In this document: positions 1 through 64,000 of the stretch, piece after piece
Layout of the letters: each line of letters opens with the position of its first letter
How positions within the stretch are numbered: the first letter of the stretch is position 1
IMG/VR virus record: IMGVR_UViG_3300021599_002910
Coordinates: 62,001 to 126,000 of that record
DNA: 64,000 bases
Strand: one strand, 5' to 3'
Origin: an uncultured virus (IMG/VR IMGVR_UViG_3300021599_002910)
Lineage: Duplodnaviria; Heunggongvirae; Uroviricota; Caudoviricetes
The notes under the pieces: model-generated
The model's input: only the letters and a program-made list of their open reading frames with translations
The model's database searches: none
What the model was told of the DNA's origin: nothing
Made by a program: the position numbers and the translations under genes

Positions 1-600
1 GGTTCAGGGATAAATTGGTATGATTTATCTCCAAACGCTTATACCGCAACACTAACAAATGGGGTTGGATATTCTGCGATAAATGGAGGAACTTTAACTT
101 TTGCGGGAACTCAATATGTTGATACAAATAACTTCCTCAACGCTGAAACTTTTAGCGTTTCTGTTTGGTATAAAACATCACAAGGTGGGATACAAATGAT
201 TATTTCCAAAGAAACTAATGGTGGATACCCATGGAATTACAGAATTTGGCTAAATGGTGGTCAAATTATAGGGGACATTAGGCAGAGTAGTGGAATAAGT
301 CAATCAATAAACTCACCACTTTCTTCATACAACAATGGTAATTGGTATAATGTAGTTTTTACTAGAAATAGTTCAACTATGAAATTGTATGTGAATGGTG
401 TGGAAATCAGTAGTGTTGCAAATACTTTAGTTGGTTCAATTACTAATAACCAAACTGCTTGGATTGGAAAATCTGCATATTTGGGTGGAAGTTATCAATT
501 CACAGGTAATGTGTCTGAGGTTATGATATACTACGATGTTTTGACAGCCTCAGAAGTAGTACAAAATTTTGACGCAACCAAAACAAGATTTGGTTTCTAA
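1..600 (+). CDS. LamG/concanavalin A-like jelly-roll domain protein, 5'-truncated by the window edge
   Basis: Frame 1 is open from base 1 (GSGINWYDLS...). It carries LamG-type motifs: WYNVVFTR, KLYVNG, WIG, F-x-G-x-V-x-EVMIY-x-x-VLTASEV. Confidence 0.7.
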   Translation, partial: GSGINWYDLSPNAYTATLTNGVGYSAINGGTLTFAGTQYVDTNNFLNAETFSVSVWYKTSQGGIQMIISKETNGGYPWNYRIWLNGGQIIGDIRQSSGISQSINSPLSSYNNGNWYNVVFTRNSSTMKLYVNGVEISSVANTLVGSITNNQTAWIGKSAYLGGSYQFTGNVSEVMIYYDVLTASEVVQNFDATKTRFGF

Positions 601-623
601 TTTTATTTACTATTTATTCATAT

Positions 624-1991
624 ATGAGAGATTTGATTAAAAAATTACTAAGGGAAGAAGTTGACAGGAAAGAACTCGAAACAAAAATCCGAAGATGGGT
701 TGGTGATACAGATGACCCCGAGGTAGGTAATAGATTGAAGAATATTCAAGCAAAGTTACAACTCAAAATACCAATTGAAGATGACGAGTATGTTTTTTTC
801 GAAGATTTTTTGAAAAATGAAATACAGAGGAGAAAAACTTCTACAAATACAATGTCTGGAAAAATGATGAGGACAAAGCAGAATTTTTTCAATCCACCAA
901 AAGACCAACAAAACAAAATTACAGAATTAGGAAGAAAGGCTTATTTAGATTTAATACAAACAAATCTCTCAGTTTTCTTTAACCAAGCTTTTAATCCCAA
1001 ATTTAATATGAGAATAGGAAAGCCAGGGAAAGGATGGTTCAAACAAAATCTAATTTTATTAAATCGTTTCGAAAAAGATGTTGAACCTTGGAAAAATAAT
1101 TTTGTAAAATGGGTAGAAGGCCCTGCTATGACCATCGGTGAGAAAATAACCGAACTAAAAAATAAGTTGGAAAATGAAAATTGGTTTGGACTCATCGAAG
1201 AGGATGATTGGAGTATTCTGAACCATGTAGATACAAACTACACATTTTGGGCGGACGAAATAACAAAAAGACAAGAAGGTGGAGACTTACCTATGGGTTC
1301 GGACATTAAAGTTATCGAATTATATTTCACCCCAAAAAGACTCGAATCTGCTCTACCTAAAAAATGGCAACCTATTTTGGATAGAATGATGAAAGAAAAA
1401 AATGTCGACATAAAGTCAATCAGTATGGCTCATGTGGATTTATTGGAAAAATTTCATGAAGAAAAAGAGAAAGATTTTCAGGATATGAAAAGAAAACTGA
1501 AATTTACTACAACACTTGGTGAGACGGCTGAAAAAAACTTTGTTGATTTAATCCAAAATGCTCCAACTAAAGTTACTGAAATAAAGAAATATTCTACATG
1601 GGGTAATGTAATTGATATGGTATTTGGTGTTGATATGACAGCAAAATTTATTGACGGATTCAGATTAGTTCAAGTTAAAAATGGAGAAGGTAAAGCCAAA
1701 AGTGCTTTTGTTAAGAGTCTGAAAATCCCTTATCTCTCTGTATTTCCAGGAAGACTTCCTGAGCCAGGTGTTAGAAGAAGAAAAAACCCTTATGAATTTT
1801 TATATTTTTCCGAACAAAATAACAAAGAATCCAAAAGTTTCAATCAGAATTATCTAAGAACAGACAAAGAAGTTGATTTACCTTTGTCGGATGAAGAAAA
1901 AAAAGCTAAGTATTCAGAAAAAGAAATAAGGGCTTTGGAAAAAGTTTTAGGAAAAACTTTACCCGACGATTATTTTGCTATGAACAAATAA
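624..1991 (+). CDS. hypothetical protein with possible C-terminal PD-(D/E)xK nuclease-like fold
   Basis: 455-aa ORF with TATTTAT at 611-617. The GETAE...GVDM...VQVK pattern resembles the restriction-endonuclease fold. Confidence 0.45.
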   Translation: MRDLIKKLLREEVDRKELETKIRRWVGDTDDPEVGNRLKNIQAKLQLKIPIEDDEYVFFEDFLKNEIQRRKTSTNTMSGKMMRTKQNFFNPPKDQQNKITELGRKAYLDLIQTNLSVFFNQAFNPKFNMRIGKPGKGWFKQNLILLNRFEKDVEPWKNNFVKWVEGPAMTIGEKITELKNKLENENWFGLIEEDDWSILNHVDTNYTFWADEITKRQEGGDLPMGSDIKVIELYFTPKRLESALPKKWQPILDRMMKEKNVDIKSISMAHVDLLEKFHEEKEKDFQDMKRKLKFTTTLGETAEKNFVDLIQNAPTKVTEIKKYSTWGNVIDMVFGVDMTAKFIDGFRLVQVKNGEGKAKSAFVKSLKIPYLSVFPGRLPEPGVRRRKNPYEFLYFSEQNNKESKSFNQNYLRTDKEVDLPLSDEEKKAKYSEKEIRALEKVLGKTLPDDYFAMNK

Positions 1992-2006
1992 TCTTTATTT
2001 TTGTGT

Positions 2007-2228
2007 ATGCCTTTTGAAAAAAAACCAGAACCGAAACCCACGAAATACGAATATGTGTTTGAAGATGAGGATTGCATTTCAATTTGGAGATATAATTCTA
2101 AAATTACTACTAACGGTCCTGTAGAAGTTGAGTATAAATATAAAAGAGGTTATGTTCACCCTGGAACTAAGAAAAAAACATTGGGTGAATTGGCAAAAGA
2201 ATCTAAGAAGAAGAAAGTTTCTGATTAA
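2007..2228 (+). CDS. hypothetical protein
   Basis: Small basic ORF; ATG at 2007. Confidence 0.5.
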   Translation: MPFEKKPEPKPTKYEYVFEDEDCISIWRYNSKITTNGPVEVEYKYKRGYVHPGTKKKTLGELAKESKKKKVSD

Positions 2229-2823
2229 TTAGATTTCTTAATTCTATCAAAGTCTCTTTATCCAAATTATTCAATATTTCTTTCGTATTTTCGACAACCA
2301 ATTTGGATAAAATTGGTTTTTTGGATTCGCTAAGTGTTCTAACATCCGTTATATCAAAATTATCGGGTTCGAAATTATCTGTTTCGTATTCTTCGTAATT
2401 TCCATCATAATAATCGAATGTCCCTTCATTATATGAGTGTCTGATATTTGCACTTACCCATTTTCTATCATAACTTTGCCAAGTTGTAGAATATTTTTCA
2501 GTCAAAGTTGCTGGACCCCAAATTTCATAGTAAATTTTGTATTTCTGAAGTTCAGGTAAAGTTAAATTTGCGATTGCTTCTTTTATAGATATAGAACCCT
2601 CTTTCAGTTGTTGAAAAATAGGTTCATTTATATTGATTAATGCCGCCATAAATTCCATGTCCTCAATCTCAGAATTTACCCCCGTCCAAGAAGATTTCTC
2701 TTTCAATATTTTGTAATTTTCATCAGCATCATCCCAAGGTCTTGAAAAGTCAAAATCCGTTGAGTAAAGCGATTCCGCAATAGTTACAAGAATTTTTAAT
2801 GGTTGAAGGGTAAAATAACTCAT
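2203..2823 (-). CDS. hypothetical protein
   Basis: 206-aa ORF with a TATTTAT motif just upstream on the minus strand. Confidence 0.7.
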   Translation of the reverse strand: MSYFTLQPLKILVTIAESLYSTDFDFSRPWDDADENYKILKEKSSWTGVNSEIEDMEFMAALININEPIFQQLKEGSISIKEAIANLTLPELQKYKIYYEIWGPATLTEKYSTTWQSYDRKWVSANIRHSYNEGTFDYYDGNYEEYETDNFEPDNFDITDVRTLSESKKPILSKLVVENTKEILNNLDKETLIELRNLINQKLSSS

Positions 2824-2835
2824 ACATATAAATAC

Positions 2836-2865
2836 AAAAAAAGGTGAGAATTATCTCACCTCTTT
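2836..2865. terminator. intrinsic terminator, probably bidirectional
   Basis: AGGTGAGA/TCTCACCT hairpin flanked by an A-run and T residues. Confidence 0.6.
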
Positions 2866-3184
2866 AATCATTAAGTTTACGTTCAAAACTTTTGAGAATT
2901 TGAATTATATTATCTCGACCCACGGGATTTGCGGAGTGGACATTATAATTTGGGATTGGTAATCCATTTCCCCAACAATATTCACAAAACCACTTAGCGC
3001 AATCGTATCCTGTTTTTGTATTTTCCCCTAAATCGTGGTCAAATGAAATTTCATCAGGTAATCCATTTTCATTAATATATTTGACAAATTCATCATAATT
3101 TCTGACAATTGTCCACCCTTCAGTTTTTGGGTTTCTTACGTCGTCTAAGTATAACTTTTTCAATTGGGTTATTTTCTTTTTCAT
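2864..3184 (-). CDS. cyclic-phosphate-processing receiver-domain protein
   Basis: LYLDDVRNP...ISFDHDLG...TGYD...HSANPVG motifs. Start moved to MKKKITQ. Confidence 0.75.
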   Translation of the reverse strand: MKKKITQLKKLYLDDVRNPKTEGWTIVRNYDEFVKYINENGLPDEISFDHDLGENTKTGYDCAKWFCEYCWGNGLPIPNYNVHSANPVGRDNIIQILKSFERKLND

Positions 3185-3371
3185 ATGATTTCTGACCAAC
3201 AATTTGGTATGCCTCAATCAAGGTCCAACTTGCATTGTCAATCAACTTTTTTACTTTTTTTATTTTTTTTGTTAAGGGATGATTTACTAAATGCTCCTCA
3301 ATCATCGAAGATTGAACGTGAAGTCTATCCATCAATTCCAAATAATGACCATTGTTGATTTTATTTTTCAT
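3120..3371 (-). CDS. hypothetical protein
   Basis: 83-aa ORF coupled to its neighbours. Confidence 0.55.
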   Translation of the reverse strand: MKNKINNGHYLELMDRLHVQSSMIEEHLVNHPLTKKIKKVKKLIDNASWTLIEAYQIVGQKSYEKENNPIEKVILRRRKKPKN

Positions 3372-3843
3372 CTTCAGTGATTTTAGTAATTATTGAATCA
3401 GAGTTTTCTATAACCATTGTGTGAATACTTCCGGTTCCAAAGTTTAGTTCAGAGTCTGTAATTTCGGAATCCCAATATAAGTCCATAGGACTAAATTCTG
3501 ACTCTTCCTCTTCAGTCAATGGTTCTTCCCACTCAATATTTGTTACGTCAACGTCGCCGTCCGTAGATGTCTCTATTGACAAATCAGGAAAGTCCACATC
3601 TTGCATTTCGATTAGGTCTTTTGATTCCAAAAGTTCTAAAAGTTCAGAAACAACAAATTGTTCACAAACAAGGCTGGCACCTCTCCAAGTGGTTTCAGTA
3701 TCACAGGTAAATGTTTTATCAAATTTGGAACCTGTGTGGTAACAAATTTCGAGTAATGACTTTCTATAAAGGTCAATTGTAACTTTTACGTAATCATCGG
3801 AATTTAGTTTTTTTAATTCCTCGATTGCATTTTGATTTTTCAT
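3361..3843 (-). CDS. hypothetical acidic protein
   Basis: 160-aa ORF whose start overlaps the upstream gene's stop. Confidence 0.7.
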   Translation of the reverse strand: MKNQNAIEELKKLNSDDYVKVTIDLYRKSLLEICYHTGSKFDKTFTCDTETTWRGASLVCEQFVVSELLELLESKDLIEMQDVDFPDLSIETSTDGDVDVTNIEWEEPLTEEEESEFSPMDLYWDSEITDSELNFGTGSIHTMVIENSDSIITKITEDEK

Positions 3844-4514
3844 GGATAATCTATTTGTTTTGTTTCAATATCAAAATCTACAACAATTGGTTTGTTTTCA
3901 TATTCGTATCTTTCATTGAGAACAGATGCGTTCAAGAACTCAACACCATTGAAATTTTTTTGTCCGTATGCACAGTGGATGTGTCCACAAACATGAATTT
4001 TTGGTTGAACTTCCATAATCCTTTTGAATAAATCCTCACAACCAACTCTTTGACCTGATGGAGTCCAATCGAGCATTCCATGAGCAGGTCCGTGAGTGAT
4101 TAAGATATCGGTATTACCAGGGATTTTAGCCCATTTTTCCGCAAGTTTTTCCCCTCTAGGCAAATTGAAAGCCCAATCGTAAAACTCGGGTTGCCAAGGG
4201 CTACCATAGAATTTTACACCATCGATTACAACTTCACTATCAAAAAGATATATGACACCTCTATCTTTGAATTCTTCAGCAATGTCAGTGTGAGTTTCAA
4301 AACCGAAATCGTGATTACCAGCAATGAAGATTTTATGTTTAAAATCAGTCATACTGAACCAATTCAGGAAATTTGTAATCTCATGACTCTTTCCCATGCT
4401 AGTGCAGTCACCAGCATGAACAAGAACGTCTCCACCACCAAGAATGTTATTGTAGGCATTACTTGTCAAGTGATTATGTTTGTTGTGTGTGTCGCTGATG
4501 AATGTTATTTTCAT
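3840..4514 (-). CDS. calcineurin-like metallophosphoesterase (MPPED/239FB-like)
   Basis: DTH, HAGD, GNHD, THGP and GHIH metal-binding motifs. Confidence 0.9.
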   Translation of the reverse strand: MKITFISDTHNKHNHLTSNAYNNILGGGDVLVHAGDCTSMGKSHEITNFLNWFSMTDFKHKIFIAGNHDFGFETHTDIAEEFKDRGVIYLFDSEVVIDGVKFYGSPWQPEFYDWAFNLPRGEKLAEKWAKIPGNTDILITHGPAHGMLDWTPSGQRVGCEDLFKRIMEVQPKIHVCGHIHCAYGQKNFNGVEFLNASVLNERYEYENKPIVVDFDIETKQIDYP

Positions 4515-4523
4515 AAAATATGT

Positions 4524-4724
4524 TTAGTGAAACCCACCTTCAGTATGAACTTGATTGTCATCCCATTCGTTAGTTTCAGTTTCTTTTTTCATTTCGTTCT
4601 CACCCCAATTTAGAAAATCTTCGCCTTTATAATCAGGAAAATTTTCTTTCATATTGTGAATTAGATGAGCCCAATAAACCGATATTGGAACCACGAAGAT
4701 AAGTGTTATTAGTATTGCTGCCAT
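4524..4724 (-). CDS. small membrane protein
   Basis: N-terminal hydrophobic helix. Confidence 0.55.
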   Translation of the reverse strand: MAAILITLIFVVPISVYWAHLIHNMKENFPDYKGEDFLNWGENEMKKETETNEWDDNQVHTEGGFH

Positions 4725-4752
4725 ATTATTTAACTATTTGTTTATAAATTTT

Positions 4753-5355
4753 CTAATCCCACCAATTTTTTATACCTGAACCATCAAACCATTTTTCCCA
4801 ATGAGAGTGATTTGATTTTTCATCATCCGATAAATTTTTATAAATTTCAATAAATTCATCTTTATTTTGTCCCTTAAGAATTTGCCAAAGTTCTTCGAAT
4901 TCCTGTTTTTCGAGTTCAGTTGACCTATCGTATATTCGTCGATTGTGTTCTTCTTCCTCAGGTGTATCTTCACGGTCATCAATCCATCCCCAAACATTTT
5001 TAAGTTCACCCAATTCATTCTCAGCCAATGTAATGTAATTACTCTCATCTAAATTTTTAATAATTTCTATTACTCTTTTCATTTTGGAAACCTTTTTCAT
5101 TCTAGTGATTTCTACCTCGTTTCCATGAAATTCAAGGGTATGGGCACTTTTTTCCAAAGAACGAGCAAAGATGCTTAGATTGAATGTGTAATCCCAAGAC
5201 CTAAAATACCACAGTTCTTTTCTAAAATACCATAGATTTTCAAAAAACATTGGTATTTTATATCTAAAAACTTCGTAGGTTTTATACCACCAAGTTTGGT
5301 GCATGGAAAGCCTTTTCAAGGATTTCCAAAAACTATCTGAGAATGTAATTTTCAT
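4753..5355 (-). CDS. hypothetical protein
   Basis: 200-aa Trp-rich ORF ending in WWD. Confidence 0.7.
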   Translation of the reverse strand: MKITFSDSFWKSLKRLSMHQTWWYKTYEVFRYKIPMFFENLWYFRKELWYFRSWDYTFNLSIFARSLEKSAHTLEFHGNEVEITRMKKVSKMKRVIEIIKNLDESNYITLAENELGELKNVWGWIDDREDTPEEEEHNRRIYDRSTELEKQEFEELWQILKGQNKDEFIEIYKNLSDDEKSNHSHWEKWFDGSGIKNWWD

Positions 5356-5591
5356 TTTGAATTTTTTATAATTTCAATAATTTGTCTAGTCAATGTTCCT
5401 GCAGTTTTTGTCCCATCGTTTGACCAAGAAATTATGAGTTGTTCTATCTTTCTATAAATTTCTTCTGGGTCATCAAAAATTTCACCACACTCATTACACA
5501 TAACGTCAATTATCGGTCTGTTCTGTTTGGACCAATCGTAGTTGAAATGAAAATTTTCTTTGTTTCCACAATTTGGACAATTATAACTCAT
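5352..5591 (-). CDS. zinc-ribbon protein
   Basis: CPNC...CNEC; TACATTTG upstream on the minus strand. Confidence 0.65.
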   Translation of the reverse strand: MSYNCPNCGNKENFHFNYDWSKQNRPIIDVMCNECGEIFDDPEEIYRKIEQLIISWSNDGTKTAGTLTRQIIEIIKNSK

Positions 5592-5606
5592 AGATTACAA
5601 ATGTAA

Positions 5607-5688
5607 TAAAAAAATAAGACCCGACAAATAAATTTGACGGGTCTTTTGAGAAAGGGATATATGAGAACACTCCTTAAGAGTGATGTAA
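5607..5688 (-). ncRNA. candidate small RNA (promoter motif, hairpin, C/U-rich linker, terminator)
   Basis: Minus strand: TATTTAT (5697-5691), CACTC/GAGTG hairpin, TTCTCATATATCCCTTTCTC, then AAGACCCG/CGGGTCTT hairpin and a T-run. No ORF. Confidence 0.4.
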
Positions 5689-5724
5689 GAATAAATATAT
5701 CCAAGAATTGAAAAAAAATCAATT

Positions 5725-5979
5725 TTACATAGTCTGTGAAGACAAAAACTGAGTTTCTTTAGTTTTATATACAGCCCAAAACTTACTTTTCAAGGTAGAT
5801 TTCAGAGGGTTGTAATTGTGAGTAGCATCATGTTTCAAATCCCACAATAAAAAACATTTGAGAACAACTTCTAATTGTTGTTTAGTCTGAACTGACTCAA
5901 TCATTTTGATAACCCAAGAAATCTCTTTGTTTGCTTTGTTGATATCCACGATGAGTGTCATTTTTTTTTTAGATTTCAT
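5725..5979 (-). CDS. hypothetical protein
   Basis: ORF track; start uncertain. Confidence 0.5.
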   Translation of the reverse strand: MKSKKKMTLIVDINKANKEISWVIKMIESVQTKQQLEVVLKCFLLWDLKHDATHNYNPLKSTLKSKFWAVYKTKETQFLSSQTM

Positions 5980-6014
5980 CAAAATTACAAACAAAAACTG
6001 TCTTTACAAAAAAA

Positions 6015-6854
6015 CTAAGACAGAAGTTTGTAATATTCTTTGAAGTGTTTTAATCTATCGGGTAGTCCGATAGTTCCTCCATTGACACACTTTGTGACAG
6101 AGGTTACCGTTGCATCAGAAGCGTCAACACATTTTTTCAAGCAATTTTTACTGAAGAACCAAGCTGCAGACAATAATGGATATTTCGTCGATACCAAATC
6201 AGGGTTAGATACAACATCTTCATTTATTGCTTTTCCAAAAGCAGTGTAGTTGTCTTTACCTGTCAACTGAATATATCCTCTACCTCTAAATTTAAAACCT
6301 TCTCCTGTTGACTCAGGTCCATTTCCCATTCTTCCCCCATAAACTCTACTTGCAATCTTCTGAGGATTTCTTTGATATGACTCAGCCAATCCTGATTCCT
6401 TAAAATATTTTCCGAAAATACCTTTCAAACCACTCGCGGAATAGTTCAAATTTTCGTTTACAACTTTGAAACCCGCACTCTCATGACCACATTGTGCCAA
6501 GAAGTGAGCAAGTTTCAAGGGAGTGTCGATTCCGAATTTAGATGCTGTATCAGGTATTTGTGCAATTACATTGTCAGGTATATGACCTTTCAATTTTTCT
6601 AATTTTAATCCTCCGACTTGAGGGGCAACTTGAGAAGCAACTTGAGGGGCAACTTGAGGGGTGGTAATACCTTGTCCCATAATCTTTTGCCAAGTATTCG
6701 GACCAACAATCCCATCAGGGTTCAAACCATTTTTTAATTGAAAAGCTTTAACCGCTTCTTCGGTTCCCCTTCCGAATATACCATCGGCGCCCAACCCTAA
6801 TTTCTGTTGGAGTTGTTTTACGTCCTCTCCTTTAGACCCAACTTTTAGTATCAT
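6015..6854 (-). CDS. endolysin: peptidoglycan-binding domain plus glycoside hydrolase family 19
   Basis: N-terminal LKVGSKGEDVKQLQ...DGIFGRGT...DGIVGPNTW; PQVA repeat linker; HFLAQCGHES, FRGRGYIQLTG, VNGG. Confidence 0.9.
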   Translation of the reverse strand: MILKVGSKGEDVKQLQQKLGLGADGIFGRGTEEAVKAFQLKNGLNPDGIVGPNTWQKIMGQGITTPQVAPQVASQVAPQVGGLKLEKLKGHIPDNVIAQIPDTASKFGIDTPLKLAHFLAQCGHESAGFKVVNENLNYSASGLKGIFGKYFKESGLAESYQRNPQKIASRVYGGRMGNGPESTGEGFKFRGRGYIQLTGKDNYTAFGKAINEDVVSNPDLVSTKYPLLSAAWFFSKNCLKKCVDASDATVTSVTKCVNGGTIGLPDRLKHFKEYYKLLS

Positions 6855-6882
6855 AGTAATTTACTTTACAATAAATATTATT

Positions 6883-8316
6883 TTATTGTGAAGAATGAGA
6901 AAGATTGACATCACCCAAAATACAATATTTTATGTTTTGAGTTACATTCGAAGTTGTAACTGTGACTGAAAAAAAAGTAACGGGGCTCACAGAACCAAAA
7001 TTGTTCTTGGTGATTGAGTCATATGATGAAGGTTGAAACCACAATACCTTCGTTATCGGTCTAAAATTAGTTATGTGTGCGGCAACTAGATAAGCGTCGG
7101 CTAAATTAACTAAACCATCTTCGTTGACATCTGCAGCTTTCCATTGTTTAGTCCCTGTCATAATCAAACCTGACTGTGTGATTGGAGGTGTATTAACATT
7201 TTTGATTTCATCAAAAACTAAATTGAAATCTACATTAGATATACCTTGAGTCGTTAATGAAGGGACTAATTTATAGGTCGAATTTTGAGACGGCAGAGTA
7301 AATGAGTATGTTCCATTGGAATTAACTGTTTTCGTCTCTACAAACACGTCAGAATTGCTCACAACCCTATATAGTGATAACGTTGGTAGTGGGGATAAAG
7401 ATGGAATTGAGACAGTTCCTGAAAGAGTGTTAGTTATTGCGACATTATTAGTTGTGTTTGCAACATAAAAATCGGTGAAAGTCGCATCTTGAGGATTGGA
7501 CCATGTTCCAAATTCTACGATATAGGGGTTCGACCAACTTCCAGGTAAGTCGTTCCAACAACCTCCACTACCCCATTTAGTTACCGCATAATCCTCCCCA
7601 CCCGCATCATTAGGTTCACCACCACACCAATTTTGGTAAGTCCCTGATTGTGGATTCCCGTTGTAATTTCCAATATTGATAAGTGTTCCATTCTCAGGAC
7701 CAGCATCTACTCTCCAATAACCCTCTTGTAATCTATCGCTGAGTGCAAACCAAATGTTACTCTGAGGGACGTTAGCAAAAATGAAGTTCTCCTCTGTAGA
7801 AGAGGTAATTGTGACGAGATACCCTGTTTGACCTTTAAATGTTTGTTGATTTGATAAGACCTTCGAATTGTCATATGTGGCGGGTGAAGAAATTGGTCTG
7901 TAAAAGTGTCCGTTGGTTGGGTTATAATAATAACCTACAGGATTTATTGTTGTTGAAACCGATATTTGAACATTACCAGTCGATGAACCCGTATTAATTT
8001 TAAGTGATGCAAGTGCATTATTGATACTTGTCATGGTTCCCGTGAAACTTATCCTTGTCAAATTATTCCATGAGTTATATCCCGTGGTAAATGAGAGACC
8101 TAATGTTGTGGTTATTGAAAATGTAACCCCCGCAGGTGGATTTACCAAACCGATAGAAGTTAGAAGCGTTTCAGAACCAAATCCGTTAATAACAAATCCA
8201 CTAGCGTCCTGACTCGAAGTATTAACTTGATATGTTCTCGATACAGGGGCCGTTATTGATTGAGAAAATCCAACCAAACATGATAGTAGAAGAAATAATA
8301 GAATTAATTTTCTCAT
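6883..8316 (-). CDS. secreted protein with C-type lectin-like and dockerin-like domains
   Basis: Signal peptide; GHFY...YLVTITS..EE...W..GEPN...ED...WND (C-type lectin); ADVNEDGLVNLADA and LGDVN (dockerin-like). Confidence 0.7.
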   Translation of the reverse strand: MRKLILLFLLLSCLVGFSQSITAPVSRTYQVNTSSQDASGFVINGFGSETLLTSIGLVNPPAGVTFSITTTLGLSFTTGYNSWNNLTRISFTGTMTSINNALASLKINTGSSTGNVQISVSTTINPVGYYYNPTNGHFYRPISSPATYDNSKVLSNQQTFKGQTGYLVTITSSTEENFIFANVPQSNIWFALSDRLQEGYWRVDAGPENGTLINIGNYNGNPQSGTYQNWCGGEPNDAGGEDYAVTKWGSGGCWNDLPGSWSNPYIVEFGTWSNPQDATFTDFYVANTTNNVAITNTLSGTVSIPSLSPLPTLSLYRVVSNSDVFVETKTVNSNGTYSFTLPSQNSTYKLVPSLTTQGISNVDFNLVFDEIKNVNTPPITQSGLIMTGTKQWKAADVNEDGLVNLADAYLVAAHITNFRPITKVLWFQPSSYDSITKNNFGSVSPVTFFSVTVTTSNVTQNIKYCILGDVNLSHSSQ

Positions 8317-9689
8317 AGATTTATTTTACTTCCGATTAAAAAGAACGACAAGATTGGAAATTCAGGGTTTGTGCTAAGGTTTGCTTTATAATTAACGTTT
8401 ATTTTAAATCTTCTTGTAAGTTGATAATCAAAACCCGAACCCAAAAATCCACTAAACGTTCTATCACTTACAGTGACTTTATCGACCGATGAATAAACAA
8501 GGGGTGTTGATATTATGTATAATTCGGGTGAAATAATTAATCTTTTTCCCGATTTGAAAGGTCTTGTATAAAAGGCGGTAATGGATGGACTTATGAAAAG
8601 ATTATTATCGTCGGTGACTTTTGTTATCATACCACTCACGTTCATACCCGTTACTCCATATTTTCCAGCATTCAAAATTGCACTATAACCAACAAATCCC
8701 ATGTAATTACCATAGGTATACAAGCCAGTCAGATTGATGTTGTGAATCCATTTCAGTTTTCCATTATTACTGAAATGAATTTTGGTGTATCTCCCATTCA
8801 AAGCGAATTGTTTAAAATTAAACCAAACCATGGAAGTTATCCCCCAACTCGATGCTCCAGTCATCGAGGACTGTGACATTCCAACATTAATGATACCCGT
8901 AAATGATTTATCTAAATTTTGTGCACTTGTTAAATCGGAGGATACTACAACAGGATTATTCCTTGTTGCCTTCGAACCCCCATTACTACCACCCTTTTCG
9001 TTCTTTGAGTCAACGTTCATCTGAGTAGTAACAGCTACTTCTTCATTTTGATTTTTTGAATTAGTTGAAGAATTTTCACCTTGATTATTTTGATTCCCTC
9101 CTTGAGAAGTTGAAGATGTGCTATTCCCACCGCCACCATTAGAACTATTGCTGTTTTTATCCCCCGAACTATTGTTCGAACTGCTACCGCCAAGTCCGCC
9201 AGTAGACCCAACATTCCCAGAATTACCACTATTAGAAGAGGGAGAGATATTAGAATTATTACTATTTTCATTGTTCTTTTTTGTTTTTTTACTATCTGAT
9301 GATTTTGAATTGTCCGTTACTAAGTTTCCTGATGTTTCGGATGCCAAAGCCCCAACAACACTTGAGATTACGTTCCCGATAACTTGCGAAGTTATTTGAT
9401 TTCTTATTACATTCGTAGATTGAACCGAACATGGGGAAACTTTTCTGTATTCCCCATAAACTTGGTTGGTCCAATTGGTAAATTCACCGCTGGCAACATC
9501 TGCTGCGGTGAATGTTCTTGATTGACCATAAAAATATATCACAGTCCCTCCTTGGAGAGGTATTGTAAAATTAGTGACAGCTTTGGTACACGGGTCAGTA
9601 AATGATGTGGTCATAACTTGACCCTCAACTTTCGAGCTGAGAAATAAGATAAAGAATATACTTAAAAAAGTTCTTAATCTTTTGCACAT
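8313..9689 (-). CDS. secreted protein, probable C-terminal outer-membrane beta-barrel
   Basis: Signal peptide, Ser/Gly/Asn-rich linker, amphipathic beta-strands to the C-terminus. Confidence 0.55.
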   Translation of the reverse strand: MCKRLRTFLSIFFILFLSSKVEGQVMTTSFTDPCTKAVTNFTIPLQGGTVIYFYGQSRTFTAADVASGEFTNWTNQVYGEYRKVSPCSVQSTNVIRNQITSQVIGNVISSVVGALASETSGNLVTDNSKSSDSKKTKKNNENSNNSNISPSSNSGNSGNVGSTGGLGGSSSNNSSGDKNSNSSNGGGGNSTSSTSQGGNQNNQGENSSTNSKNQNEEVAVTTQMNVDSKNEKGGSNGGSKATRNNPVVVSSDLTSAQNLDKSFTGIINVGMSQSSMTGASSWGITSMVWFNFKQFALNGRYTKIHFSNNGKLKWIHNINLTGLYTYGNYMGFVGYSAILNAGKYGVTGMNVSGMITKVTDDNNLFISPSITAFYTRPFKSGKRLIISPELYIISTPLVYSSVDKVTVSDRTFSGFLGSGFDYQLTRRFKINVNYKANLSTNPEFPILSFFLIGSKINL

Positions 9690-10441
9690 TATCTTGGGAA
9701 TTTACCCTTTTTAATTAATCTCACAAGAATTCTACTACAAGCAATATCTAATGCTTTTTTCGTGGTAATTCCTATAGTTGATTGATTGAACTTTACATCA
9801 CTTAGATTGTCATCGTTAAGTAATGTTAGCTCTCTCACTGTTTTTGCTTCACCAAGACCACTTGCAGCAACTATTTCACCTGTTTCTGCATCTGTAAATC
9901 TAACTTGAAGACCAAGTCTCGTATTGACAGTATTCTTGACACCATCCTTTAAATTTACCGTTTCATCTTCCGACACAGAAAAATCATAGACCTCTACAGT
10001 GACAAAATAATGTGCTAATCTTATTTTTCCCCTGCCATCTAATTTGTCTTGAGAAATTCCACTCTGAGAAGCCTGAAATTGTTTAACCATTCTGTTTTTA
10101 ATTTCAGTTTTATCTTCAGTGAATGTAAATCTATTCAAGTCGGACAAGTATTCCAAAACAATATTCGCAACTCCCAAACCAACTTTCTTCTCTTTAAGTT
10201 CAGGGTATTGTTCATATACCTCATCACTTATTCCAATTGTTAATATTTGAATAGGAACTTGAGGACCATCATAGTCTATCAATGAGTCAATATTGATTTT
10301 TGTTTCAAAACTTGCTTTATATTGTTCAGTCTTTGTTGTTCCAACAGTCTGGGCAGGTAAATTAATTGCAATCAAAAACATTAACAGAAACCAGATTATT
10401 GTAATGATTGCATACTGATTTCTTTTGAAAAAGTTTTTCAT
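9689..10441 (-). CDS. CsgG/HfaB-like protein
   Basis: Signal peptide; GLGVANIVLEYL..LNRFTFTED; LGLQVRFTDAETGEIVAASG is typical of the CsgG fold. Confidence 0.65.
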   Translation of the reverse strand: MKNFFKRNQYAIITIIWFLLMFLIAINLPAQTVGTTKTEQYKASFETKINIDSLIDYDGPQVPIQILTIGISDEVYEQYPELKEKKVGLGVANIVLEYLSDLNRFTFTEDKTEIKNRMVKQFQASQSGISQDKLDGRGKIRLAHYFVTVEVYDFSVSEDETVNLKDGVKNTVNTRLGLQVRFTDAETGEIVAASGLGEAKTVRELTLLNDDNLSDVKFNQSTIGITTKKALDIACSRILVRLIKKGKFPR

Positions 10442-10442
10442 T

Positions 10443-10988
10443 TTAAATATTTTTAATTAGACCACATTTTAGACATTCTTCATCCCCATCACCGTCCATG
10501 TCTCCCCATACGTGTTCACACTGACGATGTTCGAAATACATGTCGATTATACCATCACCATCTTCATCTATACCATCCATTATACCATCACCATCCTCGT
10601 CTATCTCTACACCCGTTTTTGATGGTGTGGTTTGGTATTCCTCAGATTTTGGTAGTATTGCTACTGATTCTTCTTTTGGTTTTACGGTCCCGTCTTGAGT
10701 GTTTGAAAATGAGATACCATCTTCCTCATCCATTTTCTGAACTAACATTTTGTCTTTATCCGTATCACTAAACCAATAGTCGATGATTTTACCATATGAC
10801 CCGATAAATGCCCCGAGTAATAAAAGTAATAATTCTTTCCATTCGCCGCTAATTGCACTTTGTTCAAAAATTGCCATGAAAATGGCCCCGATTATCACCA
10901 CAAATCCACCAAGGACTAATGCGGTAATCCACCATCTTCTTTTCATCATGGAACTCAAGAGTTCTCTAAATCCATTATTAGGTTGCAT
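10443..10988 (-). CDS. two-TM membrane protein with DxDGDG calcium-binding repeats
   Basis: Two hydrophobic helices; DEDGDG twice and DMDGDG; C-terminal CxH...CxxC. Confidence 0.65.
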   Translation of the reverse strand: MQPNNGFRELLSSMMKRRWWITALVLGGFVVIIGAIFMAIFEQSAISGEWKELLLLLLGAFIGSYGKIIDYWFSDTDKDKMLVQKMDEEDGISFSNTQDGTVKPKEESVAILPKSEEYQTTPSKTGVEIDEDGDGIMDGIDEDGDGIIDMYFEHRQCEHVWGDMDGDGDEECLKCGLIKNI

Positions 10989-10991
10989 AAA

Positions 10992-11321
10992 TTACCATTT
11001 TGGGTCTTCTTTAGTCCAGTCATCTTTTTTTGGTTTCGGCTCTTCCTTTTTTGGTTGAGCAGGTGAAGATGAAGGACTTACTTCTTTTATGACTACTGTC
11101 TTACCAGCTGGTGCTTGTTGCTGTTGTTGAGTGTTGTTGATGATAATGTTTGGTGTTGCAGGTTGAGGTTGTTGAGAGCCCTCATCCGAATTTCCACCAA
11201 ATAATAATGTGCTTAACCACACACCTCCCCCAGCAACTACTGTTCCTAATGTTCCTACGATTGTTTTTTTAAGACCTGACCATGTTCCGTCATTATGCTC
11301 TTGTGTTTGTTCTTCTGACAT
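10992..11321 (-). CDS. small membrane protein with Gln/Pro-rich tail
   Basis: One hydrophobic segment followed by a low-complexity tail. Confidence 0.6.
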   Translation of the reverse strand: MSEEQTQEHNDGTWSGLKKTIVGTLGTVVAGGGVWLSTLLFGGNSDEGSQQPQPATPNIIINNTQQQQQAPAGKTVVIKEVSPSSSPAQPKKEEPKPKKDDWTKEDPKW

Positions 11322-11325
11322 TTTT

Positions 11326-13233
11326 TTAAATTTTTATAAATTGTTTAGTTGTTTTATTCTTGGAGTCAAAAATTACTAATTGATAAACTCCATTGGCTAA
11401 ACCTTGAACGTTCAATCTTTTAATTATTTTCACGTCAACATCATTAGATTGGATTTTACCTAAATTAAGTATTTCTTTACCACCTATATCATAAATAGAT
11501 GCATTGACCACTGTTTGTTTTGGTAAATTTATTTCTAAGTTAATCGAACTCTCTGTTGGATTTGGAAAAAGTCTAAACGTGATTTTGTCTGTTTCTGACG
11601 GTGTTACAACCATCATGGCTCTATATGTAAGGACTGTTACACTTGAATTTAGTGTTATGTTGAAGTGGTCACCATTCGAATGCGACGCATCCATTAATTT
11701 TCTTACATAAACTGATGTGGCGATATCCTCACTTGGATTGACAGCGGTAAATTTTAATTTAAACGGGGTCACCGCTCCAATCAGTGCCCCCGTTTTTTGA
11801 TTATTCATTCCACCGAAACGGATTATTCCTTTTTGAGGGTCGTGATTCACATATTGTAACCACGGGCCACCCAAATTGGATTGTATTTCTTCAAATTTAA
11901 CCTTGTTGATATCGTAAGACATTTCGAACTGTAGACCTGTGTTTTGTAATCCATTTGTTTGAATATTGAATGGAACATACATTGGTTGACCAACAACATA
12001 TTGATTTGGTATATCAATATTGAAATTTCCTGAGAAATTTGCAGCCATAATTTCACCACCTTGTGCATCAAACACTGGAGAAGAGTGAGTTCTATCAACG
12101 TCTCCTAGTATGAAGTATTTCAAATCTAACGTAAGATTTGTCAGTCCAACAGAATCTGTAACTATTATACCTCGATTAGAGTATGAGCTCCAAGTTGACC
12201 ATGTAGAGGATACTGTAACTAAACTATCATACTCACTCTTTTTGAAAACATTAATCAATTTTGTTAAATCAATTGGTCTAAGACCTGATACTGATGCGTA
12301 AATTCCATATGGGTCTCCAGCATCCAAAGTTCCTGTCAAATTCAAATCTGCTATCAAATATGAAAGAGGATGTCTTAAAAACTGTCGACCATAAACTTGA
12401 TTTACATCTGTTGAAGTGAATTCATTATATGTTTTTACCGCATCTGAAATTGTAACAGCTCTATCTCTCAAAGAAGCCAAACTATCTTGTGGGAATTTCA
12501 ACTCAATCTTGTATTTCTTATTTTCATCAATATTTGTTAAAGTGTAATTACCTGTAGATGAATTAGGAACTGTAGAGGAAATTAGTTGATTTGTATTGAA
12601 ATCATAACAATTGATTGTTGGTAATAAACCTGATGAAGTCACTGAGCTAGGTAAAAAGACTTTTCCAGAGATTGTTAAGTTACCAAGAAGTTTAACTGCT
12701 AATTTTTTATATGATAGTGTTGCTACGTTATCACCTATTGATGTCCCATCTAATTTTATCATCCTAGCCCAATTTAAGGTTATGGAATCTGAAACGTAGT
12801 TCGGACCTACGTTATTAATTTTGTATTTGTTGTGAATTATATAACCATTTGAACTTACGGAATTACCATTTGATAAAATCAAATAGTTTCTTCCGATGGT
12901 CCAATCTGCGTCAGCTGTATAGTTGTAATTCCCATTGGAGTAGGAATCGAACTTGAAGCTTTCCCATGATTTATAATCAACAACAGGTGTATTGCTATTC
13001 ACTGAAGCATCCACCGTGGTTGAAATGTGGGTAAATAGGGTTTTCTTAAACTGCCAATCGACTTGGAAACCACGGATGTCTACACCTTGTGCTGGTTTGT
13101 AATACCATGCAACATCCAATGTGTCTCCTCTTCGCACTGTAGCGAGTTGTTGAAAATGCCCTATTTCTGGGGTTTGTGCGTAACCATTAATACCACTTAT
13201 TAATAGTAACAACCCCAAAAGGGTTTTTTTCAT
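11326..13233 (-). CDS. secreted protein with dockerin-like, cohesin-like and T9SS type-A C-terminal sorting domains
   Basis: Signal peptide; ADLNLTGTLDAGD and LGDVD; GLQFEMSYD..KVKF; C-terminal LFPNPT...IYDIGGK...LANGVY...TKQFIKI. Confidence 0.75.
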   Translation of the reverse strand: MKKTLLGLLLLISGINGYAQTPEIGHFQQLATVRRGDTLDVAWYYKPAQGVDIRGFQVDWQFKKTLFTHISTTVDASVNSNTPVVDYKSWESFKFDSYSNGNYNYTADADWTIGRNYLILSNGNSVSSNGYIIHNKYKINNVGPNYVSDSITLNWARMIKLDGTSIGDNVATLSYKKLAVKLLGNLTISGKVFLPSSVTSSGLLPTINCYDFNTNQLISSTVPNSSTGNYTLTNIDENKKYKIELKFPQDSLASLRDRAVTISDAVKTYNEFTSTDVNQVYGRQFLRHPLSYLIADLNLTGTLDAGDPYGIYASVSGLRPIDLTKLINVFKKSEYDSLVTVSSTWSTWSSYSNRGIIVTDSVGLTNLTLDLKYFILGDVDRTHSSPVFDAQGGEIMAANFSGNFNIDIPNQYVVGQPMYVPFNIQTNGLQNTGLQFEMSYDINKVKFEEIQSNLGGPWLQYVNHDPQKGIIRFGGMNNQKTGALIGAVTPFKLKFTAVNPSEDIATSVYVRKLMDASHSNGDHFNITLNSSVTVLTYRAMMVVTPSETDKITFRLFPNPTESSINLEINLPKQTVVNASIYDIGGKEILNLGKIQSNDVDVKIIKRLNVQGLANGVYQLVIFDSKNKTTKQFIKI

Positions 13234-13234
13234 T

Positions 13235-13735
13235 TTACTTGAAAAGATTTAAAATTAATGTCTCTGAGGACTTTTTTATAACATTCGAAACGGACTGCTG
13301 ATTTATTGAACCCCCTTCTGAAATTATCAGTGTAGACATAGAGATTTCCGAGGATTTTCCTGTAGATAGGTAATCGTTTAATTTTTTACCTGATTGATTA
13401 TACAATGTTCCTTTAATTCTAAGGATTGTTTCATTATCGTTTTTATGGAACACAGATATTCCCGTATTTGTTTGCATAATGTCGAAATAAACAATTTCTA
13501 TCTTCAAAGAAAAGTCTGATTTATGTAATGAATCTGAGAGGGTGTAATTTAATTCTTGGAGATTTTCTAAGACTATATTTTTAACACCAAACGTCAGGTT
13601 ACGATTTTTTGCCATCGGACCTATGACAATTTTATTTTCGATTGGTAATAAAAATACCTTTTTAGGTTCTTGAATTTTGTGGTGGCCAGGGATTAGCAAA
13701 AATGTTGCTAATATGAAAGAGAATAATAATTTCAT
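13235..13735 (-). CDS. secreted hypothetical protein
   Basis: N-terminal hydrophobic segment; first gene of the module; TATTTAT upstream. Confidence 0.6.
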   Translation of the reverse strand: MKLLFSFILATFLLIPGHHKIQEPKKVFLLPIENKIVIGPMAKNRNLTFGVKNIVLENLQELNYTLSDSLHKSDFSLKIEIVYFDIMQTNTGISVFHKNDNETILRIKGTLYNQSGKKLNDYLSTGKSSEISMSTLIISEGGSINQQSVSNVIKKSSETLILNLFK

Positions 13736-13805
13736 ATCGATAGTATCTTGGTATCAATAAATACTTTCAAACTACATCTTATGGAGTATTTATAATAAAC
13801 TTTAC

Positions 13806-14912
13806 ATGAAATTATTGTCAGAAATAGATAGGTTTAAATCTTTGATGGGTGTTGTAAATGAAGAAAATTCATTGGAGGGAGCAAAGATGAATGTGAACCT
13901 GAAATCATTCGTGGAGACACTCCAATTTTTGAAATTATTTAGCCCGAAAGTTGTAAGAATGTTAATTGATATATCAAAATTTGCGACCAAACAAATTATT
14001 GATTTTGATATGATGAATCGTGGACTAAGAAAAGTTTTGTTGAAAAAAGGGGACAAGAAAAAAAATGTTGAGGACTACCTCGGTAAAATAATCTCATCTC
14101 TCAGATACAGAGATAGAAGTGGATATGGCATAGAACCTGAAAGTGAAGACTATGAGTTCGAAATTGAAGAGCCTTCAATTATACCAAAAAAGGTTTTCAG
14201 GAAGGAGCTTTATGAATTACAAGTTGAATTATTGAAACTACAGGAATGGTTGAAACACACAGGAAAGACAGTGATTATAGTTTTCGAAGGTAGAGATTCC
14301 GCAGGTAAAGGTGCAACAATCAAAAAATTTGTCGAAAATTTAAATCCAAGATACTATAATGTAATTGCTTTAGGAGTTCCGACACCTGAAGATAGAAAGG
14401 ATTGGTGGAATCGTTACAGAAAACAAATCAGACCAGGAATGATTAACTTGTTTGACAGAAGTTGGTATAATAGAGGATTAATAGAACCTGTTATGGGATA
14501 TGGAAACCCTGAAGAGTATGAAGATTTTATGGAGAATGTAGCCGATTTTGAGAATGATTTGGTAAAAGACGGAGATTATTTATTCAAACTTTGGTTTTCA
14601 ATCGACAAAGACACTCAAGCAAGAAGATTCAAAATGAGACAACAATCTCCTCTCAAATATTGGAAATACTCACCTAACGACTCAAAAATGCAAGACTTGT
14701 GGGATAGATTCACAGAGTTCAAAGAAAAATTGTTCGATAAAACATCCACACTTAATCACCCTTGGGTTATAATTGATGCTGAAGACAAAAGAGTGTCTGG
14801 ATTAAATGCCATTAGATATGTTCTACAAAACATACCATACGAAGGGAAAAATGAAAAAGTTCTTGATAAAGAATTTCCTGAAGTGTTGGCAGTTCTAAAA
14901 CCAAATTCTTAA
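13806..14912 (+). CDS. ppk2: polyphosphate kinase 2 with ~120-aa N-terminal extension
   Basis: LQVELLKLQ, FEGRDSAGKG (Walker A), FDRSWYNR, PLKYWKYSPND, PWVII. Confidence 0.93.
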   Translation: MKLLSEIDRFKSLMGVVNEENSLEGAKMNVNLKSFVETLQFLKLFSPKVVRMLIDISKFATKQIIDFDMMNRGLRKVLLKKGDKKKNVEDYLGKIISSLRYRDRSGYGIEPESEDYEFEIEEPSIIPKKVFRKELYELQVELLKLQEWLKHTGKTVIIVFEGRDSAGKGATIKKFVENLNPRYYNVIALGVPTPEDRKDWWNRYRKQIRPGMINLFDRSWYNRGLIEPVMGYGNPEEYEDFMENVADFENDLVKDGDYLFKLWFSIDKDTQARRFKMRQQSPLKYWKYSPNDSKMQDLWDRFTEFKEKLFDKTSTLNHPWVIIDAEDKRVSGLNAIRYVLQNIPYEGKNEKVLDKEFPEVLAVLKPNS

Positions 14913-14914
14913 TT

Positions 14915-15532
14915 ATGAAAAACCTAAGAAAAATAATTTCTGAAACATTGAATGCAGAATTAGAAAAAACACTAATCCTAAGGGAAGAAGTTAAAATTTC
15001 AGAAGCACTAAAATATCATATAGAAAATAAATTATCCCTTACCAACAATATTTTTAGAGTTTATTCGGAGGGATATTTTGATTTGGTAAATGAAGTGAGA
15101 AATTTATGGAAACAAGGTAAGATTAGATTAAATGAAGAAGATACTATGATGGTTGAATCTGATTTGGGTAAGAGAGTTCAGATTGGTGAACAGATTGTTT
15201 ATTTAGATGCCCCATTTGAGTTAGATGATGAGGAAGTTTTGGGAGAGGCTAAACATAGAGGAAAAAACGTTAAATTAGGTAAACCATTCCGAACACCAGG
15301 TGGACCAAAGAAGTTTGCAGTATATGTAAAATCTAAAGGTGGTGGAGTAAAAAAGGTTACTTTTGGTGACCCTAATTTGAAAGTTAGAAATAGAAATAAA
15401 GGGGCGGCTAAATCTTTTAGAGCCAGACACAGATGTGACCAAAAGAAAGATAGAACTACAGCAGGATATTGGTCCTGTAATGTGGGGAGATATGCTAAAC
15501 AACTCGGACTTTCATCTTCAAACTCATGGTAA
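14915..15532 (+). CDS. hypothetical phage protein with basic C-terminal domain
   Basis: KKFAVYVK...KVTFGDP...SFRARHRC...AGYWSC. Confidence 0.65.
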   Translation: MKNLRKIISETLNAELEKTLILREEVKISEALKYHIENKLSLTNNIFRVYSEGYFDLVNEVRNLWKQGKIRLNEEDTMMVESDLGKRVQIGEQIVYLDAPFELDDEEVLGEAKHRGKNVKLGKPFRTPGGPKKFAVYVKSKGGGVKKVTFGDPNLKVRNRNKGAAKSFRARHRCDQKKDRTTAGYWSCNVGRYAKQLGLSSSNSW

Positions 15533-15822
15533 TTAAGTCAGAGGAAATAACAAATTTTCCATTTGAACAAGAATTTATCGATGGTAAAATTCGAAGGGTT
15601 TTCAATATTGATGTTGATTCAGAAGAACTAAAATGGCATCAAGACCTTAAGGATAGAAAAGTTACTGTTGTTGAAGGAGGTGGATGGGAATTTCAAATTG
15701 AAGATTGTTTGCCAACTAAGTTAGAGGATGCCAAACAATTTTACATCCCTAAATTAGTTTGGCATAGAGTTATAAAAGGTAACAGACCTTTAGTGGTGGA
15801 AATAGAAGAAATTGAATCATGA
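15526..15822 (+). CDS. cupin-like protein
   Basis: WHQD...IPKLVWHRVIKG. Confidence 0.6.
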   Translation: MVIKSEEITNFPFEQEFIDGKIRRVFNIDVDSEELKWHQDLKDRKVTVVEGGGWEFQIEDCLPTKLEDAKQFYIPKLVWHRVIKGNRPLVVEIEEIES

Positions 15823-16394
15823 AATTACAATCCGATTTGATACCCCATGAAAAGTTTCACAAAGGATTTTGGTTAAAAACAGAACAATGTCCTTGGTTTT
15901 TTTTCTATGAGGCACCAAGAGAATACAAAATACCGAAAAACAAAAACTTTTATTCCACGTTGGACGATGATTTAAAAAATCTTGTCATTCATCTACATTC
16001 GAAAAATATTCCGACAACTCCATCGTGTTCAGGACACATCAAAGATGACAACCACTACAGTGATGTTTACGACAAATTAGCTAAAACCTCTAAAGAAATC
16101 AGGGGAAGTGGTGTAGAATTGATGAATCCTGAAACAAATAAGAAATTCTTCTATCATAACCCGACTTACAAACTCCCTTTGAAGAAAAATGATTTTTTAG
16201 AAGAATTAAGAAAATACCAAAGAAAAGGGGTGTTAGGTTTTGTTGATAACCAAAATTTATATCACAAGTTAAAACATGAAATACCGGTTGACAGGTATGA
16301 TGATGTCACACTGATAATGACTGAAGGTAAAACCCAAAATCAAATCTCGAGAAACTGGAAAAATATAGAAAAAATTATTAAGGGACTAAATTAA
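15819..16394 (+). CDS. hypothetical protein
   Basis: 191-aa ORF with a TTPSCSGH motif. Confidence 0.6.
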   Translation: MKLQSDLIPHEKFHKGFWLKTEQCPWFFFYEAPREYKIPKNKNFYSTLDDDLKNLVIHLHSKNIPTTPSCSGHIKDDNHYSDVYDKLAKTSKEIRGSGVELMNPETNKKFFYHNPTYKLPLKKNDFLEELRKYQRKGVLGFVDNQNLYHKLKHEIPVDRYDDVTLIMTEGKTQNQISRNWKNIEKIIKGLN

Positions 16395-17153
16395 ATCTCT
16401 TATATCGAATTTTTCAACAAACTTAGGGAAAGCCTCCTTATAAGATGTTTGTGTCTCATCCGAAATCTTGTTCGTAAATTGCCAATTCCAATAGAAAGTG
16501 TCGTTCGGTCTGAATCCGTAATAGAAGTGAACTCTTTTTTGAGTGTCGACAACATCAATACCTTTCCAGTTTTGACCAACACATATGAAACCGCTCTGAA
16601 TATCTTTTATTATATTTGATTCTCCTAATGTTGTATGTCTATTTTCTAACCAAGTCAATCTCTCAATAAGTTTTTGATAAAACATATTTGCCTGACCCCA
16701 CCTCACAGATGAGAAAAATATTACAGCATCAGATTCAAGGAGTTCTTTAGATATTTTCCAAAGTTCATCGTCTTTGTTATTCAAACTAGCCCAACATCTG
16801 TGCTCTCCTGAAGGATTTTTTGTTTTGTCGTTCAATTTGGCTTTCTTAAGTCCACATGAGTTTCCCTCGGCTCTCGAAACATTCCCTTCACAGGGATAAA
16901 TTTTCAATTCAGGAACATCAATCAAAACAGACTTTTCACCCAAGTATTCATCAATCACCATTGCTAAGATTGTAGATTTGGGTATATCCATTTTATTTAA
17001 ATCCCAATTATAACGATTCGAACAAGGTAATAGTAGAACTTTATCCAATTTTGAAAGTTCATCGATTGTTTTTTCCAACGCTTTTAAATTACCAAGCGAA
17101 CCATTTTTTTCACTTACGTTGTATTTGTCCAATATTTCGTTGAGTAATGACAT
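16386..17153 (-). CDS. flavodoxin-fold protein (FMN reductase / iron-sulfur flavoprotein-like)
   Basis: LKIYPCEGNVS..C...C; ESDAVIFFSSVRWG; KLIERL. Confidence 0.7.
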   Translation of the reverse strand: MSLLNEILDKYNVSEKNGSLGNLKALEKTIDELSKLDKVLLLPCSNRYNWDLNKMDIPKSTILAMVIDEYLGEKSVLIDVPELKIYPCEGNVSRAEGNSCGLKKAKLNDKTKNPSGEHRCWASLNNKDDELWKISKELLESDAVIFFSSVRWGQANMFYQKLIERLTWLENRHTTLGESNIIKDIQSGFICVGQNWKGIDVVDTQKRVHFYYGFRPNDTFYWNWQFTNKISDETQTSYKEAFPKFVEKFDIRDLI

Positions 17154-17211
17154 ATGTTATAAATACCATGAATGGAGTATTAAAAAACCCACAGTTATGT
17201 GGGTCTTAATT

Positions 17212-18201
17212 TTAAGCTATTCCAATTTCATTAGGGATTATCATTTGTTCATATTCCCGAGCGGCTTCTCGTAATCTTGCCATAACCATTACATCCGTTT
17301 CCTGTGAAATTAATCTTTCAAGTCTTGGAACATCTTCAACGTAAGCTGGTTCAGGTTCCTCAATTGAAATTGGCATTACTTTGGCATATTCATCAATACA
17401 TTCTTTGTGAACTTGCTCTTGGATTTCATCTGAAGATAGATTCTTATTACTCATATCGGATGAAAATATTTTCCTAACATGAGAAAACATATAATCATCG
17501 ATTTCTAAATCTAAGTAATCAACACGATTGTCTGCGGCATTCCAAAAACTCATTTCTTTATTTTGTAAATCTCTATATCCTGCAAACTTATATCCCGTTT
17601 TTTTGTTGATAAAATAAACAAGAATACCTTGTCTCCAATACTTTTCAAAATAATTTTTTTCTTTTTGATAAGTTGTGCACCATCTTGTCCCTGCACCATA
17701 TTTTGTTGATGATGAGAATGTTAATGGCCTCACACATACCCAAATATTATCCTCATATTCGGATATGACCTGACCCTCGAGTTCTTTATTCCATTCTTTA
17801 ATAGAAGCCAAGGTAATAGCACCCCTCAATTCATCAATTGTGGAATAAGATGTTACATCGTTATTTTCAATCTGATTTTTATCCATGTAATGAATGAATT
17901 CTTTCATGGTGAAAAAATAATCTTGAGAAAAAAATTCACTCAAAGTATGAAAAACGTATAGTTCATTGTCCGACAAATTGTTGGTCGAAATTCCTTTATT
18001 AATTAAAGAAATTTCAGCCTCAAGTTTAATTTCTGAAAAATTTTCACTAAATTCTTTTTTCATATTGAACCTTTTCCCGAAAATTTTACAAAGGAGGGGT
18101 AGGTATTTGTATGACTTTGACGAGTCCAATTTAATTAAGACATCGAATAAACTAACGTTGAGTTCAGGGTATTGTTTTTTTAATTCATCTAATCGAGACA
18201 T
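17212..18201 (-). CDS. hypothetical protein with a KYG..T(R/K)WCTT motif (paralogous to 48865..50346)
   Basis: SSTKYGAGTRWCTT; start moved to MSRLDELKK. Confidence 0.7.
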   Translation of the reverse strand: MSRLDELKKQYPELNVSLFDVLIKLDSSKSYKYLPLLCKIFGKRFNMKKEFSENFSEIKLEAEISLINKGISTNNLSDNELYVFHTLSEFFSQDYFFTMKEFIHYMDKNQIENNDVTSYSTIDELRGAITLASIKEWNKELEGQVISEYEDNIWVCVRPLTFSSSTKYGAGTRWCTTYQKEKNYFEKYWRQGILVYFINKKTGYKFAGYRDLQNKEMSFWNAADNRVDYLDLEIDDYMFSHVRKIFSSDMSNKNLSSDEIQEQVHKECIDEYAKVMPISIEEPEPAYVEDVPRLERLISQETDVMVMARLREAAREYEQMIIPNEIGIA

Positions 18202-18251
18202 GACTTCTTTTTTGTAAAAATTATGAAAAATAAAACTTGATGTCAAATGAA

Positions 18252-18824
18252 TTATTCAAACCAGCAGATAAACGCTTTTCTCACCCCATTTGTGGTTGGC
18301 ATAACACCATGAACAAATTTCTCATCGCAACCAAATCCAAGAATTTTATTTTTTTCAGGTTTAACTAAAATGTCTAAAACAGGGAAATGAGTTTCACCAC
18401 CATCAAAACCTTCGTTCAGATATAAGACAGTAGTGTATTTTCTATTCGGAACATAATTCGGTATCCAATTTCCTTGATAGTTTGAATATGTGTTATTTTC
18501 TTTGGATGGAAGACCCATGACTCTATTTTCAGGGATTTCTGGCCAAACTGAATCTGCGTGATAATCGAAACCTCTTGTTTGATTCGCAAATCCACAGTAA
18601 TGTAATTTTAAATTTGTGCCATATGAATTTCTTACAAAAAAAAGATTTCTGTTGAAGATTCTCAAAAAAAGTGGAGAGTTGAAAATATCATCATCTTTAG
18701 AAATTTCATACCATTCATAAAAATTTTCCTCAGTGGAAAAAGATTTGTTGGTTTTTTCATTAAGAAAGGAAAACAGGAAGTTATTTTCTGTTTCATCGAT
18801 AAAATTATTTTTTATATGAACCAT
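18252..18824 (-). CDS. 2OG-Fe(II) oxygenase (prolyl-4-hydroxylase-like)
   Basis: YHAD, TTVLYLN..FDGGET.F, HGV..TTNGVR. Start moved to the ATG at 18824 because the upstream stretch is a tRNA-like RNA. Confidence 0.85.
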   Translation of the reverse strand: MVHIKNNFIDETENNFLFSFLNEKTNKSFSTEENFYEWYEISKDDDIFNSPLFLRIFNRNLFFVRNSYGTNLKLHYCGFANQTRGFDYHADSVWPEIPENRVMGLPSKENNTYSNYQGNWIPNYVPNRKYTTVLYLNEGFDGGETHFPVLDILVKPEKNKILGFGCDEKFVHGVMPTTNGVRKAFICWFE

Positions 18825-18826
18825 TG

Positions 18827-18984
18827 CTGTAAGGGAAGGATTCGAACCTTCATGCTGTGATTCGGTGGTGGACACATTTAGCGCGCTTTGTGGTCAACCC
18901 ATATCCAACACCTATCTCAAATTCAGCGCCCCCGAGACGAGGGGGTGTGTATGCCAAGTCCGCGGGACGTTTCACCACCTTACA
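18827..18984 (-). ncRNA. 158-nt tRNA-like RNA with enlarged D-loop and very long variable arm
   Basis: Acceptor stem TGTAAGG/CCTTACA; T-arm GAAGG-TTCGAAT-CCTTC; CCCCC-TCGTCTC-GGGGG arm. Confidence 0.7.
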
Positions 18985-18989
18985 AAGTG

Positions 18990-19077
18990 CGGAAAGAGTA
19001 GGATTCGAACCCACGGAACAGTTCCCCGTTCTCCTGATTTCAAGTCAGGTGCAATCGACCAGCTCTGCCATCTTTCC
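18990..19077 (-). tRNA. tRNA-Ser(TGA)
   Basis: Cloverleaf; CCTGA-CT-TGA-AA-TCAGG; long variable arm; G73. Confidence 0.95.
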
Positions 19078-19170
19078 ATTTAATTTTTTTTACCCCTACG
19101 ATTTTTATATGTAGTAGTTAGGAAAACTAATACATTTTGTTATGTTCTACAAAGATATTATATTTGTTGT

Positions 19171-19605
19171 ATGAAAACAATAATTACTTCTATATTTTTA
19201 TTTATCACGATTCTATGTAAAGGACAAACGAGTGATGTTATGTATGTTCCCGACCAAAAAACATTGGTTGTGACCTATCACAATAATTTCAACGGAGTCG
19301 GATTCTATGTTGGTGGTTATCTTGTTGCGACCTTCCCCGCACCATACATATATACAACCCCAATGTCTCGAATTAATCGTGTGGGTCTAAGTTTAACAAA
19401 TCATCAGATATCAATTATGGGTGGTATTTTCGGTGAATCTTATTACGATAGTGTATCAATCAAACCTGATATTTGGCTCAAAATTCACCCCATAAGAATC
19501 CTTACCAAGACCAATAAAGGAATTGACTTGTCTTTGGGTGTTAATTACATGAAAGGTGTGAGATATGGTGTTGGTTTATCAATCCCTTTCCGTGGTATTT
19601 ATTAA
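19171..19605 (+). CDS. small secreted protein, possibly a beta-barrel
   Basis: Signal peptide; beta-rich; TATATTTG upstream. Confidence 0.6.
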   Translation: MKTIITSIFLFITILCKGQTSDVMYVPDQKTLVVTYHNNFNGVGFYVGGYLVATFPAPYIYTTPMSRINRVGLSLTNHQISIMGGIFGESYYDSVSIKPDIWLKIHPIRILTKTNKGIDLSLGVNYMKGVRYGVGLSIPFRGIY

Positions 19606-20192
19606 TGATGAAAGATAATATTAATGAAGGTAAATTGGATAGCGTTACAAGACAGATTGTAAGAGATATTATCACAATTTATAGAACAAACAAAACAGGG
19701 GAGTTTGGTTTACCCGAAGACTTAAATTCAAATCTTCATGCATACGAATTCAAACAATTACAAAATCCAATCCAGGTTTTTTTGGAAATAGAGGACGATG
19801 AGAATGTTGAGGGTTTCGATGCGGATGCGGATTATTATAGAGATGAAGACCTAATCCACGTTACTATTGTTTCCAATCCAAAATTCCACACAAGTGTAAT
19901 TTATGATTTGATAGGTGAGTTAAACGAATTGATTGCTCATGAGTTAGAACATGTTAAACAACATGAAAGTGGTTATGAGTTCCCAAAACGTGAACCTAAA
20001 AAACCTTTAAAATACTATACTCAACAACATGAGTTAGATGCCCAAAGAAAAGGATTTAAAAGAAGGTCAAAAATAGCCAAAAATGATTATGAAAGTTTAG
20101 TTAGGAGATGGTTTGAAGAGAATAAACATAAACATAACTTGAGTCCAAACGAGGCAGAAAAGGTAATTCAAAAAATTCTTAGTGAAAAATGA
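19605..20192 (+). CDS. HExxH zinc-metallopeptidase-like protein
   Basis: AHELEH...HELDA. Confidence 0.6.
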   Translation: MMKDNINEGKLDSVTRQIVRDIITIYRTNKTGEFGLPEDLNSNLHAYEFKQLQNPIQVFLEIEDDENVEGFDADADYYRDEDLIHVTIVSNPKFHTSVIYDLIGELNELIAHELEHVKQHESGYEFPKREPKKPLKYYTQQHELDAQRKGFKRRSKIAKNDYESLVRRWFEENKHKHNLSPNEAEKVIQKILSEK

Positions 20193-20950
20193 GTGAAAAT
20201 TATAAGGTGTTAAATTTTTTGAAAAAATTTTTCAAAGAACCAATCAAAGAATACGGTTTAATTTTTCAATATTTTGATATCAACATAGAAAAAGATTTTG
20301 CCAACGCATTTAGCTTTAAGGTTGATGTTCTTCTTCCTGAACCAAAACAATCCTATATTGCTGCGGTGCTGAATGATATAATCCAAAGTCAAATATATGA
20401 ATCTTTCAAATTTTTAGGGCAGACTTATTCCTACTCAATTACAATTACAATAAATGGTCAGGAATTGTTTCCATCAACTTATACACACATCAGAAAAGAT
20501 TCCCTTATCAATATAATGCAAGTTTGTAATGAAAAGTTTTCAAGAATTGGTATTTCAGTTGACTTTGGTGAAGGGGATAAACCACTCGATATGAATTGTA
20601 GAATGAGTTGGGAAAAATTTCCCTATAATTCTCATGATGACAACGTTAATTTTCATATCAAATTGGAGTTATCAGATTTTGTATTGGATGGTGTGAAAGT
20701 TGTTCCCAATCCCGAAATCAAAGAGGATGTTGCGGGAACTTTATATACAATTTTATCTGACAGAGATTGGTTTGTTCCTGTAATCGAAGATATCATTTAC
20801 ACTGAAATTATACCTGAAACAAAAATTGATAAAGTAAATGATGTTTATGCTCAGGTGATGATTCGTGTAAACAGATTAAATGGTGAACTTGTAAAGCAAA
20901 AAGAGAGTTATTGGAAAATACAACCCGACTTTTTTATTGAAATTTCTTAA
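20189..20950 (+). CDS. hypothetical protein
   Basis: 253-aa ORF. Confidence 0.7.
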   Translation: MSENYKVLNFLKKFFKEPIKEYGLIFQYFDINIEKDFANAFSFKVDVLLPEPKQSYIAAVLNDIIQSQIYESFKFLGQTYSYSITITINGQELFPSTYTHIRKDSLINIMQVCNEKFSRIGISVDFGEGDKPLDMNCRMSWEKFPYNSHDDNVNFHIKLELSDFVLDGVKVVPNPEIKEDVAGTLYTILSDRDWFVPVIEDIIYTEIIPETKIDKVNDVYAQVMIRVNRLNGELVKQKESYWKIQPDFFIEIS

Positions 20951-21557
20951 TTAATTTTCGAATAAGTTCGAATAAAAATTCTTTGGAAAGTAGAATTGCA
21001 CCTGAGGCAACAAGTCTTTCAGCAATCATTAATGCTGTTTCAGATAAATTTACAGAGTCAGTAGAATAATTTTGAATATCCACAATTATTGGAATAAGAA
21101 AGGCATATGAAATGATTTCTAATACCTGACTCGATATAATTCTAAAAGAACGTAGGAATCCAACGAATGAATCTTTAAGTTCATAACCTTTCATTAGAGT
21201 GGTATCAAAAACTTCCTCCAACCCCTGCTCTTTGATTTTATTTAAAAGTTTAATCATTCCTCTTTTTCCTTCAAAAAATATAAGAAATGCCACACCAGCT
21301 AAAACCAAATATCTCTGACTTTCTGTCAATCCAAAGTTACCTGTTTTCAAAAATTCATCCAAGGGCATAACTAAACCCGCAATTGAAGTTCCCCACGTAA
21401 GGAACATTCTCAAATTCAAACCATAACTTTTTCCAATTCTATTAACGAAATTGTTCATAAAGGAAGACATCCTCTTAAGTGAATTGGTTAAATCACCTTC
21501 GGATTTATTCTCTTTGATAATTCTCAACAATTGTGATTCTGTTAAAATAAACTCCAT
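20934..21557 (-). CDS. membrane protein
   Basis: Several hydrophobic helices; N-terminus MEFILTESQL. Confidence 0.65.
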   Translation of the reverse strand: MEFILTESQLLRIIKENKSEGDLTNSLKRMSSFMNNFVNRIGKSYGLNLRMFLTWGTSIAGLVMPLDEFLKTGNFGLTESQRYLVLAGVAFLIFFEGKRGMIKLLNKIKEQGLEEVFDTTLMKGYELKDSFVGFLRSFRIISSQVLEIISYAFLIPIIVDIQNYSTDSVNLSETALMIAERLVASGAILLSKEFLFELIRKLIKKFQ

Positions 21558-21590
21558 ACAATTATAAATACTCGTGTTATATTTATTGTT

Positions 21591-22208
21591 ATGGACAAAA
21601 AAATAAACGTCATTCCTGGTTTAGGAGATAAGGTTATGTGTCTTCACATGGAAGGGGAAACGGGAGTTCCACCTGGAACCGTCGGAATAGTTAAAAAAGT
21701 GGTTAGAGACCCGTTTGAAGAAAACGATTTTTTAATTGAAGTTAATTGGGATAACGGGAGTTCATTATCTTTAGTGACTTCCTCCGATGCTTGGAGAATA
21801 GTCGAAGCAAAAAATATTCAAGAGCAAAAGGGTGACACAGTTTGGAACACAATTACAAAAAAAGAAGATATTTTTGAAAATTTCGATTGGAGATGGTTAG
21901 AAAAATTTTTGTATAAGTTGAGAGATACAGGAATTGTAAACATGATGGGCTCATTTCCATTGTTATATTCGGGAAGTGAACATATCGACAGATACTATGG
22001 TGAAGGTAGAGAGGATGACGAAGATTTTCAAGAATTTTTGAAAGAAGCCGACATTGCGAAAGATAAGATTATTCAGGGAGTTGTAAATTACATGGTAAAG
22101 CACAACAAAGATTTGGAAAACATGGACCAAGTAAATTTTTATGCAAGAAAATTCTCAAAAGATATTTTGGAACTTTACATTGTATTATCGGGTCTTAGAA
22201 ACAATTAA
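21591..22208 (+). CDS. hypothetical protein with N-terminal DUF4314-like SH3-type domain
   Basis: GDKV...M...VPPGTVG.V...VNWDNGSSLSLV...D.W. Confidence 0.6.
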   Translation: MDKKINVIPGLGDKVMCLHMEGETGVPPGTVGIVKKVVRDPFEENDFLIEVNWDNGSSLSLVTSSDAWRIVEAKNIQEQKGDTVWNTITKKEDIFENFDWRWLEKFLYKLRDTGIVNMMGSFPLLYSGSEHIDRYYGEGREDDEDFQEFLKEADIAKDKIIQGVVNYMVKHNKDLENMDQVNFYARKFSKDILELYIVLSGLRNN

Positions 22209-23299
22209 TTACTCAGAGGGGCTTTGATTGGTGGAGCTGAAAGGTAATTCATCAATTCGATATCAGTTACACGTATTTTGTTCCAGTCCACTAAATAACC
22301 ATCTCTATATTGGAACTCGAAATTTAAATTAACCCAAGGAAGCTCGTAGGATTGTCTCGACTTTTGCTCTATTGCTTGGTCTAAATGATTCATATAAAGA
22401 TGTGTATCACCCAAATTTCCAATTAACTGTTCTGGGACCATGTTTAAAAGTTTGCCGAACAAAGTCAGTAGTAAACCGTAAGATGCAATATTGAAGGGCA
22501 AGCCTAAGAAAGTATCAACTGAGCGTTGATTCCACATTAAAGAGATTGCTCGGGTTGGTACATTACAACTATCTAATAATCTCTTATCAATTAATTTACC
22601 ATTTGCTGGTTTGCCATAATTAAAAGGTGGAGAATTTTTTAAATCACTTCTTTCTTGATGACTCAACTCTCTCGTATAAACTTGAAATCCATAATGACAT
22701 GGGGGTAGAACCATTTCATCAATTTCTGCCACGTTCCACGCAGAAACCATTATTCTCCTACTGTCGGGGTCGGTTTTCAAAAGTTGAATTGCTCTTGAAA
22801 TTTGGTCAAACCACAACGAGCCCTTTTTATTCTCATCATAAGTCATCCATCCTTGCCATTGTCTCCATTGCTTACCGTAGATTGGTCCTAGTTCACCATA
22901 TTCTTTTGCAAACTTCTTATCGGTTTTAATTTTATCAATGAAATCCTCTTTGGTTTTCAAATTGAAATGAGGATGACTCGACATCGACGAATTCAATTCG
23001 AATTCACGTTTGGTGACCTTCAAATAGTTTTTATATGCATCTCCATCCCAAATATGACAATTGTTATCTACAAGAAATTTGATATTGGTGTCTCCCCTTA
23101 AAAACCATAGTAACTCCGTAACCATTGTTTTCCAAGCCATTTTTTTTGTGGTCAGGAGTGGAAAACCATCCTTCATGTTATGTCGAATGGTATAACCAAA
23201 GATTGATTTGGTACCTGTGCCGGTCCTATCAGTTTTTTCTACGCCATAATCAATTATGTCTTGTAAAAGTTGTTGATATTGTTTGTCCAAATTGTTCAT
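22205..23299 (-). CDS. thyA: thymidylate synthase
   Basis: DRTGTGT, FPLLTTKK, ELLWFL, LGPIYGKQWR, SRR, LPPCH, QRSVD.FLGLPFN, HLY.NH. Confidence 0.97.
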   Translation of the reverse strand: MNNLDKQYQQLLQDIIDYGVEKTDRTGTGTKSIFGYTIRHNMKDGFPLLTTKKMAWKTMVTELLWFLRGDTNIKFLVDNNCHIWDGDAYKNYLKVTKREFELNSSMSSHPHFNLKTKEDFIDKIKTDKKFAKEYGELGPIYGKQWRQWQGWMTYDENKKGSLWFDQISRAIQLLKTDPDSRRIMVSAWNVAEIDEMVLPPCHYGFQVYTRELSHQERSDLKNSPPFNYGKPANGKLIDKRLLDSCNVPTRAISLMWNQRSVDTFLGLPFNIASYGLLLTLFGKLLNMVPEQLIGNLGDTHLYMNHLDQAIEQKSRQSYELPWVNLNFEFQYRDGYLVDWNKIRVTDIELMNYLSAPPIKAPLSN

Positions 23300-23517
23300 G
23301 ATAAAACGATTATTTCACCTGTGTTATGTGCGGGTATGTCATAAGTAAATTTATGTTTTTGGAGAATGTTTACGGTCATGTTTCTCATTCTTTCCGAACC
23401 TCCTGTAATAATTCTAATTGGTAATTCAGTAGAATAAAGTAAAACAAAATTTTCAACTTTGTCTCGAGCCTCAAGATTTGTGAGACCATGTAAATCAAGT
23501 TCTTTTATTTTACCCAT
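23296..23517 (-). CDS. stand-alone Smr domain protein
   Basis: LDLHGL...IRIITG. Confidence 0.8.
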   Translation of the reverse strand: MGKIKELDLHGLTNLEARDKVENFVLLYSTELPIRIITGGSERMRNMTVNILQKHKFTYDIPAHNTGEIIVLS

Positions 23518-23663
23518 TCTTCAAATGCCATTTGATATGCGACAACCCTATCAATTTTGGGGTCTTCCAATATGATTAGTCTTGCGGTCTCACGAACTTC
23601 ATCCATAAGACCGAACGAGTGTGCTTCGAATAATATTTCTTGAACAATGTCTTCGCTAGTCAT
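23505..23663 (-). CDS. small hypothetical protein (52 aa, not in ORF track)
   Basis: MTSEDIVQEILFEAHSFGLMDEVRETARLIILEDPKIDRVVAYQMAFEEWVK*; fills the gap within the operon. Confidence 0.6.
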   Translation of the reverse strand: MTSEDIVQEILFEAHSFGLMDEVRETARLIILEDPKIDRVVAYQMAFEEWVK

Positions 23664-23665
23664 TT

Positions 23666-23869
23666 CTATCGGTTTTGATTATTCCATTCGTCAACAATAT
23701 ATTGAATGTTGTCAGAAAGGTGTTTATTTTCTAATAACCATTTTATAACATCTTCATTTCCCAATTTATATGATTGATACATGCAGCTCTTTATCGCACT
23801 TTCACTTAAGAAGGAACCATGAGGAATTGTATTCTCAAAAATCTCTGTAAATCGGGAGTCTTTTATCAT
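23666..23869 (-). CDS. hypothetical protein
   Basis: 67-aa ORF within the operon. Confidence 0.55.
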   Translation of the reverse strand: MIKDSRFTEIFENTIPHGSFLSESAIKSCMYQSYKLGNEDVIKWLLENKHLSDNIQYIVDEWNNQNR

Positions 23870-24078
23870 TTGCTTATAATCATATTAGTATTCGCAATTG
23901 GAACTCTGAGAACGGGGTATTTTTTTTCAAATTCGTCACTTTGGATAACCTCATAATAACCCTCCAAAACTTTTACTGTTGGAATATTTGAATATTCTAA
24001 AAGGAGGGAACCAGTTGCTGTTTTGGAATCGAGTAATTTTACAGTTTTTGTTGTTGTGTTGAAAACTAATGTTTGCAT
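23866..24078 (-). CDS. hypothetical protein
   Basis: Start moved to MQTLVFNTT. Confidence 0.6.
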   Translation of the reverse strand: MQTLVFNTTTKTVKLLDSKTATGSLLLEYSNIPTVKVLEGYYEVIQSDEFEKKYPVLRVPIANTNMIISK

Positions 24079-24091
24079 TTTTTTTTGTTTT

Positions 24092-24325
24092 TTATAATCT
24101 TTCAAAATTTATTGTATCATCTTTCTGAATATCGTCAAAGGGTTTCCAGTTAGTGAATTTACGTTCAACTCTTGGGAGAGGGTGGTGTTCTCTGTGTCCA
24201 CACCAAACACATTCTCTAACAACTACGCGGATGTATTCACGATTTTGAGGATGACCTTCAACTTTATGTTTTTCTTTTCTATACTCCCAATTATGAGCAC
24301 CTATAAAACAGAATGGATTTATCAT
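24092..24325 (-). CDS. small Cys/His protein
   Basis: C...H.W...R.C..CG pattern. Confidence 0.55.
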   Translation of the reverse strand: MINPFCFIGAHNWEYRKEKHKVEGHPQNREYIRVVVRECVWCGHREHHPLPRVERKFTNWKPFDDIQKDDTINFERL

Positions 24326-24326
24326 T

Positions 24327-24515
24327 TTAATAACCTTTTTGTAATCCGAAATACCATTTCCATTTTATCCAACCAATTTGAAACCCAAAAGCGGGAGAAC
24401 CAACACCGGTTTCTAAAAAATAGTTTCTATCATACCAAAAACATAGTTCGGGTAATAGATGTAAGCTATTTTTTGTTTTTATAAACCTATTATGTGTAAT
24501 GAACCAATTTTTCAT
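24327..24515 (-). CDS. hypothetical protein
   Basis: Start moved to MKNWFITH. Confidence 0.5.
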   Translation of the reverse strand: MKNWFITHNRFIKTKNSLHLLPELCFWYDRNYFLETGVGSPAFGFQIGWIKWKWYFGLQKGY

Positions 24516-24552
24516 TCTGAATACAAATATATAGAAATTGAAAGTATTTTCC

Positions 24553-24626
24553 AAAAAAAAAAACAGGTCAATCTAAAGGGCGATAAGTAAATTACCAAGA
24601 TACTATCATTTTGTAGACCAACCTGT
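24553..24626 (-). ncRNA. structured hairpin RNA or terminator with long T-tail
   Basis: 13-bp stem ACAGGTTGGTCTA/TAGATTGACCTGT with an inner GATAG/TTATC helix, followed by a T-run. Confidence 0.4.
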
Positions 24627-24707
24627 CAAACAATATTAATAGAAGGAGTTTATCAAGTAAAATCTAAAATTTAAAAATTCTGTGGTATTTATTGAAAATA
24701 TCTTTTT

Positions 24708-25940
24708 ATGAACGCATTTTTTGCCGCAAATAGATTGTCTCCAAACGAGAAAGAAGACATTCTAAAACAACACAGAACTTTATATGATGGTTATAGAACT
24801 ATGCAACCACATGTTAATAACGAACAACCACTTTATGTTCAGGATTTTGCTAAAGATAAAGAAGGTGCGGTTCTTAATAACAAAGGAGTCGTAAAACCAT
24901 ATACAAACGTTGGAATCAACGAACAAAAGGAACAAAAAGAAGTTTGCGATAAATGTGGTTCAATGATGATGGAAGGAGAATGTATGGAGTGTGGTTGGAA
25001 AGGTGAAGTGGGTGCAATGGAAGAGTCTAAAGAATTAATGTGTTCAGAATGTGGAGGTGCCATGACGGAAGGAGAATGTATGGAGTGTGGATACAAAATG
25101 GAAGAAATCGAAGAAGTTGGACACTTAGATGATATCTACAACGTAGAAGATTTGGGTGATGATGAATTTGATTATGTTGAAGGTGGTGGAAACAAATACG
25201 GAACATTTGAAAAAATGCATCATATGAAGGGAATCAAAAATGAACAAGTAGAAGATGATTACGAGGACCCTGATAATGAAGATGATGGTTTTGAAGATTT
25301 GCAAGCGGATGGTGGTGAGATGTATGAACAAGGATATACAGGTGGTGGAAATGCACCCGACATGGATATAAGTAATATTGACCCAGCATATGATTTTGAA
25401 TCAGAGGGACCTAAAATTGGAGATGGTCCATTCGATATAGAAGCGGATGATATGGATTTGGATAAAAGTGAGGAAGGAAAGGCATACGAATTCCAAAGCA
25501 ACGGACCTGATTCAGTTTATCCAACTGAAAGTGAATTGGATGAAGAAGATGACTTTGAATTTATGGAATCTGCTTTTGAAGACGATGAGCTCGAAGAAGC
25601 AAATGATATCTCAGGAGTTCAAGGAATATATGGTGATATGGAACCAGCATATGATTTCGATAGTGAAGGGCCAGGAAGTGCAGGACCATACCAAACGTCA
25701 AGTTACGGTGAAACAAATAGTGATGATACTGCAGAAGATGATGTATATTGGAAAAAAGATTTGGCTAAAGATGAACTTGATTTAGATTTGACAAAATTTA
25801 ATCCTGAAGATAAATCATGGGAAGAAATCAAAGCTCATACAGGAAATTGGGATGAAATTGATGAGGACCTCAGAGAGAATTTCATCAATAAGAAAAATAG
25901 AATAATGGAAATGATGTTAAGAATGAAAGTTATCAAATAA
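24708..25940 (+). CDS. acidic protein with duplicated Zn-ribbon and AY(D/E)FxSxGP repeats
   Basis: CxxCG-x-M-x-EGECMECG twice; AYDFESEGP, AYEFQSNGP, AYDFDSEGP. Confidence 0.75.
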   Translation: MNAFFAANRLSPNEKEDILKQHRTLYDGYRTMQPHVNNEQPLYVQDFAKDKEGAVLNNKGVVKPYTNVGINEQKEQKEVCDKCGSMMMEGECMECGWKGEVGAMEESKELMCSECGGAMTEGECMECGYKMEEIEEVGHLDDIYNVEDLGDDEFDYVEGGGNKYGTFEKMHHMKGIKNEQVEDDYEDPDNEDDGFEDLQADGGEMYEQGYTGGGNAPDMDISNIDPAYDFESEGPKIGDGPFDIEADDMDLDKSEEGKAYEFQSNGPDSVYPTESELDEEDDFEFMESAFEDDELEEANDISGVQGIYGDMEPAYDFDSEGPGSAGPYQTSSYGETNSDDTAEDDVYWKKDLAKDELDLDLTKFNPEDKSWEEIKAHTGNWDEIDEDLRENFINKKNRIMEMMLRMKVIK

Positions 25941-25953
25941 TTTAAAACCCCTC

Positions 25954-26874
25954 TCATGAGGGGTTTTTTAATTCCATTGAAATATGAATGGTCATTTTTT
26001 CGTCTTCATATTTTAAAAATATTTCATCATTATCCTGTGTTGGTAGAAAATTTAAAATTCTCAAAATTTCATTTTTCAAATAACTTTTCAAAAAATTTGG
26101 TGATTCATACATCTCGTTATTTGGAACAAATATCTTCAAACGATTAACTTTATGTTGTGGGTCATAGTAGGTCGATTCAGGAAACGTATGGACAGGTTCT
26201 ATTTCAATTATTTTATCGTATGAATCAAATTCATATTCGAAATTATCATCAAAATTGATTAGAATTTTTTTTGAGTCTGTTTCACTATTTTTTTCATGAA
26301 TCCATAAGACATCAATATTCGAAATCGGACAAAGATAGGTTGAGGAAGTTTTTTCAATTTTTATTCCCTTCGGTTCTGTTTGTAGAAAATCAAAAACTTT
26401 GTTTTTATTTTTTTCCAAAATTGTGAGAAAATCTTTTTGGTATACTATGAAACTGTAATCCATAATTGCAGTGCCCAACTCCAAAAATTTACGTCTTTTT
26501 TCAAAAGTCGAATCGATTACTTTATGAGAATTGAATTTATATGCATAAAAATCAAGGTCTTCGTCTTTAAAATTTTTGATATAGGGGATTGAAAATTCAT
26601 CGGAAATTAGTATCAAATCCTCAAAATTTTTGAACAACGGTTTTATAGTTTCTTTTATTAATTTAGATAATTTTAAATTATCAAACTCATTTGTAGTTTT
26701 AAAAATTATATTGGGATACGTCTTAATCAAATCTTGTATTTCATCAATTAAATTTTCTTTACCGATGATAATAAAATGGTCGATGTAATCTTTATTTTCT
26801 TGTATCCGTATATCTATTAGGCTCGAATTTTCTTTCAGGATTACTACATCAAAAATTATTTTTTTTTGAAACAT
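25954..26874 (-). CDS. divergent glycosyltransferase family 17-like protein
   Basis: N-terminal IFD...E..LIDIRI.E..DYIDHFIII and ILISDE resemble GT17. Start moved to MFQKK. Confidence 0.45.
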   Translation of the reverse strand: MFQKKIIFDVVILKENSSLIDIRIQENKDYIDHFIIIGKENLIDEIQDLIKTYPNIIFKTTNEFDNLKLSKLIKETIKPLFKNFEDLILISDEFSIPYIKNFKDEDLDFYAYKFNSHKVIDSTFEKRRKFLELGTAIMDYSFIVYQKDFLTILEKNKNKVFDFLQTEPKGIKIEKTSSTYLCPISNIDVLWIHEKNSETDSKKILINFDDNFEYEFDSYDKIIEIEPVHTFPESTYYDPQHKVNRLKIFVPNNEMYESPNFLKSYLKNEILRILNFLPTQDNDEIFLKYEDEKMTIHISMELKNPS

Positions 26875-26920
26875 ACTATTGAAATAGTATCGGATTAAAC
26901 CTAAAATTAAAGAAAAAAAC

Positions 26921-27523
26921 ATGGCCAACGAAAATAAATTTGTGTCTAACCAAAGAAACAATGTAAATCACTTCAATTATTATTATTTCACAAACGCTTT
27001 CAGTTCTGAGGAACTTGATTCTATAATCAAATACGGTGACTCTCTTAACAAAATCAAGGGGACTGTCGTTGGTGATGACGGAAACTCTGAAAGCACATCT
27101 GACTATAGAGTAAGTGATATTTCTTGGATGGGAAAAAACACAGAATCTCAATGGATATTTGATAGAATTTCAGATTTAGCAATTAAGGCAAATGCTGAAA
27201 TGTGGAATTTTGACATTTGGGATTTTCAGGATGATTTACAATATACAACATATTATGGTAATGGTGGTCATTATGATTGGCATGCTGATTTGGGTGTTGG
27301 CATCTCCAACAGAAAGTTGTCTGTTGTTTTACAACTATCAGAACCCACTGAGTATGAAGGAGGCGATTTACAAATGAATTTGGGTGGTAGCATTCTTTCA
27401 GTTCCAAGAGAAAAGGGGTTAATATGTTTTTTCCCTTCATTTGTTTTACACAGAGTAACACCTCTTTCTTCTGGTTTGAGAAGGTCACTTGTAACTTGGC
27501 TGTGTGGAGCTAATTTGAGATAA
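26921..27523 (+). CDS. 2OG-Fe(II) oxygenase (PKHD-type)
   Basis: HYDWHAD, RKLSVVLQLS...YEGGDL, FPSFVLHRVTP...G.RRSLV.W. Confidence 0.9.
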   Translation: MANENKFVSNQRNNVNHFNYYYFTNAFSSEELDSIIKYGDSLNKIKGTVVGDDGNSESTSDYRVSDISWMGKNTESQWIFDRISDLAIKANAEMWNFDIWDFQDDLQYTTYYGNGGHYDWHADLGVGISNRKLSVVLQLSEPTEYEGGDLQMNLGGSILSVPREKGLICFFPSFVLHRVTPLSSGLRRSLVTWLCGANLR

Positions 27524-27933
27524 TGATTAATAATAAAATTGAAGTTAAAGACTTCAGGAAAATAAGTGTATCTAACCAATATTGGTTATGGCATCTTACC
27601 CCTAATACAAGGAATGAACTTTTAGACATTCAACCAATTTCGGAACCGCCATGTGAAAAAACTGATTATCACACTTTCAAAGAAATAATTCAGCAAGTCC
27701 AAATTCCCGTTTACGAAACAAGAATCAGTGATGCATTAGATTTTTTAGTAAATTTGGATGATTTTTTCTTGAAACCAATATCGGAGGGAAAGGATATTGG
27801 TGCATCTGTTTTAGGATTTAATTATGGAAGGTTCGTTTGGAGCACCTCACATTTATGTTATTGTTCTGAGGGGATAATGGAGGTTATAGCAAAACTAAAT
27901 CCCGAGTTATTGTTAAAATTTGAGTTAGATTAA
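27523..27933 (+). CDS. hypothetical protein
   Basis: 136-aa ORF coupled to the upstream gene. Confidence 0.6.
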   Translation: MINNKIEVKDFRKISVSNQYWLWHLTPNTRNELLDIQPISEPPCEKTDYHTFKEIIQQVQIPVYETRISDALDFLVNLDDFFLKPISEGKDIGASVLGFNYGRFVWSTSHLCYCSEGIMEVIAKLNPELLLKFELD

Positions 27934-28526
27934 CGTTCAGTATTGAAGAAAAAAACTTGAAACAATCTTCCATCATTCATGTCTTTACCAAAATAATCTA
28001 AAGAAACATGATAGTTGTCGGCACGATACATTATTAATCTGTTGAAAACATTTCCAATTCTATCAACAATTTCCCATTTAGTGTAATCTTGCATGTCGTA
28101 ACCGGGAGGAGCAGATTCTTTATATCCTACCTCATTTTCTCTTTTGTAATCATAACGCATCCACCCTGTCGATTTGTGTCTGAAAATGCCTGTTCCAGAA
28201 CTCAATGGTGCATTAGGAGTTAAATAACAAACTGCCGCCCAATCGGTTGTAGAGTCTGCATGAATCCAAGACCTATCGGATGCTAATGTGTATTGAAAAG
28301 AACCCGTGTAGTTATTTTCAGGGTCATCACTTCCCCAATAAGTAATTTCACCCGCGAATGGGTATAAAATGTCCCTGAGTTTCTTTTTTAACGGTTCATT
28401 CAGAAAGGACCTTGTTCTTTGTCCTGGATAATTTCCTCTCACTTTGAATTCTTGACTCAAAGCAAAATTTCTTACATCCATTGGGTTAGCGTAAAAATCA
28501 TCTATTGTAAGTGAATTAAATCTCAT
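27930..28526 (-). CDS. 2OG-Fe(II) oxygenase-like protein (DUF6445-like)
   Basis: IDDFY.NP, NYPG.R, WIHAD, AAVCYLTP, GT.IF, FNRLIMY...YH, RLFQVFF. Confidence 0.75.
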   Translation of the reverse strand: MRFNSLTIDDFYANPMDVRNFALSQEFKVRGNYPGQRTRSFLNEPLKKKLRDILYPFAGEITYWGSDDPENNYTGSFQYTLASDRSWIHADSTTDWAAVCYLTPNAPLSSGTGIFRHKSTGWMRYDYKRENEVGYKESAPPGYDMQDYTKWEIVDRIGNVFNRLIMYRADNYHVSLDYFGKDMNDGRLFQVFFFNTER

Positions 28527-28640
28527 CTTAAAGTTTTTATAATAAATTATAACAATAAATACAGTTAAAAAAAATGGTAAAATAAAATTTCAAGGAATGA
28601 CTTTTATGTGATTTTATAATATTTCTTATAAAAACAAATT

Positions 28641-28943
28641 ATGGAAGTAAAAGAAATTATTTCTTATTTCTTTAACAACGAGAGTAACATCGTAGAAGTT
28701 GTATTTAGAACAATAAGTGACAGTGATGAGGAAATAAGAACGGATAATATTGACTATAGAATTATAGAAGAATATGGATTTGATTTGATTACAGAATCAT
28801 TTAATTTTTTTGAAGATGAATTCGAAGATGACGTTGTGGCAGGTGAAGAAAAAATTGAGTTGGACGAAGAAGAGTTAATAATATTTTTGAATGAATATTA
28901 CACAATTAACCCTAAATTTCTTCCGAAATCACAATCGTATTAG
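28641..28943 (+). CDS. hypothetical acidic protein
   Basis: 100-aa ORF. Confidence 0.65.
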   Translation: MEVKEIISYFFNNESNIVEVVFRTISDSDEEIRTDNIDYRIIEEYGFDLITESFNFFEDEFEDDVVAGEEKIELDEEELIIFLNEYYTINPKFLPKSQSY

Positions 28944-29470
28944 GGTCCAACTCTTGTGAGAGAAAATATTAATCGATATCTTGGACCATTAGCTCCAAGG
29001 GGAGTGTATTCCAAACCTGAAAGTTGAAGTGTTTCGAATCTATCACTATCAACCTGTAATATTACTGGAAAGACTACCCCTTTATTTTTAGGAATATAAT
29101 TGAATTGTATCTTGCCGAGAGCATAAGCATCGAATGTCCAAGGTATTCTATTATAAAAAATTGGCTCAGTCTGAGGATTTCCGTATTCCCAACGTTCATA
29201 ATATCGTTCCCACCCAATCATAACATTTGAATAAGTAAAATGGATATAAAAATCGTTTATTTTGATTGTGTCAAATGGGTCGGGGAGACTTTTTTCGATA
29301 AAAATTTGATTTGATAGGTATGTAGAATCTTTACTAACAGGATTAACTATTTGAATAACCTGTAATTTAGAGACAACATACTTTCCACTCATTGTAAGGT
29401 CAGAGACCTCAGTCACATATCTTTCACAAGAAATTAAGAAAAGCGAGAGAATCAGAATATATTTTTTCAT
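28940..29470 (-). CDS. lipoprotein
   Basis: MKKYILILSLFLISC lipobox; TACTTTTG upstream. Confidence 0.7.
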   Translation of the reverse strand: MKKYILILSLFLISCERYVTEVSDLTMSGKYVVSKLQVIQIVNPVSKDSTYLSNQIFIEKSLPDPFDTIKINDFYIHFTYSNVMIGWERYYERWEYGNPQTEPIFYNRIPWTFDAYALGKIQFNYIPKNKGVVFPVILQVDSDRFETLQLSGLEYTPLGANGPRYRLIFSLTRVGP

Positions 29471-29518
29471 GTTTGCAAAAGTAGAGTTTTTTTATCGAAT
29501 ACAAAAATATTTATTTGA

Positions 29519-29824
29519 ATGATATTAGACGTAGATTTTTTAATTAATTTTTTTGAGAAACATTCCTCTAAAGGAAAAGGAAAGGAACTTGATGAACAGG
29601 ATACTCCTCCACCTTCAGGTGAGTCTGGTTCAGCCGGAGGTGCATCAACAGGTAAGGCGATAAAAAAATGGGAAACTGGTCTCGCTCGTGGAAAGTCAAA
29701 TCAAACTGCAATTACCAAATGGGAATCAGGGAGAAAGTTTGGAAAAACTTACATGAATGACCCAAAATACGTTTGGAAGTCGGATAGAGTTATGGGAAAA
29801 ACTGGCGGAACTGATTTTGTATAA
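29519..29824 (+). CDS. hypothetical protein with KWE(T/S)G..RG repeats
   Basis: KWETGLARG, KWESGRKFG, VWKSDRVMG. Confidence 0.65.
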   Translation: MILDVDFLINFFEKHSSKGKGKELDEQDTPPPSGESGSAGGASTGKAIKKWETGLARGKSNQTAITKWESGRKFGKTYMNDPKYVWKSDRVMGKTGGTDFV

Positions 29825-29862
29825 AAATAGGGAATATCGTAATATTTATAAAGAAAAATCTT

Positions 29863-30714
29863 ATGTATAGGAAAAAACTAAATCCACAAGAATCACTAGA
29901 TGCAATTTTATTGAGGATGAAATACGATTCCAAAAAAACTCTCAATGAAAACCTTGAAATGACCGAAGCGTCATTACCAAGGACAGACCCAGATTACAAA
30001 ATTGCGAGTGAAATTTGGAATGGAGTTGGTGGTGCTGGAACTAATGAAAATATGTTTTTGTCAGGTCTAAAAAAAATTAAAACGCCGGCCCAATTTCAGA
30101 GAGTAAATTCTCAAGTTGCTTATTTTAATAGTAATTTGGCTATTGATGAATGGGTCAATAATGACTTCGGAAGTGACAATACTGATTCAGTGAATCAAAT
30201 AATCAATCATCTAAAATCTATAGGTGTTGACGCAACTGCGGAGTTCAACAGCCTCGGTAAGTTTAAAGAAAATACTTTTAAAATTACAAATATCCCAACA
30301 ACAACATCTACAGCCAACACTGCTGTTGGTGACGTGGCCAAAGGGATTACTGCGGGACTAGATGCTACTAAAAAAGCAATAGAAACTGGTGTAGCAAAAA
30401 AGAAACAAACTACTGTTACAAATCCTTCAGCCCCAGCTGGACTTGACGTGAAAAAGTTTCAAGATTGGCTCGATAAAAATAAGGCAGGATGGGCAACAGG
30501 TTATAAAGATGGAATTTTAAACCAAGGTCAGAACGGAGGTGGATATGGAAGGTTTGGACCGAGAACACAAAAACAATGGAATAATCAAGATGTCAGAAAA
30601 GAATATGAAAATTATTTGAAAGGTGGAACAACTACTAAAACAACAAATGATTTTGCTAAAGAATCCGAATCAGTCTTCGGCTTAACTCCTGACGAATTTC
30701 TACAAAATAATTAA
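29863..30714 (+). CDS. hypothetical protein with annexin-like motif and possible peptidoglycan-binding C-terminus
   Basis: GVGGAGTNE; KKFQDWL...GRFGPRT. Confidence 0.55.
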   Translation: MYRKKLNPQESLDAILLRMKYDSKKTLNENLEMTEASLPRTDPDYKIASEIWNGVGGAGTNENMFLSGLKKIKTPAQFQRVNSQVAYFNSNLAIDEWVNNDFGSDNTDSVNQIINHLKSIGVDATAEFNSLGKFKENTFKITNIPTTTSTANTAVGDVAKGITAGLDATKKAIETGVAKKKQTTVTNPSAPAGLDVKKFQDWLDKNKAGWATGYKDGILNQGQNGGGYGRFGPRTQKQWNNQDVRKEYENYLKGGTTTKTTNDFAKESESVFGLTPDEFLQNN

Positions 30715-30715
30715 T

Positions 30716-31678
30716 ATGAAAAGTTTAAGAATAGACGAAAGTTACAAAATTGAAATCTTGAAAATGCATGGTTTCATTAAAGAACAGGCAAGTGGTTTAG
30801 GACCTGATGATGTTGCACCAGGAGACCCTGCATCACCATACAACGCTGACGGAACGACTAAAACAACAACGCCCACTATTTCAACTGTTGAGACAACAAA
30901 AACAGACTCGAAAGTAGAAACTAATACATTAACCAAAACTGATGCGGATGTTCTAAACAACTTCATAAAAGTGGTTGAGTCAAAATGTCTCGGTGGTAAA
31001 AGGAGTGAGATAAGGAAATTAAAAGATGGGATATATTTTGTGTCAAGAAAATCAAGACAGGGACTAACATATTATTTTACAAGTGATATGAACATTCTGA
31101 ATCAACAAGGTAAAGTTTACGATAAATTTTACTGTCCTGAAGCAAATGTTTCTACCGTATCTTCTCAAAACACTGGTCAAACTAATCAGGCAGGACAGAC
31201 CGCAGGAAAACCAAGTTTAGATAATAGTCAAAAAGATATAATTAAACAACTCAGAACGGAAAATTGGTTCGAAATGGCACAACCCCCATCAGAATATCAA
31301 TTAAGGGACGGCGGTGAGTATGAGAAATTAGATTTAACAGGTAAAGATGCTGAAAATAATGGTAAGATAAGCGGAGACTATAGTCAGTATTATCCTTATT
31401 TCGAAAAATTGAAAGACAAATTCTACGTATACAGAAAGATACAAAAAGTTGCAGATGCTAAACAAGGAACAAAACTTGAGGTAAATTCACAAAATTGTAA
31501 GACGGCTATCGAAACACTTTGGAATAATCAAGAGTTAGGTTCTAGAACATATCCTTTGGGTGATGCAGAAAGAGCTAATCTGAAAAGTGTTGTTAGAATT
31601 TGTAAAGAAAGGGCAAACAAAGGAATGTTCAACTTCAGATTCGAATTGAAGAAAAAATTAAAAGATTTAAAAGTTTAA
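30716..31678 (+). CDS. hypothetical protein, possibly virion-associated
   Basis: 320-aa ORF in the TATTTAT-led operon. Confidence 0.65.
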   Translation: MKSLRIDESYKIEILKMHGFIKEQASGLGPDDVAPGDPASPYNADGTTKTTTPTISTVETTKTDSKVETNTLTKTDADVLNNFIKVVESKCLGGKRSEIRKLKDGIYFVSRKSRQGLTYYFTSDMNILNQQGKVYDKFYCPEANVSTVSSQNTGQTNQAGQTAGKPSLDNSQKDIIKQLRTENWFEMAQPPSEYQLRDGGEYEKLDLTGKDAENNGKISGDYSQYYPYFEKLKDKFYVYRKIQKVADAKQGTKLEVNSQNCKTAIETLWNNQELGSRTYPLGDAERANLKSVVRICKERANKGMFNFRFELKKKLKDLKV

Positions 31679-31687
31679 AAAATTTTT

Positions 31688-32341
31688 ATGGTAAATAAAA
31701 TTGTAAGAAAAAAATTACTCGAGGAAAAAAAGAAAAGAGATAATAGACTTGTTGAAACAACATTAGTTGAAAGTAGATTGAAAGTTATTGTTGAATCTAA
31801 ATCAAAATTCAGGTCTTTATCTGAGGAAAAACAAAAAAAGGTTTTCATTCAAGTATTGAAAGAGATTAATGTTCTTGAATCACAAGGTCTAATTAATGAG
31901 GAATTCAAATTCACAGATATATTAGATAAACTATTTGGACAAGGATGGAGCGTATTAGGACAGGCAATTGTAGAACCTATGATTGATTCTATTTTTGGTT
32001 GGTTCAATATGAAAGGTCCTTTCGCAAAATTTGTATCATCATTCATTGCATCAGACCCAAGAAGATTAGCAAATGCATTATCCGACTGTAGAGAATTAAC
32101 AAAATTGGTTGCTGAGAGTTTAGCAGAGGCTTTGGTCAGAACTATGATGCAATCGAAAGGTATGGACGGGACAGGTTACGGTATAATAAGAAACTTATTG
32201 GGTGGAGCAATCAAAGATACTGAATTCATCAAGGGCCTCGAAAAACAAATGTCAGATGGTGTATGCAAGCTCTTTGGAAGTTTCACGGACAAAGCTGAAA
32301 ATGTTTTAAATAAAGTTCAGGCAAAACCTGCGGTGGCTTAA
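31688..32341 (+). CDS. hypothetical helical protein
   Basis: 217-aa ORF. Confidence 0.65.
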   Translation: MVNKIVRKKLLEEKKKRDNRLVETTLVESRLKVIVESKSKFRSLSEEKQKKVFIQVLKEINVLESQGLINEEFKFTDILDKLFGQGWSVLGQAIVEPMIDSIFGWFNMKGPFAKFVSSFIASDPRRLANALSDCRELTKLVAESLAEALVRTMMQSKGMDGTGYGIIRNLLGGAIKDTEFIKGLEKQMSDGVCKLFGSFTDKAENVLNKVQAKPAVA

Positions 32342-32407
32342 TAATGAAACCACCATAAAGTGGTAAAAAACAAAAAGGGGGGTGTTCAAAAAAACGAAAA
32401 GAAGGGG

Positions 32408-33085
32408 TTAACCCTTCTTTTTTGTTTTAACAATCTCGTCAATAATACCATATTCAACGGACTCTTCAGCAGATAACCAAAAATCTCGAGAGGAGTCTTC
32501 CATAACTTGTTCGGGAGTTTTACCACAAAACTCACCTAATAATTCAAACAATATTTTGTTGGTTTTTTCCCACTCAATGAAATTGATTCTCGCATCTTGA
32601 ATATTTCCGCCCGCACCACCTGATGTCTGGTGAAGCATCGTTTTAGAGAACTTGAGGGAGGAGCGTTTGCCTTTGGTTCCTGCACCAAGTAAAACTGAAC
32701 CCATAGAAGCCGCCATACCTGTGTTAACAGTTCGGATATCACAAGTGACATATTGCATGACATCAACCATTGAGAGTCCTGATTTCACGCTGCCACCTGG
32801 TGAGTCAATGTGCATCGTTATGTCAGTTTTATCACTATTATCTAAGAACATTAATTGTGCTTGAACTACGGTCGACATTCTATCATCAACACCACCAGCC
32901 ACCCAAATTATTCTGTCTCTCATCAAACGTGAGAATATGTCAATCTGAGTTGCTCTCATCTCCCTTTCTTCCAAAATATATGGAGTCATTGAAGATTCAA
33001 TTTGTTGATTGAAGTAGTGTAGGTCAAGTGAACCTTTCCCTAAATGTTTTGTGTAATAGGATGTAAATTCGTTACCGATATTCAT
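32408..33085 (-). CDS. clpP: ATP-dependent Clp protease proteolytic subunit
   Basis: DIFSRLMRDRII, DSPGGSV, AASMG (Ser), MLHQ (His), RDFWLSAEE...YGIID (Asp). Confidence 0.95.
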   Translation of the reverse strand: MNIGNEFTSYYTKHLGKGSLDLHYFNQQIESSMTPYILEEREMRATQIDIFSRLMRDRIIWVAGGVDDRMSTVVQAQLMFLDNSDKTDITMHIDSPGGSVKSGLSMVDVMQYVTCDIRTVNTGMAASMGSVLLGAGTKGKRSSLKFSKTMLHQTSGGAGGNIQDARINFIEWEKTNKILFELLGEFCGKTPEQVMEDSSRDFWLSAEESVEYGIIDEIVKTKKKG

Positions 33086-33120
33086 AATTTATTATTTGTA
33101 ACAAAATTAGATAAAAAAAG

Positions 33121-33771
33121 TTACAAACCCAAAATATCGTCTACAATTTCTTGGCTTGATAAAGATTTCCATAATCTTGGATGTTGGTAAGACCAAAAAG
33201 TTTTCCAATTACCGAACCAAATGACACCCTCTTTTCTCGGGTCTACTGTTTTCCAATCATTACTGTTCTTTGGAAATTTACCTATCCTGTATGTCTTATA
33301 AGGTGTCAGATTTCTATCTTTGAATCTTGTTTCTGAGTATGAGTTAATTTCATCAAAATTTGAAATAATTTCTACGTGACATTCATTTCTTTTTTTGTAT
33401 GTCATACATCTTTTCAACCACACTGAAGCTTCGTCTAAATTATCCGTATCCAAAATAAATCTAACAAGTTGGTCTCGGTCATTATATCTGTGAGAGTAAA
33501 TTCTTTTCAATCCAAAAGTATCATCAAACTTATAAATTATGATTTCGAAGTCCATGTAAAACTCTATAGGTAGATGAAACTCTTTCATATACCAGTCATT
33601 CATAGTTGTGAAATGAATTCCCTCAACGATATAAGGTTGTTGGTCCCCTTTTTTAAATTCATGTAATTCAACATAATATAATTGTTCGGGTCCACCAACT
33701 CTGACTGTAATTCCTTTGTTAAAGTCAATCACAATTTTTTCATCACCTATTTGTGTAAACATAATTTCCAA
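33121..33771 (-). CDS. hypothetical protein
   Basis: 216-aa ORF directly downstream of the carbamoyltransferases. Confidence 0.65.
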   Translation of the reverse strand: MEIMFTQIGDEKIVIDFNKGITVRVGGPEQLYYVELHEFKKGDQQPYIVEGIHFTTMNDWYMKEFHLPIEFYMDFEIIIYKFDDTFGLKRIYSHRYNDRDQLVRFILDTDNLDEASVWLKRCMTYKKRNECHVEIISNFDEINSYSETRFKDRNLTPYKTYRIGKFPKNSNDWKTVDPRKEGVIWFGNWKTFWSYQHPRLWKSLSSQEIVDDILGL

Positions 33772-35335
33772 TAACTAATTTATCTAAAGTTTTATCTTGT
33801 AATTTAGAAAAGGCTTGTTCGGGGTTATCTACAATTGGTTCATTGTGAGTGTTGAAAGAAGTATTTAACAAAACAGGTATATTTGAAATTTTATAGTATT
33901 CATCAAGTATTTCCCAAAATTTGTAGTTCTTCTCTCTTTTTACAATCTGAGGTCTCGCAGTCTTATCTGATTTTTGGATTACCGCAGGTATTTTTTCAAT
34001 CCAATTCTCTTTAGTTTGATAACAAATAGTCATAAATTCTGCGGAGTATTTTGACTTTGTTTCAAAGAAAATTTCATCAAAATATTCTGACATTACAATA
34101 GGTGCAAATGGCATCGAATCATGTCTTTTCAACCTTTTGTTTAATTTACTATGAGTGTCTGAGCTTGTTGGTCTCATAAGAATACTTCTACCACCCAAGG
34201 CTCGTGGACCAAATTCAAATCCGTGTTGAAACCAACCGATAATTTCACCCTCATCAATATTCTTAGCGATTTCAGAAGGGTTATATATCTTTTTCTCAAA
34301 ATTATATTTTTGACTAATCAATGAAATTTGGTCATCATCATACTCTTTACCAAAAAAAACATTATCCAATTTGAATGGTTTTGTGATTTCACCCAAGTCT
34401 ACTGCTTTCTTTATACATGCACCTAAGCTTAACCCTTCGTCTCCCATAGGTGGAACAATATATATTTCCTCAACCCAAGGTAGTTGATTAATTTTTTGAT
34501 TTAATTTTACGTTGGCAAACAAACCACCAGAAAAACATAATTTTTTATAATCGGGAAATCTAGTGTGAAGGTCGTCTAAAAAATTAAGGAAAAGGTCTTC
34601 AGTTAATTTTTGTAAGTTAAACGAAAAAACCTGAAGTTTCTCTTGTGAGTCGAAATAACCTTTCCTGAACATTGTGTCTACAACAAATCTAGCTTTCGCA
34701 CCCGTATTCGATGGGAAAAATTTGAAGTCTTTGTAATCGATTATTGAATTCAGAATTTTATATATCCTCTCATCGTAAAACCCATCAGGTGCCATTCCCA
34801 TAAGTTTCCCTTCGTCTTTACACATTTTCCAAATGCTCTCTCCATTCTCGTTATATCCTCTAATTGAGGTCACACTGAATGCCCAAAGATGAGGTATACT
34901 TCCCGTTGTTGCAAAATCATAAGAATATGCCAAATTCATTTTACCATCTTCACAAAGGTAGACTTTCATTACGGTTTTGTCTCCTCCACCGTCGTATGAA
35001 ATACTTAAAACTTTTCCATCCATACCACTTGTAAAATAAGAACCATAGCAATGAGCATCGTGATGACCAACTCTCTCAAAATTATCCTTGGTCAATTTTT
35101 TTGCGAACGCATCGATTACCGGCTCAACAAAAACCCTATAATCAGCATCGTGAACATTAAGACCTGTGTATTTTTGAATTTCTTCTGAGGATAATTCTGG
35201 AAAACTGTCGAAGTTGTCACCAGCCTTAATTCTGGTTAATCTTTCTTCTTCTATACATGATACAATCTTTCCATTTCTAATTAAACACGCGGATGGACTA
35301 TGAGAACCACCAAAAAAACCATAAATCGTGCTCAT
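33743..35335 (-). CDS. carbamoyltransferase (CmcH/NodU family)
   Basis: EEERLTRIK, HHDAH, DGGGD, EGKLMGMA, GGLFANV, GDEG, EFGPRALG.RS, PFAP, LLNTSFN. Confidence 0.92.
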   Translation of the reverse strand: MSTIYGFFGGSHSPSACLIRNGKIVSCIEEERLTRIKAGDNFDSFPELSSEEIQKYTGLNVHDADYRVFVEPVIDAFAKKLTKDNFERVGHHDAHCYGSYFTSGMDGKVLSISYDGGGDKTVMKVYLCEDGKMNLAYSYDFATTGSIPHLWAFSVTSIRGYNENGESIWKMCKDEGKLMGMAPDGFYDERIYKILNSIIDYKDFKFFPSNTGAKARFVVDTMFRKGYFDSQEKLQVFSFNLQKLTEDLFLNFLDDLHTRFPDYKKLCFSGGLFANVKLNQKINQLPWVEEIYIVPPMGDEGLSLGACIKKAVDLGEITKPFKLDNVFFGKEYDDDQISLISQKYNFEKKIYNPSEIAKNIDEGEIIGWFQHGFEFGPRALGGRSILMRPTSSDTHSKLNKRLKRHDSMPFAPIVMSEYFDEIFFETKSKYSAEFMTICYQTKENWIEKIPAVIQKSDKTARPQIVKREKNYKFWEILDEYYKISNIPVLLNTSFNTHNEPIVDNPEQAFSKLQDKTLDKLVIGNYVYTNR

Positions 35336-35336
35336 A

Positions 35337-37007
35337 CTATCTTTTGATTAAATAATTTCCTATTACTAAGTAATCGAGTTTACAACTTAACATGGTGTCA
35401 ATTGCATTCTTTGGAGTTTCAACAATTGGTTCATGAGGGCCATTGAAACTCGTGTTGAGTAAAACTGGAACTCCTGTTTTGTTATAAAAACTCTCGATTA
35501 ATTTATAAAATTTATAATTAGATTTTTCTGAAACCGATTGATGTCTAGCGGAACCGTCAATGTGAGTTACTGCAGGTATTTTATCTCTCCAAGATTCTTT
35601 TACGTTAGTCGTAACCAACATATATGGAGAAAAAACATTAGAATCAAAAATTTCACTTTGGTGTTCAAATAACACGGCGGGTGCAAACGGTCTATACCAT
35701 TCTCTTTTTTTGATGTCTGAATTAATGTGACCTGTCATCCATTTGTTGATAGGTGATGCTAAGATTGAACGATTACCAAGAGCTCTAGGTCCAATTTCAG
35801 ATTGGTCTTGAAACCAGCCTATGACCCTATTTTGAGTTAACCAATGTGAGACTTTATCAACAAGTTCGTCAAAATCATCAAATCTTTCATGATATAAATT
35901 TGGGTATTGGTTTATTGCTGAAACAATATCATTGTTAGAATAATTTTTACCTATGTAAGGAGAAAGAAAATTATTTTTTTCAATCGGACTCATAAGTTGA
36001 TAACCATACCAGGCGCACCCTAAAGGGATTCCACTATCGTCAGAGGGAGGTATGAAGTAACAACCCTCAAACAATCCTGAGTTGAGGATTTTTTCGTTAG
36101 AATTACAATTAAGGAAAGACCCACCTGCCACGCAAATATTTTCAGAATCGGTCAATTCCTTTGCTTTCTTCGCTAACATTAGAGATACCCTTTCTTGTTC
36201 CCTTTGATATATTCCAGCAACACAAGCTCTTGAGAAAAAATCTGAATCATATGTCACTTTGGGATATATTCTATTATTTGGAATGAAAATATCTCCATCT
36301 TCTGTTTCAACAATATAATGTGGAGCTTCCTCGACTATGTCCTTGTCAGCATATGACGCAAGTCCCATCAGTTTACCTGCAGGCCAAGAATTGGTATTGG
36401 GTTCATAAATTAATTGAAGTGAACCTTCAGAGTAAACGGTTCCGACAGAAACATCTTCGTTAGTATCAATCGGAACAGGATATTTTATCCATTTCTTATA
36501 AACCTCTTTGTAATCATTTTTATTAAAATGATAAATTGAAATTGCTTCTGTCCAATCTTCTTCGTGATTGAGACCTTTCCTACTAACTTTCGGATACCAC
36601 TCAGGTAATTTATTTTTTTCATTCAAAATACTACCCGATGCGTCTGCAACAACCACAACGGCATCATCGAATCCTGAACTAAAAAAAGAAGAATATGCGT
36701 GGGCCAAATGATGAGGTAAAAACTCGAATTTACCCGTAGGGTCAAACTGAAATTCTTCGATAAACTTTTTTTGAACGTCATCAACAATTTCAGTTGTGCT
36801 GTAGACAAATAAATCGATATCTCTAAAAGTATATCCTGAATTTTCAAGACAATATCTTATAGATTCGGCAGGAATTAATCCACCTTGATGTGCTCCATCA
36901 TGTTTGATTCTTGAAATTCTTTCTTGAGTAATTCCAATCAAGACTTTTCCATTTTCAACAATAACAGCACCTTTGTCGTGTCCGACAGAAAATCCTAATA
37001 CCCTCAT
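35337..37007 (-). CDS. carbamoyltransferase (CmcH/NodU family)
   Basis: GHD, ERISRIKH, HHLAHAYS, AGKLMGLASY, GGSFLNC, EIGPRALGNRS, RPFAP, HIDGSAR.Q, LNTSFN. Confidence 0.93.
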   Translation of the reverse strand: MRVLGFSVGHDKGAVIVENGKVLIGITQERISRIKHDGAHQGGLIPAESIRYCLENSGYTFRDIDLFVYSTTEIVDDVQKKFIEEFQFDPTGKFEFLPHHLAHAYSSFFSSGFDDAVVVVADASGSILNEKNKLPEWYPKVSRKGLNHEEDWTEAISIYHFNKNDYKEVYKKWIKYPVPIDTNEDVSVGTVYSEGSLQLIYEPNTNSWPAGKLMGLASYADKDIVEEAPHYIVETEDGDIFIPNNRIYPKVTYDSDFFSRACVAGIYQREQERVSLMLAKKAKELTDSENICVAGGSFLNCNSNEKILNSGLFEGCYFIPPSDDSGIPLGCAWYGYQLMSPIEKNNFLSPYIGKNYSNNDIVSAINQYPNLYHERFDDFDELVDKVSHWLTQNRVIGWFQDQSEIGPRALGNRSILASPINKWMTGHINSDIKKREWYRPFAPAVLFEHQSEIFDSNVFSPYMLVTTNVKESWRDKIPAVTHIDGSARHQSVSEKSNYKFYKLIESFYNKTGVPVLLNTSFNGPHEPIVETPKNAIDTMLSCKLDYLVIGNYLIKR

Positions 37008-37018
37008 GTATTTAAATT

Positions 37019-37294
37019 TTATTCAGAGTCCATCGGTGGTTCACCCATCATAACAGCGGTTCCCTCAGCCAAATCCTCTTCGCATTTATAGATGTGAATT
37101 TGTTCTTGAAATTTAAAAACAATTACTTTGGATGTGTCATCACCTAAATCCAAATTATTTAAAAGGTCAACAACAATCCCTTGGTTTTCTTGAAGTATGA
37201 GACTAAGTGCTCTAGCAAGTATGAGGGATGATGTTAGTGTGTCTTGGGGGTTTTTCGAATCTTGTAATTCGTTTAGTTCATTATTATTTTCCAT
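37019..37294 (-). CDS. hypothetical protein
   Basis: 91-aa ORF within the operon. Confidence 0.6.
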   Translation of the reverse strand: MENNNELNELQDSKNPQDTLTSSLILARALSLILQENQGIVVDLLNNLDLGDDTSKVIVFKFQEQIHIYKCEEDLAEGTAVMMGEPPMDSE

Positions 37295-37295
37295 A

Positions 37296-37595
37296 TTATT
37301 CGGTTTCTTGTGAGATTATGTCACCATACTGTGACGCGGCTTTTGGATTCCTTTCCATGAATATTTCATAAGCCACTTGGAATCTACCAAGTTCAACTTG
37401 TATAGGAAATAATTCATAATAAAGTGAATCACTAACAATCTTTAAACTATCCAAACTTTTTTTTGTTTGAACTAGTTCCATTTTCGTCGGCTCAATATTT
37501 TGTTTTTCGTTAGACAATCTAATGCTAGTCCAAATGAGACAAATACTTAAAAAAACGATTACAATCTTGAGTGATTTGTTTGACATAGTATCCAT
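37296..37595 (-). CDS. small membrane-anchored protein
   Basis: N-terminal TM helix followed by a coiled segment. Confidence 0.6.
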   Translation of the reverse strand: MDTMSNKSLKIVIVFLSICLIWTSIRLSNEKQNIEPTKMELVQTKKSLDSLKIVSDSLYYELFPIQVELGRFQVAYEIFMERNPKAASQYGDIISQETE

Positions 37596-37612
37596 AATTA
37601 TAGTTTTTTATT

Positions 37613-38101
37613 TTAATAAATGAATGATTTTTGGAAATCCTCCCAAACTTTGCTCACGGTTACATTCTCCCCCACTAATGTTGGGGCAAAAGGTTTATGT
37701 CTCATTGGCATTTTAGCCTCTTCTGGTGTTTTATTAGATTTCTTCAAGTTACATTTGAAACAAGATGTTACAAGATTCATCCAATCATTTTTACCTCCCC
37801 TAGATTTTGGAATTACGTGGTCCAAAGTTAAGTGCTTACTTGACCCACAATAAACACATTGATAGTTGTCTCTCTTATAGATTCTATTCCTATTTGCGCG
37901 AAGATTCCTTGTGAAATGTTTGATGTATTTCAGTAATCTAATAATCACAGGTCGGACATATGTTTTGAATCCAGCAGTAATAGGGGATTCATCAGACTTG
38001 ACAATTTCTGCCTTACCCTTATCCACTAAAACAAATCCTCGTCGAATAGTAGTTACATTCAACGGGGTGTAATCATAATTTAAAACCAATACACTTCCCA
38101 T
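37613..38101 (-). CDS. HNH endonuclease (McrA-like)
   Basis: VLVLN.DY.PL, RD...CVYCG, TLDHVIPKSRGG...W.NLVTSC..CN..K. Confidence 0.9.
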   Translation of the reverse strand: MGSVLVLNYDYTPLNVTTIRRGFVLVDKGKAEIVKSDESPITAGFKTYVRPVIIRLLKYIKHFTRNLRANRNRIYKRDNYQCVYCGSSKHLTLDHVIPKSRGGKNDWMNLVTSCFKCNLKKSNKTPEEAKMPMRHKPFAPTLVGENVTVSKVWEDFQKSFIY

Positions 38102-38186
38102 TTTGTAATTTTTTGCAATAATAGTTTATTTTCTAATAAAAAACAAAAGGGGTCCAAAAAATGAACCCCTTAGATATGTAACGTTT

Positions 38187-38294
38187 TTAGCAATAGTTTA
38201 TGGTTCGGGGTATCCTGCGTTCCATCACCCAAGGGTTCTCATATGAACTTGTAGTTCCCAAAAGACACGAAATGTTATTGTCTAAATCCATCAT
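38187..38294 (-). CDS. 35-aa small ORF followed by a terminator
   Basis: MMDLDNNISCLLGTTSSYENPWVMERRIPRTINYC*; TATTTAT upstream; AAGGGGTTC/GGACCCCTT hairpin at about 38146-38172. Confidence 0.35.
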   Translation of the reverse strand: MMDLDNNISCLLGTTSSYENPWVMERRIPRTINYC

Positions 38295-38330
38295 TTACAT
38301 AAATATTAAAAAAACGGTGTATTTATCAAT

Positions 38331-38999
38331 ATGAAATTTTTTCTTTTTTACGAAGACTTATTATCCGAAGCAAGATTGATGTCGGATGAAAAATTCGATT
38401 GGATTGTTAAGAACCTCGGAGAATGGTTATTCGAGGAATTATATTCGAAACCCCAGTTGATTAATTCCTTACCAAATATGGAGCAATTCAGAACATTCGT
38501 AAAATTTAAAACGACTGAAAAGGCAAATACAGATTCAGAGTTGGTCGGTGCATTGTATAGACTTGGCGATTTCTTGAATATGTTGAGTCCCAAAGAATCA
38601 CAAACTTTCATCAAATCAGTAAGCTCAACGTTTCCCAAAATTGCATCCAAGATATTAAGATATGGAAAACCTGAACCAACAGGAAAAAGAGGAAGACCCG
38701 CAGGTTCAAAAAATAAAGAAAAACAATTTGAACCCGAAATAAAAACTGACATTGCTTTTATTCCGAAAAAACAGGAAATACCTCAACCTTCAGAACCAAA
38801 GAAAAGAGGGCGAAAACCTCTCGAAAGTCCTTTAACATCTATGGAAAGATACCTATATAAAAAAGAGGGACCTGAAAAAATCCAAAGCCTCGAAATGAAA
38901 GTTAAAGAACTTGATTCAGAGATTGACCAAACTGTTCAGAGAATCAAGAAAATAATGCAAGACATAGAAAAAAGAAAAAACTTTTTTGGTATTCAATAA
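38331..38999 (+). CDS. protein with AT-hook-like motifs and C-terminal coiled coil
   Basis: GKRGRPAG and KKRGRKP. Confidence 0.65.
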   Translation: MKFFLFYEDLLSEARLMSDEKFDWIVKNLGEWLFEELYSKPQLINSLPNMEQFRTFVKFKTTEKANTDSELVGALYRLGDFLNMLSPKESQTFIKSVSSTFPKIASKILRYGKPEPTGKRGRPAGSKNKEKQFEPEIKTDIAFIPKKQEIPQPSEPKKRGRKPLESPLTSMERYLYKKEGPEKIQSLEMKVKELDSEIDQTVQRIKKIMQDIEKRKNFFGIQ

Positions 39000-39029
39000 T
39001 TTTTCATAACTTTGTGAAAATTATTAAAA

Positions 39030-39302
39030 ATGCCATACATAGATATTGATATCGAACCATACGAATTCGTTCGAGCTTGTAACAAAAGTGACATCAAAGA
39101 ATTGATTAAAGAACTTGTAGATGATGGTCATCTACCTCAGGCTCTCTATAATGAAAAAGGTGATGTTAAAAAGTCCATCAAACCTACAGGGTATGGTGAA
39201 AGGGAATTTGAGGAAAAACTCGATAAGTTAAAATCAAAATATTATTCGTTAACCAACGAAGAGGAAGAATATTTTGAAAAAGTCTTCAGTAGACTTTTAT
39301 AA
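39030..39302 (+). CDS. hypothetical protein
   Basis: 90-aa ORF; TAACTTTG upstream. Confidence 0.65.
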   Translation: MPYIDIDIEPYEFVRACNKSDIKELIKELVDDGHLPQALYNEKGDVKKSIKPTGYGEREFEEKLDKLKSKYYSLTNEEEEYFEKVFSRLL

Positions 39303-39324
39303 AATCCTTTGTATTTATTAGAAT

Positions 39325-39426
39325 ATGAAACAACTTTTTGTTAATACGAATTTAGTGTTCAGACCTACAACACCTAATGGTGATGGGGGTAATCTATGCT
39401 TAGATTCAGATACAGATGTAGGATAA
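39325..39426 (+). CDS. putative leader peptide of tRNA array 1 (33 aa)
   Basis: MKQLFVNTNLVFRPTTPNGDGGNLCLDSDTDVG*; TATTTAT at 39312-39318. Confidence 0.65.
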   Translation: MKQLFVNTNLVFRPTTPNGDGGNLCLDSDTDVG

Positions 39427-39447
39427 TAAAAAACAAAGCCAAACATT

Positions 39448-39481
39448 AAAACCCTGAATCTTGAAAGTTCGGGGTTTTTTT
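39448..39481 (+). terminator. intrinsic terminator / putative attenuator before tRNA array 1
   Basis: AAAACCCTGAA/TTCGGGGTTTT stem plus T-run. Its 5' arm CTGAATCT is complementary to AGATTCAG (39402-39409) in the leader. Confidence 0.75.
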
Positions 39482-39499
39482 ATTACCTTTGTTTAATAA

Positions 39500-39573
39500 T
39501 GGGAAGTGGCTCAGCCCGGTAGAGCACCTGGTTTGGGACCAGGGGGCCGCAGGTTCGAATCCTGTCTTCCCAA
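39500..39573 (+). tRNA. tRNA-Pro(TGG)
   Basis: Cloverleaf; CCTGG-TT-TGG-GA-CCAGG. Confidence 0.95.
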
Positions 39574-39579
39574 CAAAAC

Positions 39580-39651
39580 GTCTTCTTAGCTCAGCGGTAG
39601 AGCATCTCGCTGTTAACGAGAGGGTCCATGGTTCGAGCCCATGAGAGGACG
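39580..39651 (+). tRNA. tRNA-Asn(GTT)
   Basis: Cloverleaf; TCTCG-CT-GTT-AA-CGAGA. Confidence 0.93.
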
Positions 39652-39654
39652 CAA

Positions 39655-39841
39655 AACAGGTGAAGACTGTGGTGGAACCCCACGGTATATGAATCCCAAA
39701 GACGCCGTCTTGATTCGCGGTATCAGAGCGGTGAGGGTAGTGTTTACTATAAGTCAGGAGTAATTAACCAAAGACGAAAATGTAACCACCAATGTAGTAA
39801 TATGTTGGTCATGATGTGTAAAAGGACACAAAAAACCTGTT
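39655..39841 (+). ncRNA. unknown ~187-nt multi-hairpin RNA within tRNA array 1
   Basis: Closing stem AACAGGT/ACCTGTT with several internal hairpins; GC-richer than the genome; no long ORF. Confidence 0.6.
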
Positions 39842-39846
39842 CAAAT

Positions 39847-39920
39847 GGAGCGGTAGTTCAGTTGGCTAGAATGCTTGCCTGTCACGCAAGAGGTCGCGGG
39901 TTCGAGCCCCGTCCGTTCCG
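39847..39920 (+). tRNA. tRNA-Asp(GTC)
   Basis: Cloverleaf; CTTGC-CT-GTC-AC-GCAAG. Confidence 0.95.
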
Positions 39921-40039
39921 CTGGTAGAGTTTGTCCGTGGTAACGGTCTAATGGGAGAAATCCTTGCAGACTTCTCCATCCAAAATCCAATCATTGTTTC
40001 ACTGGTGATTGGGCTAAATGTGAAGGAAAAACGGAATAT

Positions 40040-40112
40040 GCGGGAGTAGCTCATTTGGTAGAGCGATAGCCTTCCAAGCTATAGGTGGCCAGTTCGAGCC
40101 TGGTCTCCCGCT
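40040..40112 (+). tRNA. tRNA-Gly(TCC)
   Basis: Cloverleaf; ATAGC-CT-TCC-AA-GCTAT. Confidence 0.95.
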
Positions 40113-40121
40113 CAGAAAATT

Positions 40122-40194
40122 GCGGAAGTAGCTCATTCGGTAGAGCACGACCTTGCCAAGGTCGGGGTGGCCAGTTCGAGCCTGGTCTTCCGCT
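40122..40194 (+). tRNA. tRNA-Gly(GCC)
   Basis: Cloverleaf; CGACC-TT-GCC-AA-GGTCG. Confidence 0.95.
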
Positions 40195-40200
40195 CACATC

Positions 40201-40273
40201 GCCTCCTTAGCTCAGCAGGTAGAGCAACTGATTTGTAATCAGTAGGTCGTTGGTTCGATTCCGACAGGAGGCT
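40201..40273 (+). tRNA. tRNA-Thr(TGT)
   Basis: Cloverleaf; ACTGA-TT-TGT-AA-TCAGT. Confidence 0.95.
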
Positions 40274-40279
40274 CAAATA

Positions 40280-40352
40280 GGGGAATTAGCTCAGTTGGTA
40301 GAGCACTTGATTTGCATTCAAGTTGTCGTGGGTTCGACTCCCTCATTCTCCA
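40280..40352 (+). tRNA. tRNA-Ala(TGC)
   Basis: Cloverleaf; CTTGA-TT-TGC-AT-TCAAG; G3:U70. Confidence 0.93.
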
Positions 40353-40368
40353 CTAAAATTTGAAAGTT

Positions 40369-40602
40369 ATGGAAATTTTTTGGTCTTATTATTTAATCTG
40401 TTTGGCTTATTGTCTTGTCATGTCAGTAAGAAAATGGAACAGAGATGTTATGGCAGGTGGTCTTGGTATCTCACCTGGATTAGATACTTTAGGTTTGATT
40501 ATCATGTGTTGGGTGTTAGCACCTGTTGATATTACTCTAACTTGGATACGTATCTATAAGGAAGCGGAAGAGGCAAGAAGAAACAACACAAAAATTTACT
40601 AA
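40369..40602 (+). CDS. small membrane protein
   Basis: Two hydrophobic helices; ATG at 40369. Confidence 0.6.
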   Translation: MEIFWSYYLICLAYCLVMSVRKWNRDVMAGGLGISPGLDTLGLIIMCWVLAPVDITLTWIRIYKEAEEARRNNTKIY

Positions 40603-41201
40603 TGCATATCTCAGAGAAACACAAAGTTTATTGGTTTACCCCACAAAGAACAGGAACACGTTCAACTAAAGAACTTCTTCGTGTTATGGGTTTTCAAACT
40701 TTTGACCATCATTTTACATTTGATTCCAACAAAAAAGACTATTTCTTCGTATCAAACGTTAGAAACCCTTACTCTAGACTAGTATCCCTGTTTTATTTGT
40801 ATTCACATCATTTGAATGATTTTCAAAAACATTTCAAAACTTGGGTTTTCGAATCCCTCGAAAACCCGAAAATAATTAATGATTATCAATTACAATATCA
40901 TAAAAATTATGAAATTTTGGGTAGACCATTTGATAAATTCATAAAACAGGAAAATTTGGAGAATGACCTCAAGTCTTTGAAATTTTTGGATTTGGAGAAT
41001 TCCGATATCAAGAAAACCTTTGATGAGTTCATAAGTAATAACAAATTCAAAACAGAATTTGAAGGACAAATGAATGAAAAAAGGAAACCATGGAAGGAAT
41101 TTTATGATGAAGAAGTATCCAACTACGTTTATAAAATTTTTGAGGAGCAATTTCATTTATTTGGTTATCGAAAAGAATCTTGGAGAAATGTCACACCCTA
41201 A
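40602..41201 (+). CDS. sulfotransferase family 2-like protein
   Basis: PQRTGTRS (5'-PSB-like loop); VRNPYSRLVS (3'-PB); FGY at the C-terminus. Confidence 0.75.
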   Translation: MHISEKHKVYWFTPQRTGTRSTKELLRVMGFQTFDHHFTFDSNKKDYFFVSNVRNPYSRLVSLFYLYSHHLNDFQKHFKTWVFESLENPKIINDYQLQYHKNYEILGRPFDKFIKQENLENDLKSLKFLDLENSDIKKTFDEFISNNKFKTEFEGQMNEKRKPWKEFYDEEVSNYVYKIFEEQFHLFGYRKESWRNVTP

Positions 41202-41541
41202 TTTACATGCAAAAAGTTCCGCTAAAAAGTTTGGTGGAAAACCTGAGGATTATATTCATTTACATGAGTGGATGGATGAGACCAAAGGTTGGTTCGGGGA
41301 TTCTTTACACAGAATGTTTAGACATCATTCGGAAGGGATTTTCGAAATGGAAAAGAGGTTTGGTCCTGAATTCAAAAACAGTGATGGTAAGACAGTCTAC
41401 ACCCGATATGTTGGTGAACAACACGTAAAGGAAGATTGTAATAATTATATCCCTTCCGCAAAAGAATGGATAAACAACATGGTATCGAACACAAGGCCAT
41501 CTTGGATGTTGAAAACAATAAAATTAGAGTTCGAAGATTGA
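41188..41541 (+). CDS. conserved phage protein (DUF6915-like)
   Basis: MSHP..HAKSS.KKFGG...DY...H.WMDE.K...HR..RHH.EGIF...EQHV.ED. Confidence 0.7.
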   Translation: MSHPNLHAKSSAKKFGGKPEDYIHLHEWMDETKGWFGDSLHRMFRHHSEGIFEMEKRFGPEFKNSDGKTVYTRYVGEQHVKEDCNNYIPSAKEWINNMVSNTRPSWMLKTIKLEFED

Positions 41542-41554
41542 TATTTATATTATC

Positions 41555-42259
41555 ATGAAAGATTTATTAACTAAAGACGAAAAAAAGTATTTAAATCGTA
41601 TCTGTCGTTATTTAGGTTCCATCGGAATGGAAGATGCATTTGTCGAATTCGAAATGAATACCTCTTATTTTGATTGTGACGATATCGATTGGAAAAATGT
41701 AACACATTTTTCAAATAATTACGTTGCGGAAATTCCTGAAGGATTAATTCCAATTTTTCAGAAAAGCATTTATTATGTTTGTGAAAATGAACTAATTAAA
41801 CAACCCGAATATGACGATATCAATTGGGGAAGAGTTATGATTGAGATTGATTGTAAAACTAGAGAAATTTCAATCTCCTATGACTATAGCTACTATGATG
41901 TTGGGAATACCGAATCTATTACTCATTCTTTGGAAGAAGACGACAATGAGGATTTAATGGAGCTTTTTGATACGTTAGAAAACGACGAGGAAATTAGTGA
42001 TAGAGTCCTTCAACTTGACTACAATGGAAGTGGTGACTCTGGTTACTTGGAAGACGATTTTACAAATGGTGATTCTGTTCCTGCGGTGGTTTCAGACTAC
42101 GCATACAGAATGCTTGAAAATAATTTTGGTGGATGGGAAATCAACGAAGGTTCTCAAGGTAATTTCGAAATTGATTTGGACCGTAAAGAGATAACCTTAA
42201 ATCACACAATGAATATTGAAGAAACAGAAAGAGATACTGTTTGGGAAGAAAAGTTCTAA
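41555..42259 (+). CDS. acidic protein with DUF6878-like C-terminal domain
   Basis: YNGSGDSG...GWEINEGSQG.F. Confidence 0.65.
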   Translation: MKDLLTKDEKKYLNRICRYLGSIGMEDAFVEFEMNTSYFDCDDIDWKNVTHFSNNYVAEIPEGLIPIFQKSIYYVCENELIKQPEYDDINWGRVMIEIDCKTREISISYDYSYYDVGNTESITHSLEEDDNEDLMELFDTLENDEEISDRVLQLDYNGSGDSGYLEDDFTNGDSVPAVVSDYAYRMLENNFGGWEINEGSQGNFEIDLDRKEITLNHTMNIEETERDTVWEEKF

Positions 42260-42301
42260 TTCATTTGTTTTTTCAATACTGATTCCTTACTTTTGTTTTA
42301 T

Positions 42302-42388
42302 ACCTTGGTGGCGAAATCGGTATACGCGCAAGACTTAAAATCTTGTGGACAGAAAATGTCCGTGTGGGTTCAAGTCCCACCTGAGGTA
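42302..42388 (+). tRNA. tRNA-Leu(TAA)
   Basis: Cloverleaf with long variable arm; CAAGA-CT-TAA-AA-TCTTG. Confidence 0.93.
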
Positions 42389-42504
42389 ATGAAATTGGAT
42401 TTGTTGTTGGGAGAGTTTATAATAGTATGACCCAAGAAGAAATAAATGATTTCATAAAAGGGTTTGAACACGGAGTTTCTCTAACAAACGGAACTCACTA
42501 AAAT

Positions 42505-42585
42505 ACCCCGATGGCGTAATGGTAGCCGCGTTGGTCTTAGGAACCAATGACTTCGGTCGTGAGAGTTCGAGTCTCTCTTGGGGTA
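42505..42585 (+). tRNA. tRNA-Leu(TAG)
   Basis: Cloverleaf with long variable arm; TTGGT-CT-TAG-GA-ACCAA. Confidence 0.93.
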
Positions 42586-42596
42586 CAGAAAAATAA

Positions 42597-42627
42597 TTTG
42601 ATTTTTAAAAGAGATTTACTATATTTG
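42597..42627 (+). promoter_or_regulatory. Bacteroidota-type promoter upstream of leader 2
   Basis: TTTG (42597-42600) and TATATTTG (42620-42627) match the -33/-7 consensus. Confidence 0.55.
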
Positions 42628-42644
42628 TAGTAATTATAATAATA

Positions 42645-42725
42645 ATGAGAACAATAGTGCGTAATAAAGTCTATAGTAAACAACAAGAGATTTGTTGGTT
42701 TAAGACACGCGCTGTAGTCTCATGA
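42645..42725 (+). CDS. putative leader peptide of tRNA array 2 (26 aa)
   Basis: MRTIVRNKVYSKQQEICWFKTRAVVS*. Confidence 0.65.
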   Translation: MRTIVRNKVYSKQQEICWFKTRAVVS

Positions 42726-42758
42726 GATAGCCTATAATTCCTGAAGAGTTATATATAC

Positions 42759-42800
42759 AAACCTCGGACTACAGAAATGAAGTTCGGGGTTTTTTTATTT
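42759..42800 (+). terminator. intrinsic terminator / putative attenuator before tRNA array 2
   Basis: AAACCTCGGACT/AGTTCGGGGTTT stem plus T-run. GACTACAG (42767-42774) is complementary to CTGTAGTC (42712-42719) in the leader. Confidence 0.75.
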
Positions 42801-42812
42801 AAGGAGTTTTTG

Positions 42813-42823
42813 GTTCTTTGAAA
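42813..42823 (+). promoter_or_regulatory. boxA-like antitermination element
   Basis: GTTCTTTGAAA; the same 11-mer lies just upstream of the tmRNA. Confidence 0.5.
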
Positions 42824-42848
42824 TAATGGTTGTAAGTTTGTAATTCTT

Positions 42849-42920
42849 GGCCCCGTCGTCTAAAGGTTAGGACGCCACCCTTTCACGGTGGAGATTTCGG
42901 TTCGAGTCCGTGCGGGGCTA
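42849..42920 (+). tRNA. tRNA-Glu(TTC)
   Basis: Cloverleaf; CCACC-CT-TTC-AC-GGTGG. Confidence 0.93.
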
Positions 42921-42927
42921 CAAATTC

Positions 42928-43000
42928 AGTCTCTTAGCTCAGTTGGAAGAGCACTTGCCTTACATGCAAGGTGTCGTAGGTTCGATTCCTACAGGGACTA
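42928..43000 (+). tRNA. tRNA-Val(TAC)
   Basis: Cloverleaf; CTTGC-CT-TAC-AT-GCAAG. Confidence 0.93.
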
Positions 43001-43005
43001 CAAAT

Positions 43006-43079
43006 GGTGACGTAGCTCAGTTGGGCTTAGGCGGAAGTCTGCAAAACTTTCTACGTAGGTTCGATTCCTATCCTGACCT
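43006..43079 (+). tRNA. tRNA-Cys(GCA), with two acceptor-stem mismatches
   Basis: GAAGT-CT-GCA-AA-ACTTT; U73; acceptor GGTGACG/CCTGACC has G:G and C:C mismatches. Confidence 0.75.
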
Positions 43080-43085
43080 CAATAA

Positions 43086-43159
43086 TGGAATGTAACTCAG
43101 TTGGTTAGAGTGCTAATCTGATACGTTAGATGTCGGCGGTTCGAATCCGCCCATTCCAA
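43086..43159 (+). tRNA. tRNA-Ile(GAT)
   Basis: Cloverleaf; CTAAT-CT-GAT-AC-GTTAG. Confidence 0.92.
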
Positions 43160-43173
43160 CAAATAAAATTGTT

Positions 43174-43698
43174 ATGAGACGTAAAATTATTTTTATTGAT
43201 GTAGATGGACCACTGGCATGGGGAACTTGGGGTGATGGGAGAGTTACGCTGAACGAACACAGTAAAACTTTTACAATCCCTTACCCATGGGTTGAAGATG
43301 ATTGTCAAGCACTTCAAAAAATTTGTGATGAAACAAACGCAAGTTTAGTTGTGAGTTCGGATTGGAGAAAACATTTCAGTTTTATACAATTAAAACGTAT
43401 TTTCCAATACTATGGTGTAACAGCTCCGATTGTAGATATCACAACCCATCAGGACCTTTGGAATAAACTTAGTAGACCTTCAATTGAGTGGGAAAGAGCA
43501 GCAGAAATCACAAAGTGGGTAAAAGATAATAAAATCTCAAATTGGATTTCAATCGACGACATGAAACTTGATGGTCAATATAAATGGATGAAACCAAGAG
43601 TTCCGATGTGGAGACACGTTCAGGTAGATGGTGACTTCGGGTATGGTGGTAGATTAAGAGATAAAATAGATGAATGTATAAAAAAACTTGAGAGATAA
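43174..43698 (+). CDS. HAD-superfamily phosphatase (Swiss-Army-knife RNA-repair-type HAD)
   Basis: IIFIDVDG.L, LVVSSDWR, R..EI..W, WISIDD. Confidence 0.8.
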   Translation: MRRKIIFIDVDGPLAWGTWGDGRVTLNEHSKTFTIPYPWVEDDCQALQKICDETNASLVVSSDWRKHFSFIQLKRIFQYYGVTAPIVDITTHQDLWNKLSRPSIEWERAAEITKWVKDNKISNWISIDDMKLDGQYKWMKPRVPMWRHVQVDGDFGYGGRLRDKIDECIKKLER

Positions 43699-43726
43699 TT
43701 CGTTATCTTTGTATAAATAAAAAATT

Positions 43727-44275
43727 ATGAAAATCAATAGAGCGGATTTGTTATGGTTCCTGAATAACATCCGAAGAAAACAAGAAGGAAAAGAACTAAG
43801 TGATGAGATGCTTGTTGACCACTTAGCGCATTACATGGAGGCAAATCCAAGATGTGTTGATATGTTAGGTGTAAGCACTCGTGGTAGATTCAGTTATTCA
43901 ACTGTGGGATATGGTGTATTTTCACTCATGGGTGAAAAATACAGAATGGGTAGAATCGAGGTTTTCGACAGTAAAAATGAAAGTGGATATCAGGTTCATG
44001 AAGGAATCTACACAATGCCTTATGAATCGGCAAGTCAATTCGAAGATTTTATCGAATCCTTGGAAACTGACTTACCAATAAACATAGAGATAGGTTCTCA
44101 CAACTGGTGTGAAGAGGAATGTGCGAAATCATTAGGTTTCAAAGATTCCGATGAAATGAGAGACCCCGATAAAGTGAAAGAATATACTCGGAAAAAAAAC
44201 GATGAGTATGCTCGTGAACAAGGATATGAAGATTGGGATGACTTACTCTCTAAAAGTAAATGGACGAAAAAATAA
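43727..44275 (+). CDS. hypothetical protein
   Basis: 182-aa ORF; TATCTTTG upstream. Confidence 0.7.
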   Translation: MKINRADLLWFLNNIRRKQEGKELSDEMLVDHLAHYMEANPRCVDMLGVSTRGRFSYSTVGYGVFSLMGEKYRMGRIEVFDSKNESGYQVHEGIYTMPYESASQFEDFIESLETDLPINIEIGSHNWCEEECAKSLGFKDSDEMRDPDKVKEYTRKKNDEYAREQGYEDWDDLLSKSKWTKK

Positions 44276-44280
44276 GTCAC

Positions 44281-44353
44281 GCGTGCGTAGCTCAATTGGT
44301 AGAGTACTAGTCTCCAAAACTAGGTGTTGTAGGTTCGAGTCCTACCGTGCGTG
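44281..44353 (+). tRNA. tRNA-Trp(CCA)
   Basis: Cloverleaf; CTAGT-CT-CCA-AA-ACTAG. Confidence 0.93.
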
Positions 44354-44358
44354 CAAAT

Positions 44359-44491
44359 AGGTTGATTGGGGAATGGTGATACTAATGACTCGAGAGTGTA
44401 TTTCGGTCTGTATCATCGGAGTTGGGAGAAATACACCTGAGTAATGCCAATCGTAAAAGGAGATGTCCACGCAACCATCTTCTCCTTTCCT
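44359..44491 (+). ncRNA. unknown ~133-nt structured RNA with a potential pseudoknot
   Basis: GATTGG/CCAATC, ACTC/GAGT, GTGTATTTC/GAAATACAC, AAAGGAGA/TCTCCTTT stems; crossing GGTGATAC/GTATCATC pairing. Confidence 0.6.
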
Positions 44492-44495
44492 TAAT

Positions 44496-44577
44496 GGGAG
44501 TATCGCCTAGTGGCAATGGCAGAAGACTGTAAATCTTCCCTCTTTCGAGTTCGTTGGTTCGAGTCCAGCTACTCCCA
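44496..44577 (+). tRNA. tRNA-Tyr(GTA)
   Basis: Cloverleaf with long variable arm; GAAGA-CT-GTA-AA-TCTTC. Confidence 0.93.
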
Positions 44578-44580
44578 CAA

Positions 44581-44642
44581 AAATGATTGAAGTCCTGAGT
44601 GGTGTCAGGAGGAAGTAACACAACCAAGTGTAACAATCATTT
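44581..44642 (+). ncRNA. unknown 62-nt three-way-junction RNA
   Basis: AAATGATTG/CAATCATTT closing stem; TCCTGA/TCAGGA and ACAC/GTGT hairpins. Confidence 0.55.
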
Positions 44643-44644
44643 AA

Positions 44645-44718
44645 GGACCCTTAGCTCAGTTGGTTAGAGCGGCTGACTCATAATCAGTAGGTCCACGGTT
44701 CAAGTCCGTGAGGGTCCA
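44645..44718 (+). tRNA. tRNA-CAT (probably Ile2; elongator Met not excluded)
   Basis: GCTGA-CT-CAT-AA-TCAGT; paired G1-C72, so not fMet; GGACCCT acceptor resembles Ile2. Confidence 0.85.
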
Positions 44719-44723
44719 CATTA

Positions 44724-44794
44724 TATCCTCTGGTGTAACGGTAACACAATTGGTTTTGGTCCAATTATTCAAGGTTCGAATCCTTGGGGGATAA
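44724..44794 (+). tRNA. tRNA-Gln(TTG)
   Basis: Cloverleaf; ATTGG-TT-TTG-GT-CCAAT; U1-A72. Confidence 0.92.
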
Positions 44795-44889
44795 CAAATT
44801 TTTATTATGAATAATATTTGTGGAATTCACGGAACACTTTTAGACAAAGACGGACTTTGTCCGAAATGTTTAGAAGAAAATAACAGATA

Positions 44890-44962
44890 GGTCTTATCGT
44901 ATAATGGATGAATACACTTCGCTACGGACGAAGAAATTTGGGTTCGAATCCTAGTAAGACCT
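44890..44962 (+). tRNA. tRNA-Arg(ACG)
   Basis: Cloverleaf; CTTCG-CT-ACG-GA-CGAAG. Confidence 0.92.
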
Positions 44963-44974
44963 CGTAAGTAATAT

Positions 44975-45048
44975 GGTGAACGTAGCTCAGTTGGAAGAGC
45001 ACTAGCTTGTGGCGCTAGTTGTCGTGGGTTCGAACCCCATCGTTCACA
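44975..45048 (+). tRNA. tRNA-His(GTG)
   Basis: CTAGC-TT-GTG-GC-GCTAG; G-1 present; discriminator reads A rather than C. Confidence 0.88.
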
Positions 45049-45052
45049 CAAA

Positions 45053-45137
45053 GGAGAGTTGCCTGAGTGGTTAAAGGAGCAGTTTGCTAAACTGTGGTCG
45101 AGCAATTGGCCTATTGGTTCGAATCCAATACTCTCCG
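45053..45137 (+). tRNA. tRNA-Ser(GCT)
   Basis: Cloverleaf with long variable arm; GCAGT-TT-GCT-AA-ACTGT. Confidence 0.93.
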
Positions 45138-45238
45138 CAAAAAAAAGTTTACACTGCTAATTGACGATTCTGAAAAACTTTTCTATATTTATAAACTCAA
45201 GACGTTATTAAAACATTAACAAAAAAAACAAAAAGAAA

Positions 45239-45409
45239 ATGAAAAAAATCCTTGCAATCTTGTCAATCGTAGCATTGGCATCATGTGGAAACGGAGCAAC
45301 ATCAAACGAAGTAAAAACCGATTCAACTGCTGTAGTAGCAGACTCAACATTGGTAGACTCTACAGTAGCTCCAGTTGTAGATTCTGTTAGAGCAGAAGAA
45401 GTAAAATAA
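45239..45409 (+). CDS. small lipoprotein (56 aa, not in ORF track)
   Basis: MKKILAILSIVALASC lipobox followed by DST/DSV repeats; TATTTAT upstream; terminator downstream. Confidence 0.8.
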   Translation: MKKILAILSIVALASCGNGATSNEVKTDSTAVVADSTLVDSTVAPVVDSVRAEEVK

Positions 45410-45432
45410 TATATTCTTCTACAACGAACTAA

Positions 45433-45463
45433 TAAAAAACCCCTCATTTGAGGGGGTTTTTTT
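45433..45463. terminator. bidirectional intrinsic terminator
   Basis: AAAAAACCCCTCA-TT-TGAGGGGTTTTTTT between convergent genes. Confidence 0.8.
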
Positions 45464-46757
45464 ATAATAGTCCTTTTATTCTTTTTATATTTTCTTGTAA
45501 TTTACCTTCGTTTTGTTGTTTTTTCTTATTGAAAACTTTTTTGAAGGCGTTTGCAATCCATGGGTCGACATCTCTTTTTGAGTCCCAATCTTTCCACTTT
45601 TTTGTTTTGAGTTCACCTGTGTCCTTGTCGTATACATTTCCAAAAATCTTTTTTGGTAATAAAATCAAACCAGCAAGTGCAGGGTCCGAATATTGTCTAT
45701 TACTACCTTTTATATATACTTTCTTATTAGGCTCTTTCTCTTTTTGTTTATCAACAAAAGAATCAAATTTTTGCGGGTCTATATTTTTTCTATTATATGA
45801 TTTGTCGAGAAACAACACCTCAGCATTGTCCTTACTATCCATAGTTCCAATATCTTGACCTTGAGAAACAGGGTCACCATTATTTACTTTCTTGGTTGTC
45901 ATTCCACAATACTGTAAAAAAAACTGAGGTTGTGTTGATGACTCAATTGTCACCTCATTTTTACATCCTTGAACAAATCTTTTGTTGTTTACTACACCAT
46001 CTATCGGACTTTTCACTCTTGGATTACTCGAACCAGGAATTACAATAGTTCCCATATTACTTTGGATGTTTTTTCCGAAACCTTCTTTAAGATTAAAAAC
46101 CTTACTACCAATGTCTTTAGCGACTAAGTAAAGTAATGGGTTTTGTTCTTCCGCACTTTTGGATTTTGATTTTGTTCCACCTATATTGATTTTTTCACCA
46201 TAGGCACCTGCCTTGGTTGTGTCTGAAGTTCCATCTTCAGTTGAATCGTCTGAACTTGGTTGGTAGTTGGGGTCTACAGAAGACGGTGAACCAGTTGTAT
46301 TTGAAACGTGAACGTGATTATCGTGGCCTGCAAAACCGAAGGTCAAAACAGCTTTAGGATGTGATGAACCCTCAGCATTCTTATTGTAACCCATACTTAG
46401 AAGAGCATTTACAAACTTGTCAACAACGTCTCTATTTTTTGGACTTACAACTTTTCCTCCTATATAGTCAATGTCTACGGCATTTTGAGACCAGTGTCTA
46501 CTTACATTACCACTTTTTGCATATTTGCCGTGGTCAGTCTTTGCGAAATCAATCGTGATGTCCAAACCTGTCATTTGAGATGCTTTTTGTAAGTCGTCCA
46601 ATAAAGCTTTATTTATCTCATCTTGTCTAGTTCTTTTAGCAAATTTCAAATTTGGATATAAAGACTCATCAGGTTTTATATAGACCTCAGAGACCATATC
46701 CTTATTCTTATCAAATTGATTATAAAGTTTTTGTATGTTAGTTAGTATGTTCGACAT
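45462..46757 (-). CDS. putative peptidoglycan hydrolase: M15-like peptidase plus degenerate M23-like domain
   Basis: SRH...AVDI...H.NHVHV; VKSPIDGVV...V..GD.VSQGQ.IG lacking the M23 His ligands. Confidence 0.6.
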   Translation of the reverse strand: MSNILTNIQKLYNQFDKNKDMVSEVYIKPDESLYPNLKFAKRTRQDEINKALLDDLQKASQMTGLDITIDFAKTDHGKYAKSGNVSRHWSQNAVDIDYIGGKVVSPKNRDVVDKFVNALLSMGYNKNAEGSSHPKAVLTFGFAGHDNHVHVSNTTGSPSSVDPNYQPSSDDSTEDGTSDTTKAGAYGEKINIGGTKSKSKSAEEQNPLLYLVAKDIGSKVFNLKEGFGKNIQSNMGTIVIPGSSNPRVKSPIDGVVNNKRFVQGCKNEVTIESSTQPQFFLQYCGMTTKKVNNGDPVSQGQDIGTMDSKDNAEVLFLDKSYNRKNIDPQKFDSFVDKQKEKEPNKKVYIKGSNRQYSDPALAGLILLPKKIFGNVYDKDTGELKTKKWKDWDSKRDVDPWIANAFKKVFNKKKQQNEGKLQENIKRIKGLL

Positions 46758-46804
46758 AGATACTATAAATACATTTAAAATAAAAAAAACCGAGATATCT
46801 CGGT

Positions 46805-47170
46805 TTATCTATTTGAAGAATAATTTAAAACTTTTTTTCCTGATGATGGTTTCGGTGGAGGAGGTGGTTCAGTGATAGGTAAATCATACTCGTATACTTT
46901 TGGTTGTGATTTTATTTTACCTTCTGTAATTGAATTTTGCTTTCTTTTTTTATCACCCACAAGACCGAATTTAATGTATTTATACCAAATTCTTTCATGT
47001 ATATAATATTGTAGAGGTTTGTAGATAAGTTCAACAATTCCAAAAGCAGCTCCGACTTTGATACTACCTGATGCCCACCACATGGCTAAAAAACCAATTG
47101 ATGTACTTAGAAATCTATAACTAATTGTTTTAGCTAAGTGTCTTTTATATGAAACTTTAATTTGACTCAT
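46805..47170 (-). CDS. DUF2061-like membrane protein
   Basis: KRHLAKTISYR...YYIHERIW. Confidence 0.75.
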   Translation of the reverse strand: MSQIKVSYKRHLAKTISYRFLSTSIGFLAMWWASGSIKVGAAFGIVELIYKPLQYYIHERIWYKYIKFGLVGDKKRKQNSITEGKIKSQPKVYEYDLPITEPPPPPKPSSGKKVLNYSSNR

Positions 47171-47546
47171 AATTTTCTATGTTTGGTGGCCCACCAACCG
47201 AATCAAATCCACCATTTCTTGTAAAGTTTATTCCTACTGCCCTATCTAAATTTGGGTTTTCGGGGTCTTTATCGTTAAATATCACACGAGTTCCTCTTCC
47301 ACAGTCCATAACCAATTTGTGGTATTTCAACCCTATTTTATTTAACTCACCTATCGTATAAGATTCATAAGAACTCGGTCTAGCTGTTGTGACAATTATA
47401 ACCGCACCTTTATCAAACTGAAGATTTAGATAGTCAATTACGTCTTGAATTGGCTCTAATACGGCTGTGGATAATTCGTTAAACTTTCTGTATTTGACAA
47501 TTGTGCCGTCAATGTCTACGAAGAATGTTGGATTTTTTGTTGTCAT
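47157..47546 (-). CDS. small HAD-superfamily phosphatase
   Basis: FVDIDGTI, TTAR, FND. Confidence 0.8.
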   Translation of the reverse strand: MTTKNPTFFVDIDGTIVKYRKFNELSTAVLEPIQDVIDYLNLQFDKGAVIIVTTARPSSYESYTIGELNKIGLKYHKLVMDCGRGTRVIFNDKDPENPNLDRAVGINFTRNGGFDSVGGPPNIENYESN

Positions 47547-47551
47547 AAAGT

Positions 47552-47723
47552 AAAAAAAAAGTGGTCAGGGACTGATGGGATGTTATACCTCGGAGTCGAC
47601 TTCCTTAAACTACTGCAGATAGTTTCATCAGTATGACCACCACACGTTACGGATAGATTTTGTCATCATCACCAATCAAATAAAGTTCTACCAATATTCC
47701 GAACTGATGACTTTCCACAACGT
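47552..47723 (-). ncRNA. two tandem ~80-nt structured RNA elements ending in a T-run
   Basis: ACGTTGTGGA/TCCGTAACGT with GTCATCA/TGATGAC (47644-47723); GTGGTCA/TGACCAC with ACTGATG/CATCAGT (47561-47640). Confidence 0.55.
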
Positions 47724-47756
47724 TATAATTTATTGTGATAGAAATATAATTTATTA

Positions 47757-47948
47757 TTAAGTATTGTCAAAATTTTTTTTATTCAAATCATGTATAGTTA
47801 TTTCATCATTTTTCCAATCTTCCCAAATTTTCCAATTCTTTAAATCTCTCAGAGTATTTTCATGAACTAATACAAATCCCTCAGGTGCAATCCCATCAAA
47901 TTTTCTGATAGGACCCTCTTCATCAATTAGTTTTTTTATATCAATCAT
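47757..47948 (-). CDS. hypothetical protein
   Basis: 63-aa ORF. Confidence 0.5.
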   Translation of the reverse strand: MIDIKKLIDEEGPIRKFDGIAPEGFVLVHENTLRDLKNWKIWEDWKNDEITIHDLNKKNFDNT

Positions 47949-47973
47949 TTTCTCTATTGCAATTATATTTCAA

Positions 47974-48594
47974 TTATTTTTCATATCCAAATAAATGGAA
48001 ATGTGGTTTGAATAATTTGTAAATTATTGATTTGTTTTCTGAAGTCAAAAAATCTTCTTTTTCTATTTCCAAATTTGTTTTGTTAATTTTCTTAACACAC
48101 ATTTTTTGTAAAATACCGAGATGATTCAAATCGGATTCATTGATGAAATTAATTTTACAATAGTCTTCATATAAATTCTCTTTTCTGATAATATAAGTTG
48201 GGGGGACTTCAATTACAAAATTGAGTTGTTTGAAATCATTACTTTCATCATTCAAACCATTGAGAAAATAACTGAAATCACTTGGTGAAACATTTTTGTT
48301 TAGTAAGTAATTCCTCGTGAATAAAAAAAAAGATAAAATTCTTTCGTAAGGGTTTCTTACGGTCAGAATTGTTTTCGGGTTTACTAATTCTTCTGGTATG
48401 AAACAATCATGGGGTTGAACGTGAGAGTTTGTAAAATCTTTGTGTGTTCCGTCATCATAAAAAATTCTTACATGAGATTCAAAGTCAAAGTATTTCAAAA
48501 CCCAAGATACGTGAGTCGAAGCTGTTTTCATTGGCATTAACACACACGTATTGTGTGTATTAGAATACATCCAGTTTTTAGTTTTTTTGAACAT
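47974..48594 (-). CDS. sulfotransferase family 2-like protein
   Basis: PMKTAST, VRNPYERILS, FGY; paralogous to 40602..41201. Confidence 0.75.
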   Translation of the reverse strand: MFKKTKNWMYSNTHNTCVLMPMKTASTHVSWVLKYFDFESHVRIFYDDGTHKDFTNSHVQPHDCFIPEELVNPKTILTVRNPYERILSFFLFTRNYLLNKNVSPSDFSYFLNGLNDESNDFKQLNFVIEVPPTYIIRKENLYEDYCKINFINESDLNHLGILQKMCVKKINKTNLEIEKEDFLTSENKSIIYKLFKPHFHLFGYEK

Positions 48595-48653
48595 TACTAT
48601 TTATTATAAAAATTCTGACTTAGAAATAAATTTGTAATACTATAATATGGACG

Positions 48654-48878
48654 ATGGTAAACAGAATAAAGACTTGGAAAAAAACTTTTCAAGACAATCT
48701 ATCACAAATCTTTTTGATGTTGGCTCTGTTCTTCAATCCTTTTGGATTCGATGCCGTTCAGTATTCCCTAATATTACTGACAGGAGATTTATGGAAAGCG
48801 AACTTCGTTTTGTATTGTATTGCGGGATTATTTTTTGGGTTATATATCTATTTTCGAAGATTGTCTAAAGTGCCTTGA
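48654..48878 (+). CDS. small two-TM membrane protein
   Basis: FFNPFGFD between hydrophobic helices. Confidence 0.55.
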   Translation: MVNRIKTWKKTFQDNLSQIFLMLALFFNPFGFDAVQYSLILLTGDLWKANFVLYCIAGLFFGLYIYFRRLSKVP

Positions 48879-50346
48879 GTTCCCCTTTTTTGAATGCATC
48901 AAAATTAGGACCTTTAATCAAGAAAAAATCCTTTCCAACTTTTCTGTATCCCAAAATACCGGCATTTTTAGCCGCAGCAAAAAATGACGAGTGTTGACCT
49001 CTTAAATCACGTGGCTTGTAAAAATGATTCCCTTTAGATTTTTTATAACCTTTTTGACCATCTTTAATTACAGGTTCAATATATCCAATATCCATAAGAA
49101 AATCTAATTTTGTTCCTATCTTTCCTTTGTCCAAATAATCAACAAGTTTTTTAACCCAACCTTTATTTTTACCAAATTTATATCCATACGTGGGTCTGAA
49201 TACTTTTGTTGTTCCAGCAACCATTTGTATAAGTTTTTGATTGTTTACAATATGGTCTAAAACTCTATGTGCAATGTGTCTTCTAACACCTTCAGCGGTT
49301 TCTGCGGGGGTTTTACCAAGATAGTATGTCGCATCAATTCCCCACCCTTCAAGCCCAAGGTCTACAAAATCGTCACTTGAAACTTCATCAGTACTCCCAA
49401 AACCTATACTAGCTGTAAAGGTTTTTTCATCTTTAGATTTGTATGTGATAAAAATATTATATTCATCAATTAATTTGTTGTCTTCATCTGAACTTAAAGA
49501 TATTGTTAAAACACCTTCTGTATGACCAAAACCTAAATCAGGTATGTTTTGAAATCCTCTAACAAGTGTTGATAAAGTATAAGTTGAGTTCAAGTAGTTT
49601 CTTTTATCTGCTGATGACTCACCAACTTTATCGAATGATTCTGCTAAAAACTTGTCGGTCATTGACCCCACATTCATGTTATAATCGGCTTTTATTACAT
49701 CAACTATTTCGGGAAACGCGTAGTTAAAAATTGCAATTTCTCGTTCACTCATTGGAGAATCTTTCGAATCCCAATATCTCTCAGTTCCTAAGTTGTCAAA
49801 ATGTATTGCAATTTTTGAGTAATCTTTGTTTGTGGAATTGGCTTTGTTAATTATGTAATATAGTCCTTGCCTACCTGAGGTATATCTTTCGAAATGGTCA
49901 GGGGATTGTGCGGTTGTACACCACTTAGTATTCGAACCGTATTTACACGAAGCTTGGTGTGTTTTAGGTTTGATTACAAGAAATTTATCATCTTCGTAAA
50001 TCTTATCTACCTGTTTTTCTAATTCTCTGTCTTTCTGTTTTTGGTGGATAGGGACTAAAACATTGTCTAATTCCTCAAAACCACTGTATTGATTAATATC
50101 TTTTTTTTCGAGTTGGGATTGATATTTGTCAAAACTTTTGATTAAATCAATACCAATTTCAACATCTCCGTCAACATAATCAGGATGTACATGTTTTAAA
50201 ACAAAGTCCGTGTATTTGTGATTGAAATCTTTTAAATCTGCAATGTTCAATATCCAATCCAAAGTCTCTTCGTCAAACTTCTCGGCATATTTTTTCTTTA
50301 AATCTTCTTTACGACCTTCCTTAAGTAAAATGGAAATAAACTTCAT
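48865..50346 (-). CDS. hypothetical protein with a KYG..TKWCTT motif
   Basis: ASCKYGSNTKWCTT; start moved to MKFISILLKE; TATTTAT upstream. Confidence 0.75.
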   Translation of the reverse strand: MKFISILLKEGRKEDLKKKYAEKFDEETLDWILNIADLKDFNHKYTDFVLKHVHPDYVDGDVEIGIDLIKSFDKYQSQLEKKDINQYSGFEELDNVLVPIHQKQKDRELEKQVDKIYEDDKFLVIKPKTHQASCKYGSNTKWCTTAQSPDHFERYTSGRQGLYYIINKANSTNKDYSKIAIHFDNLGTERYWDSKDSPMSEREIAIFNYAFPEIVDVIKADYNMNVGSMTDKFLAESFDKVGESSADKRNYLNSTYTLSTLVRGFQNIPDLGFGHTEGVLTISLSSDEDNKLIDEYNIFITYKSKDEKTFTASIGFGSTDEVSSDDFVDLGLEGWGIDATYYLGKTPAETAEGVRRHIAHRVLDHIVNNQKLIQMVAGTTKVFRPTYGYKFGKNKGWVKKLVDYLDKGKIGTKLDFLMDIGYIEPVIKDGQKGYKKSKGNHFYKPRDLRGQHSSFFAAAKNAGILGYRKVGKDFFLIKGPNFDAFKKGELKAL

Positions 50347-50362
50347 ATGGTATAAATACCAA

Positions 50363-50713
50363 TTATTTCCAAAACAATTGAATACAAAGAACTGCAAAAC
50401 TTAGAATGAGACAAACTATAGTTTTGGTTGTTATTGGTTCTTTCAACATTATCCATGCCATGAAACTAAAGACAAACACACCGAAAACAAATCCTATGAT
50501 TCTGTTTGGCCAAGTTTGTCCTCCATATAGACTTACCATTTCTCTACTTGCAAGAATTACAAAATAACCAACAGGGACACCCATTAAACTCATCAGGAAA
50601 GGGTGGTCTTTAATCCATTTATTCCAAAGATGACCTTGTAGTTGATAAAATGTGAAAATTTGTGAAAAGGTGTAAACCGATAAAATAAAAAAAATTGTAA
50701 CTAACTTATTCAT
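50363..50713 (-). CDS. four-TM membrane protein (DMT/SMR-like)
   Basis: Four hydrophobic helices; LKEPIT motif. Confidence 0.6.
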   Translation of the reverse strand: MNKLVTIFFILSVYTFSQIFTFYQLQGHLWNKWIKDHPFLMSLMGVPVGYFVILASREMVSLYGGQTWPNRIIGFVFGVFVFSFMAWIMLKEPITTKTIVCLILSFAVLCIQLFWK

Positions 50714-50791
50714 TGAAAGAATGATAAGAAATTTTTGTTATAAAAAAAACCCCCATCCGAAGATGAGGGTTTAAAATTTTAATATTCGATA

Positions 50792-53700
50792 TTACTTACC
50801 GAAAGTATATCTAATACCTAACTGTGCACTCCATACGTCAAATACTGATGAGTTGAATTGGTAAGTTTGTTTTGCCAATACTGTTTGTCCATCAAGAATT
50901 TGAGTTGAAAGTCTGTAAGAAGGAACATTGTTCGCGTCTCTACTTACAAAGTTTAACAACTGAGGAACTGCCGCTCTTTGAGAAACACCCCACTTGTTAT
51001 TAACCATGTTTCCGAAGTTAAGGATGTCAGCTCTGATTTGGAAAGTGTTTCTTTTTCCTTTGATTTTTATGAACACATCTTGAGCCACTGAAAGGTCAAA
51101 TCTGTGTAACCAAGGAAGGAAAGAAGCGTTTCTTTCAGCGTACTGACCTCTTCTTGTAGAAAGGTAGTCATCTTGAGAAATAAATGATTCGAAAGCCGCT
51201 TGTTGTTCAGCTTCTGTATAAGTTCTTGTACCTACTGTTAAAGTTGAGAAACGAATGTCAGAACCATTTACAGGTACAAACATAAGTTCGTTGTCTCTAA
51301 CTCTATCACCGTTAAGGTCACCCGCTACAGTGTAAGAGAATGGGTTATTTTGAGCACCTACGTAACCAATAGTGATTGTAGTTGCTCCACCGTATTTCTT
51401 ACCATAATCAAATCTATAACCTAATAAACCTACGATTCTATTCCTAACAACAAAGTCTGAAGTAGAAAGTTGTAAATCGTTGTTTCCGTTGATAGAACGA
51501 GCTGATTGCCATGAACCACTCGCGATTGAACCAGCACTCATGTAATCTTCAGCTCTTGATGTAGTCCAAGCTGCATAACCCCAAACTCCTTTCGAAATTG
51601 GTTTTTCTAATTTCAATGTAAGAGACTTGTTGTAAGCACCTTGTTTGTTTGTTAAAACTGCTGCCATAGAAACATTATCATTTACTCTAACACCAGGGTC
51701 AGTATTTGCAAACAATGCTCTTTTGTCAGGACCACCTAAAGTTCCTACAGGAACATCTTGGTTTGCGTTGTAGTAATGAACTGCGTTTATTGTCTTATTG
51801 TAAAGAACTTCAGCACTTGCCACTAAACCCAACCAAGGTAGTTTTTGGTCGATTGCTAAATTACTTCTCCATACTTGAGGGAACTTGTAATTTGCGTCAG
51901 TGAAAGCTAAATCAAAAGTTGAAGGTAATGTTGGTGTTTGAGGAATAAAATATTGATTAGGATTTGTAGTAAATCCGTATTGTGATGCTTGAGCACCTGA
52001 TACATCGATAAATCCTGTTAATACACCGTTATTTCCGATTTGGTTTGATAAGAAAACAAATGGAGGTCTACCTGTGAAAATACCTGTACCACCTCTAATT
52101 TGAGTTTTCTTTTCACCTTTTAAATCATAGTTGAAACCGAAACGTGGTTCGAATAACAATTGTGTTTTCGGCATCACGCTCGTGTTTAATTTTTCACCAC
52201 CACCAAATGTCATTGATGTGATTGCAGGATTTTCAAGAGCTGTATTTCCAAGTGAAATTACGTTCGCTCTCAATCCCGTTGTTAATTTTAAATTCTTAGT
52301 AAGGTTATACTCGTCTTGAACATAAAGGTCTAAACGATTAGCTTCCAATACCTGCATTGGTTCAACCGCTCCAGGTAAAGCAGAATAACGAAACTGAAAT
52401 CTCGCTGGTGCGAAAGCTGAAGGTCCTCCATTATTAGCAACTGATTGTTTAGCTGCAGTGTAGAAGTCATTCAAACTGTTGAAAATATATACACCGTTCG
52501 AAGCTGGGAAGAATAAATTGTTTGATTGGTACATTTGATAGTTGAAACCACCCACCAAAGTGTGTTTTTCCAAATATTTTGTAACGTTGTTAGTAACGTT
52601 GAATGTCCAATAGTTCAATTTATTTCCTGGTGTGAATGGGTCAAAACCTACAGAAGTGTAAGTTGCTGAACCTTCTCTGATGTCAATTGTTGGGAACATT
52701 TGACTCATGTAAGCTCTGTCTTCAATTTGTTTGTCATAAGAGATAATCAAATTGTTGTGGAGTGTGTTTGAAAACTTAGAATTCAATTCTAATACACCTG
52801 AACGAGTATTATCCATAATAATGTATCCACTGTTTTGGAAACTCATTGCGTTGAATTGAGTAGTTCTGTTTCCAGCACCCGCTGACTGAGAGTTAGAAAT
52901 GTTAATCTCAGCGGATGAGTTGTGATTAACAAAACGTGCCATTAACTTGTGTTTTGGACTAATGTTCCAATCCAAACGAGTCATGAATTTTCTTGAATCG
53001 TTTGTGTTAGAATAACCTTCAAAAGGACCTGTTTCATAACCTAAAGTATCTCTCATGAACTTCGAAAGTCTCACCATGTCATCGTATTTAACACGACTTA
53101 CTTGTGAACCTGTCAAAGGAGAACCGGTAGAAATCCAAGTTGTGCCTGGTTCAGTTCTAACGATGCTTTCATAGTTTCCAAAAATGAATAATTTATTTTT
53201 GATGATTGGTGCACCCAATCTAAAACCGAAAACTTTTTCATCAAATTTCTGAGCAGTTACTGTAGTTCCTCTAGCGTTGTCTCCCACATAAGTTTTTGAA
53301 TTGTTTCTTTGTGTTTGATAAACACTTCCTTCAATTTCGTTAGTTCCAGAACGAGTAACAGCGTTAATACCTGCACCCACGAAACCACTTTGACGAATGT
53401 CAAAAGGAGCGACGTTCACCTGTAATTGGTCAATCGCATCCAAAGAAATTGCTGAAGCACCTGTTCTACCACCAGCAGCCGCTGATGAACCCAAACCGAA
53501 GTTGTTGTTGAACTGAGAACCGTCGATTGTAAAATTATTCAATCGAGAATCCTGTGCTCCAAAAGAACGACCATCACCAAAAGGATTGTATTTGGTAATT
53601 CCGTCAATTGTTCTTGCACCCGTAATTGGAATTGTAGTTAGTTCTCTACGTCCGAATTGTTGAGCTGCCCCTGTTTTGTCTTTTGAGAATAAATTGTTTC

Positions 53701-54067
53701 TCGTTCCAACAATAGTAACTTCTTTCAACTCTTTTGATTCAGAAATAAGAGTTACGTCAACATTACTTGTAACCCCAAGAAGAGTGTTGATGTCAGTTAG
53801 TTCAGCTTTTCTGTAGCCTACGTAACTAACGTGAATAAGATAAGGTCCTCCTACACGTACAGCCGGAATTGAGTAGACACCCGTTTTGTTTGTGGTTGCA
53901 CGGTATTCTGAACCTGTTGGTTGGTGTACCGCATGAACTGTAGCACCTACCAAAGTCTCACCTTTTTCATTTTTAACTACACCTGACAGGGAAGAAGTTG
54001 TAATCTGCCCGAAAGATGTGATTGTCACGAATAAGGTTAAAAGTGACATCAAGATTGCTTTTTTCAT
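50792..54067 (-). CDS. TonB-dependent receptor (Oar-like) with N-terminal carboxypeptidase-regulatory-like domain
   Basis: Signal peptide; SSLSGVV...LVGATV; NNFTIDG, ISLDAI, INAVTRSGTN plug; C-terminal QLGIRYTF. Confidence 0.92.
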   Translation of the reverse strand: MKKAILMSLLTLFVTITSFGQITTSSLSGVVKNEKGETLVGATVHAVHQPTGSEYRATTNKTGVYSIPAVRVGGPYLIHVSYVGYRKAELTDINTLLGVTSNVDVTLISESKELKEVTIVGTRNNLFSKDKTGAAQQFGRRELTTIPITGARTIDGITKYNPFGDGRSFGAQDSRLNNFTIDGSQFNNNFGLGSSAAAGGRTGASAISLDAIDQLQVNVAPFDIRQSGFVGAGINAVTRSGTNEIEGSVYQTQRNNSKTYVGDNARGTTVTAQKFDEKVFGFRLGAPIIKNKLFIFGNYESIVRTEPGTTWISTGSPLTGSQVSRVKYDDMVRLSKFMRDTLGYETGPFEGYSNTNDSRKFMTRLDWNISPKHKLMARFVNHNSSAEINISNSQSAGAGNRTTQFNAMSFQNSGYIIMDNTRSGVLELNSKFSNTLHNNLIISYDKQIEDRAYMSQMFPTIDIREGSATYTSVGFDPFTPGNKLNYWTFNVTNNVTKYLEKHTLVGGFNYQMYQSNNLFFPASNGVYIFNSLNDFYTAAKQSVANNGGPSAFAPARFQFRYSALPGAVEPMQVLEANRLDLYVQDEYNLTKNLKLTTGLRANVISLGNTALENPAITSMTFGGGEKLNTSVMPKTQLLFEPRFGFNYDLKGEKKTQIRGGTGIFTGRPPFVFLSNQIGNNGVLTGFIDVSGAQASQYGFTTNPNQYFIPQTPTLPSTFDLAFTDANYKFPQVWRSNLAIDQKLPWLGLVASAEVLYNKTINAVHYYNANQDVPVGTLGGPDKRALFANTDPGVRVNDNVSMAAVLTNKQGAYNKSLTLKLEKPISKGVWGYAAWTTSRAEDYMSAGSIASGSWQSARSINGNNDLQLSTSDFVVRNRIVGLLGYRFDYGKKYGGATTITIGYVGAQNNPFSYTVAGDLNGDRVRDNELMFVPVNGSDIRFSTLTVGTRTYTEAEQQAAFESFISQDDYLSTRRGQYAERNASFLPWLHRFDLSVAQDVFIKIKGKRNTFQIRADILNFGNMVNNKWGVSQRAAVPQLLNFVSRDANNVPSYRLSTQILDGQTVLAKQTYQFNSSVFDVWSAQLGIRYTFGK

Positions 54068-54094
54068 TGCTTTTTTGTTTATTGGTTTATAAAT

Positions 54095-54128
54095 AAAAAA
54101 ATCCCGAGGACGCTAAGCCAACGGGATT
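54095..54128 (-). terminator. terminator in the 5' leader of the TonB-dependent receptor gene
   Basis: AATCCCG...CGGGATT plus T-run on the minus strand. Confidence 0.6.
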
Positions 54129-54172
54129 CCGATATTACAAGTTTTGAAGTTCGTCAGTAAATAATATTTCAT
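54113..54172 (-). CDS. 19-aa uORF overlapping the terminator
   Basis: MKYYLLTNFKTCNIGIPLA*; the GIP codons form the 5' arm of the terminator. Confidence 0.45.
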   Translation of the reverse strand: MKYYLLTNFKTCNIGIPLA

Positions 54173-54256
54173 AAAATTGCTCTCCGACTAAAATAAGTAT
54201 GGTCTTAATTTCCAAAGTCGTCTAAATAATATTAATAAATCTTTAACAAGTCAAAT

Positions 54257-54283
54257 AAAAAACCCCGAGAGTTTCTCGGGGTT
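54257..54283 (-). terminator. terminator downstream of tmRNA
   Basis: AACCCCGAGA/TCTCGGGGTT plus T-run on the minus strand. Confidence 0.75.
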
Positions 54284-54292
54284 AATCTGCTG

Positions 54293-54685
54293 TGGAGAAG
54301 ACGGGAGTCGAACCCGTGTCTTGTTCGCGACAACTATAAGTGACTACACGTTTATTACAACATTGTTTCTCAATGTTCCGAAATATTAGGTTTGATATAT
54401 GTGAGAAACCCACCTACAAACAACTTGGTCTCAGAATTATTTTAAACGAGCTCTGACCTGTGACCCGTATATTGGACTTCTGTTCCTAGGTTAATGTCCT
54501 AACCGACCCGAGTGTCGTGACTTAAATTAAGCAACAACAGTAGCTTCTTCAGCGATTAAACCGATAGCAGCCATCTTAGCAAAAGTATTGCCATTTGTTT
54601 TTTCAAATCAGTTGATAAAGGAGTTAACTCAGCTCCTACGTGCCACCTATAACTACACACGCCAATCAATTGCCATGACTTCCCC
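54293..54685 (-). ncRNA. ssrA: tmRNA
   Basis: 5' GGGGAAG pairs with 3' CTTCTCC (G3:U70); T-arm GGGTTCGACTCCC; tag ORF at 54592-54527 reads GNTFAKMAAIGLIAEEATVVA*. Confidence 0.92.
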
Positions 54686-54757
54686 AATATTTTCAAAGAA
54701 CACAACAAAGATATACATAAATATTAAATTTCCAAATTAAAAGTCTATTTATACGAT

Positions 54758-55804
54758 ATGGAACCAGGAGATAGTTTTTTTGCTTTAAGAAAATTTGTAA
54801 AAGGAAAAATTAATCAGTATGAATTGGAAGGGGCGGATAAGTCCATTGGAAGAGTTATTGCGAGTAGGGAAAATCCTGCTTTGTCAAAAGTTATTATAGA
54901 ATTCACAGACATGAATGAGTTTGGAAAAATTATTGGTTTGGATGATGATGATATTTGGTTCGAACAGGCAATTAACAATCCGTACAATACTTACGATATT
55001 CAAGATTCAAGTGCATCCGAACAAGATTTTTTAGACGGGTATGGTCCTTGGTACAATTTCGATTCAGATAATAAAGAACTTTTACAAAGAATATCCAAAC
55101 TTATATATAGTAAAAAATTTGACTACGAGGATGAAGAAGACAGAGCTGGTTTTGCAGTGTTTTTAGAAAAGTATTATCCCCGAGAGATTGGCTCAATAGT
55201 GATTGATTGGACCCACGAAAAAAATATTGAAATAAGACACGTTGCATCTGAACATGTAAATTCGGAATTGAATAATTTTTTAGGGGATTTTGGTTTTCAG
55301 AGACATGGAGATGGAATCAAAACAACTGTGGGTGATTTAATATCAAATTTCATTCAATATAATGTTCCACACGTGTCAATCAAAAAATTACTGAAAACTA
55401 TATTCCAAGATTCCAATAGAACAATTGGTGGATGGGATGAAGATAGGTTTGAATATCAAGATGATGATGTATTCGACAATGAAAGTTTTAATAAAGAAGC
55501 AAATAGGTCGTTGGAAAAAATTTTGGAGAGAATTGAAGAAGATTATGAATCAGGTGATTCTAACACCTTTATGGATATGATTGATAGGGTTACAAAAAAA
55601 CATAAAATCGGTATATGGTATGAAATACCAAAAGGGTCGGATTTAATTTTTAGAATCGATGGTTTTGATAGGGAAACAAAAAAAATTGACATATCTTTGA
55701 AAAAGAAGAAAGGGATGTCGGGTATAAATAAATTCAAAATTTCTGAAGACGGTTTCAACAAATTACTTTATCAACCAGAATTATTTAATTTGGTTGAATT
55801 GTAA
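54758..55804 (+). CDS. hypothetical acidic protein
   Basis: 348-aa ORF; TATTTAT at 54746-54752. Confidence 0.7.
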   Translation: MEPGDSFFALRKFVKGKINQYELEGADKSIGRVIASRENPALSKVIIEFTDMNEFGKIIGLDDDDIWFEQAINNPYNTYDIQDSSASEQDFLDGYGPWYNFDSDNKELLQRISKLIYSKKFDYEDEEDRAGFAVFLEKYYPREIGSIVIDWTHEKNIEIRHVASEHVNSELNNFLGDFGFQRHGDGIKTTVGDLISNFIQYNVPHVSIKKLLKTIFQDSNRTIGGWDEDRFEYQDDDVFDNESFNKEANRSLEKILERIEEDYESGDSNTFMDMIDRVTKKHKIGIWYEIPKGSDLIFRIDGFDRETKKIDISLKKKKGMSGINKFKISEDGFNKLLYQPELFNLVEL

Positions 55805-55824
55805 TTTTGTCATATATTTGCAGT

Positions 55825-56670
55825 ATGACAAAAAGTTTAGAGTTACTCAAAGAAGTTTTAAGTGTTCCAACACACACATACAAAGAAGATTTAATGGTTC
55901 TTTATCTAACCAAATGGTTGGAAGAAAATCAAATCGAATATTATCTCGATGAAAAAAATAATGTGTATGCAACAAAGAAACCGGTTGGGGATTTACCTGA
56001 AGGTTTTTATTTCCCTTGTGTAATATCTCACACAGACACTGTACACAAACTTGACACGATTAACGTTGTTGAAGAAAATCTTCCAAATGCTCAAGGAGCA
56101 CTCAAATTATCTTTAAAGGCATATAACGACCAAGGTAATCCCACTGGTATAGGTGGAGATGATAAATGCGGAGTGTTTGCATGTCTTACATTACTCAAAG
56201 AACTTCCATATTTGAAAGCAGCGTTTTTCGTTTCTGAAGAAACAGGTTGTCACGGTTCAAGAAACGCAGACCCTGAATTTTTCGAAAATGTTGGATATGG
56301 AATTCAGTTTGACGCACCTGAAAACTGGATGATTACTGAAAAATGTTTCGGTCAAATTCTATTCGATAGAGATACGGACTTTTTTAAGGCGTGTGACAAA
56401 GTACTAACTGAAGGTATGGTCCCAACGGATATGGAATATATGGTCCATCCATATACAGATGTTTATGCCTTGAGAGGAAAGTTTGATTTTTCTTGTATTA
56501 ATTTCTCAATAGGGTACTATGATTACCACACAAAAAATGAATACGTTGTTGTGGAAGATGTTTACAATGGAATCGATATGGGAAGAAAAATGATTGAAGA
56601 ACTTGGGTACAAACTACATTTTAAAAAGGCTAAGGAATATAGTTACAACCAAAACCCTTATAAGGTTTAG
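55825..56670 (+). CDS. M20/M28-family zinc peptidase-like protein
   Basis: SHTDTV, GGDDKCG, SEETG, QFD, YHT..E; start moved to MTKSL. Confidence 0.8.
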   Translation: MTKSLELLKEVLSVPTHTYKEDLMVLYLTKWLEENQIEYYLDEKNNVYATKKPVGDLPEGFYFPCVISHTDTVHKLDTINVVEENLPNAQGALKLSLKAYNDQGNPTGIGGDDKCGVFACLTLLKELPYLKAAFFVSEETGCHGSRNADPEFFENVGYGIQFDAPENWMITEKCFGQILFDRDTDFFKACDKVLTEGMVPTDMEYMVHPYTDVYALRGKFDFSCINFSIGYYDYHTKNEYVVVEDVYNGIDMGRKMIEELGYKLHFKKAKEYSYNQNPYKV

Positions 56671-57275
56671 ATAAAGTTTTCTAATCTTTCAATATGTGTT
56701 TTAACCATCGGGTGGTCTTGAATATCATTAAATTCACCACCCGATTTTTTTATATGTCGAATTGTGTCTACAATTGACCTGAGGGACATCTGAACACTTT
56801 TTGACATCGATGGATATTGTTCGATATAGTGTGATAAATTGAACTGCCCTTTGGCAAACCAAATGGGTATTTCTAATTTAATAACTAATTTGGCAATCAT
56901 ATTTTTTGCAAACTGGTCTGCATCCAGTTCCATTTCCCAGTATTGATTATATAGTTTTTCAAAATCCTCCAAATCATAATCGGTTAAGGGATTATCCATC
57001 TTAATATCTCGGATTTGTTTTTCGTGACGTATTTCGTGAAATATGGTATAAAGAAAATCACCAATTGTTCTCATGTTCATTGGCGAACAAATGATTACTT
57101 GTTCTTTGGTTCTTACCCCACTGAAACCGGTTCCACATGAATTCAAAAACTTGATTGTGATTTTGTTTTTATTAATATAATCAACAACAAATTTTTCGAT
57201 AATGTCAACTTTTGATTTAAATTCATCAGGAAACTGTTCTTTGAACTGACCTAATAATCTTGAAAAATTACTCAT
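56667..57275 (-). CDS. HExxH metallopeptidase-like protein
   Basis: FHEIRH...ELDADQFA. Confidence 0.65.
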   Translation of the reverse strand: MSNFSRLLGQFKEQFPDEFKSKVDIIEKFVVDYINKNKITIKFLNSCGTGFSGVRTKEQVIICSPMNMRTIGDFLYTIFHEIRHEKQIRDIKMDNPLTDYDLEDFEKLYNQYWEMELDADQFAKNMIAKLVIKLEIPIWFAKGQFNLSHYIEQYPSMSKSVQMSLRSIVDTIRHIKKSGGEFNDIQDHPMVKTHIERLENFI

Positions 57276-57316
57276 ACTTATAAATACAAAAAAAGGGGGA
57301 ATATCCCCCTTTTCTA

Positions 57317-59332
57317 TTATCTTCCTTTCTTAACAACCTTAACAGTATCTTCTTCTACTTTGACAATATAGTTTTTTCCTTCTACTAATTTGTCGGTCAA
57401 AACTTCTTCTGAAATCAAATCCTCGACTTTATCTTGGATTGCTCGTTTGAGAGGTCTTGCACCATATAGTTCATCGAATCCAACTTTTGCGAGATGTTCA
57501 GTCAAGGTCTCATCGTATGTGATTTTATAATTCATTTCGTTGAGACGTGAGATTAACTTATCAAGTTCAATCTTAGTGATTTTTTTAATATCATCTTGAC
57601 TAAGAGAGTTGAATACAATTGTATCGTCAATACGATTCAAAAACTCAGGAGAGAAGAAATTTTTCATTTCCTTCATCAATACTTGTTTCTTGGCCTCTTC
57701 ATTACTATAAGTGCTAGAACCAAACCCAATACCTGTTCCAAAATCTTGTAATTTCTTTACACCGAGGTTTGATGTCAAAATAATCAAGGTATTTTTGAAA
57801 TTGATTTTACGACCTAAGCTGTCAGTTACATGTCCATCATCTAAAATTTGAAGAAGAATTGTGAACACATCTTTGTGCGCCTTTTCAACTTCGTCGAAAA
57901 GAATAACTGAGTATGGTTTATTTTTTACCTTTTCAGTCAACTGTCCACCTTCTTCGTAACCTACGTAACCTGGAGGAGCACCTACTAATTTAGATACGGT
58001 ATGTTTTTCTTGATATTCACTCATATCAACTCTGATTAGGGAGTCTTCACTTCCAAACATTTCTTTTGCCAATTGTTTAGCTAAGTGAGTTTTACCCACA
58101 CCTGTCGAACCCAAGAAAACAAATGAACCGATGGGACGATTTGGGTCTTTGATACCAAGTCTGTTTCTTTTGATTGCCTTAGCAATTTTCCTAACAGCAT
58201 CGTCTTGTCCAATGACTTTACCTATTAATTCCTTATCCAAATTGACAAGAGCTTTAGTGTCATCAACACTCATTTTATTCACAGGGATTTTGGTCATAGA
58301 AGAAACCACATCATACACATCCTCAACGGAAATTTGTTGTTTGTTGTTAATCATTTCTTCTTCGAATTTCTTCTTCTCAGTATCCAATTTGTCCAACAAT
58401 TTCTTTTCCTTATCGCGTAACTGTGCCGCTTGTTCGTAGTTCTGTTTTTTTACTACATCAACTTTTAACTGACGTATTTCAGCCGCCTTCTTTTTCAATT
58501 CTTCGATTGATTCAGGGACCTTGAGTTCTGTCTGCATTCTTGCACCTACTTCATCCAAGATGTCGAATGCTTTATCAGGGAATTCACGGTCGGTGATGTA
58601 TCGGTCTGCAAGTTTAACACATGATTCGATGACCTCATCCGAATATGAAACCTTGTGATAACTTTCATATTTCTCACGGATGTTTTTGAGAATTTGGATT
58701 GTTTCAACAACTGTTGATGGGTCAACAACAACTTTTTGGAATCTACGCTCTAGTGCCCCGTCTTTTTCTATATTCTTTCGGAATTCATCGAGGGTTGTAG
58801 CACCGATAATTTGAATCTCACCGCGTGAAAGAGCGGGTTTGAAAATATTGGAACCATCCATAGACCCCGCCGAGTTACCAGAACCAACCAATGTGTGTAC
58901 TTCATCAATGAATACAACAACGTTCGGATTGGATTGTAGTTCTTCGATGATAACTTTCATTCTTTCCTCAAATTGGCCGCGATATTTTGTTCCTGCGACA
59001 ACAGAGGTAAGGTCTAAGTTTACGATACGTTTGTCAACTAAGTTACGGGGACAATCACCACTTACAATTTTCATTGCCAGTCCCTCAACAATTGCGGTTT
59101 TACCACAACCTGGTTCTCCGATAATAATTGGATTGTTCTTTTTTCTTCTTGAAAGAATTTGTGCAATTCTCAAGATTTCTCTGTCGCGACCTATAACTGG
59201 GTCCAACTTACCTTGTTCTGCGAGCTTATTTAAGTCTCGACTAAAATTATCCAACACAGGGGTTGGACTGTCTGATGATTGTTTTTGTTTCTTGCTCATC
59301 ATTTTTTCGTCGTCATCCATTAAATCATTCAT
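57317..59332 (-). CDS. clpC: ClpC-type AAA+ unfoldase lacking the N-terminal Clp repeat domain
   Basis: LDPVIGR, GEPGCGKT, FIDEVH, UVR-like middle domain, GSTGVGKT, FDEVEKAH, IGF loop, GARPL. Confidence 0.88.
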   Translation of the reverse strand: MNDLMDDDEKMMSKKQKQSSDSPTPVLDNFSRDLNKLAEQGKLDPVIGRDREILRIAQILSRRKKNNPIIIGEPGCGKTAIVEGLAMKIVSGDCPRNLVDKRIVNLDLTSVVAGTKYRGQFEERMKVIIEELQSNPNVVVFIDEVHTLVGSGNSAGSMDGSNIFKPALSRGEIQIIGATTLDEFRKNIEKDGALERRFQKVVVDPSTVVETIQILKNIREKYESYHKVSYSDEVIESCVKLADRYITDREFPDKAFDILDEVGARMQTELKVPESIEELKKKAAEIRQLKVDVVKKQNYEQAAQLRDKEKKLLDKLDTEKKKFEEEMINNKQQISVEDVYDVVSSMTKIPVNKMSVDDTKALVNLDKELIGKVIGQDDAVRKIAKAIKRNRLGIKDPNRPIGSFVFLGSTGVGKTHLAKQLAKEMFGSEDSLIRVDMSEYQEKHTVSKLVGAPPGYVGYEEGGQLTEKVKNKPYSVILFDEVEKAHKDVFTILLQILDDGHVTDSLGRKINFKNTLIILTSNLGVKKLQDFGTGIGFGSSTYSNEEAKKQVLMKEMKNFFSPEFLNRIDDTIVFNSLSQDDIKKITKIELDKLISRLNEMNYKITYDETLTEHLAKVGFDELYGARPLKRAIQDKVEDLISEEVLTDKLVEGKNYIVKVEEDTVKVVKKGR

Positions 59333-59530
59333 AGTAGATATTTTTACAAATTAACATCAAATTTGAGACACAAACAAATGTTTTGACAAATTGACAGGAT
59401 TTATTTTTTTTATTGACACTTTGTCATATTATCTATAATTCCACTTACAAATTGTCATTTGTGGTGGTTTGGTATCAAAGTTGACTACTCAAAAATAAAT
59501 AATAAATTTATAAAACAAAAATTAAAAATT

Positions 59531-59929
59531 ATGTATTACTCAAATTTCTCAAATTTTGAAGACCTTATGGATTCATTCTTTAACAACAAAAGGGGAAATT
59601 ACAATTTCACCACCTCAGTGTTAAAAAATAATTCTGAAGAAAATTATGAAATAAACCACACCAAAGACGGTGCTTATCTTTTTTTCGAAGCACCAGGATT
59701 CAACAAAACAAATTTGAAAGTAGAAATGGAAGATGGTGTTTTACATATTGACGGAATGAGAAACTATAAACTGAATGGTGAAGAAAAAACCAAGAAAATT
59801 TCTAAGGAATTTAAAATTGGTGAAGGTTACAATCCTTCATCAATCGAAGCAACAATTGAAGACGGCATGTTAACAGTTTTTGTTCCCAATTATATAAAAC
59901 AAGAAAAGAAAAGAATTAGTATTCTATAG
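59531..59929 (+). CDS. small heat-shock protein (Hsp20)
   Basis: EAPGFNK..LKVEMEDGVLHI...IEATIEDGMLTVFVP; start moved to MYYSN. Confidence 0.85.
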   Translation: MYYSNFSNFEDLMDSFFNNKRGNYNFTTSVLKNNSEENYEINHTKDGAYLFFEAPGFNKTNLKVEMEDGVLHIDGMRNYKLNGEEKTKKISKEFKIGEGYNPSSIEATIEDGMLTVFVPNYIKQEKKRISIL

Positions 59930-59978
59930 GCTCTGAAAAGGAACATCCATAACCCTCGTTATCAATGGCGGGGGTTTT

Positions 59979-60560
59979 TTATATGTCCAAACATTTCAAT
60001 TTACCATCCTTACTATAACCAAAATTGTAACGATGTGCATCAACAAGTGTCTCATGACCAACAATTTTTTCAATAGCTCTTTCACAATCTTTGAAAAGTT
60101 TAAAATATTTGATAAAAAGACTATAGGTTTGTTTGTCGTAATCTCTCAGTTTCTCTGAAATTTCTGTTATTGTTTTTTGGTCATGCCCATGATTGGTGTA
60201 TATGTCGGTAATATCTCTTCCGTATGAACCATCTTCAGAATCGATAATTCCAATTTCTTCTAATTTTTCTTCAATTTGTTGCCATTCGTTTAAAACCCTA
60301 TTTGTTTCCAATTTTTCTATCTCGGCGTAATAATTCCATTTATCCAATTTTCCTGTTCTGTAAACTTGTGCAAAAATATCAGGATTTGAACGGAATACTT
60401 CGACCCAATATCCTACACCCTCATCTCCCACTTTGAATAGTCTATCGGGGTTAGATTTGGATGCATATATTCTATGTTCCATACCACGATTGAATTCGTC
60501 TTTTTTTTGGGTTCTTACCTCAATTAAAACTTTTTTTATTATTTTTTCTAAAGATGACAC
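59979..60560 (-). CDS. protein-kinase-like fold protein
   Basis: G..HRIY, LFKV, DAHRYN (catalytic-loop-like), CLD. Confidence 0.5.
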   Translation of the reverse strand: MSSLEKIIKKVLIEVRTQKKDEFNRGMEHRIYASKSNPDRLFKVGDEGVGYWVEVFRSNPDIFAQVYRTGKLDKWNYYAEIEKLETNRVLNEWQQIEEKLEEIGIIDSEDGSYGRDITDIYTNHGHDQKTITEISEKLRDYDKQTYSLFIKYFKLFKDCERAIEKIVGHETLVDAHRYNFGYSKDGKLKCLDI

Positions 60561-60602
60561 GATATTAGTAAATAGTAATAATCATCAGAACTATTTAACA
60601 AT

Positions 60603-60905
60603 ATGGAACTATGGAAAAAATTTGTTGAGGATAATTCCTCCTTCCAAGAAATCTTAGAAAAATACTTGGAACTTAGAATTATATTTCAAGAACAAGGTTA
60701 TTCTGATAAGTCTCTTGAAAGTGTATCGTCTGGTCCAATCCGAATTTTTGAAATCAGAGCAGAAATATCCATGCTTGCAGACAATCTTCAAAAACAATTA
60801 AAAAATTATGGGTTTGATGTTTCTCATGATGATTTCATACTTTATTTAAAACCTAAATTATCTAAAATTGATTCATTAACCCCACTCGAAAATGGCAATA
60901 ATTAA
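60603..60905 (+). CDS. hypothetical protein
   Basis: 100-aa ORF. Confidence 0.6.
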   Translation: MELWKKFVEDNSSFQEILEKYLELRIIFQEQGYSDKSLESVSSGPIRIFEIRAEISMLADNLQKQLKNYGFDVSHDDFILYLKPKLSKIDSLTPLENGNN

Positions 60906-61134
60906 AGAAGAAATTAAAGGAACAAAGATTTTGAATGAAATAAAATCTTCAAATATCAAAAAAAGCGAATATGATACTGAAACTAAAAAAATGATTGTTG
61001 AATTTAACAACGGGTTTCGATATGAATACGATGAAGTTCCACATCAGATTTACACAAAGTTCAGAAAATCAGAATCACAAGGAAAGTTTTTCACAACTGA
61101 TATTTCAAAAAAATTCAAATATAAAAAACTATAA
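60892..61134 (+). CDS. KTSC domain protein
   Basis: SSNI...YD...VEF.NG..Y.Y..VP...S.GKFF...I. Confidence 0.85.
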   Translation: MAIIKEEIKGTKILNEIKSSNIKKSEYDTETKKMIVEFNNGFRYEYDEVPHQIYTKFRKSESQGKFFTTDISKKFKYKKL

Positions 61135-61155
61135 CACTCTGACTATTTATTTAGG

Positions 61156-61899
61156 ATGAGTAATTTTCAAAAAATTATAAGTAGTTTTTCGGTTCGTGAT
61201 ACTTTGAATCCAAAAATTTGGGAAAATCCAAATGACCCAAAGGAGGCAACTTTGAAACCTAAAATCAGAAAAGGGTTAATGAAGATTGCTGAAGAATTTG
61301 TGGATGATTTAGGTGATGATGTTTTTGTTGAAGACGTGTTTCTAATGGGTTCTTTGGCAAACTACAATTGGTCTGAGTTTTCAGACTTTGATTTACACGT
61401 TATTATAGATTTTGAGAGATACGGAAAAGAAAAAGAACTTTACGTAGAACTATTTGACTTAAAAAAGAAAATATTCAATTCCAAACACAATATCAAAATT
61501 TATGGATATGATGTGGAAGTCTATGCGCAGGGTGAATCTGACGAACACCACAGTGATGGTGTATTTTCAATAATGAATGACGAATGGATTCATAAACCTG
61601 AAAAAAAGGAATTGAAGCTTAATATGTCAGTTTTGAAAAATAAAATCAAATGTTGGACTGAAAAAATTGACGATGCTGTTGAAGACGCTAAATCAACAGG
61701 TAAAACTGAAGAGTTGAAAAAATTGAAAGAAAAACTCAAAGACTACAGACAATCAGGTTTAAATAAAGACGGTGAATTCTCATATGAAAATTTAGTTTTC
61801 AAATTTTTGAGAAGGTCAGGACACATTGGAAAATTATTCGATGAAAAAACGAAAATCAAAGACAAAGAACTTTCAATTGAAATTAAGTCTCTTGATTGA
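61156..61899 (+). CDS. DNA polymerase-beta-superfamily nucleotidyltransferase
   Basis: GSLANYNW...SDFDLH and DVEVY. Confidence 0.75.
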   Translation: MSNFQKIISSFSVRDTLNPKIWENPNDPKEATLKPKIRKGLMKIAEEFVDDLGDDVFVEDVFLMGSLANYNWSEFSDFDLHVIIDFERYGKEKELYVELFDLKKKIFNSKHNIKIYGYDVEVYAQGESDEHHSDGVFSIMNDEWIHKPEKKELKLNMSVLKNKIKCWTEKIDDAVEDAKSTGKTEELKKLKEKLKDYRQSGLNKDGEFSYENLVFKFLRRSGHIGKLFDEKTKIKDKELSIEIKSLD

Positions 61900-61948
61900 T
61901 AATAATTAGTTATTTTATATAAATCGTATATTTATAAAGAAAAATTAG

Positions 61949-62959
61949 ATGGCTTTAGTTACATATCTTATTGGTGCTTGTAGTGGCGGTCCAGCGATAC
62001 TAGTCGATTTTGATAGTTCAAATCTCCCTGCGGTAAACGGGAATTACTTTTTAAGATTCACAGGAGCTACAGCTGAGGGTTGTTATGACATTATCGATAA
62101 TGCTGAGCCTACAACAGGTTTGGATGTGGTTAGTTTCATGTCATCTGATTATGGTGATTGTGCAACATGTCAAGCGGTTGTCACCCCAACGCCTACACCA
62201 TCAGTTACCACAACTCAAACTCCTACGGTAACATCAACACCTCCTGTAACAGGAACTCAAACACCTACTCCAACAAGAACTCCTTCAGTTACGTCAACAC
62301 CAACTCCGTCGGTAACGGCAACAAACACACCAACGAATACCAATACAGGAACACCTGCTCAAACATCAACACCTACACCATCAGTATCGGCAACATTAAC
62401 TCAAACACCAACAAACACAGGAACTCCAGCGGTTACACCGACAACAACAACTACACCTACTGTGTCTCCGACTGTAACATCAACGCCAACAGGAACACCA
62501 CCTGTGACACCAACAAACACAACAACACCTACGCCAACAAGAACTCCAACTCCAACACCTCCAGGATTCTGGTTAATTACGGATTGTATTGGAACAACAT
62601 GGAGTGTAGAGATTTCAGGAGTTTCACCAACTATTGGTGAAATGTATTTATTCACGTTTGATAACAACAATTTAGATTATAACTGTTATTTCATAACTGA
62701 TACAAGTTATGGTCCAATCGTTGCAACTGCAACATTTGTAGACGGTCCATTTGTTGATTGTGCAGATTGTGGTGTGGTTTATACTGGAACTTCTGTAAAC
62801 CAAAATTATGAATATACTGCTGAAATGTTAGGTTCGTTCAGTGGCGGGACATTACCTGCAGGAACACAAGTACCTCATCCAGCATACGCAACCGAGAATG
62901 GCATTGCGATACAACTAAACGCAATAACCTTAGGAGGGTTTAACGGATTAAACAACTAA
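61949..62959 (+). CDS. Thr/Pro-rich repeat protein with Cys-containing flanking domains, likely virion surface
   Basis: About 130-aa TPTPT/TPTVT tract between two domains ending in DCxxC. Confidence 0.75.
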   Translation: MALVTYLIGACSGGPAILVDFDSSNLPAVNGNYFLRFTGATAEGCYDIIDNAEPTTGLDVVSFMSSDYGDCATCQAVVTPTPTPSVTTTQTPTVTSTPPVTGTQTPTPTRTPSVTSTPTPSVTATNTPTNTNTGTPAQTSTPTPSVSATLTQTPTNTGTPAVTPTTTTTPTVSPTVTSTPTGTPPVTPTNTTTPTPTRTPTPTPPGFWLITDCIGTTWSVEISGVSPTIGEMYLFTFDNNNLDYNCYFITDTSYGPIVATATFVDGPFVDCADCGVVYTGTSVNQNYEYTAEMLGSFSGGTLPAGTQVPHPAYATENGIAIQLNAITLGGFNGLNN

Positions 62960-62978
62960 AAAAATTATAATTTAAGAT

Positions 62979-64000
62979 ATGGCAGACTTAAAACCAATTG
63001 GAAGTGAAAAGCTCACAGGCCAAGAAAAAATTAAAAGAATTATGGAAATAGCTCGTTTCAATGAGTCTATTCCTAATCAAATTAATGAGACAAGTAGAAG
63101 CGAATATTCTATCGGTCTAGCTGACGGTAATTCTTATGAGATTGTAAAAGAAAGACAAGGTTACATCATTAAGAAAATGGTATCTGAAGGTCAGACAGAT
63201 TACATCGAGCCGATGAAGAATAGAAAATATTATTCATCATATTCTCAAGCATTCAAAAGATTGAATTTATTGGCGGGAGAGTTGAATAGAATTAACGAAA
63301 ACGAAGAAGGTGTCTCACTTTATGGTGAGCAAAAAAAAATCGTTTTAAAGACTCCAAAACCCGTTGCTGAACCACAGGATGTTCCACCAGCTGAACCACC
63401 TGCAGTTCCATCTCCTGAATTACCACCATCACCTGATGCTGAAGTTTCTGCCGCAGATGCACCAGATGCAATTGGCGGTGAAGAAATGGGAATGGAAGAC
63501 ATGGGGGCTGATGAAATGGGTGCACCTGAAGGTGAAGTTGAAATGGATGCTGAAGTAGAAATTGGTGGAGAAGAGAAAGTTACATTCAAAACAATACAAA
63601 AACTTACTGGTAAACTCACACAAAAAATAAGAACTCTTGATAGTGAAGAAGGTATGACATCTGAAAACGTGAAATACGTTATCAACATGGTTTTATCTTC
63701 ATTGGATTTAGGTGTTTTAAGTGAAGAAGATAAAGAAGATATTTTATCTAAATTTGAAGAGGTTGAAGGTGAAGATGAAGAAATGGGTATGGAAGAACCA
63801 TCAGCAGAGGAAGATATTACTTATGATACTGAAGTAGAAGATATCCAAACAGATATGGACATTCCAGTTGAAGGTGAGGTAGGTGAACAATGGGATACAA
63901 TTGCAAGAGCAGCGGCACCTGTAGTAGCATCTTATGTAACTTCGAAACTAACACAATCAGACGAGCAAGAAAAGAAATCTACTAATGGAGCAATTTTTGA
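62979..64000 (+). CDS. acidic hypothetical protein, 3'-truncated by the window edge
   Basis: ATG at 62979 (MADLKPIGSEKLTGQEKIKRIMEIARFNES...); Glu/Pro-rich; appears open to the end. Confidence 0.7.
   Translation, partial: MADLKPIGSEKLTGQEKIKRIMEIARFNESIPNQINETSRSEYSIGLADGNSYEIVKERQGYIIKKMVSEGQTDYIEPMKNRKYYSSYSQAFKRLNLLAGELNRINENEEGVSLYGEQKKIVLKTPKPVAEPQDVPPAEPPAVPSPELPPSPDAEVSAADAPDAIGGEEMGMEDMGADEMGAPEGEVEMDAEVEIGGEEKVTFKTIQKLTGKLTQKIRTLDSEEGMTSENVKYVINMVLSSLDLGVLSEEDKEDILSKFEEVEGEDEEMGMEEPSAEEDITYDTEVEDIQTDMDIPVEGEVGEQWDTIARAAAPVVASYVTSKLTQSDEQEKKSTNGAIF

What the first reader, a model, noticed from the sequence alone, without database searches (positions are those of the whole stretch)
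18827..18984. 158-nt tRNA mimic with hairpin-expanded D-loop, non-canonical anticodon loop and ~80-nt variable arm
It lies directly downstream of tRNA-Ser(TGA) on the minus strand. It has a perfect 7-bp acceptor stem and a canonical T-arm. The Leu-like D-arm (GGTGAAA...GGCATACAC) carries an inserted GTCC-CGC-GGAC hairpin. The anticodon arm CCCCC-TCGTCTC-GGGGG has GTC in the centre but lacks U33 and purine 37, so it is unlikely to decode normally. The long arm pairs GCTG/CAGC and GGTG-TGGATAT/GTGTCCA-CACC. Inference: a non-decoding tRNA-like RNA, for example a decoy for tRNA-targeting defences or a protein-binding adaptor.
Basis: partly seen in the sequence, partly recalled or inferred. Interest (0 to 1): 0.72.

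Follow-up and report, generated by a model that had tools for sequence, protein, structure and literature searches.

The report
Self-pairing tRNA-Asp look-alike of phages
A freshwater giant phage carries a gene for a 158-base RNA that folds like a transfer RNA but cannot read codons, keeps the marks of an aspartate tRNA, bears self-complementary tips that should let copies pair with each other, and belongs to a large, undescribed family of phage RNAs.

Summary
The element is not a decayed tRNA. It belongs to a conserved RNA family: 67 distinct sequences on at least 85 uncultivated phage contigs, with one copy in each of four complete genomes. Rfam, GenBank phages and ARAGORN do not find it.

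New findings:
- The tRNA tertiary core is invariant.
- The anticodon-position loop is an invariant G34-U35-C36 with Y33 and U37.
- The acceptor end is fixed (U1:A72, G2:C71, G73). This is the aspartate identity set on a class-II body.
- The tip of the long arm, and in most members the D-loop insert, are perfect palindromes. Their sequence drifts but their self-complementarity is kept, which points to RNA-RNA self-association.

Best reading (inferred): a tRNA-processed, non-decoding, self-pairing tRNA-Asp mimic. It would engage a host factor that reads tRNA-Asp, most likely AspRS or else an anticodon nuclease.

The closest known analogues are T4 RNA C and T5 RNA1, whose functions are also unknown. 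Earlier notes of this scan describe similar oversized phage tRNA look-alikes on other DNA, but none matched this sequence.

The parts
18827..18984 (-). Whole tRNA-shaped RNA gene (158 nt; RNA position p = 18985 - coordinate)
   Evidence: sequence. Model R1 scores it 157.7 bits, E 6e-38. It is single copy in the record.
18978..18984 (-). Acceptor stem, 5' strand UGUAAGG (p1-7)
   Evidence: Pairs with 18828-18834. Pairs 4-7 covary. U1:A72 is found in 66 of 66 complete distinct members and G2:C71 in 64 of 66.
18827..18834 (-). Acceptor stem, 3' strand CCUUACA (p151-157) plus discriminator G73 (18827)
   Evidence: G73 is found in 66 of 66. The next base, 18826, is C74 in 66 of 66. CCA is encoded in only 2 of 67.
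18947..18975 (-). D arm (p10-38): 3-bp stem GUG/CAC; loop with A14, A15, G18, G19, A21
   Evidence: The U11:A24 to C:G switch occurs in 10 of 49. A14, A15, G18 and G19 are found in 67 of 67. The closest ordinary tRNA by R1 is the phage's own tRNA-Leu(UAA), 34.6 bits.
18958..18968 (-). D-loop insert GUCC-CGC-GGAC (p17-27); contains the 6-nt palindrome CCGCGG
   Evidence: An insert is present in 65 of 67 distinct members (63 of length 14-27). 25 of 46 distinct insert sequences are perfect palindromes of 8 nt or more (shuffled mean 6.7, max 13). The window's copy belongs to the hairpin class with a 3-nt loop.
18929..18945 (-). Anticodon-position arm CCCCC-UCGUCUC-GGGGG (p40-56); G34 U35 C36 = 18936-18938
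   Evidence: The fourth stem pair covaries (AU 38, UA 16, CG 5, UG 5, GC 3). GUC is found in 67 of 67, U37 in 66 of 67, C33 in 60 with U33 in 7, and position 38 is C 54, A 12, U 1.
18852..18928 (-). Long variable region (p57-133). It has a basal helix GCUG/CAGC plus UGA/UCA with a 5'-side bulge, a purine-rich internal loop GAUA/GAA, a distal helix, and a large conserved terminal loop
   Evidence: Helices 4-6 are 91.5-99.5% paired, and 11 of their 13 pairs show compensatory change. MI adds two more pairs, columns 94:134 and 95:133.
18890..18900 (-). Invariant block GGGUUGACCAC (p85-95) in the terminal loop; possible mini-hairpin UGG-GUUGA-CCA
   Evidence: It never varies in the 49-member alignment except at the third loop base. 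Because the family was first collected with this motif, that invariance is partly by design. A motif-independent scan finds only small variants (GGAUUGACCAC, GGGGUUGACCACC).
18880..18887 (-). Palindrome AGCGCGCU (p98-105), the proposed intermolecular pairing site
   Evidence: 66 of 67 distinct members carry a Watson-Crick palindrome of 6-12 nt here. There are 15 different palindromes and 7 different central tetramers, all self-complementary. 37 of 38 distinct segments carry one, against a shuffled mean of 9.0 and max of 17.
18835..18851 (-). T arm GAAGG-UUCGAAU-CCUUC (p134-150)
   Evidence: 4 of its 5 pairs covary. G53, U54, U55, C56 and A58 are found in 67 of 67.
18990..19077 (-). tRNA-Ser(UGA), directly upstream and probably co-transcribed
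   Evidence: The same arrangement is seen in L010, L018, L121 and L208. An ordinary T arm ends within about 10 nt upstream in 11 of 67 members.
40378..40599 (+). Homologue of the small two-helix membrane protein. In other phages this protein is encoded immediately upstream of the RNA
   Evidence: tblastn-type hit, E 1.8e-16. The ORF ends at the element in 32 of 67 members. It has no Pfam or PHROG family. 74 relatives were found, all unnamed or 'hypothetical'.

Best explanation
The stretch is a real gene for a stable, tRNA-shaped RNA that does not decode. It belongs to an undescribed family of freshwater phage RNAs.

Shown:
- It sits among the phage's tRNA genes.
- It keeps a 7/5 acceptor/T branch and a class-II (long-arm) body.
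- It keeps every core tertiary nucleotide.
- Its 3' flank looks like that of the phage's real tRNAs: C74 is encoded and CCA is not.
- Its anticodon-position loop is an invariant Y33-G34-U35-C36-U37.
- Its acceptor end is fixed as U1:A72, G2:C71, G73.
- The tip of its long arm, and in most members the D-loop insert, are perfect palindromes. Their letters change between phages but their self-complementarity does not.

Inferred:
- Host RNase P cuts it out, its 3' end is trimmed, and it receives CCA like a tRNA.
- C33, U37, the D-loop insert and the 77-nt arm keep it off the ribosome.
- Copies pair with each other through the palindromes, as dimers. Where both sites are palindromic, larger assemblies are possible.
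- The GUC loop with G73, G2:C71, G10 and C38 is the aspartate identity set. The assembly would therefore present itself to a host factor that reads tRNA-Asp. The most likely client is the dimeric aspartyl-tRNA synthetase, which it would bind and which might charge it. The effect could be titration of the enzyme, or supply of Asp-RNA for a non-ribosomal use.
For: Family and structure: there are 82 model matches, 67 of them distinct, on at least 85 IMG/VR contigs (72 of the 80 loci plus 13 further contigs; both scans hit their limits). There is one copy in each of 4 complete genomes. 98% of pair cells are paired, 23 of 36 pairs are compensatory, and slid controls give 38-51%. The top 12 mutual-information pairs are all in the model.

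tRNA core: U8, G9, A14, A15 with U48, G18, G19 and the T loop are found in 67 of 67. The 26:44 pair switches isosterically, A.C 46 and G.U 11.

Processing like a tRNA: C74 is found in 66 of 66 and CCA is encoded in 2 of 67. The same holds for 20 of the window's 21 real tRNAs. Four complete genomes encode no CCA-adding enzyme and no class IIb synthetase, so host enzymes would have to act.

Aspartate marks: GUC is found in 67 of 67, G73 in 66 of 66, G2:C71 in 64 of 66, G10 in 64 of 67 and C38 in 54 of 67. Giege and Eriani 2023 (PMC9976931, passages read) list G73, G34, U35, C36 and C38 as the five strong determinants, with G2:C71 as a bacterial one.

Self-pairing: figures for the arm-tip palindrome are and for the D-loop insert. 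Three variants keep pairing only through G.U on the sense strand (L084, L209, L223), which points to the RNA level. ROOL and GOLLD are a precedent: phage RNAs 'often near tRNA islands' that form RNA-only multimers (bioRxiv 10.1101/2024.12.08.627333, passages read).
Against: - No experiment or read data show the RNA, its ends, CCA addition, charging or dimers. The only RNA-library contigs laid were from relatives and prove nothing.
- Bacterial tRNA-Asp has G1:C72, but this RNA has U1:A72. C38 is not universal (54 of 67).
- From my own knowledge of the solved complexes, class II synthetases approach tRNA from the variable-loop side. A 77-nt arm there could hinder AspRS.
- 21 of 46 D-loop insert types are not perfect palindromes, the window's own among them, and 2 members have no insert.
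- Invariance of the GGGUUGACCAC block is partly a consequence of how I collected the family.
- Palindromes could in principle act at the DNA level.
Confidence: 0.4

Rival explanations
1. It is a decoy or inhibitor for a host tRNA-cutting defence that reads GU-type anticodon loops (a colicin-E5-like or other anticodon nuclease). The mimic would offer a tRNA-Asp-like loop on a non-translating body and soak up or jam the nuclease.
For: The loop is Y33-G34-U35-N36 in 67 of 67 members. That is exactly the determinant YGUN found for colicin E5, and C33 is as good as U33 (PMC1635277, abstract and passages read). The gene sits among phage tRNA genes, which are thought to counter tRNA-targeting defences (PMC10264068, seen only as a search listing and abstract). 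Features that bar decoding would suit a decoy.
Against: A nuclease that reads only the anticodon loop does not explain why U1:A72, G2:C71 and G73 are fixed while pairs 4-7 vary freely. It also does not explain the self-pairing palindromes. One gene copy per genome would have to out-compete the whole tRNA pool. No such nuclease is known for the unknown hosts.
Confidence: 0.2
2. It is an RNA-only architectural assembly. The tRNA body serves only as a folding and processing scaffold, and the function lies in the multimer (encapsulation, tethering, or a platform for a phage protein). No synthetase is involved.
For: There are two independent self-complementary sites, a conserved purine-rich internal loop, and a possible GNRA-like pentaloop that could make tertiary contacts (the motif assignment is my inference). 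ROOL and GOLLD set a precedent in phage tRNA islands.
Against: This reading leaves the invariant GUC-U loop and the fixed acceptor end unexplained. The D-loop palindrome is missing in many members.
Confidence: 0.15
3. It is a cis-acting processing and stability element. A tRNA-like 3' module lets RNase P define the 3' end of the upstream message (small membrane protein or tRNA-Ser transcript), and it has no role of its own.
For: The small-protein ORF ends 0-7 nt before the element, or overlaps it by 5 nt, in 32 of 67 members. In three of them (L052, L080, L084) the stop codon lies inside the element.
Against: In the window the small-protein gene lies 21 kb away, at 40378-40599, and the RNA follows tRNA-Ser instead. 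Any tRNA would serve this purpose. It does not explain the invariant loop, the palindromes or the 77-nt arm. No antisense pairing to the upstream ORF was found beyond shuffled controls.
Confidence: 0.1
4. It is a working tRNA after all: either a nuclease-resistant tRNA-Asp that decodes GAY, or a precursor whose inserts are spliced out.
For: It has a GUC triplet at positions 34-36, a complete L-shape core and tRNA-like flanks.
Against: - C33 is found in 60 of 67 and U37 in 66 of 67.
- The phage already has a normal tRNA-Asp(GUC) at 39847-39920 with loop CUGUCAC.
- There is no intron family hit, and ARAGORN intron calls are inconsistent (17 of 51).
- Removing the arm would still leave the abnormal loop.
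- The inserts carry conserved sequence, unlike spacers.
Confidence: 0.05
5. It is a decayed pseudo-tRNA with no function.
For: ARAGORN and Rfam do not call it. The single-sequence folding z-score is weak.
Against: 67 distinct homologues keep all helices through compensatory changes, and they keep long invariant blocks.
Confidence: 0.01

Closest known systems
Phage T4 species 1 RNA (rnaC, 139 nt; AF158101 70908-71046)
   Same: It is a stable RNA of unknown role encoded at the end of a phage tRNA cluster. It has a canonical T arm and an acceptor-like end and is about twice tRNA size (annotation and fold).
   Different: There is no homology at model level: R1 gives 15.9 bits, below T4's real tRNAs. 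Its body differs, with no GUC loop and no palindromic tip seen in its fold.
Phage T5 RNA1 (144 nt; AY543070 30501-30644, annotated 'tRNA-like stable RNA with unknown functions')
   Same: It has a class-II tRNA body in a phage tRNA cluster, is oversized, and has no known function.
   Different: By the R1 alignment, its 47-nt insert lies in the anticodon loop, not in the variable arm. It scores 27.1 bits, the level of any class-II tRNA.
Class-II tRNAs (Leu, Ser, Tyr), especially the phage's own tRNA-Leu(UAA)
   Same: They share the 3-bp D stem, the GAAA...GG.A.A D loop, the A15:U48 pair, and a long arm leaving between the anticodon and T arms. tRNA-Leu(UAA) is the best ordinary hit, at 34.6 bits.
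   Different: The arm is 77 nt rather than 13-21. There is a hairpin or palindrome inside the D loop. The discriminator is G73, not A73. The loop has C33 and U37. ARAGORN and RF00005 do not detect it.
Bacterial tRNA-Asp (identity set for AspRS) and the tRNA-Asn acceptor end
   Same: It has G34 U35 C36, C38 (in most members), G73, G2:C71 and G10. L012's loop CUGUCUC differs from the phage tRNA-Asp loop CUGUCAC only at position 37. U1:A72 is the mark that amidotransferases read on tRNA-Asn (PMC9976931).
   Different: It has U1:A72 instead of G1:C72, a class-II body, U37, and C33 in most members. Charging has not been tested.
ROOL and GOLLD RNAs (phage RNAs near tRNA islands that form RNA-only multimers)
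   Same: They are phage-encoded, sit in tRNA islands, have no known function, and self-associate (shown for them by cryo-EM and inferred here).
   Different: They are 500-800+ nt, are not tRNA-shaped, and have Rfam families. Here the unit is a 158-nt tRNA fold, and pairing is predicted only from palindrome conservation.
Retroviral dimerization initiation site (loop palindromes such as GCGCGC)
   Same: It is a short perfect palindrome in a loop whose letters vary between lineages while self-complementarity is kept. The window's AAGCGCGCU resembles it (my recollection of the HIV-1 site; no call).
   Different: The molecule and biology are unrelated. This is an analogy of mechanism only.
Pseudo-tRNA 'tRNA-Other' of Bacillus cereus; non-proteinogenic tRNA-Gly of staphylococci
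   Same: They are tRNA-shaped RNAs kept away from normal decoding and used for regulation or as amino-acid donors.
   Different: They are cellular, of normal tRNA size, and lack an expanded arm or palindromes.

Membership tests
Canonical tRNA (Rfam RF00005 / ARAGORN) | Detected by the tRNA covariance model or ARAGORN | tested here: not met
   There was no call at the element in the window, in 30 related loci, or in 10 loci at E<=1. Local ARAGORN with defaults called 0 of 51.
Canonical tRNA (Rfam RF00005 / ARAGORN) | 7-nt anticodon loop with U33 and a purine at 37 | tested here: not met
   The loop is 7 nt, but C33 is found in 60 of 67 and U37 in 66 of 67 (C in 1).
Canonical tRNA (Rfam RF00005 / ARAGORN) | 7-bp acceptor stem, 5-bp T stem, T loop, and the D-loop/T-loop tertiary nucleotides | tested here: met
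   U8, A14, G18, G19, U54, U55, C56 and A58 are found in 67 of 67.
Intron-containing tRNA | A consistent excisable insert that leaves an ordinary tRNA; a group I core or a bulge-helix-bulge | tested here: not met
   ARAGORN -i called 17 of 51, with different anticodons and intron sites. No Rfam intron hit was found. The inserts carry invariant sequence. Splicing itself cannot be tested with these tools.
tmRNA | tRNA-like domain without an anticodon arm, plus a conserved tag reading frame ending in a stop | tested here: not met
   There is no RF00023 hit at the element, whereas the phage's true tmRNA at 54290-54685 scores 76.4 bits. Read by eye sequences, the AUG-GGU-UGA frame is not kept (GGUAGA and GGUGGA variants occur).
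allo-tRNA (8/4 or 9/3 branch) | 12-bp acceptor/T branch split 8/4 or 9/3 | tested here: not met
   The branch is 7/5 in all aligned members. The paper PMC5389517 was seen only as a listing and abstract.
Bacterial Y RNA-like YrlA | The 5' and 3' ends form the Ro-binding stem, and the tRNA-like module is internal | tested here: not met
   Here the 5' and 3' ends form the acceptor stem. PMC4201824 was seen only as a listing and abstract.
T4 RNA C / T5 RNA1 (phage tRNA-like stable RNAs) | Sequence and structure homology to those RNAs | tested here: not met
   R1 gives 15.9 bits on rnaC and 27.1 bits on RNA1, against 112-179 bits for family members.
T4 RNA C / T5 RNA1 (phage tRNA-like stable RNAs) | Same kind: an oversized tRNA-like gene inside a phage tRNA cluster that accumulates as a stable RNA | tested here: inconclusive
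   Location and shape are met. Accumulation as a stable RNA is not shown (one search was uninformative).
AspRS substrate (aspartate identity) | G73, G34, U35, C36 and C38 (strong determinants); G2:C71 and G10 (bacterial) | tested here: met
   G73 66 of 66; GUC 67 of 67; C38 54 of 67; G2:C71 64 of 66; G10 64 of 67. The determinant list comes from PMC9976931.
AspRS substrate (aspartate identity) | G1:C72, strictly conserved in bacterial tRNA-Asp | tested here: not met
   U1:A72 is found in 66 of 66.
AspRS substrate (aspartate identity) | Actual binding and aspartylation | not testable with these tools
   This needs an aminoacylation assay.
Self-pairing (kissing or duplex) RNA homodimer | A loop sequence kept self-complementary through sequence change | tested here: met
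   Arm tip: 66 of 67 members, 15 palindromes, 7 central tetramers. D-loop insert: 25 of 46 types.
Self-pairing (kissing or duplex) RNA homodimer | Physical dimer or oligomer | not testable with these tools
   RNAcofold gives -13 to -16 kcal/mol for dimer against two monomers, using the palindromes. It cannot model kissing loops, and this gain is expected from any palindrome.

The most novel reading that the evidence does not exclude
A phage-made, tRNA-processed RNA that carries the aspartate identity set and two independent self-complementary interfaces. It would assemble into RNA-only dimers or closed or chain oligomers that display several acceptor ends and GUC loops. This would be a small tRNA-based quaternary RNA machine that captures, or is charged by, the dimeric host AspRS. 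Possible uses are to reprogramme aspartate/asparagine tRNA metabolism or to disarm a tRNA-Asp-directed defence.
Probability: 0.15. Interest if true: 0.88.

Novelty: new variant of a known kind. Interest (0 to 1): 0.76.

Why it matters
Phage tRNA clusters have been known for about fifty years to hold oversized 'stable RNAs' whose function is unknown, such as T4 RNA C and T5 RNA1. This family offers a much better handle on the kind. It has dozens of diverged members, a fully resolved secondary structure and an intact tRNA core. It also gives two concrete, testable clues: an aspartate-type identity set, and palindromes that predict self-association. If the clues hold, the family would link tRNA mimicry with the newly recognised RNA-only multimers of phages (ROOL, GOLLD). 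It would also show a new way for viruses to address a host synthetase or a tRNA-directed defence. The family is absent from Rfam, and standard tRNA finders skip it, so it is currently unannotated in hundreds of kilobases of phage sequence.

Tried and rejected
- Rfam at the gathering threshold and at E<=10, and ARAGORN, gave nothing at the element.
- GenBank phages (INPHARED): the window query matched only through tRNA-Ser. A typical member found no match at E<=0.01.
- Cellular genomes: the 18-nt motif hit 110 stretches. That is within the roughly 280 I expect by chance for 16 fixed bases in 596 Gb (my arithmetic). Only 2 are true members, both on MAG contigs of 518 nt and 14 kb.
- The intron reading was rejected.
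- The RNAalifold helix at columns 118-120/128-130 was rejected. It breaks in the GCGCGC variants, whereas the palindrome rule holds.
- I considered by eye a pseudoknot between the 5' bulge of the arm and the palindrome region (CCGG in L006). I dropped it because the bulge varies while the palindrome stays GCCGGC. The MI scan found no non-nested pair of comparable strength apart from tertiary-type pairs.
- Antisense pairing of the invariant block to the upstream small ORF is no better than shuffles and has no fixed site (one search was a script error).
- Expression: 4 RNA-labelled runs were laid. Only contigs of relatives (90-99% alike) lay on the stretch, and there were no ends or joints. This is uninformative.
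- Fremin et al. 2023 list a candidate, DNAVirus_1850, with 27 IMG/VR sites, one of which overlaps an ARAGORN tRNA-Asp call. It might be this family. The supplements that would tell could not be read.
- Earlier notes of this scan were searched by sequence and nothing was found. The genome-wide place search also gave none.
- No class IIb synthetase (PF00152) and no CCA-adding enzyme (PF01743) were found in 4 complete related genomes. A fifth, L087, is not held and was not searched.
- The bacterial Schlafen paper (PMC13056530, passages read) and 'Structural assemblies for an RNA world' (one passage read) held nothing on this RNA.
- The sigma-70 and terminator scan around the window copy gave nothing above shuffles.
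- Literature searches that found no description of this family.
Full report
WHERE IT LIES. The window is bases 62001-126000 of a 137-kb IMG/VR virus record rated 45% complete. Identical copies of the element lie in records of 317-321 kb, one of them complete with terminal repeats. The host phage is therefore a jumbo phage of about 320 kb. The window is 30-39% G+C. It holds 21 tRNA genes and a tmRNA gene. Runs that hold the stretch are mostly labelled freshwater or lake metagenomes.

THE OBSERVATION.
- It has a 7-bp acceptor stem, U8 G9, and a 3-bp D stem.
- The D loop carries GUCC-CGC-GGAC.
- A26 is followed by CCCCC-UCGUCUC-GGGGG, then a 77-nt variable region, then a canonical T arm and G73.
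- It starts 5 nt after tRNA-Ser(UGA).

The MFE fold gives the same cloverleaf. Its energy is unremarkable: z = -1.25, and 25 of 200 shuffles fold as well. ARAGORN and Rfam ignore the element. The single sequence alone would not settle anything.

HOMOLOGUES.
- A scan of IMG/VR with the 17-nt anticodon-arm motif gave 7 loci: four identical to the window and two divergent types.
- A scan with the arm-tip motif returned 80 loci, the cap. Of these, 72 hold the element. The other 8 look like chance hits in coding DNA; my parser found no element in them and I did not give them to the model.
- A third scan used a loop motif with the covarying positions left open. 34 of its 80 fetched loci are members, 13 of them on further contigs and with altered arm tips.
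- Model R1, built from 49 sequences, finds 82 matches in the 82 sources I gave it. They score 112-179 bits and 67 are distinct.
- There is one copy in the window's record and one in each of four complete genomes of 179-321 kb.
- GenBank phages hold no match.
- Of 110 motif hits in 596 Gb of prokaryote genomes, only 2 are members, both on MAG contigs.

The family is therefore viral, common and unannotated.

STRUCTURE.
- RNAalifold and my pair counts agree on eight helices. 98.0% of 1761 cells are standard pairs and 23 of 36 pairs change on both sides. 0 of 500 shuffles reach these values, and slid partners give 38-51%.
- My parser demanded paired acceptor and T stems, so those two helices are partly selected. 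The D stem, the anticodon-position stem and the three helices of the long arm were not selected, and they covary strongly.
- The 12 highest mutual-information pairs all belong to the model. Two further pairs extend the distal helix.
- The tRNA core is intact. U8, G9, A14, A15 with U48, G18, G19, G53, U54, U55, C56 and A58 are found in 67 of 67.
- The 26:44 pair switches between the isosteric A.C (46) and G.U (11). A D-loop position also covaries with the base before U48.
- This is a true L-shaped, class-II tRNA fold. The nearest ordinary tRNA by R1 is the phage's own tRNA-Leu(UAA), at 34.6 bits.

IT IS MADE LIKE A tRNA (INFERRED).
- The base after G73 is C in 66 of 66 members, while CCA is encoded in only 2 of 67.
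- 20 of the window's 21 genuine tRNA genes show the same pattern: C74, then no CA.
- The element follows a tRNA by about 5 nt in 11 of 67 members. In 32 of 67 it follows a small ORF, by 0-7 nt or overlapping it.
- Four complete related genomes encode no CCA-adding enzyme.
- It follows that host RNase P, 3' trimming and the host CCA enzyme would be the maturation route. No read data confirm this.

IT DOES NOT DECODE.
- The loop is Y32-Y33-G-U-C-U37-M38. C33 is found in 60 of 67 and U37 in 66 of 67, so the 'defects' are the selected state.
- The phage also has a normal tRNA-Asp(GUC) with loop CUGUCAC.
- ARAGORN with introns allowed gives 17 mutually inconsistent calls in 51.
- No intron or ribozyme family matches.

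WHAT IS CONSERVED BEYOND THE FOLD.

(a) The acceptor end. Pairs 4-7 vary freely, but U1:A72 is found in 66 of 66, G2:C71 in 64 of 66 and G73 in 66 of 66.

(b) G34 U35 C36 is found in 67 of 67, C38 in 54 of 67 and G10 in 64 of 67. According to Giege and Eriani 2023 (passages read), aspartate identity rests on G73, G34, U35, C36 and C38, with G2:C71 and G1:C72 conserved in bacteria. U1:A72 is the mark that amidotransferases read on tRNA-Asn. The RNA therefore carries the aspartate set on an Asn/Gln-type first pair. A reader that touches both the anticodon loop and the acceptor end, as a synthetase does, explains both conserved sites at once. A loop-only reader does not.

(c) The tip of the long arm. 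After the invariant GGGUUGACCAC comes a perfect palindrome.
- A Watson-Crick palindrome of 6-12 nt is present in 66 of 67 members. There are 15 different sequences, for example AGCCGGCU, AGCGCGCU (the window), AAGCAUGCUU, GCUCGAGC, GCUUGCAAGC, GCGUACGC and AAGCUU.
- There are seven different central tetramers, all self-complementary.
- 37 of 38 distinct segments carry one, against a shuffled mean of 9.0 and max of 17.
- The centre of a palindrome cannot pair within one hairpin. A tetraloop would be self-complementary by chance 1 time in 16. The constraint is therefore on pairing between two copies.
- Three variants keep pairing only by G.U on the sense strand, which favours RNA over DNA as the level of selection.

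(d) The D-loop insert. 25 of 46 distinct inserts are perfect palindromes of 8-14 nt, such as GCGUACGC, GUAGCUAC and GGAUAUAUCC (shuffled mean 6.7, max 13). As hairpins they are weak, at 0 to -2.8 kcal/mol. The others are ordinary hairpins, among them the window's GUCC-CGC-GGAC, which still holds CCGCGG. Two members have no insert.

Most members thus have two self-complementary sites. In principle this allows dimers, chains or closed assemblies. RNAcofold prefers the dimer by 13-16 kcal/mol, but that is expected of any palindrome and is not independent evidence.

CONTEXT.
- A conserved 75-residue, two-helix membrane protein is encoded right before the RNA in 32 of 67 members. It has no Pfam or PHROG family and 74 unnamed relatives.
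- The window's homologue of that protein sits in the main tRNA cluster at 40378-40599.
- A phage tmRNA lies within 1.5 kb in 11 of 30 loci examined, and tRNA-Leu(UAA) in 16 of 30.
- I found no antisense relation between the RNA and the small ORF.

HOW IT MOST LIKELY WORKS.

Shown: the family, the fold, the tRNA-like flanks, the invariant loop and acceptor end, and the conserved palindromes.

Inferred, in decreasing confidence:
1. It is a stable RNA matured by the tRNA machinery.
2. It is excluded from translation.
3. Copies associate through the arm-tip palindrome, and often through the D-loop palindrome as well.
4. Its client is a factor that reads tRNA-Asp. I rank host AspRS first. AspRS is itself a dimer (my knowledge), and it is the only known reader of both conserved sites.

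Points against AspRS:
- The first pair is U1:A72.
- C38 is not universal.
- Class II enzymes approach from the variable-arm side (my knowledge), where the 77-nt arm sits.

The main rival is a decoy for a GU-reading anticodon nuclease. Colicin E5's determinant is YGUN, with C33 as good as U33 (PMC1635277), and the loop fits this in 67 of 67. That rival leaves the acceptor end and the palindromes unexplained.

COMPARISON WITH WHAT IS KNOWN.
- T4 species 1 RNA (rnaC) and T5 RNA1 are annotated stable, tRNA-like RNAs of unknown function in phage tRNA clusters. They are the same kind of thing but not relatives: R1 gives 15.9 and 27.1 bits. T5's insert lies in the anticodon loop, not the variable arm.
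- ROOL and GOLLD are phage RNAs 'often near tRNA islands' that form RNA-only cages. They are a precedent for self-association, not relatives.
- Fremin et al. 2023 catalogued about 10,000 candidate viral RNAs. One of them, DNAVirus_1850, has 27 sites, and one site overlaps an ARAGORN tRNA-Asp call. It may be this family, but I could not read the supplements.
- Earlier notes of this scan describe comparable oversized, non-decoding phage tRNA look-alikes on other genomes. One is a 157-base gene beside a phage tmRNA. None shares sequence words with this family.

VERDICT. The 'non-decoding tRNA-like RNA' reading is supported, while the specific role remains open. I class it as a new variant of a known kind. 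The identity set and the conserved palindromes make a long-standing puzzle directly testable.

Noticed in passing
window 54290-54685 (-); L020, L038, L043, L055, L067: The phage encodes its own tmRNA (76.4 bits) with the unusual tag AEEATVVA*. Several related phages have tmRNAs that ARAGORN reads with long tags, such as DEMSTMTFEDLMSFVGADYALAA*.
   Followed up: no
window 40378-40599 (+); L054:1605-1832 (-): This is a conserved 75-residue, two-helix membrane protein with no Pfam or PHROG family. Its stop codon lies 0-7 nt before the tRNA-like RNA, or inside its first 5 nt, in 32 of 67 members. RNase P cleavage at U1 would then leave a message that ends at or within its stop codon, in phages that carry a tmRNA.
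   Followed up: partly
L060:980-1094 (+), L017:1808-1931 (+), L229:142-281 (+), L019:1034-1117 (+): The same phages hold other over-long tRNA-like hits: RF00005 at 34.8 and 34.7 bits over 115 and 124 nt, a 140-nt R1 hit of 27.4 bits, and a tRNA-Sec-like hit of 38.7 bits, below its threshold.
   Followed up: no
3' flanks of the element in L016, L031, L043, L050, L054, L055, L070, L073, L079 and others: A conserved trailer, CCUGAACACAGUG, follows the RNA in several otherwise different contigs. A second group shares AGUUACUGUUCUUUGACAUAUAAGGAGAAAU, which is probably the promoter and ribosome site of the next gene.
   Followed up: no
window, all tRNA genes (39500-45137 and 18990-19077): 20 of 21 tRNA genes encode C74 but not C75-A76, mostly as N73-CAA. 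The set lacks tRNA-Lys and tRNA-Phe.
   Followed up: partly
window 39652-39846 (+): A 195-nt gene-free gap lies between tRNA-Asn and tRNA-Asp inside the tRNA cluster. It could hold another small RNA but was not examined.
   Followed up: no
window 33743-37007 (-): Two adjacent Nol-like carbamoyltransferase genes match phrog_1601 (E 2e-87 and 2e-105). A Lon-like ATP-dependent protease lies at 57317-59332.
   Followed up: no
window 18252-18824 (-): A 2OG-Fe(II) oxygenase gene (PF13640, E 4.7e-09) starts 3 nt after the RNA's G73 on the same strand. This neighbour is specific to the window's phage.
   Followed up: partly

Follow-up and report, generated by a model that had tools for sequence, protein, structure and literature searches.

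Why should a giant phage place a short open reading frame and an intrinsic terminator in front of its own tRNA genes? This arrangement occurs twice in the window, the 64,000-nucleotide stretch of DNA analyzed here. In both units a promoter motif, an ORF of 33 or 26 codons (leaders 1 and 2, respectively), an intrinsic terminator, and a tRNA block follow one another on the plus strand, as the initial annotation had reported. Based on the comparisons described below, we propose with a probability of about 0.7 that each unit is a ribosome-mediated transcription attenuator. Its output would be read-through into the tRNA genes, and its sensing codons would be those belonging to these same tRNAs.

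The first tRNA block (39500–40353) encodes tRNAs for Pro, Asn, Asp, Gly(tcc), Gly(gcc), Thr, and Ala. The second is divided into block 2a (42849–43160; Glu, Val, Cys, Ile) and block 2b (44281–45138; Trp, Tyr, CAT, Gln, Arg(acg), His, Ser(gct)) by two protein genes (43174–44275), the first of which carries an RNA-repair type HAD domain (HAD_SAK_2, E 8.8e-20). Every tRNA originally listed for these arrays was found, but tRNA-Leu(taa) and tRNA-Leu(tag) (42301–42586) had been omitted. These two genes are located past leader 1 and ahead of leader 2, in a segment (42264–42586) that opens with a bipartite promoter (42264–42295) and has a small conserved ORF between the two Leu tRNA genes. Sibling contigs L001–L004 carry additional Phe and Lys tRNAs between Val and Cys of block 2a. 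The two units share a 13-base terminator 3′ arm plus T run that is present in exactly two copies in 64 kb, versus 0.20 expected. The bipartite promoter motif, TTTG-N-TAnnTTTG, occurs 17 times in the window versus 3.5 ± 1.5 times in shuffled sequences.

The ORF of leader 1 (39325–39426) begins 5 bases after a degenerate −7 promoter-like element (39312–39319). In the full-length fold, region 1 (39348–39358) pairs with 39396–39407, and this type of pairing between the 5′ and 3′ parts of the ORF is found in all seven distinct leader 1 homologs. Terminator 1 (39448–39481) is a 12-pair hairpin (39448–39478) followed by a T run. The putative antiterminator strand, region 2 (39402–39409), can pair with 39454–39461 in the 5′ arm and loop of the terminator; this is one of the two perfect 8-nt complements noted originally, and both are present. 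The best antiterminator duplex of leader 1 is calculated at −10.5 kcal/mol versus −7.0 ± 2.0 kcal/mol for 500 shuffles (p 0.06). By itself this pairing is within chance, and its weight comes from compensatory change in relatives: an A-U pair in the window, L147, and L124 is replaced by G-C, with both sides changed, in L005, L006, L008, and L100. The full-length fold has a stability z of −2.71, with two of 200 shuffles as good. The ORF is kept in 7/7 distinct homologs, and alignment gaps are multiples of three inside the ORF and non-3n past the stop codon. Leader 1 is missing altogether from five relatives (L012, L016, L018, L033/L035, and L042).

Leader 2 (ORF, 42645–42725) follows a bipartite TTTG-N19-TAnnTTTG motif (42597–42627). 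Its region 1 (42645–42662) pairs with 42707–42723, whereas region 2 (42712–42719) forms the alternative pairing with 42767–42774. A highly conserved middle hairpin (42733–42753) separates region 2 from region 3, and terminator 2 (42759–42797) comprises a hairpin (42759–42792) and a T run. This terminator was missed by a simple terminator scan and was recognized in the minimum-energy fold, where it is the 3′ hairpin. When structures taken from the window's own fold are scored on alignment A1, the 16-pair 1:2 helix is paired in 69.9% of cells, the middle hairpin in 81%, and the terminator in 95.8%. The antiterminator helix is paired in 94.4% of cells, versus 33%–40% when slid. Compensatory changes are again present, with 4 of the 16 pairs of the 1:2 helix and 3 of the 9 antiterminator pairs altered on both sides. 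The energies are also beyond chance: the best antiterminator duplex has a value of −16.0 kcal/mol versus −8.6 ± 2.2 kcal/mol (500 shuffles, p 0.006), and the full-length fold (−47.6 kcal/mol, z −6.05) is equaled by none of 200 shuffles. Among 16 distinct homologs the ATG is invariant and codons 1–20 are free of gaps. An invariant six-codon core (42681–42698) undergoes only synonymous changes in all homologs except L074, a leader-2-like unit that has no tRNA within the following 1.46 kb. In L040, leader 2 has decayed and its ATG is lost.

A search among uncultured relatives yielded 36 distinct homologous units, which fall into four families with common first codons and keep the ATG and open frame throughout. 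Folding of the full RNA gives the 1:2 helix and the terminator in 16/16 distinct leader 2 and 7/7 leader 1 homologs. When the 5′ part is masked and the terminator 3′ arm is absent, region 2 instead pairs with the terminator 5′ arm in all of these sequences. The antiterminator duplex is better than 95% of shuffles in 23/36 units, and in most units it is positioned from 26 bases before to 5 bases after the stop codon. The architecture recognized in the initial annotation, that of ribosome-mediated attenuators, is complete in both units, and its alternative pairings of the trp type are conserved with the compensatory changes that had been proposed as a test. In relatives, a TAnnTTTA-type element is located 5–13 bases ahead of the leader ATG, which suggests that the mRNA is leaderless or nearly leaderless. 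RNA runs contributed short contigs only, most of them conserved tRNA sequence.

The codons of the leaders resemble the tRNA blocks that follow them. As first noticed, leader 1 has no E, I, W, Y, or H and leader 2 has no P, G, D, or L. Of the 32 residues of leader 1, 22 belong to the set of its own block and 7 to that of the other block; for leader 2 the counts are 17 and 4 of 25 (Fisher p = 1.3e-4 for the two leaders taken together). Among 302 ATG ORFs of 20–60 codons in the window, only 0.7% reach the share of leader 1 and 4% that of leader 2. The same bias is evident in six further two-unit genomes, where we compared residues private to a unit's own block with those private to the other block. 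Own-block residues predominate in every unit: 21 versus 9 and 19 versus 3; 22 versus 5 and 14 versus 7; 21 versus 5 and 15 versus 5; 25 versus 4 and 21 versus 5; 19 versus 4 and 20 versus 5; and 8 versus 2 and 22 versus 0. L157 has a leader of 22 codons, 8 of them for Leu and 4 for Arg, immediately ahead of Leu(taa), Arg(tct), and Leu(tag) (binomial p 5.7e-7). The choice of Arg codon also follows the tRNA. AGA is used where Arg(tct) follows, in leader 1 and in the Leu/Arg leader, and CGT is used in the sensing part of leader 2, where Arg(acg) follows.

When blocks are re-dealt among all 36 leaders, 628 ± 27 matches are obtained versus 835 observed, and none of 20,000 shuffles is as high. The units are related, and counts pooled over them are not independent. 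Shuffling within families reaches significance for the distant family alone (p 5e-5), with p 0.07 for leader 2 and p 0.17 for leader 1. A further comparison uses independent pairs on flank trees. Where the members of a pair differ in a tRNA, the leader differs in the same way in 21.4 pairs, in the opposite way in 1.7, and not at all in 34.9 (sign test, about 7e-5, with pairs for different amino acids sharing tree branches). The predicted covariation between leader composition and array content is therefore borne out. For example, L162 has an Ile tRNA and two Ile codons beside a Trp codon, and both features are absent from its close relatives L166 and L156; in the corresponding place L169 has Lys and Ile codons, along with both tRNAs, whereas its close relative L158 lacks codons and tRNAs alike. 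Mismatches are also seen. Leader 2 in the window has three Lys codons and one Phe codon on a contig without Lys or Phe tRNA, L006 and L008 retain Val codons without a Val tRNA, and leader 1 of L147 has four Asp codons with no Asp tRNA in its block.

The matched codons are concentrated in one part of each leader. In leader 1, codons 14–22 (39364–39390) all specify Pro, Thr, Asn, Gly, or Asp, each of which is carried by some block 1 tRNA. If the leading edge of the ribosome is taken to lie ∼12 bases ahead, as established by footprint data and assumed here for leader 1, then the last codon of this putative sensing run is the last at which a ribosome, with that codon in its A site, would not yet cover 39402 and the bases after it. 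In leader 2, 13 of the 14 codons in the proposed sensing part (codons 7–20; 42663–42704) have a downstream tRNA if the block of the sibling contigs is used. Pooling 28 related, and so not independent, units gives a profile in which 71%–86% of codons starting 12–59 bases before region 2 are tRNA-matched versus 43% expected. The values are 47%–57% for codons 0–11 bases before region 2 and 39%–61% in well-populated bins inside it. Matched codons thus lie at positions from which a stalled ribosome would not obstruct the antiterminator strand.

The initial annotation had held that the tRNAs are transcribed only upon a shortage, with the caveat that TAnnTTTG elements lie behind both terminators. Both elements exist. 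The first (39484–39491), a −7 type element between terminator 1 and tRNA-Pro that is present in 5/7 leader 1 homologs, is a possible leader-independent start; no bipartite motif was found in this interval among the leader 1 homologs scanned. The second (42833–42840) is part of a bipartite motif (42809–42840) between terminator 2 and tRNA-Glu that is kept in 12/13 leader 2 homologs. Moreover, in relatives that lack leader 1, only the −7-type element precedes tRNA-Pro. The tRNAs therefore need not depend on read-through, and strict gating is not supported for the window. These Bacteroidota-type promoter elements suggest that the switch boosts tRNA transcription rather than acting as its sole gate, and read-through in the window probably adds to a basal tRNA level. 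Strict gating is compatible only with the layout of the distant relatives, in which the 4–19 bases that separate the terminator T run from the first tRNA contain no promoter motif (14/14 units).

The mechanism that we favor in view of these conserved parts, their compensatory changes, and the way in which leader codons follow tRNA content is as follows. Transcription would start at the ATG or just upstream. Region 1, formed by the first codons, can pair with region 2 at the ORF 3′ end. Region 3, the terminator 5′ arm, is an alternative partner for region 2, and when not engaged there it pairs with region 4, which makes the terminator. With smooth translation of the leader, a ribosome at the stop codon would cover region 2, the terminator would form, and the transcript would end. 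A ribosome waiting at a middle codon for a charged tRNA of the downstream set would instead leave region 2 free to pair with region 3, and polymerase would continue into the tRNA block. The separate promoters past the window terminators probably supply basal transcription, to which the switch adds. The physiological trigger may be starvation or the action of anticodon nucleases.

Other scenarios could generate some of these characteristics. We consider it unlikely that each small ORF is an ordinary micro-protein gene or a leftover, with a terminator that insulates a self-promoted tRNA block and a likeness in composition that has no regulatory meaning. The promoter motifs behind both terminators, the five relatives without leader 1, the conservation of the peptides over much of their length within families, and the L074 unit with no tRNAs behind it are all in keeping with this reading. 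However, such genes would leave unexplained a conserved, covarying antiterminator that overlaps the 3′ end of the ORF, the tracking of tRNAs by residues on independent pairs, the choice of Arg codons and the Leu/Arg leader before Leu-Arg-Leu, and the confinement of matched codons to a span set by region 2. In addition, no match to a peptide-modifying or export family was obtained for any of 10 neighboring proteins.

An equally small chance is given to translation-coupled attenuators that respond to overall translation capacity, for instance during defense or host shut-off, without specificity for the downstream tRNAs. Any stall at a middle codon would trigger the same architecture, and leaders of the distant family use most amino acids ahead of nearly complete arrays. 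Against this, split or reduced arrays are accompanied by leaders split or reduced alike, and the Leu/Arg leader is highly specific. Still less probable are RNA-only elements with an incidental ORF, whether a trans-acting small RNA or a switch that binds a protein, metabolite, or tRNA directly. Leader 2 does have strong RNA structure and a very conserved middle hairpin without an assigned role, and a transcript that would begin at the ATG is unusual for an mRNA. However, retention of the ATG and frame, the 3n-only gaps, and the synonymous changes speak against this; no leader matched an Rfam model, T-box included, at E up to 1, except for one chance-level match at E 0.99; and direct pairing cannot account for a dozen different codons that match a dozen tRNAs.

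Leader-peptide attenuation of tRNA genes, our preferred reading, has close parallels in the trp, his, leu, thr, and ilv attenuators of amino acid biosynthesis operons in enterobacteria, of which the thr and ilv leaders are multivalent and sense several amino acids at once. The phage units likewise have a short ORF, proposed to be translated, between promoter and intrinsic terminator, mutually exclusive 1:2, 2:3, and 3:4 pairings, and control codons sited such that a stalled ribosome would free the antiterminator strand. In contrast to biosynthetic enzymes, the genes controlled here are tRNAs, so that the phage sensor would read the activity of its own product. Biosynthetic leaders contain runs of one to three amino acids, whereas phage leaders include up to a dozen or more, once or twice each. 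The phage element is also a diversifying family with at least four types in one clade, its mRNA seems leaderless, and in the window a second promoter lies past the terminator.

The pheST operon of Escherichia coli, which encodes phenylalanyl-tRNA synthetase and is attenuated via the leader pheM, similarly places a component of the translation apparatus under a leader peptide responsive to charged tRNA supply; it is cellular, however, and controls a synthetase through one amino acid. T-box riboswitches of Gram-positive bacteria also read tRNA status to decide between terminator and antiterminator, but their ligand is a single uncharged tRNA, bound directly and with neither a ribosome nor an ORF, both of which the phage units are proposed to need. 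In antibiotic-resistance leaders such as those of vmlR and mef/mel, a ribosome stalled on a short ORF opens an attenuator. The drug is sensed there through a specific arrest peptide and not through decoding of a codon palette.

Our literature search found no description of leader-peptide attenuators on phage tRNA genes. If the proposed mechanism is correct, a set of tRNAs would be under feedback control by the speed at which its own codons are decoded, and the phage would probably raise the output of a tRNA set when ribosomes lack that set.

Comparison with uncultured viral relatives supports the main part of the proposal of the initial annotation that leader-peptide attenuators gate two phage tRNA operons, with each leader matching its own downstream tRNAs. 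The ribosome-mediated attenuator reading is well supported by conserved, co-varying pairings, conservation of the leader ORFs, and tracking between leader codons and tRNAs. Scans for tRNAs, ORFs, terminators, and motifs also recovered the two-unit layout as described. In unit 1 (+ strand), a degenerate −7 element (39312–39319) precedes the 33-codon ORF of leader 1 (39325–39426), a terminator composed of a 12-pair hairpin and a T run (39448–39481), a TAnnTTTG (−7) element past the terminator (39484–39491), and a tRNA block that starts with tRNA-Pro at 39500. Unit 2, on the same strand, carries a full bipartite TTTG-N-TAnnTTTG motif (42597–42627) before the 26-codon ORF of leader 2 (42645–42725), followed by a conserved middle hairpin (42733–42753), the terminator (42759–42797), a second bipartite motif (42809–42840), and tRNA-Glu, which starts at 42849. 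Both terminators have a common 13-base end that has no further copy in the window.

The window comes from a 137 kb contig and is nearly identical to four uncultured viral contigs of 317–321 kb (L001–L004). It contains 21 tRNA genes and one tmRNA, and 20 of the tRNAs fall within 39500–45138 on the + strand. The bipartite motif is present in 17 copies, compared with 3.5 ± 1.5 in shuffled sequences, and also occurs ahead of tRNA-Leu and the tmRNA. This enrichment and placement make it very likely that the motif is a promoter of the phage or its host. We presume that it represents the Bacteroidota promoter consensus, and it is our sole basis for suggesting a Bacteroidota host. The tmRNA (54292–54736, − strand) has a tag that ends in VVA, and its bipartite motif is immediately upstream (54706–54736). 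The remaining tRNA-Ser(tga) gene (18989–19077) is preceded by the promoter motif only, with no leader. A PHROGs scan of 24 window proteins found no structural or taxonomic marker. Two tandem Nol-like carbamoyltransferases (33743–37007), a Lon-type ATP-dependent protease (57317–59332), and a thymidylate synthase (22205–23299) are encoded on the − strand, and the other large proteins of the window mostly have no PHROG family match.

A distant blastn search of a cultured-phage database with region 39000–45300 matched 1971 records, over tRNA sequence only. None covers 80% of the query, and thus no annotated relative is available from this source. Related loci were drawn from IMG/VR, where 60 were found via a gene inside block 2 and more via four DNA patterns. 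Selection of units called for a promoter motif 4–20 bases before an ATG, an ORF 18–60 codons long, a hairpin with a T run and a folding energy of at most −11 kcal/mol, and no more than 140 bases to a tRNA. This selection yielded 37 distinct units, from which 36 with at least 1400 bases downstream were kept and one doubtful unit was left out. Leaders of type 1, before tRNA-Pro, account for seven of the 36 and leaders of type 2, before tRNA-Glu, for 13. Fifteen units come from more distant phages, in which the array starts with Asn or Ile and often includes nearly all tRNAs. The last is found in the viral locus L157, where it precedes Leu(taa), Arg(tct), and Leu(tag). The first eight codons are much alike across all four groups and the terminators are similar, which suggests that the groups probably form one diversified family.

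The leaders carry the sequence signature expected of translated ORFs. An ORF is kept between promoter motif and terminator in 16 of 16 leader-2 and seven of seven leader-1 homologs, with an invariant ATG; for the two other families the ATG is no independent test because unit selection required it. Codons 1–20 of leader 2 are free of gaps in all 16 sequences, and single-base gaps appear beyond this point. In leader 1, gaps inside the ORF are all multiples of three, whereas those after the stop codon are not. A six-codon core of leader 2 has undergone synonymous third-position changes only, with the exception of the relative L074, and one of these synonymous changes disrupts a small hairpin open to the core. 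The first and last codons of the leaders vary between groups in step with the pairings described below. Selection seems to act on the RNA at the ends of the ORFs and on the codons in between.

Two alternative folds are predicted for these transcripts. The fold of the full RNA is identical in plan for all 16 leader-2 and all seven leader-1 sequences: The first part of the ORF pairs with the ORF 3′ end, and the terminator forms. If the 5′ part is masked to mimic ribosome cover and the terminator 3′ arm is absent, as in incomplete transcription, the ORF 3′ end pairs with the terminator 5′ arm in both families. For leader 2 the energy of this antiterminator is between −13 and −21 kcal/mol, and for leader 1 it is between −10.5 and −20.4 kcal/mol. 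It exists in three sequence versions in the leader-2 family and in two in the leader-1 family, with both strands changed together. Compensatory changes, which the initial annotation had proposed to look for, are therefore present in both families.

An alignment of the 16 distinct leader-2 sequences permits these helices to be compared. For the antiterminator, 94.4% of cells are paired versus 33%–40% when the partner is slid, and three of nine pairs have changed on both sides; for the terminator the value is 95.8%. The tested structures come from the fold of the window itself, a choice that favors them somewhat, and the slid controls and compensatory pairs are the relevant evidence. The upstream helix between the early ORF and the ORF 3′ end is paired in 69.9% of cells with four doubly changed pairs, and its register varies between groups. 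This pairing is probably present, with weaker support than the others. Across units, the terminators are hairpins of −12.8 to −21.9 kcal/mol, each with a T run behind it. In 23 of 36 units the best duplex between ORF end and terminator arm is stronger than in 95% of shuffles, and in most units it lies between 26 bases before and five bases after the stop codon. Taken as a single sequence, the 8-base complement of leader 1 gives p = 0.06. An automatic duplex search of the L157 leader found no antiterminator better than shuffles (p = 0.87); a six-base complement just past its stop codon is seen by eye. Conservation in unit 2, among 16 homologs, is highest at the middle hairpin and the bases that flank it. 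This element is outside the simple attenuator model and could mark a site of pausing or processing.

The amino acid content of each leader resembles that decoded by its own tRNA block. Leader 1 draws 22 of 32 residues from its own set (Pro, Asn, Asp, Gly, Thr, Ala, Leu) and seven from that of block 2, whereas leader 2 draws 17 of 25 from its own set and four from that of block 1 (Fisher p = 1.3e-4 for own versus other block in the window). Only a few percent of 302 small ORFs equal either leader in own-set share, and the own-versus-other contrast repeats in six other two-unit genomes. Leader 2 is identical in the window and in L001–L004, whose block 2 includes Phe and Lys tRNAs between Val and Cys and whose two Leu genes flank an Arg(tct) gene. 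These tRNAs account for the otherwise unmatched Phe and Lys codons that the window retains in leader 2, and Arg(tct) for the AGA of leader 1. The window itself (42928–43080, 42389–42505) is without tRNA-Phe, tRNA-Lys, and tRNA-Arg(tct), unlike its otherwise near-identical siblings, a difference that suggests a recent deletion or strain variation.

The L157 leader (1502–1640 on its reverse strand, in oriented locus coordinates) is a fourth leader type. Its 22 codons include eight for Leu (five of them TTA) and four for Arg, all AGA (binomial p = 5.7e-7), and it immediately precedes Leu(taa), Arg(tct), and Leu(tag). The equivalent place in the window has the promoter motif only (42264–42295). 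A 24-codon ORF between the window's Leu tRNAs (42427–42501, + strand) is conserved in relatives, and a 27-codon ORF between the Gln and Arg tRNAs (44807–44890, + strand) has two Cys pairs and is zinc-ribbon-like.

When blocks were shuffled among all 36 leaders, the observed match of 835 was never reached (628 ± 27), although part of this signal reflects family differences and leader length. Shuffling within families gave p = 0.17 for leader 1 and p = 0.07 for leader 2 and was significant in the distant family only. We also examined independent pairs of units that differ in a given tRNA, using trees built from unit flanks with the sensing codons excluded. The leader residue and the tRNA changed in the same direction in 21.4 pairs and in opposite directions in 1.7, with no difference in 34.9; pairs for different amino acids share branches. 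Leader composition therefore co-varies with array content, as the initial annotation had suggested checking. Physical linkage of leader and array cannot yield agreement in amino acid identity.

Individual substitutions follow the same pattern. At two positions of leader 2, Arg or Lys codons are found only where Arg(acg) or Lys tRNAs follow, with one exception (L008), and these codons are replaced in both tail types of the leader-2 family. Among near-identical leaders of the distant family, Ile codons occur beside the Trp codon only with an Ile tRNA downstream (L162 versus L166 and L156), and Lys plus Ile codons only with both tRNAs downstream (L169 versus L158). The choice of synonymous codon is also consistent: Arg is encoded by AGA where Arg(tct) follows and by CGT where Arg(acg) follows, and Ser in the sensing part of leader 2 is encoded by AGT where Ser(gct) follows.

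The position of matched codons was assessed in 28 units, themselves related, whose block covers no more than 70% of background composition. Codons 12–59 bases before the antiterminator strand are matched in 71%–86% of cases, compared with 43% expected. The values are 47%–57% for codons 0–11 bases before this strand and 39%–61% inside it (three well-populated bins), and the first leader codons match near background. The leading edge of a ribosome extends ∼12 bases ahead of the A-site codon. In the window, full matching extends as far as codon 22 in leader 1 and codon 18 in leader 2; if this footprint applies, these would be the last codons at which an A-site ribosome leaves positions 39402 and 42712 free, respectively. 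The putative control codons thus seem to correspond to the tRNAs supplied and to be sited upstream of the antiterminator strand.

The initial annotation further proposed that the tRNAs are transcribed only when charged tRNAs run short. For the window this is overstated, since promoter-like motifs lie past both terminators (bipartite at 42809–42840, −7 element at 39484–39491). Among leader-2 homologs, a −7 motif past the terminator is found in 13 of 13 and the full bipartite form in 12 of 13. The claim is better suited to the distant family, where in 14 of 14 units the T run is 4–19 bases away from the first tRNA and the gap is free of the motif. There, as judged from the layout, the first tRNAs could be reached by read-through only. 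Within the window's clade, leader 1 is missing from five relatives, in which tRNA-Pro is preceded by the promoter motif alone. The close relative L040 (about 5560–5710) has lost the leader 2 start codon and kept the terminator, and in L074 the stretch behind a leader-2-like unit (1404–1556) contains small protein ORFs and is free of tRNAs over 1.46 kb. These cases and the post-terminator motifs suggest that the switch is dispensable in this clade, where it most likely tops up a basal level of tRNA.

Two other classes were considered, a T-box riboswitch and a gene for a peptide natural product or secreted peptide. An Rfam search of 38500–46000 at E values up to 1 listed no T-box, and on the leaders it gave no family except a chance-level match (E = 0.99). 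Among 10 neighboring proteins, a Pfam scan found Sulfotransfer_2 (just under the cut-off), DUF6915, DUF6878, and HAD_SAK_2, and no known peptide-maturation family. Leader-peptide attenuation is textbook knowledge for amino acid biosynthesis and tRNA synthetase operons, and the present units resemble the trp, his, leu, thr, ilv, and pheST leaders in both parts and logic. They differ in that the controlled genes are tRNAs, the codon palette is mixed, and the setting is a phage. We know of no leader-peptide attenuation of tRNA genes. A search of full-text literature, with most subscription journals and old papers outside its scope, found no report of tRNA genes or phage tRNA arrays controlled by an attenuator or a leader peptide; the passage retrieved from one paper (PMC3082878) concerns the promoter of a tRNA operon, not a leader.

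The gene inside block 2 (43174–43698, + strand) has a Pfam match to HAD_SAK_2 (E = 8.8e-20), a HAD domain known from ‘Swiss Army Knife’ RNA repair proteins, and is conserved in 60 related loci, mostly inside tRNA arrays. Its presence there fits a setting where tRNA damage matters and proves nothing about the trigger. Among public sequencing runs, 17 DNA runs contain most of the stretch and three RNA-labeled runs contain shares of 0.05–0.08, as short contigs that are mostly conserved tRNA sequence of other organisms. One of these three, probably a DNA run, has two contigs that cover the leader 2 unit and the junction from terminator to tRNA-Glu, which is no proof of a transcript. Two long array spacers on the + strand, Asn–Asp (39653–39846) and Trp–Tyr (44355–44495), have no Rfam match and are covered by contigs of an RNA-labeled run at 100% and 98% identity and depths of 71 and 12, respectively, where neighboring protein genes have a depth of about 3. 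Their fold z scores are −2.2 and −0.85, and the Asn–Asp spacing is constant in L001–L005. These spacers may be stable RNAs of a new kind.

A broader picture, to which we give somewhat better than even odds, is that a clade of giant freshwater phages carries modular, fast-evolving decoding sensors. A common 5′ module and terminator would serve as a chassis, the middle codons would be rewritten whenever tRNAs are gained, lost, or split, and each block would be under autogenous feedback from the decoding speed of its own codons. To our knowledge, the control of tRNA arrays in large phages is essentially unstudied, and this mechanism, if true, would explain how they are regulated and would make tRNA genes a previously unknown target of leader-peptide control. 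Regulation of tRNA supply by ribosome speed on matching codons would be a direct feedback loop, and would give the virus a built-in means of replacing tRNAs lost through depletion or cleavage in the course of infection. The units might also provide a compact, reprogrammable sensor part for synthetic biology. The codon palette of each leader would be a genomic readout of the tRNAs that a phage treats as limiting, and the question of why phages carry tRNAs becomes directly testable.

Follow-up and report, generated by a model that had tools for sequence, protein, structure and literature searches.

Leader 1, a short open reading frame (ORF) that stands in front of seven tRNA genes in an uncultured phage, is probably the sensor ORF of a ribosome-mediated transcription attenuator that gates this tRNA sub-cluster. 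Judged by its conservation among relatives, the cis-regulatory unit at leader 1 is real. We computed its anatomy, its conservation, the selection on its sensor codons, its link to tRNA-Pro, the match of its paralogues to their tRNAs, and a folding behavior that depends on the position of the ribosome. The core of the preliminary description was that leader codons report on the downstream tRNAs and that a terminator competes with an alternative pairing. This reading is supported by the conserved ORF, the terminator, the alternative pairing, the presence of tRNA-Pro as the next gene in every case, and two matched paralogous leaders.

The phage and its tRNA region

The window, i.e., the whole stretch of 64,000 nucleotides that was analysed, comprises bases 62001-126000 of a 137,034-base phage genome with 34% G+C, which carries 21 tRNA genes and one tmRNA gene. 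Its proteins, which include a Nol-like carbamoyltransferase common to cyanophages and HNH endonucleases, point to a phage. Near-identical DNA is found in 18 of the 24 public runs listed (at 0.90 or more of the sampled words), and the run labels are mostly lake or freshwater, with nine labeled fungus metagenome. Among cultured phages, a DNA search with leader 1 gave no match, and a search with the tRNA region matched only tRNA genes of unrelated phages.

Leader 1 comprises 33 codons and a stop codon at 39325-39426 of the window, as the preliminary description had claimed, and lies on the plus strand, as do the features around it. Gene calls confirmed the proposed order of the tRNAs that follow it (Pro, Asn, Asp, Gly, Gly, Thr). 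The sub-cluster extends over 39500-40353 and contains, in order, Pro(tgg), Asn(gtt), Asp(gtc), Gly(tcc), Gly(gcc), Thr(tgt), and Ala(tgc). Directly upstream of leader 1 is a co-oriented ORF of 90 aa (39030-39302), for which we found relatives and no Pfam or PHROG match. One relative (L011) possesses leader 1 without the 90-aa gene upstream, so this gene is not an obligatory part of the unit and the leader belongs to the tRNA cluster.

Two tRNA spacers of the sub-cluster have neither an ORF nor an Rfam match: Asn-Asp (39653-39846, 194 bases) and Asp-Gly (39922-40039, 118 bases). RNA-library contigs cover 39656-39841 in the Asn-Asp spacer with summed depths of 42-112, and in relatives L004 and L006 this spacer holds an ORF with an HNH-like C-terminus. 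Amid the tRNA genes, 43174-43698 encodes a 174-aa protein with a match to Pfam PF18143 (E 9e-20), the HAD domain found in "Swiss Army Knife" RNA repair proteins, and may link the tRNA region to the repair of damaged RNA or to attacks of the host on tRNA. Between tRNA-Gln and tRNA-Arg is an ORF of 27 codons, four of them for Cys and one for His (44807-44890); it ends at the exact start of tRNA-Arg and has no terminator behind it. The tmRNA gene (54292-54685, minus strand) has a predicted tag of eight residues, which is unusually short. A lone tRNA-Ser(tga) (18989-19160, minus strand) is preceded, at a distance of about 70 bases, by a promoter-like box and by neither a leader ORF nor a terminator, so not all tRNAs of this phage would be gated.

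Conservation of leader 1 in related phages

The relatives, all from uncultured phages, were gathered by searches with partly different requirements, which started from the neighbor protein, a terminator pattern, or an ORF pattern. The upstream 90-aa protein led to six loci. The terminator sequence, searched with two free bases, recovered the whole unit in 13 of 13 matches, and a degenerate pattern of seven block codons recovered the unit in 23 of 28 matches, the other five being unrelated genes. A looser gapped pattern matched at least 118 stretches of metagenomes, with 15 real units among the matches listed; in bacterial and archaeal species genomes, none of the matches listed (at least 120 stretches) passed the leader filter. 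Exact duplicates and a 5′-truncated copy (L059) were removed, which left an aligned set of 29 distinct leaders.

The ORF is open in all 29 leaders and has 30-34 codons, and the combination of ORF, terminator, and tRNA-Pro(tgg) as the next gene is found in every one of them. Where enough flank is available, tRNA-Pro is followed by Asn, Asp, Gly, and Thr tRNAs, apart from some losses. Codons 14-23 (39364-39393), which we refer to as the sensor block, encode only Pro, Thr, Asn, Gly, and Asp, as had been noticed. Homologues without such a block had been named as evidence against the proposal; instead, the block and its core Pro-Thr-Thr-Pro-Asn-Gly-Asp are kept in 28 of the 29 relatives, with a variant in L015.

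Across all 29 leaders, pN/pS is 0.62 for the whole ORF, 0.69 for the N-terminus, 0.21 for the nine-codon block, and 0.82 for the tail. Within class 2 (12 closely related sequences), it is 0.06 for N-terminus and block together and 1.26 for the tail, and the first two thirds of the ORF show 199 synonymous versus 40 non-synonymous pairwise differences. By these ratios, the sensor codons are under purifying selection, whereas the tail is not. Despite its free peptide sequence, the tail keeps its length and the position of its stop codon, and the Ser codon within region 2, a tail segment complementary to the terminator, is identical in 29 of 29. The contrast in pN/pS and the invariant Ser codon together indicate that selection acts on the amino acids specified by the first two thirds and, in the last third, on the RNA. 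A sensor ORF fused to an RNA switch would predict this pattern, and a functional micro-protein would predict it less well.

The absence of a Shine-Dalgarno sequence and the very short 5′ leader would fit an untranslated structured RNA, either a small RNA or an element for processing or stability of the tRNA precursor, in which the ORF is accidental; several conserved helices with covariation (see below) would fit it as well. We consider such an RNA very improbable, given the open frame of conserved length in all relatives, the predominance of synonymous differences in class 2, and a Leu position that the relatives spell from two different codon families. Nor does Rfam contain a family that matches 39300-39500 at E up to 1. 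The leader 1 peptide belongs to no Pfam or PHROG family. Short RNA-library contigs of relatives (X19, X20, X21) lie on 39360-39438, which is part of the ORF, and on 39467-39575; such contigs give neither ends nor strand, and DNA may have been present.

Leader codons and downstream tRNA genes

In the window alone, the run of ten block residues is not beyond chance and proves little: the six-frame translation of the genome (274,064 residues) contains four runs of at least ten residues drawn from the five amino acids; the iid chance of such a run in one 33-residue peptide is 7e-5. Counted over the whole leader with strict wobble, 16 of 32 codons are cognate to the seven tRNAs of the sub-cluster, versus a background of 0.265 (p 4e-3), and only 4 and 7 of 32 are cognate to the other two tRNA sets (see below). 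Strict wobble also yields a point against the attenuator model, as the Pro codon CCT is not read by the anticodon UGG.

The match does not extend to single genes. Ala had been described as the one tRNA of the cluster without a codon in the leader, which is true of the window copy and is a misfit to codon matching because the tRNA-Ala gene is present; in 18 of the 29 relatives, however, the ninth block position is an Ala codon. In the 17 of 29 copies with at least 1,500 bases of flank, the Ala codon does not predict the presence of a tRNA-Ala gene (counts 6, 5, 1, and 5; Fisher p 0.16). The suggested link of the Leu codons CTA and TTA to the downstream tRNA-Leu genes was not upheld, as their positions are variable and hold Leu in 11 and 13 of 29 leaders. 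L013/L031 retains an Asp codon in the absence of a tRNA-Asp gene, as L004 does with Gly codons and the tRNA-Gly gene. Judged from gene content, fine matching of leader codons to downstream tRNA genes fails.

Predicted competing RNA helices

An intrinsic terminator is predicted at 39448-39481 (12-bp stem 39448-39459/39467-39478, 7-base loop, T tract) and is conserved, with 99.7% of cells paired across the 29 sequences. Its 5′ arm overlaps region 3 (39454-39461), the predicted 3′ arm of an antiterminator; the predicted 5′ arm, region 2 (39402-39409), is located inside codons 26-29 of the ORF. Both arms are proposed from complementarity, nascent folding, and the relatives. The preliminary description had listed two alternative pairings, and both complementarities are present in the sequence. 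Only the one between regions 2 and 3 is kept, as its 6-bp core is paired in 29 of 29 leaders. The sixth core pair is G-C in 24 and A-U in five leaders and is never mispaired; this compensatory change may represent a single evolutionary event. Pairs 7 and 8 on the outer side are at chance level (15 of 28 cells paired over 14 haplotypes; permutation 3473/10000). The full 8-bp helix is the best duplex between the leader and the terminator 5′ arm and is equalled in 244 of 2,000 dinucleotide shuffles, and in the window alone the pairing is not beyond chance.

The other pairing (39364-39369 with 39417-39422) is not conserved and was rejected: 70.1% of its cells are paired versus 69.8% in shuffles, and 279 of 500 shuffles reach 70.1%. 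In the full-length minimum-energy fold, region 1 (39348-39358) pairs with 39396-39407, which makes a possible protector helix. It is weak in the relatives, with z below -2 in five of 29, where the row of the window itself is anchored on an upstream look-alike of region 2. A further predicted hairpin (39415-39447) spans the stop codon and is nested in the antiterminator; by eye, it recurs in the relatives with shifted registers and compensating changes.

RNAalifold on the relatives recovered the terminator along with a hairpin in the sensor block (39363-39390). One pair of this hairpin covaries at two synonymous third positions (AU in 16, UG in 10, UA in three, unpaired in none). The hairpin matters for the reading of the block, because the order of the seven core residues, and not just their composition, is near-invariant (at least 26 of 29 at each position), which exceeds what counting codons would need. 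Such an order would be expected if the same RNA switch were thrown by a ribosome that its nascent peptide arrests, perhaps with a small-molecule or factor cue, and tRNA scarcity were not the signal. The fixed order can also result from the conserved core hairpin, which covaries at synonymous sites, the block has no consecutive prolines, and leaders 2 and 3 (see below) are unrelated peptides that again match their own tRNAs. We therefore regard arrest by the peptide as quite unlikely and read the block as a set of codons that would be sensed through their tRNAs.

Folding with the ribosome in place

Formation of the terminator had been proposed to depend on the position of the ribosome. We folded 39318-39481 at equilibrium with a 27-base ribosome mask at each codon and found that the terminator forms at all positions (P 0.87-0.96) and the antiterminator at about 0, an outcome that had been named beforehand as refuting the proposal. 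The full-length fold has -36.3 kcal/mol with the terminator and -30.8 kcal/mol with the pairing of regions 2 and 3 enforced, a difference of 5.5 kcal/mol. Because the terminator forms at equilibrium regardless of the ribosome, the attenuator model needs kinetic control. The choice in attenuation precedes synthesis of the terminator 3′ arm, and we therefore used folding of the nascent transcript.

In nascent RNA that ends at 39467, the proposed dependence is recovered, and the antiterminator forms only with the ribosome upstream of the tail codons. The probability of the pairing between regions 2 and 3 is 0.57-1.00 with P-site codons 1-22, drops to 0.26 at codon 23, and stays at 0.00-0.03 over codons 24-33, including the wait at the stop codon. 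The modeled antiterminator is formed with the ribosome at codons 5-22 only, and the end of the conserved block coincides with the point where stalling ceases to be permissive. Seven further leaders showed the same trend with more noise. In the Leu/Arg leader, sequestration of the terminator 5′ arm is 0.71-0.87 while the ribosome occupies the last Leu/Arg codons and 0.37-0.39 when it has reached the stop codon. Untranslated nascent RNA forms the antiterminator too (0.96), which, together with the weak protector helix, counts against the attenuator model.

From these results we infer a mechanism that includes translation of the ORF, stalling on it, and a terminator that functions in the host, as well as the direction and size of the effect. 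Transcripts from an upstream start would carry the 33-codon ORF. A ribosome in its last third or at its stop codon would cover region 2 and leave region 3 free, so that the terminator would form and RNA polymerase would halt 19 bases before tRNA-Pro. A ribosome held in the first two thirds would leave region 2 free; a shortage of the cognate charged tRNAs would cause this hold-up, above all at the Asn and Thr codons and within the Pro-Thr-Thr-Pro-Asn-Gly-Asp block. Region 2 would then pair with region 3 once the latter is made, assisted by the nested stop-codon hairpin, and the antiterminator would block the terminator and allow read-through into all seven tRNA genes of the sub-cluster. As the tRNA products would relieve the stall, the circuit would amount to negative feedback on decoding capacity.

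Paralogous leaders before other tRNA groups

Two further leaders of the same build precede other tRNA groups. Leader 2 is a 22-codon ORF before tRNA-Leu(taa), Arg(tct), and Leu(tag) (L022:8920-9052), which is also found in L020, L023, L033, L040, and L047. It encodes nine Leu (six of them TTA) and four Arg (all AGA) and possesses the upstream box and the terminator of leader 1, with a region 2 copy located three bases past the stop codon. In L022, 10 of its 21 codons are cognate to Leu(taa), Arg(tct), and Leu(tag), versus a background of 0.089 (p 4e-6). Phages of the window type, reached via an upstream 234-aa ORF, have no leader 2 in six of six loci, where the tRNA follows within about 60 bases and nothing but a promoter-like box precedes the first tRNA of the group. 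The window lacks leader 2 as well, with just 41 bases (42260-42300), which contain a promoter-like box, between the upstream ORF and tRNA-Leu.

Leader 3 is located before a Glu-Val-Phe-Lys-Cys... tRNA group in eight loci, including the window. There, the unit (42620-42848) comprises a promoter-like box found by motif scan (42620-42627), an ORF of 26 codons (42645-42725), a region 2 (42712-42719) that is complementary to 42767-42774 and beyond, a terminator (stem 42762-42769/42782-42789, T tract to 42796), and a second box (42833-42840) before tRNA-Glu, Val, Cys, and Ile. The alternative pairing of this copy is equalled in 10 of 2,000 shuffles. Inspection by eye indicated that leader-3 copies keep the pairing of regions 2 and 3 of the leader-1 type with a further change of A-U to G-C or G-U, and that region 2 has the matching change or a G-U where the terminator arm is one base off that of leader 1.

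Leader 3 of L022 has 22 of 32 codons cognate to its own set, versus a background of 0.452 (p 6e-3). By eye, all 13 amino acids of its tRNA set are present, including Cys, Trp, His, and Met, for which we estimated by hand from genome frequencies a probability of roughly 0.004 in a random 32-residue peptide. Spelling follows the tRNA as well: Arg is AGA in leader 2, which precedes tRNA-Arg(tct), and CGT or CGC in leader 3, which precedes tRNA-Arg(acg). With strict wobble, each of the three leaders is depleted in codons of the other two tRNA sets. The last eight residues of leader 1 in L033 and L047 are identical to those of leader 3 in L022, which suggests that tail and switch module have been exchanged between paralogous leaders.

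We lean, by a narrow measure, toward a broader reading in which these units form a modular family of "checklist" leaders. Each tRNA sub-cluster would be gated by its own ORF that polls exactly its tRNAs, and the tRNA supply of the phage would be switched on only when the decoding capacity of the host fails, for example, through cleavage of host tRNAs by defence nucleases or through host shut-off.

Promoter-like boxes and routes into tRNA-Pro

A motif scan with TAnnTTTG, the promoter consensus of the Bacteroidota -7 type, identified a promoter-like box at 39007-39014, upstream of the 90-aa ORF; L004 has the same box before the homologous ORF. There is no terminator between this box and leader 1, so it can also feed leader 1. 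A conserved AT-rich box with TTTG just before it (39306-39318) was seen by eye in all upstream stretches that we inspected. It lies six bases from the start codon (6-14 in the relatives) and is a possible promoter or initiation region of the leader itself. Across the genome, the Bacteroidota-type box stands upstream of 12 of 168 ORFs versus 8.4 expected, which is not a convincing enrichment and leaves a Bacteroidota host as a hint only. A scan for sigma-70-type promoters was uninformative (22 sites versus 25.7 expected).

A second promoter-like box (39484-39491) is located between the terminator and tRNA-Pro in 11 of the 29 copies, including that of the window, and is a possible attenuator-independent promoter. 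It opens an alternative in which the terminator simply closes an ordinary operon made of the 90-aa ORF and a conserved micro-protein gene, this box drives the tRNAs, and the match of the peptide to the tRNAs is coincidence or shared compositional bias. The similar boxes directly before tRNA-Leu (42288) and tRNA-Glu (42833), the stability of the terminator at equilibrium, and the chance level of both run and pairing in the window alone would all agree with an operon end. In 15 of the 29 copies, however, the mature tRNA starts 0-9 bases after the T tract, which leaves no room for a promoter, so in half of the family tRNA-Pro would be transcribed only through the terminator. An operon end would also not account for an ORF that stays with the tRNA cluster where the upstream gene is missing (L011), for three paralogous leaders that each fit their own tRNA set and are poor in codons of the other sets, or for an ORF tail that is unconserved as a peptide yet complementary to the terminator. 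We consider the operon end unlikely and retain the attenuator as our reading. Given the box at 39484-39491, the tRNAs of the window need not depend on read-through; the box probably adds basal expression outside the control of the attenuator, which may in this phage only modulate an otherwise basal expression.

Comparison with known attenuators

The closest parallels are the multivalent attenuators of enterobacteria, in which the thr leader is rich in Thr and Ile codons and the ilv leaders in Ile, Val, and Leu codons. In them, a short translated ORF rich in several regulatory codons is followed by a mutually exclusive antiterminator and terminator, and a stalled ribosome favors read-through, which is the arrangement proposed for leader 1. 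Leader 1 has no sequence or Rfam similarity to them and, in the proposed model, polls five to six amino acids at once. It also differs in being phage-borne and in having paralogous copies, one per tRNA sub-cluster. The thr and ilv leaders control biosynthetic enzymes, whereas leader 1 precedes tRNA genes, so its output would act on the sensed quantity itself. The attenuator of pheST, the phenylalanyl-tRNA synthetase operon, has a Phe-rich leader and is similar in that leader-peptide attenuation controls a component of the decoding machinery and not amino-acid synthesis; it serves one protein enzyme and one amino acid, whereas leader 1 would serve tRNAs and many amino acids.

T-box riboswitches choose between terminator and antiterminator and report on the state of specific tRNAs, as leader 1 would. 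They bind uncharged tRNA directly and do not need translation, whereas the reader of leader 1 is, in the proposed model, the translating ribosome. An Rfam scan at E up to 1 found no T-box in 38000-46000, and the Trp, His, Leu, Thr, and Phe leader models gave no match at 39300-39500 at the same limit. Four leader models (Phe, His, Leu, Trp) score below threshold at 45344-45493, with 23.7-31.4 bits against gathering scores of 41-55; these matches are probably look-alikes of the bidirectional terminator at about 45440-45456 that follows the last tRNA.

To our knowledge, the described families of leader-peptide attenuators all control genes for amino-acid biosynthesis or aminoacyl-tRNA synthetases. 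The genes after leader 1 are seven tRNA genes and belong to neither group, and tRNA genes as the target are what is new relative to these attenuators. Full-text literature searches, which largely did not cover subscription journals, found no description of leader-peptide attenuation of tRNA genes. If our reading is true, leader 1 would be the first case of leader-peptide attenuation that controls tRNA genes and would form a direct feedback loop on tRNA abundance, extending a textbook mechanism to a new class of targets.

The regulation of phage-carried tRNA genes is, as far as we know, largely unknown, and these genes are usually treated as constitutive codon-usage patches. Since each leader would spell out the tRNAs that are limiting, the question of which host tRNAs limit during infection would become testable. 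The elements would then be natural multi-codon sensors of translation speed, with a possible use as reporters. For the phage itself, the reading, if true, means that it senses the speed of decoding and adjusts its tRNA supply by feedback.
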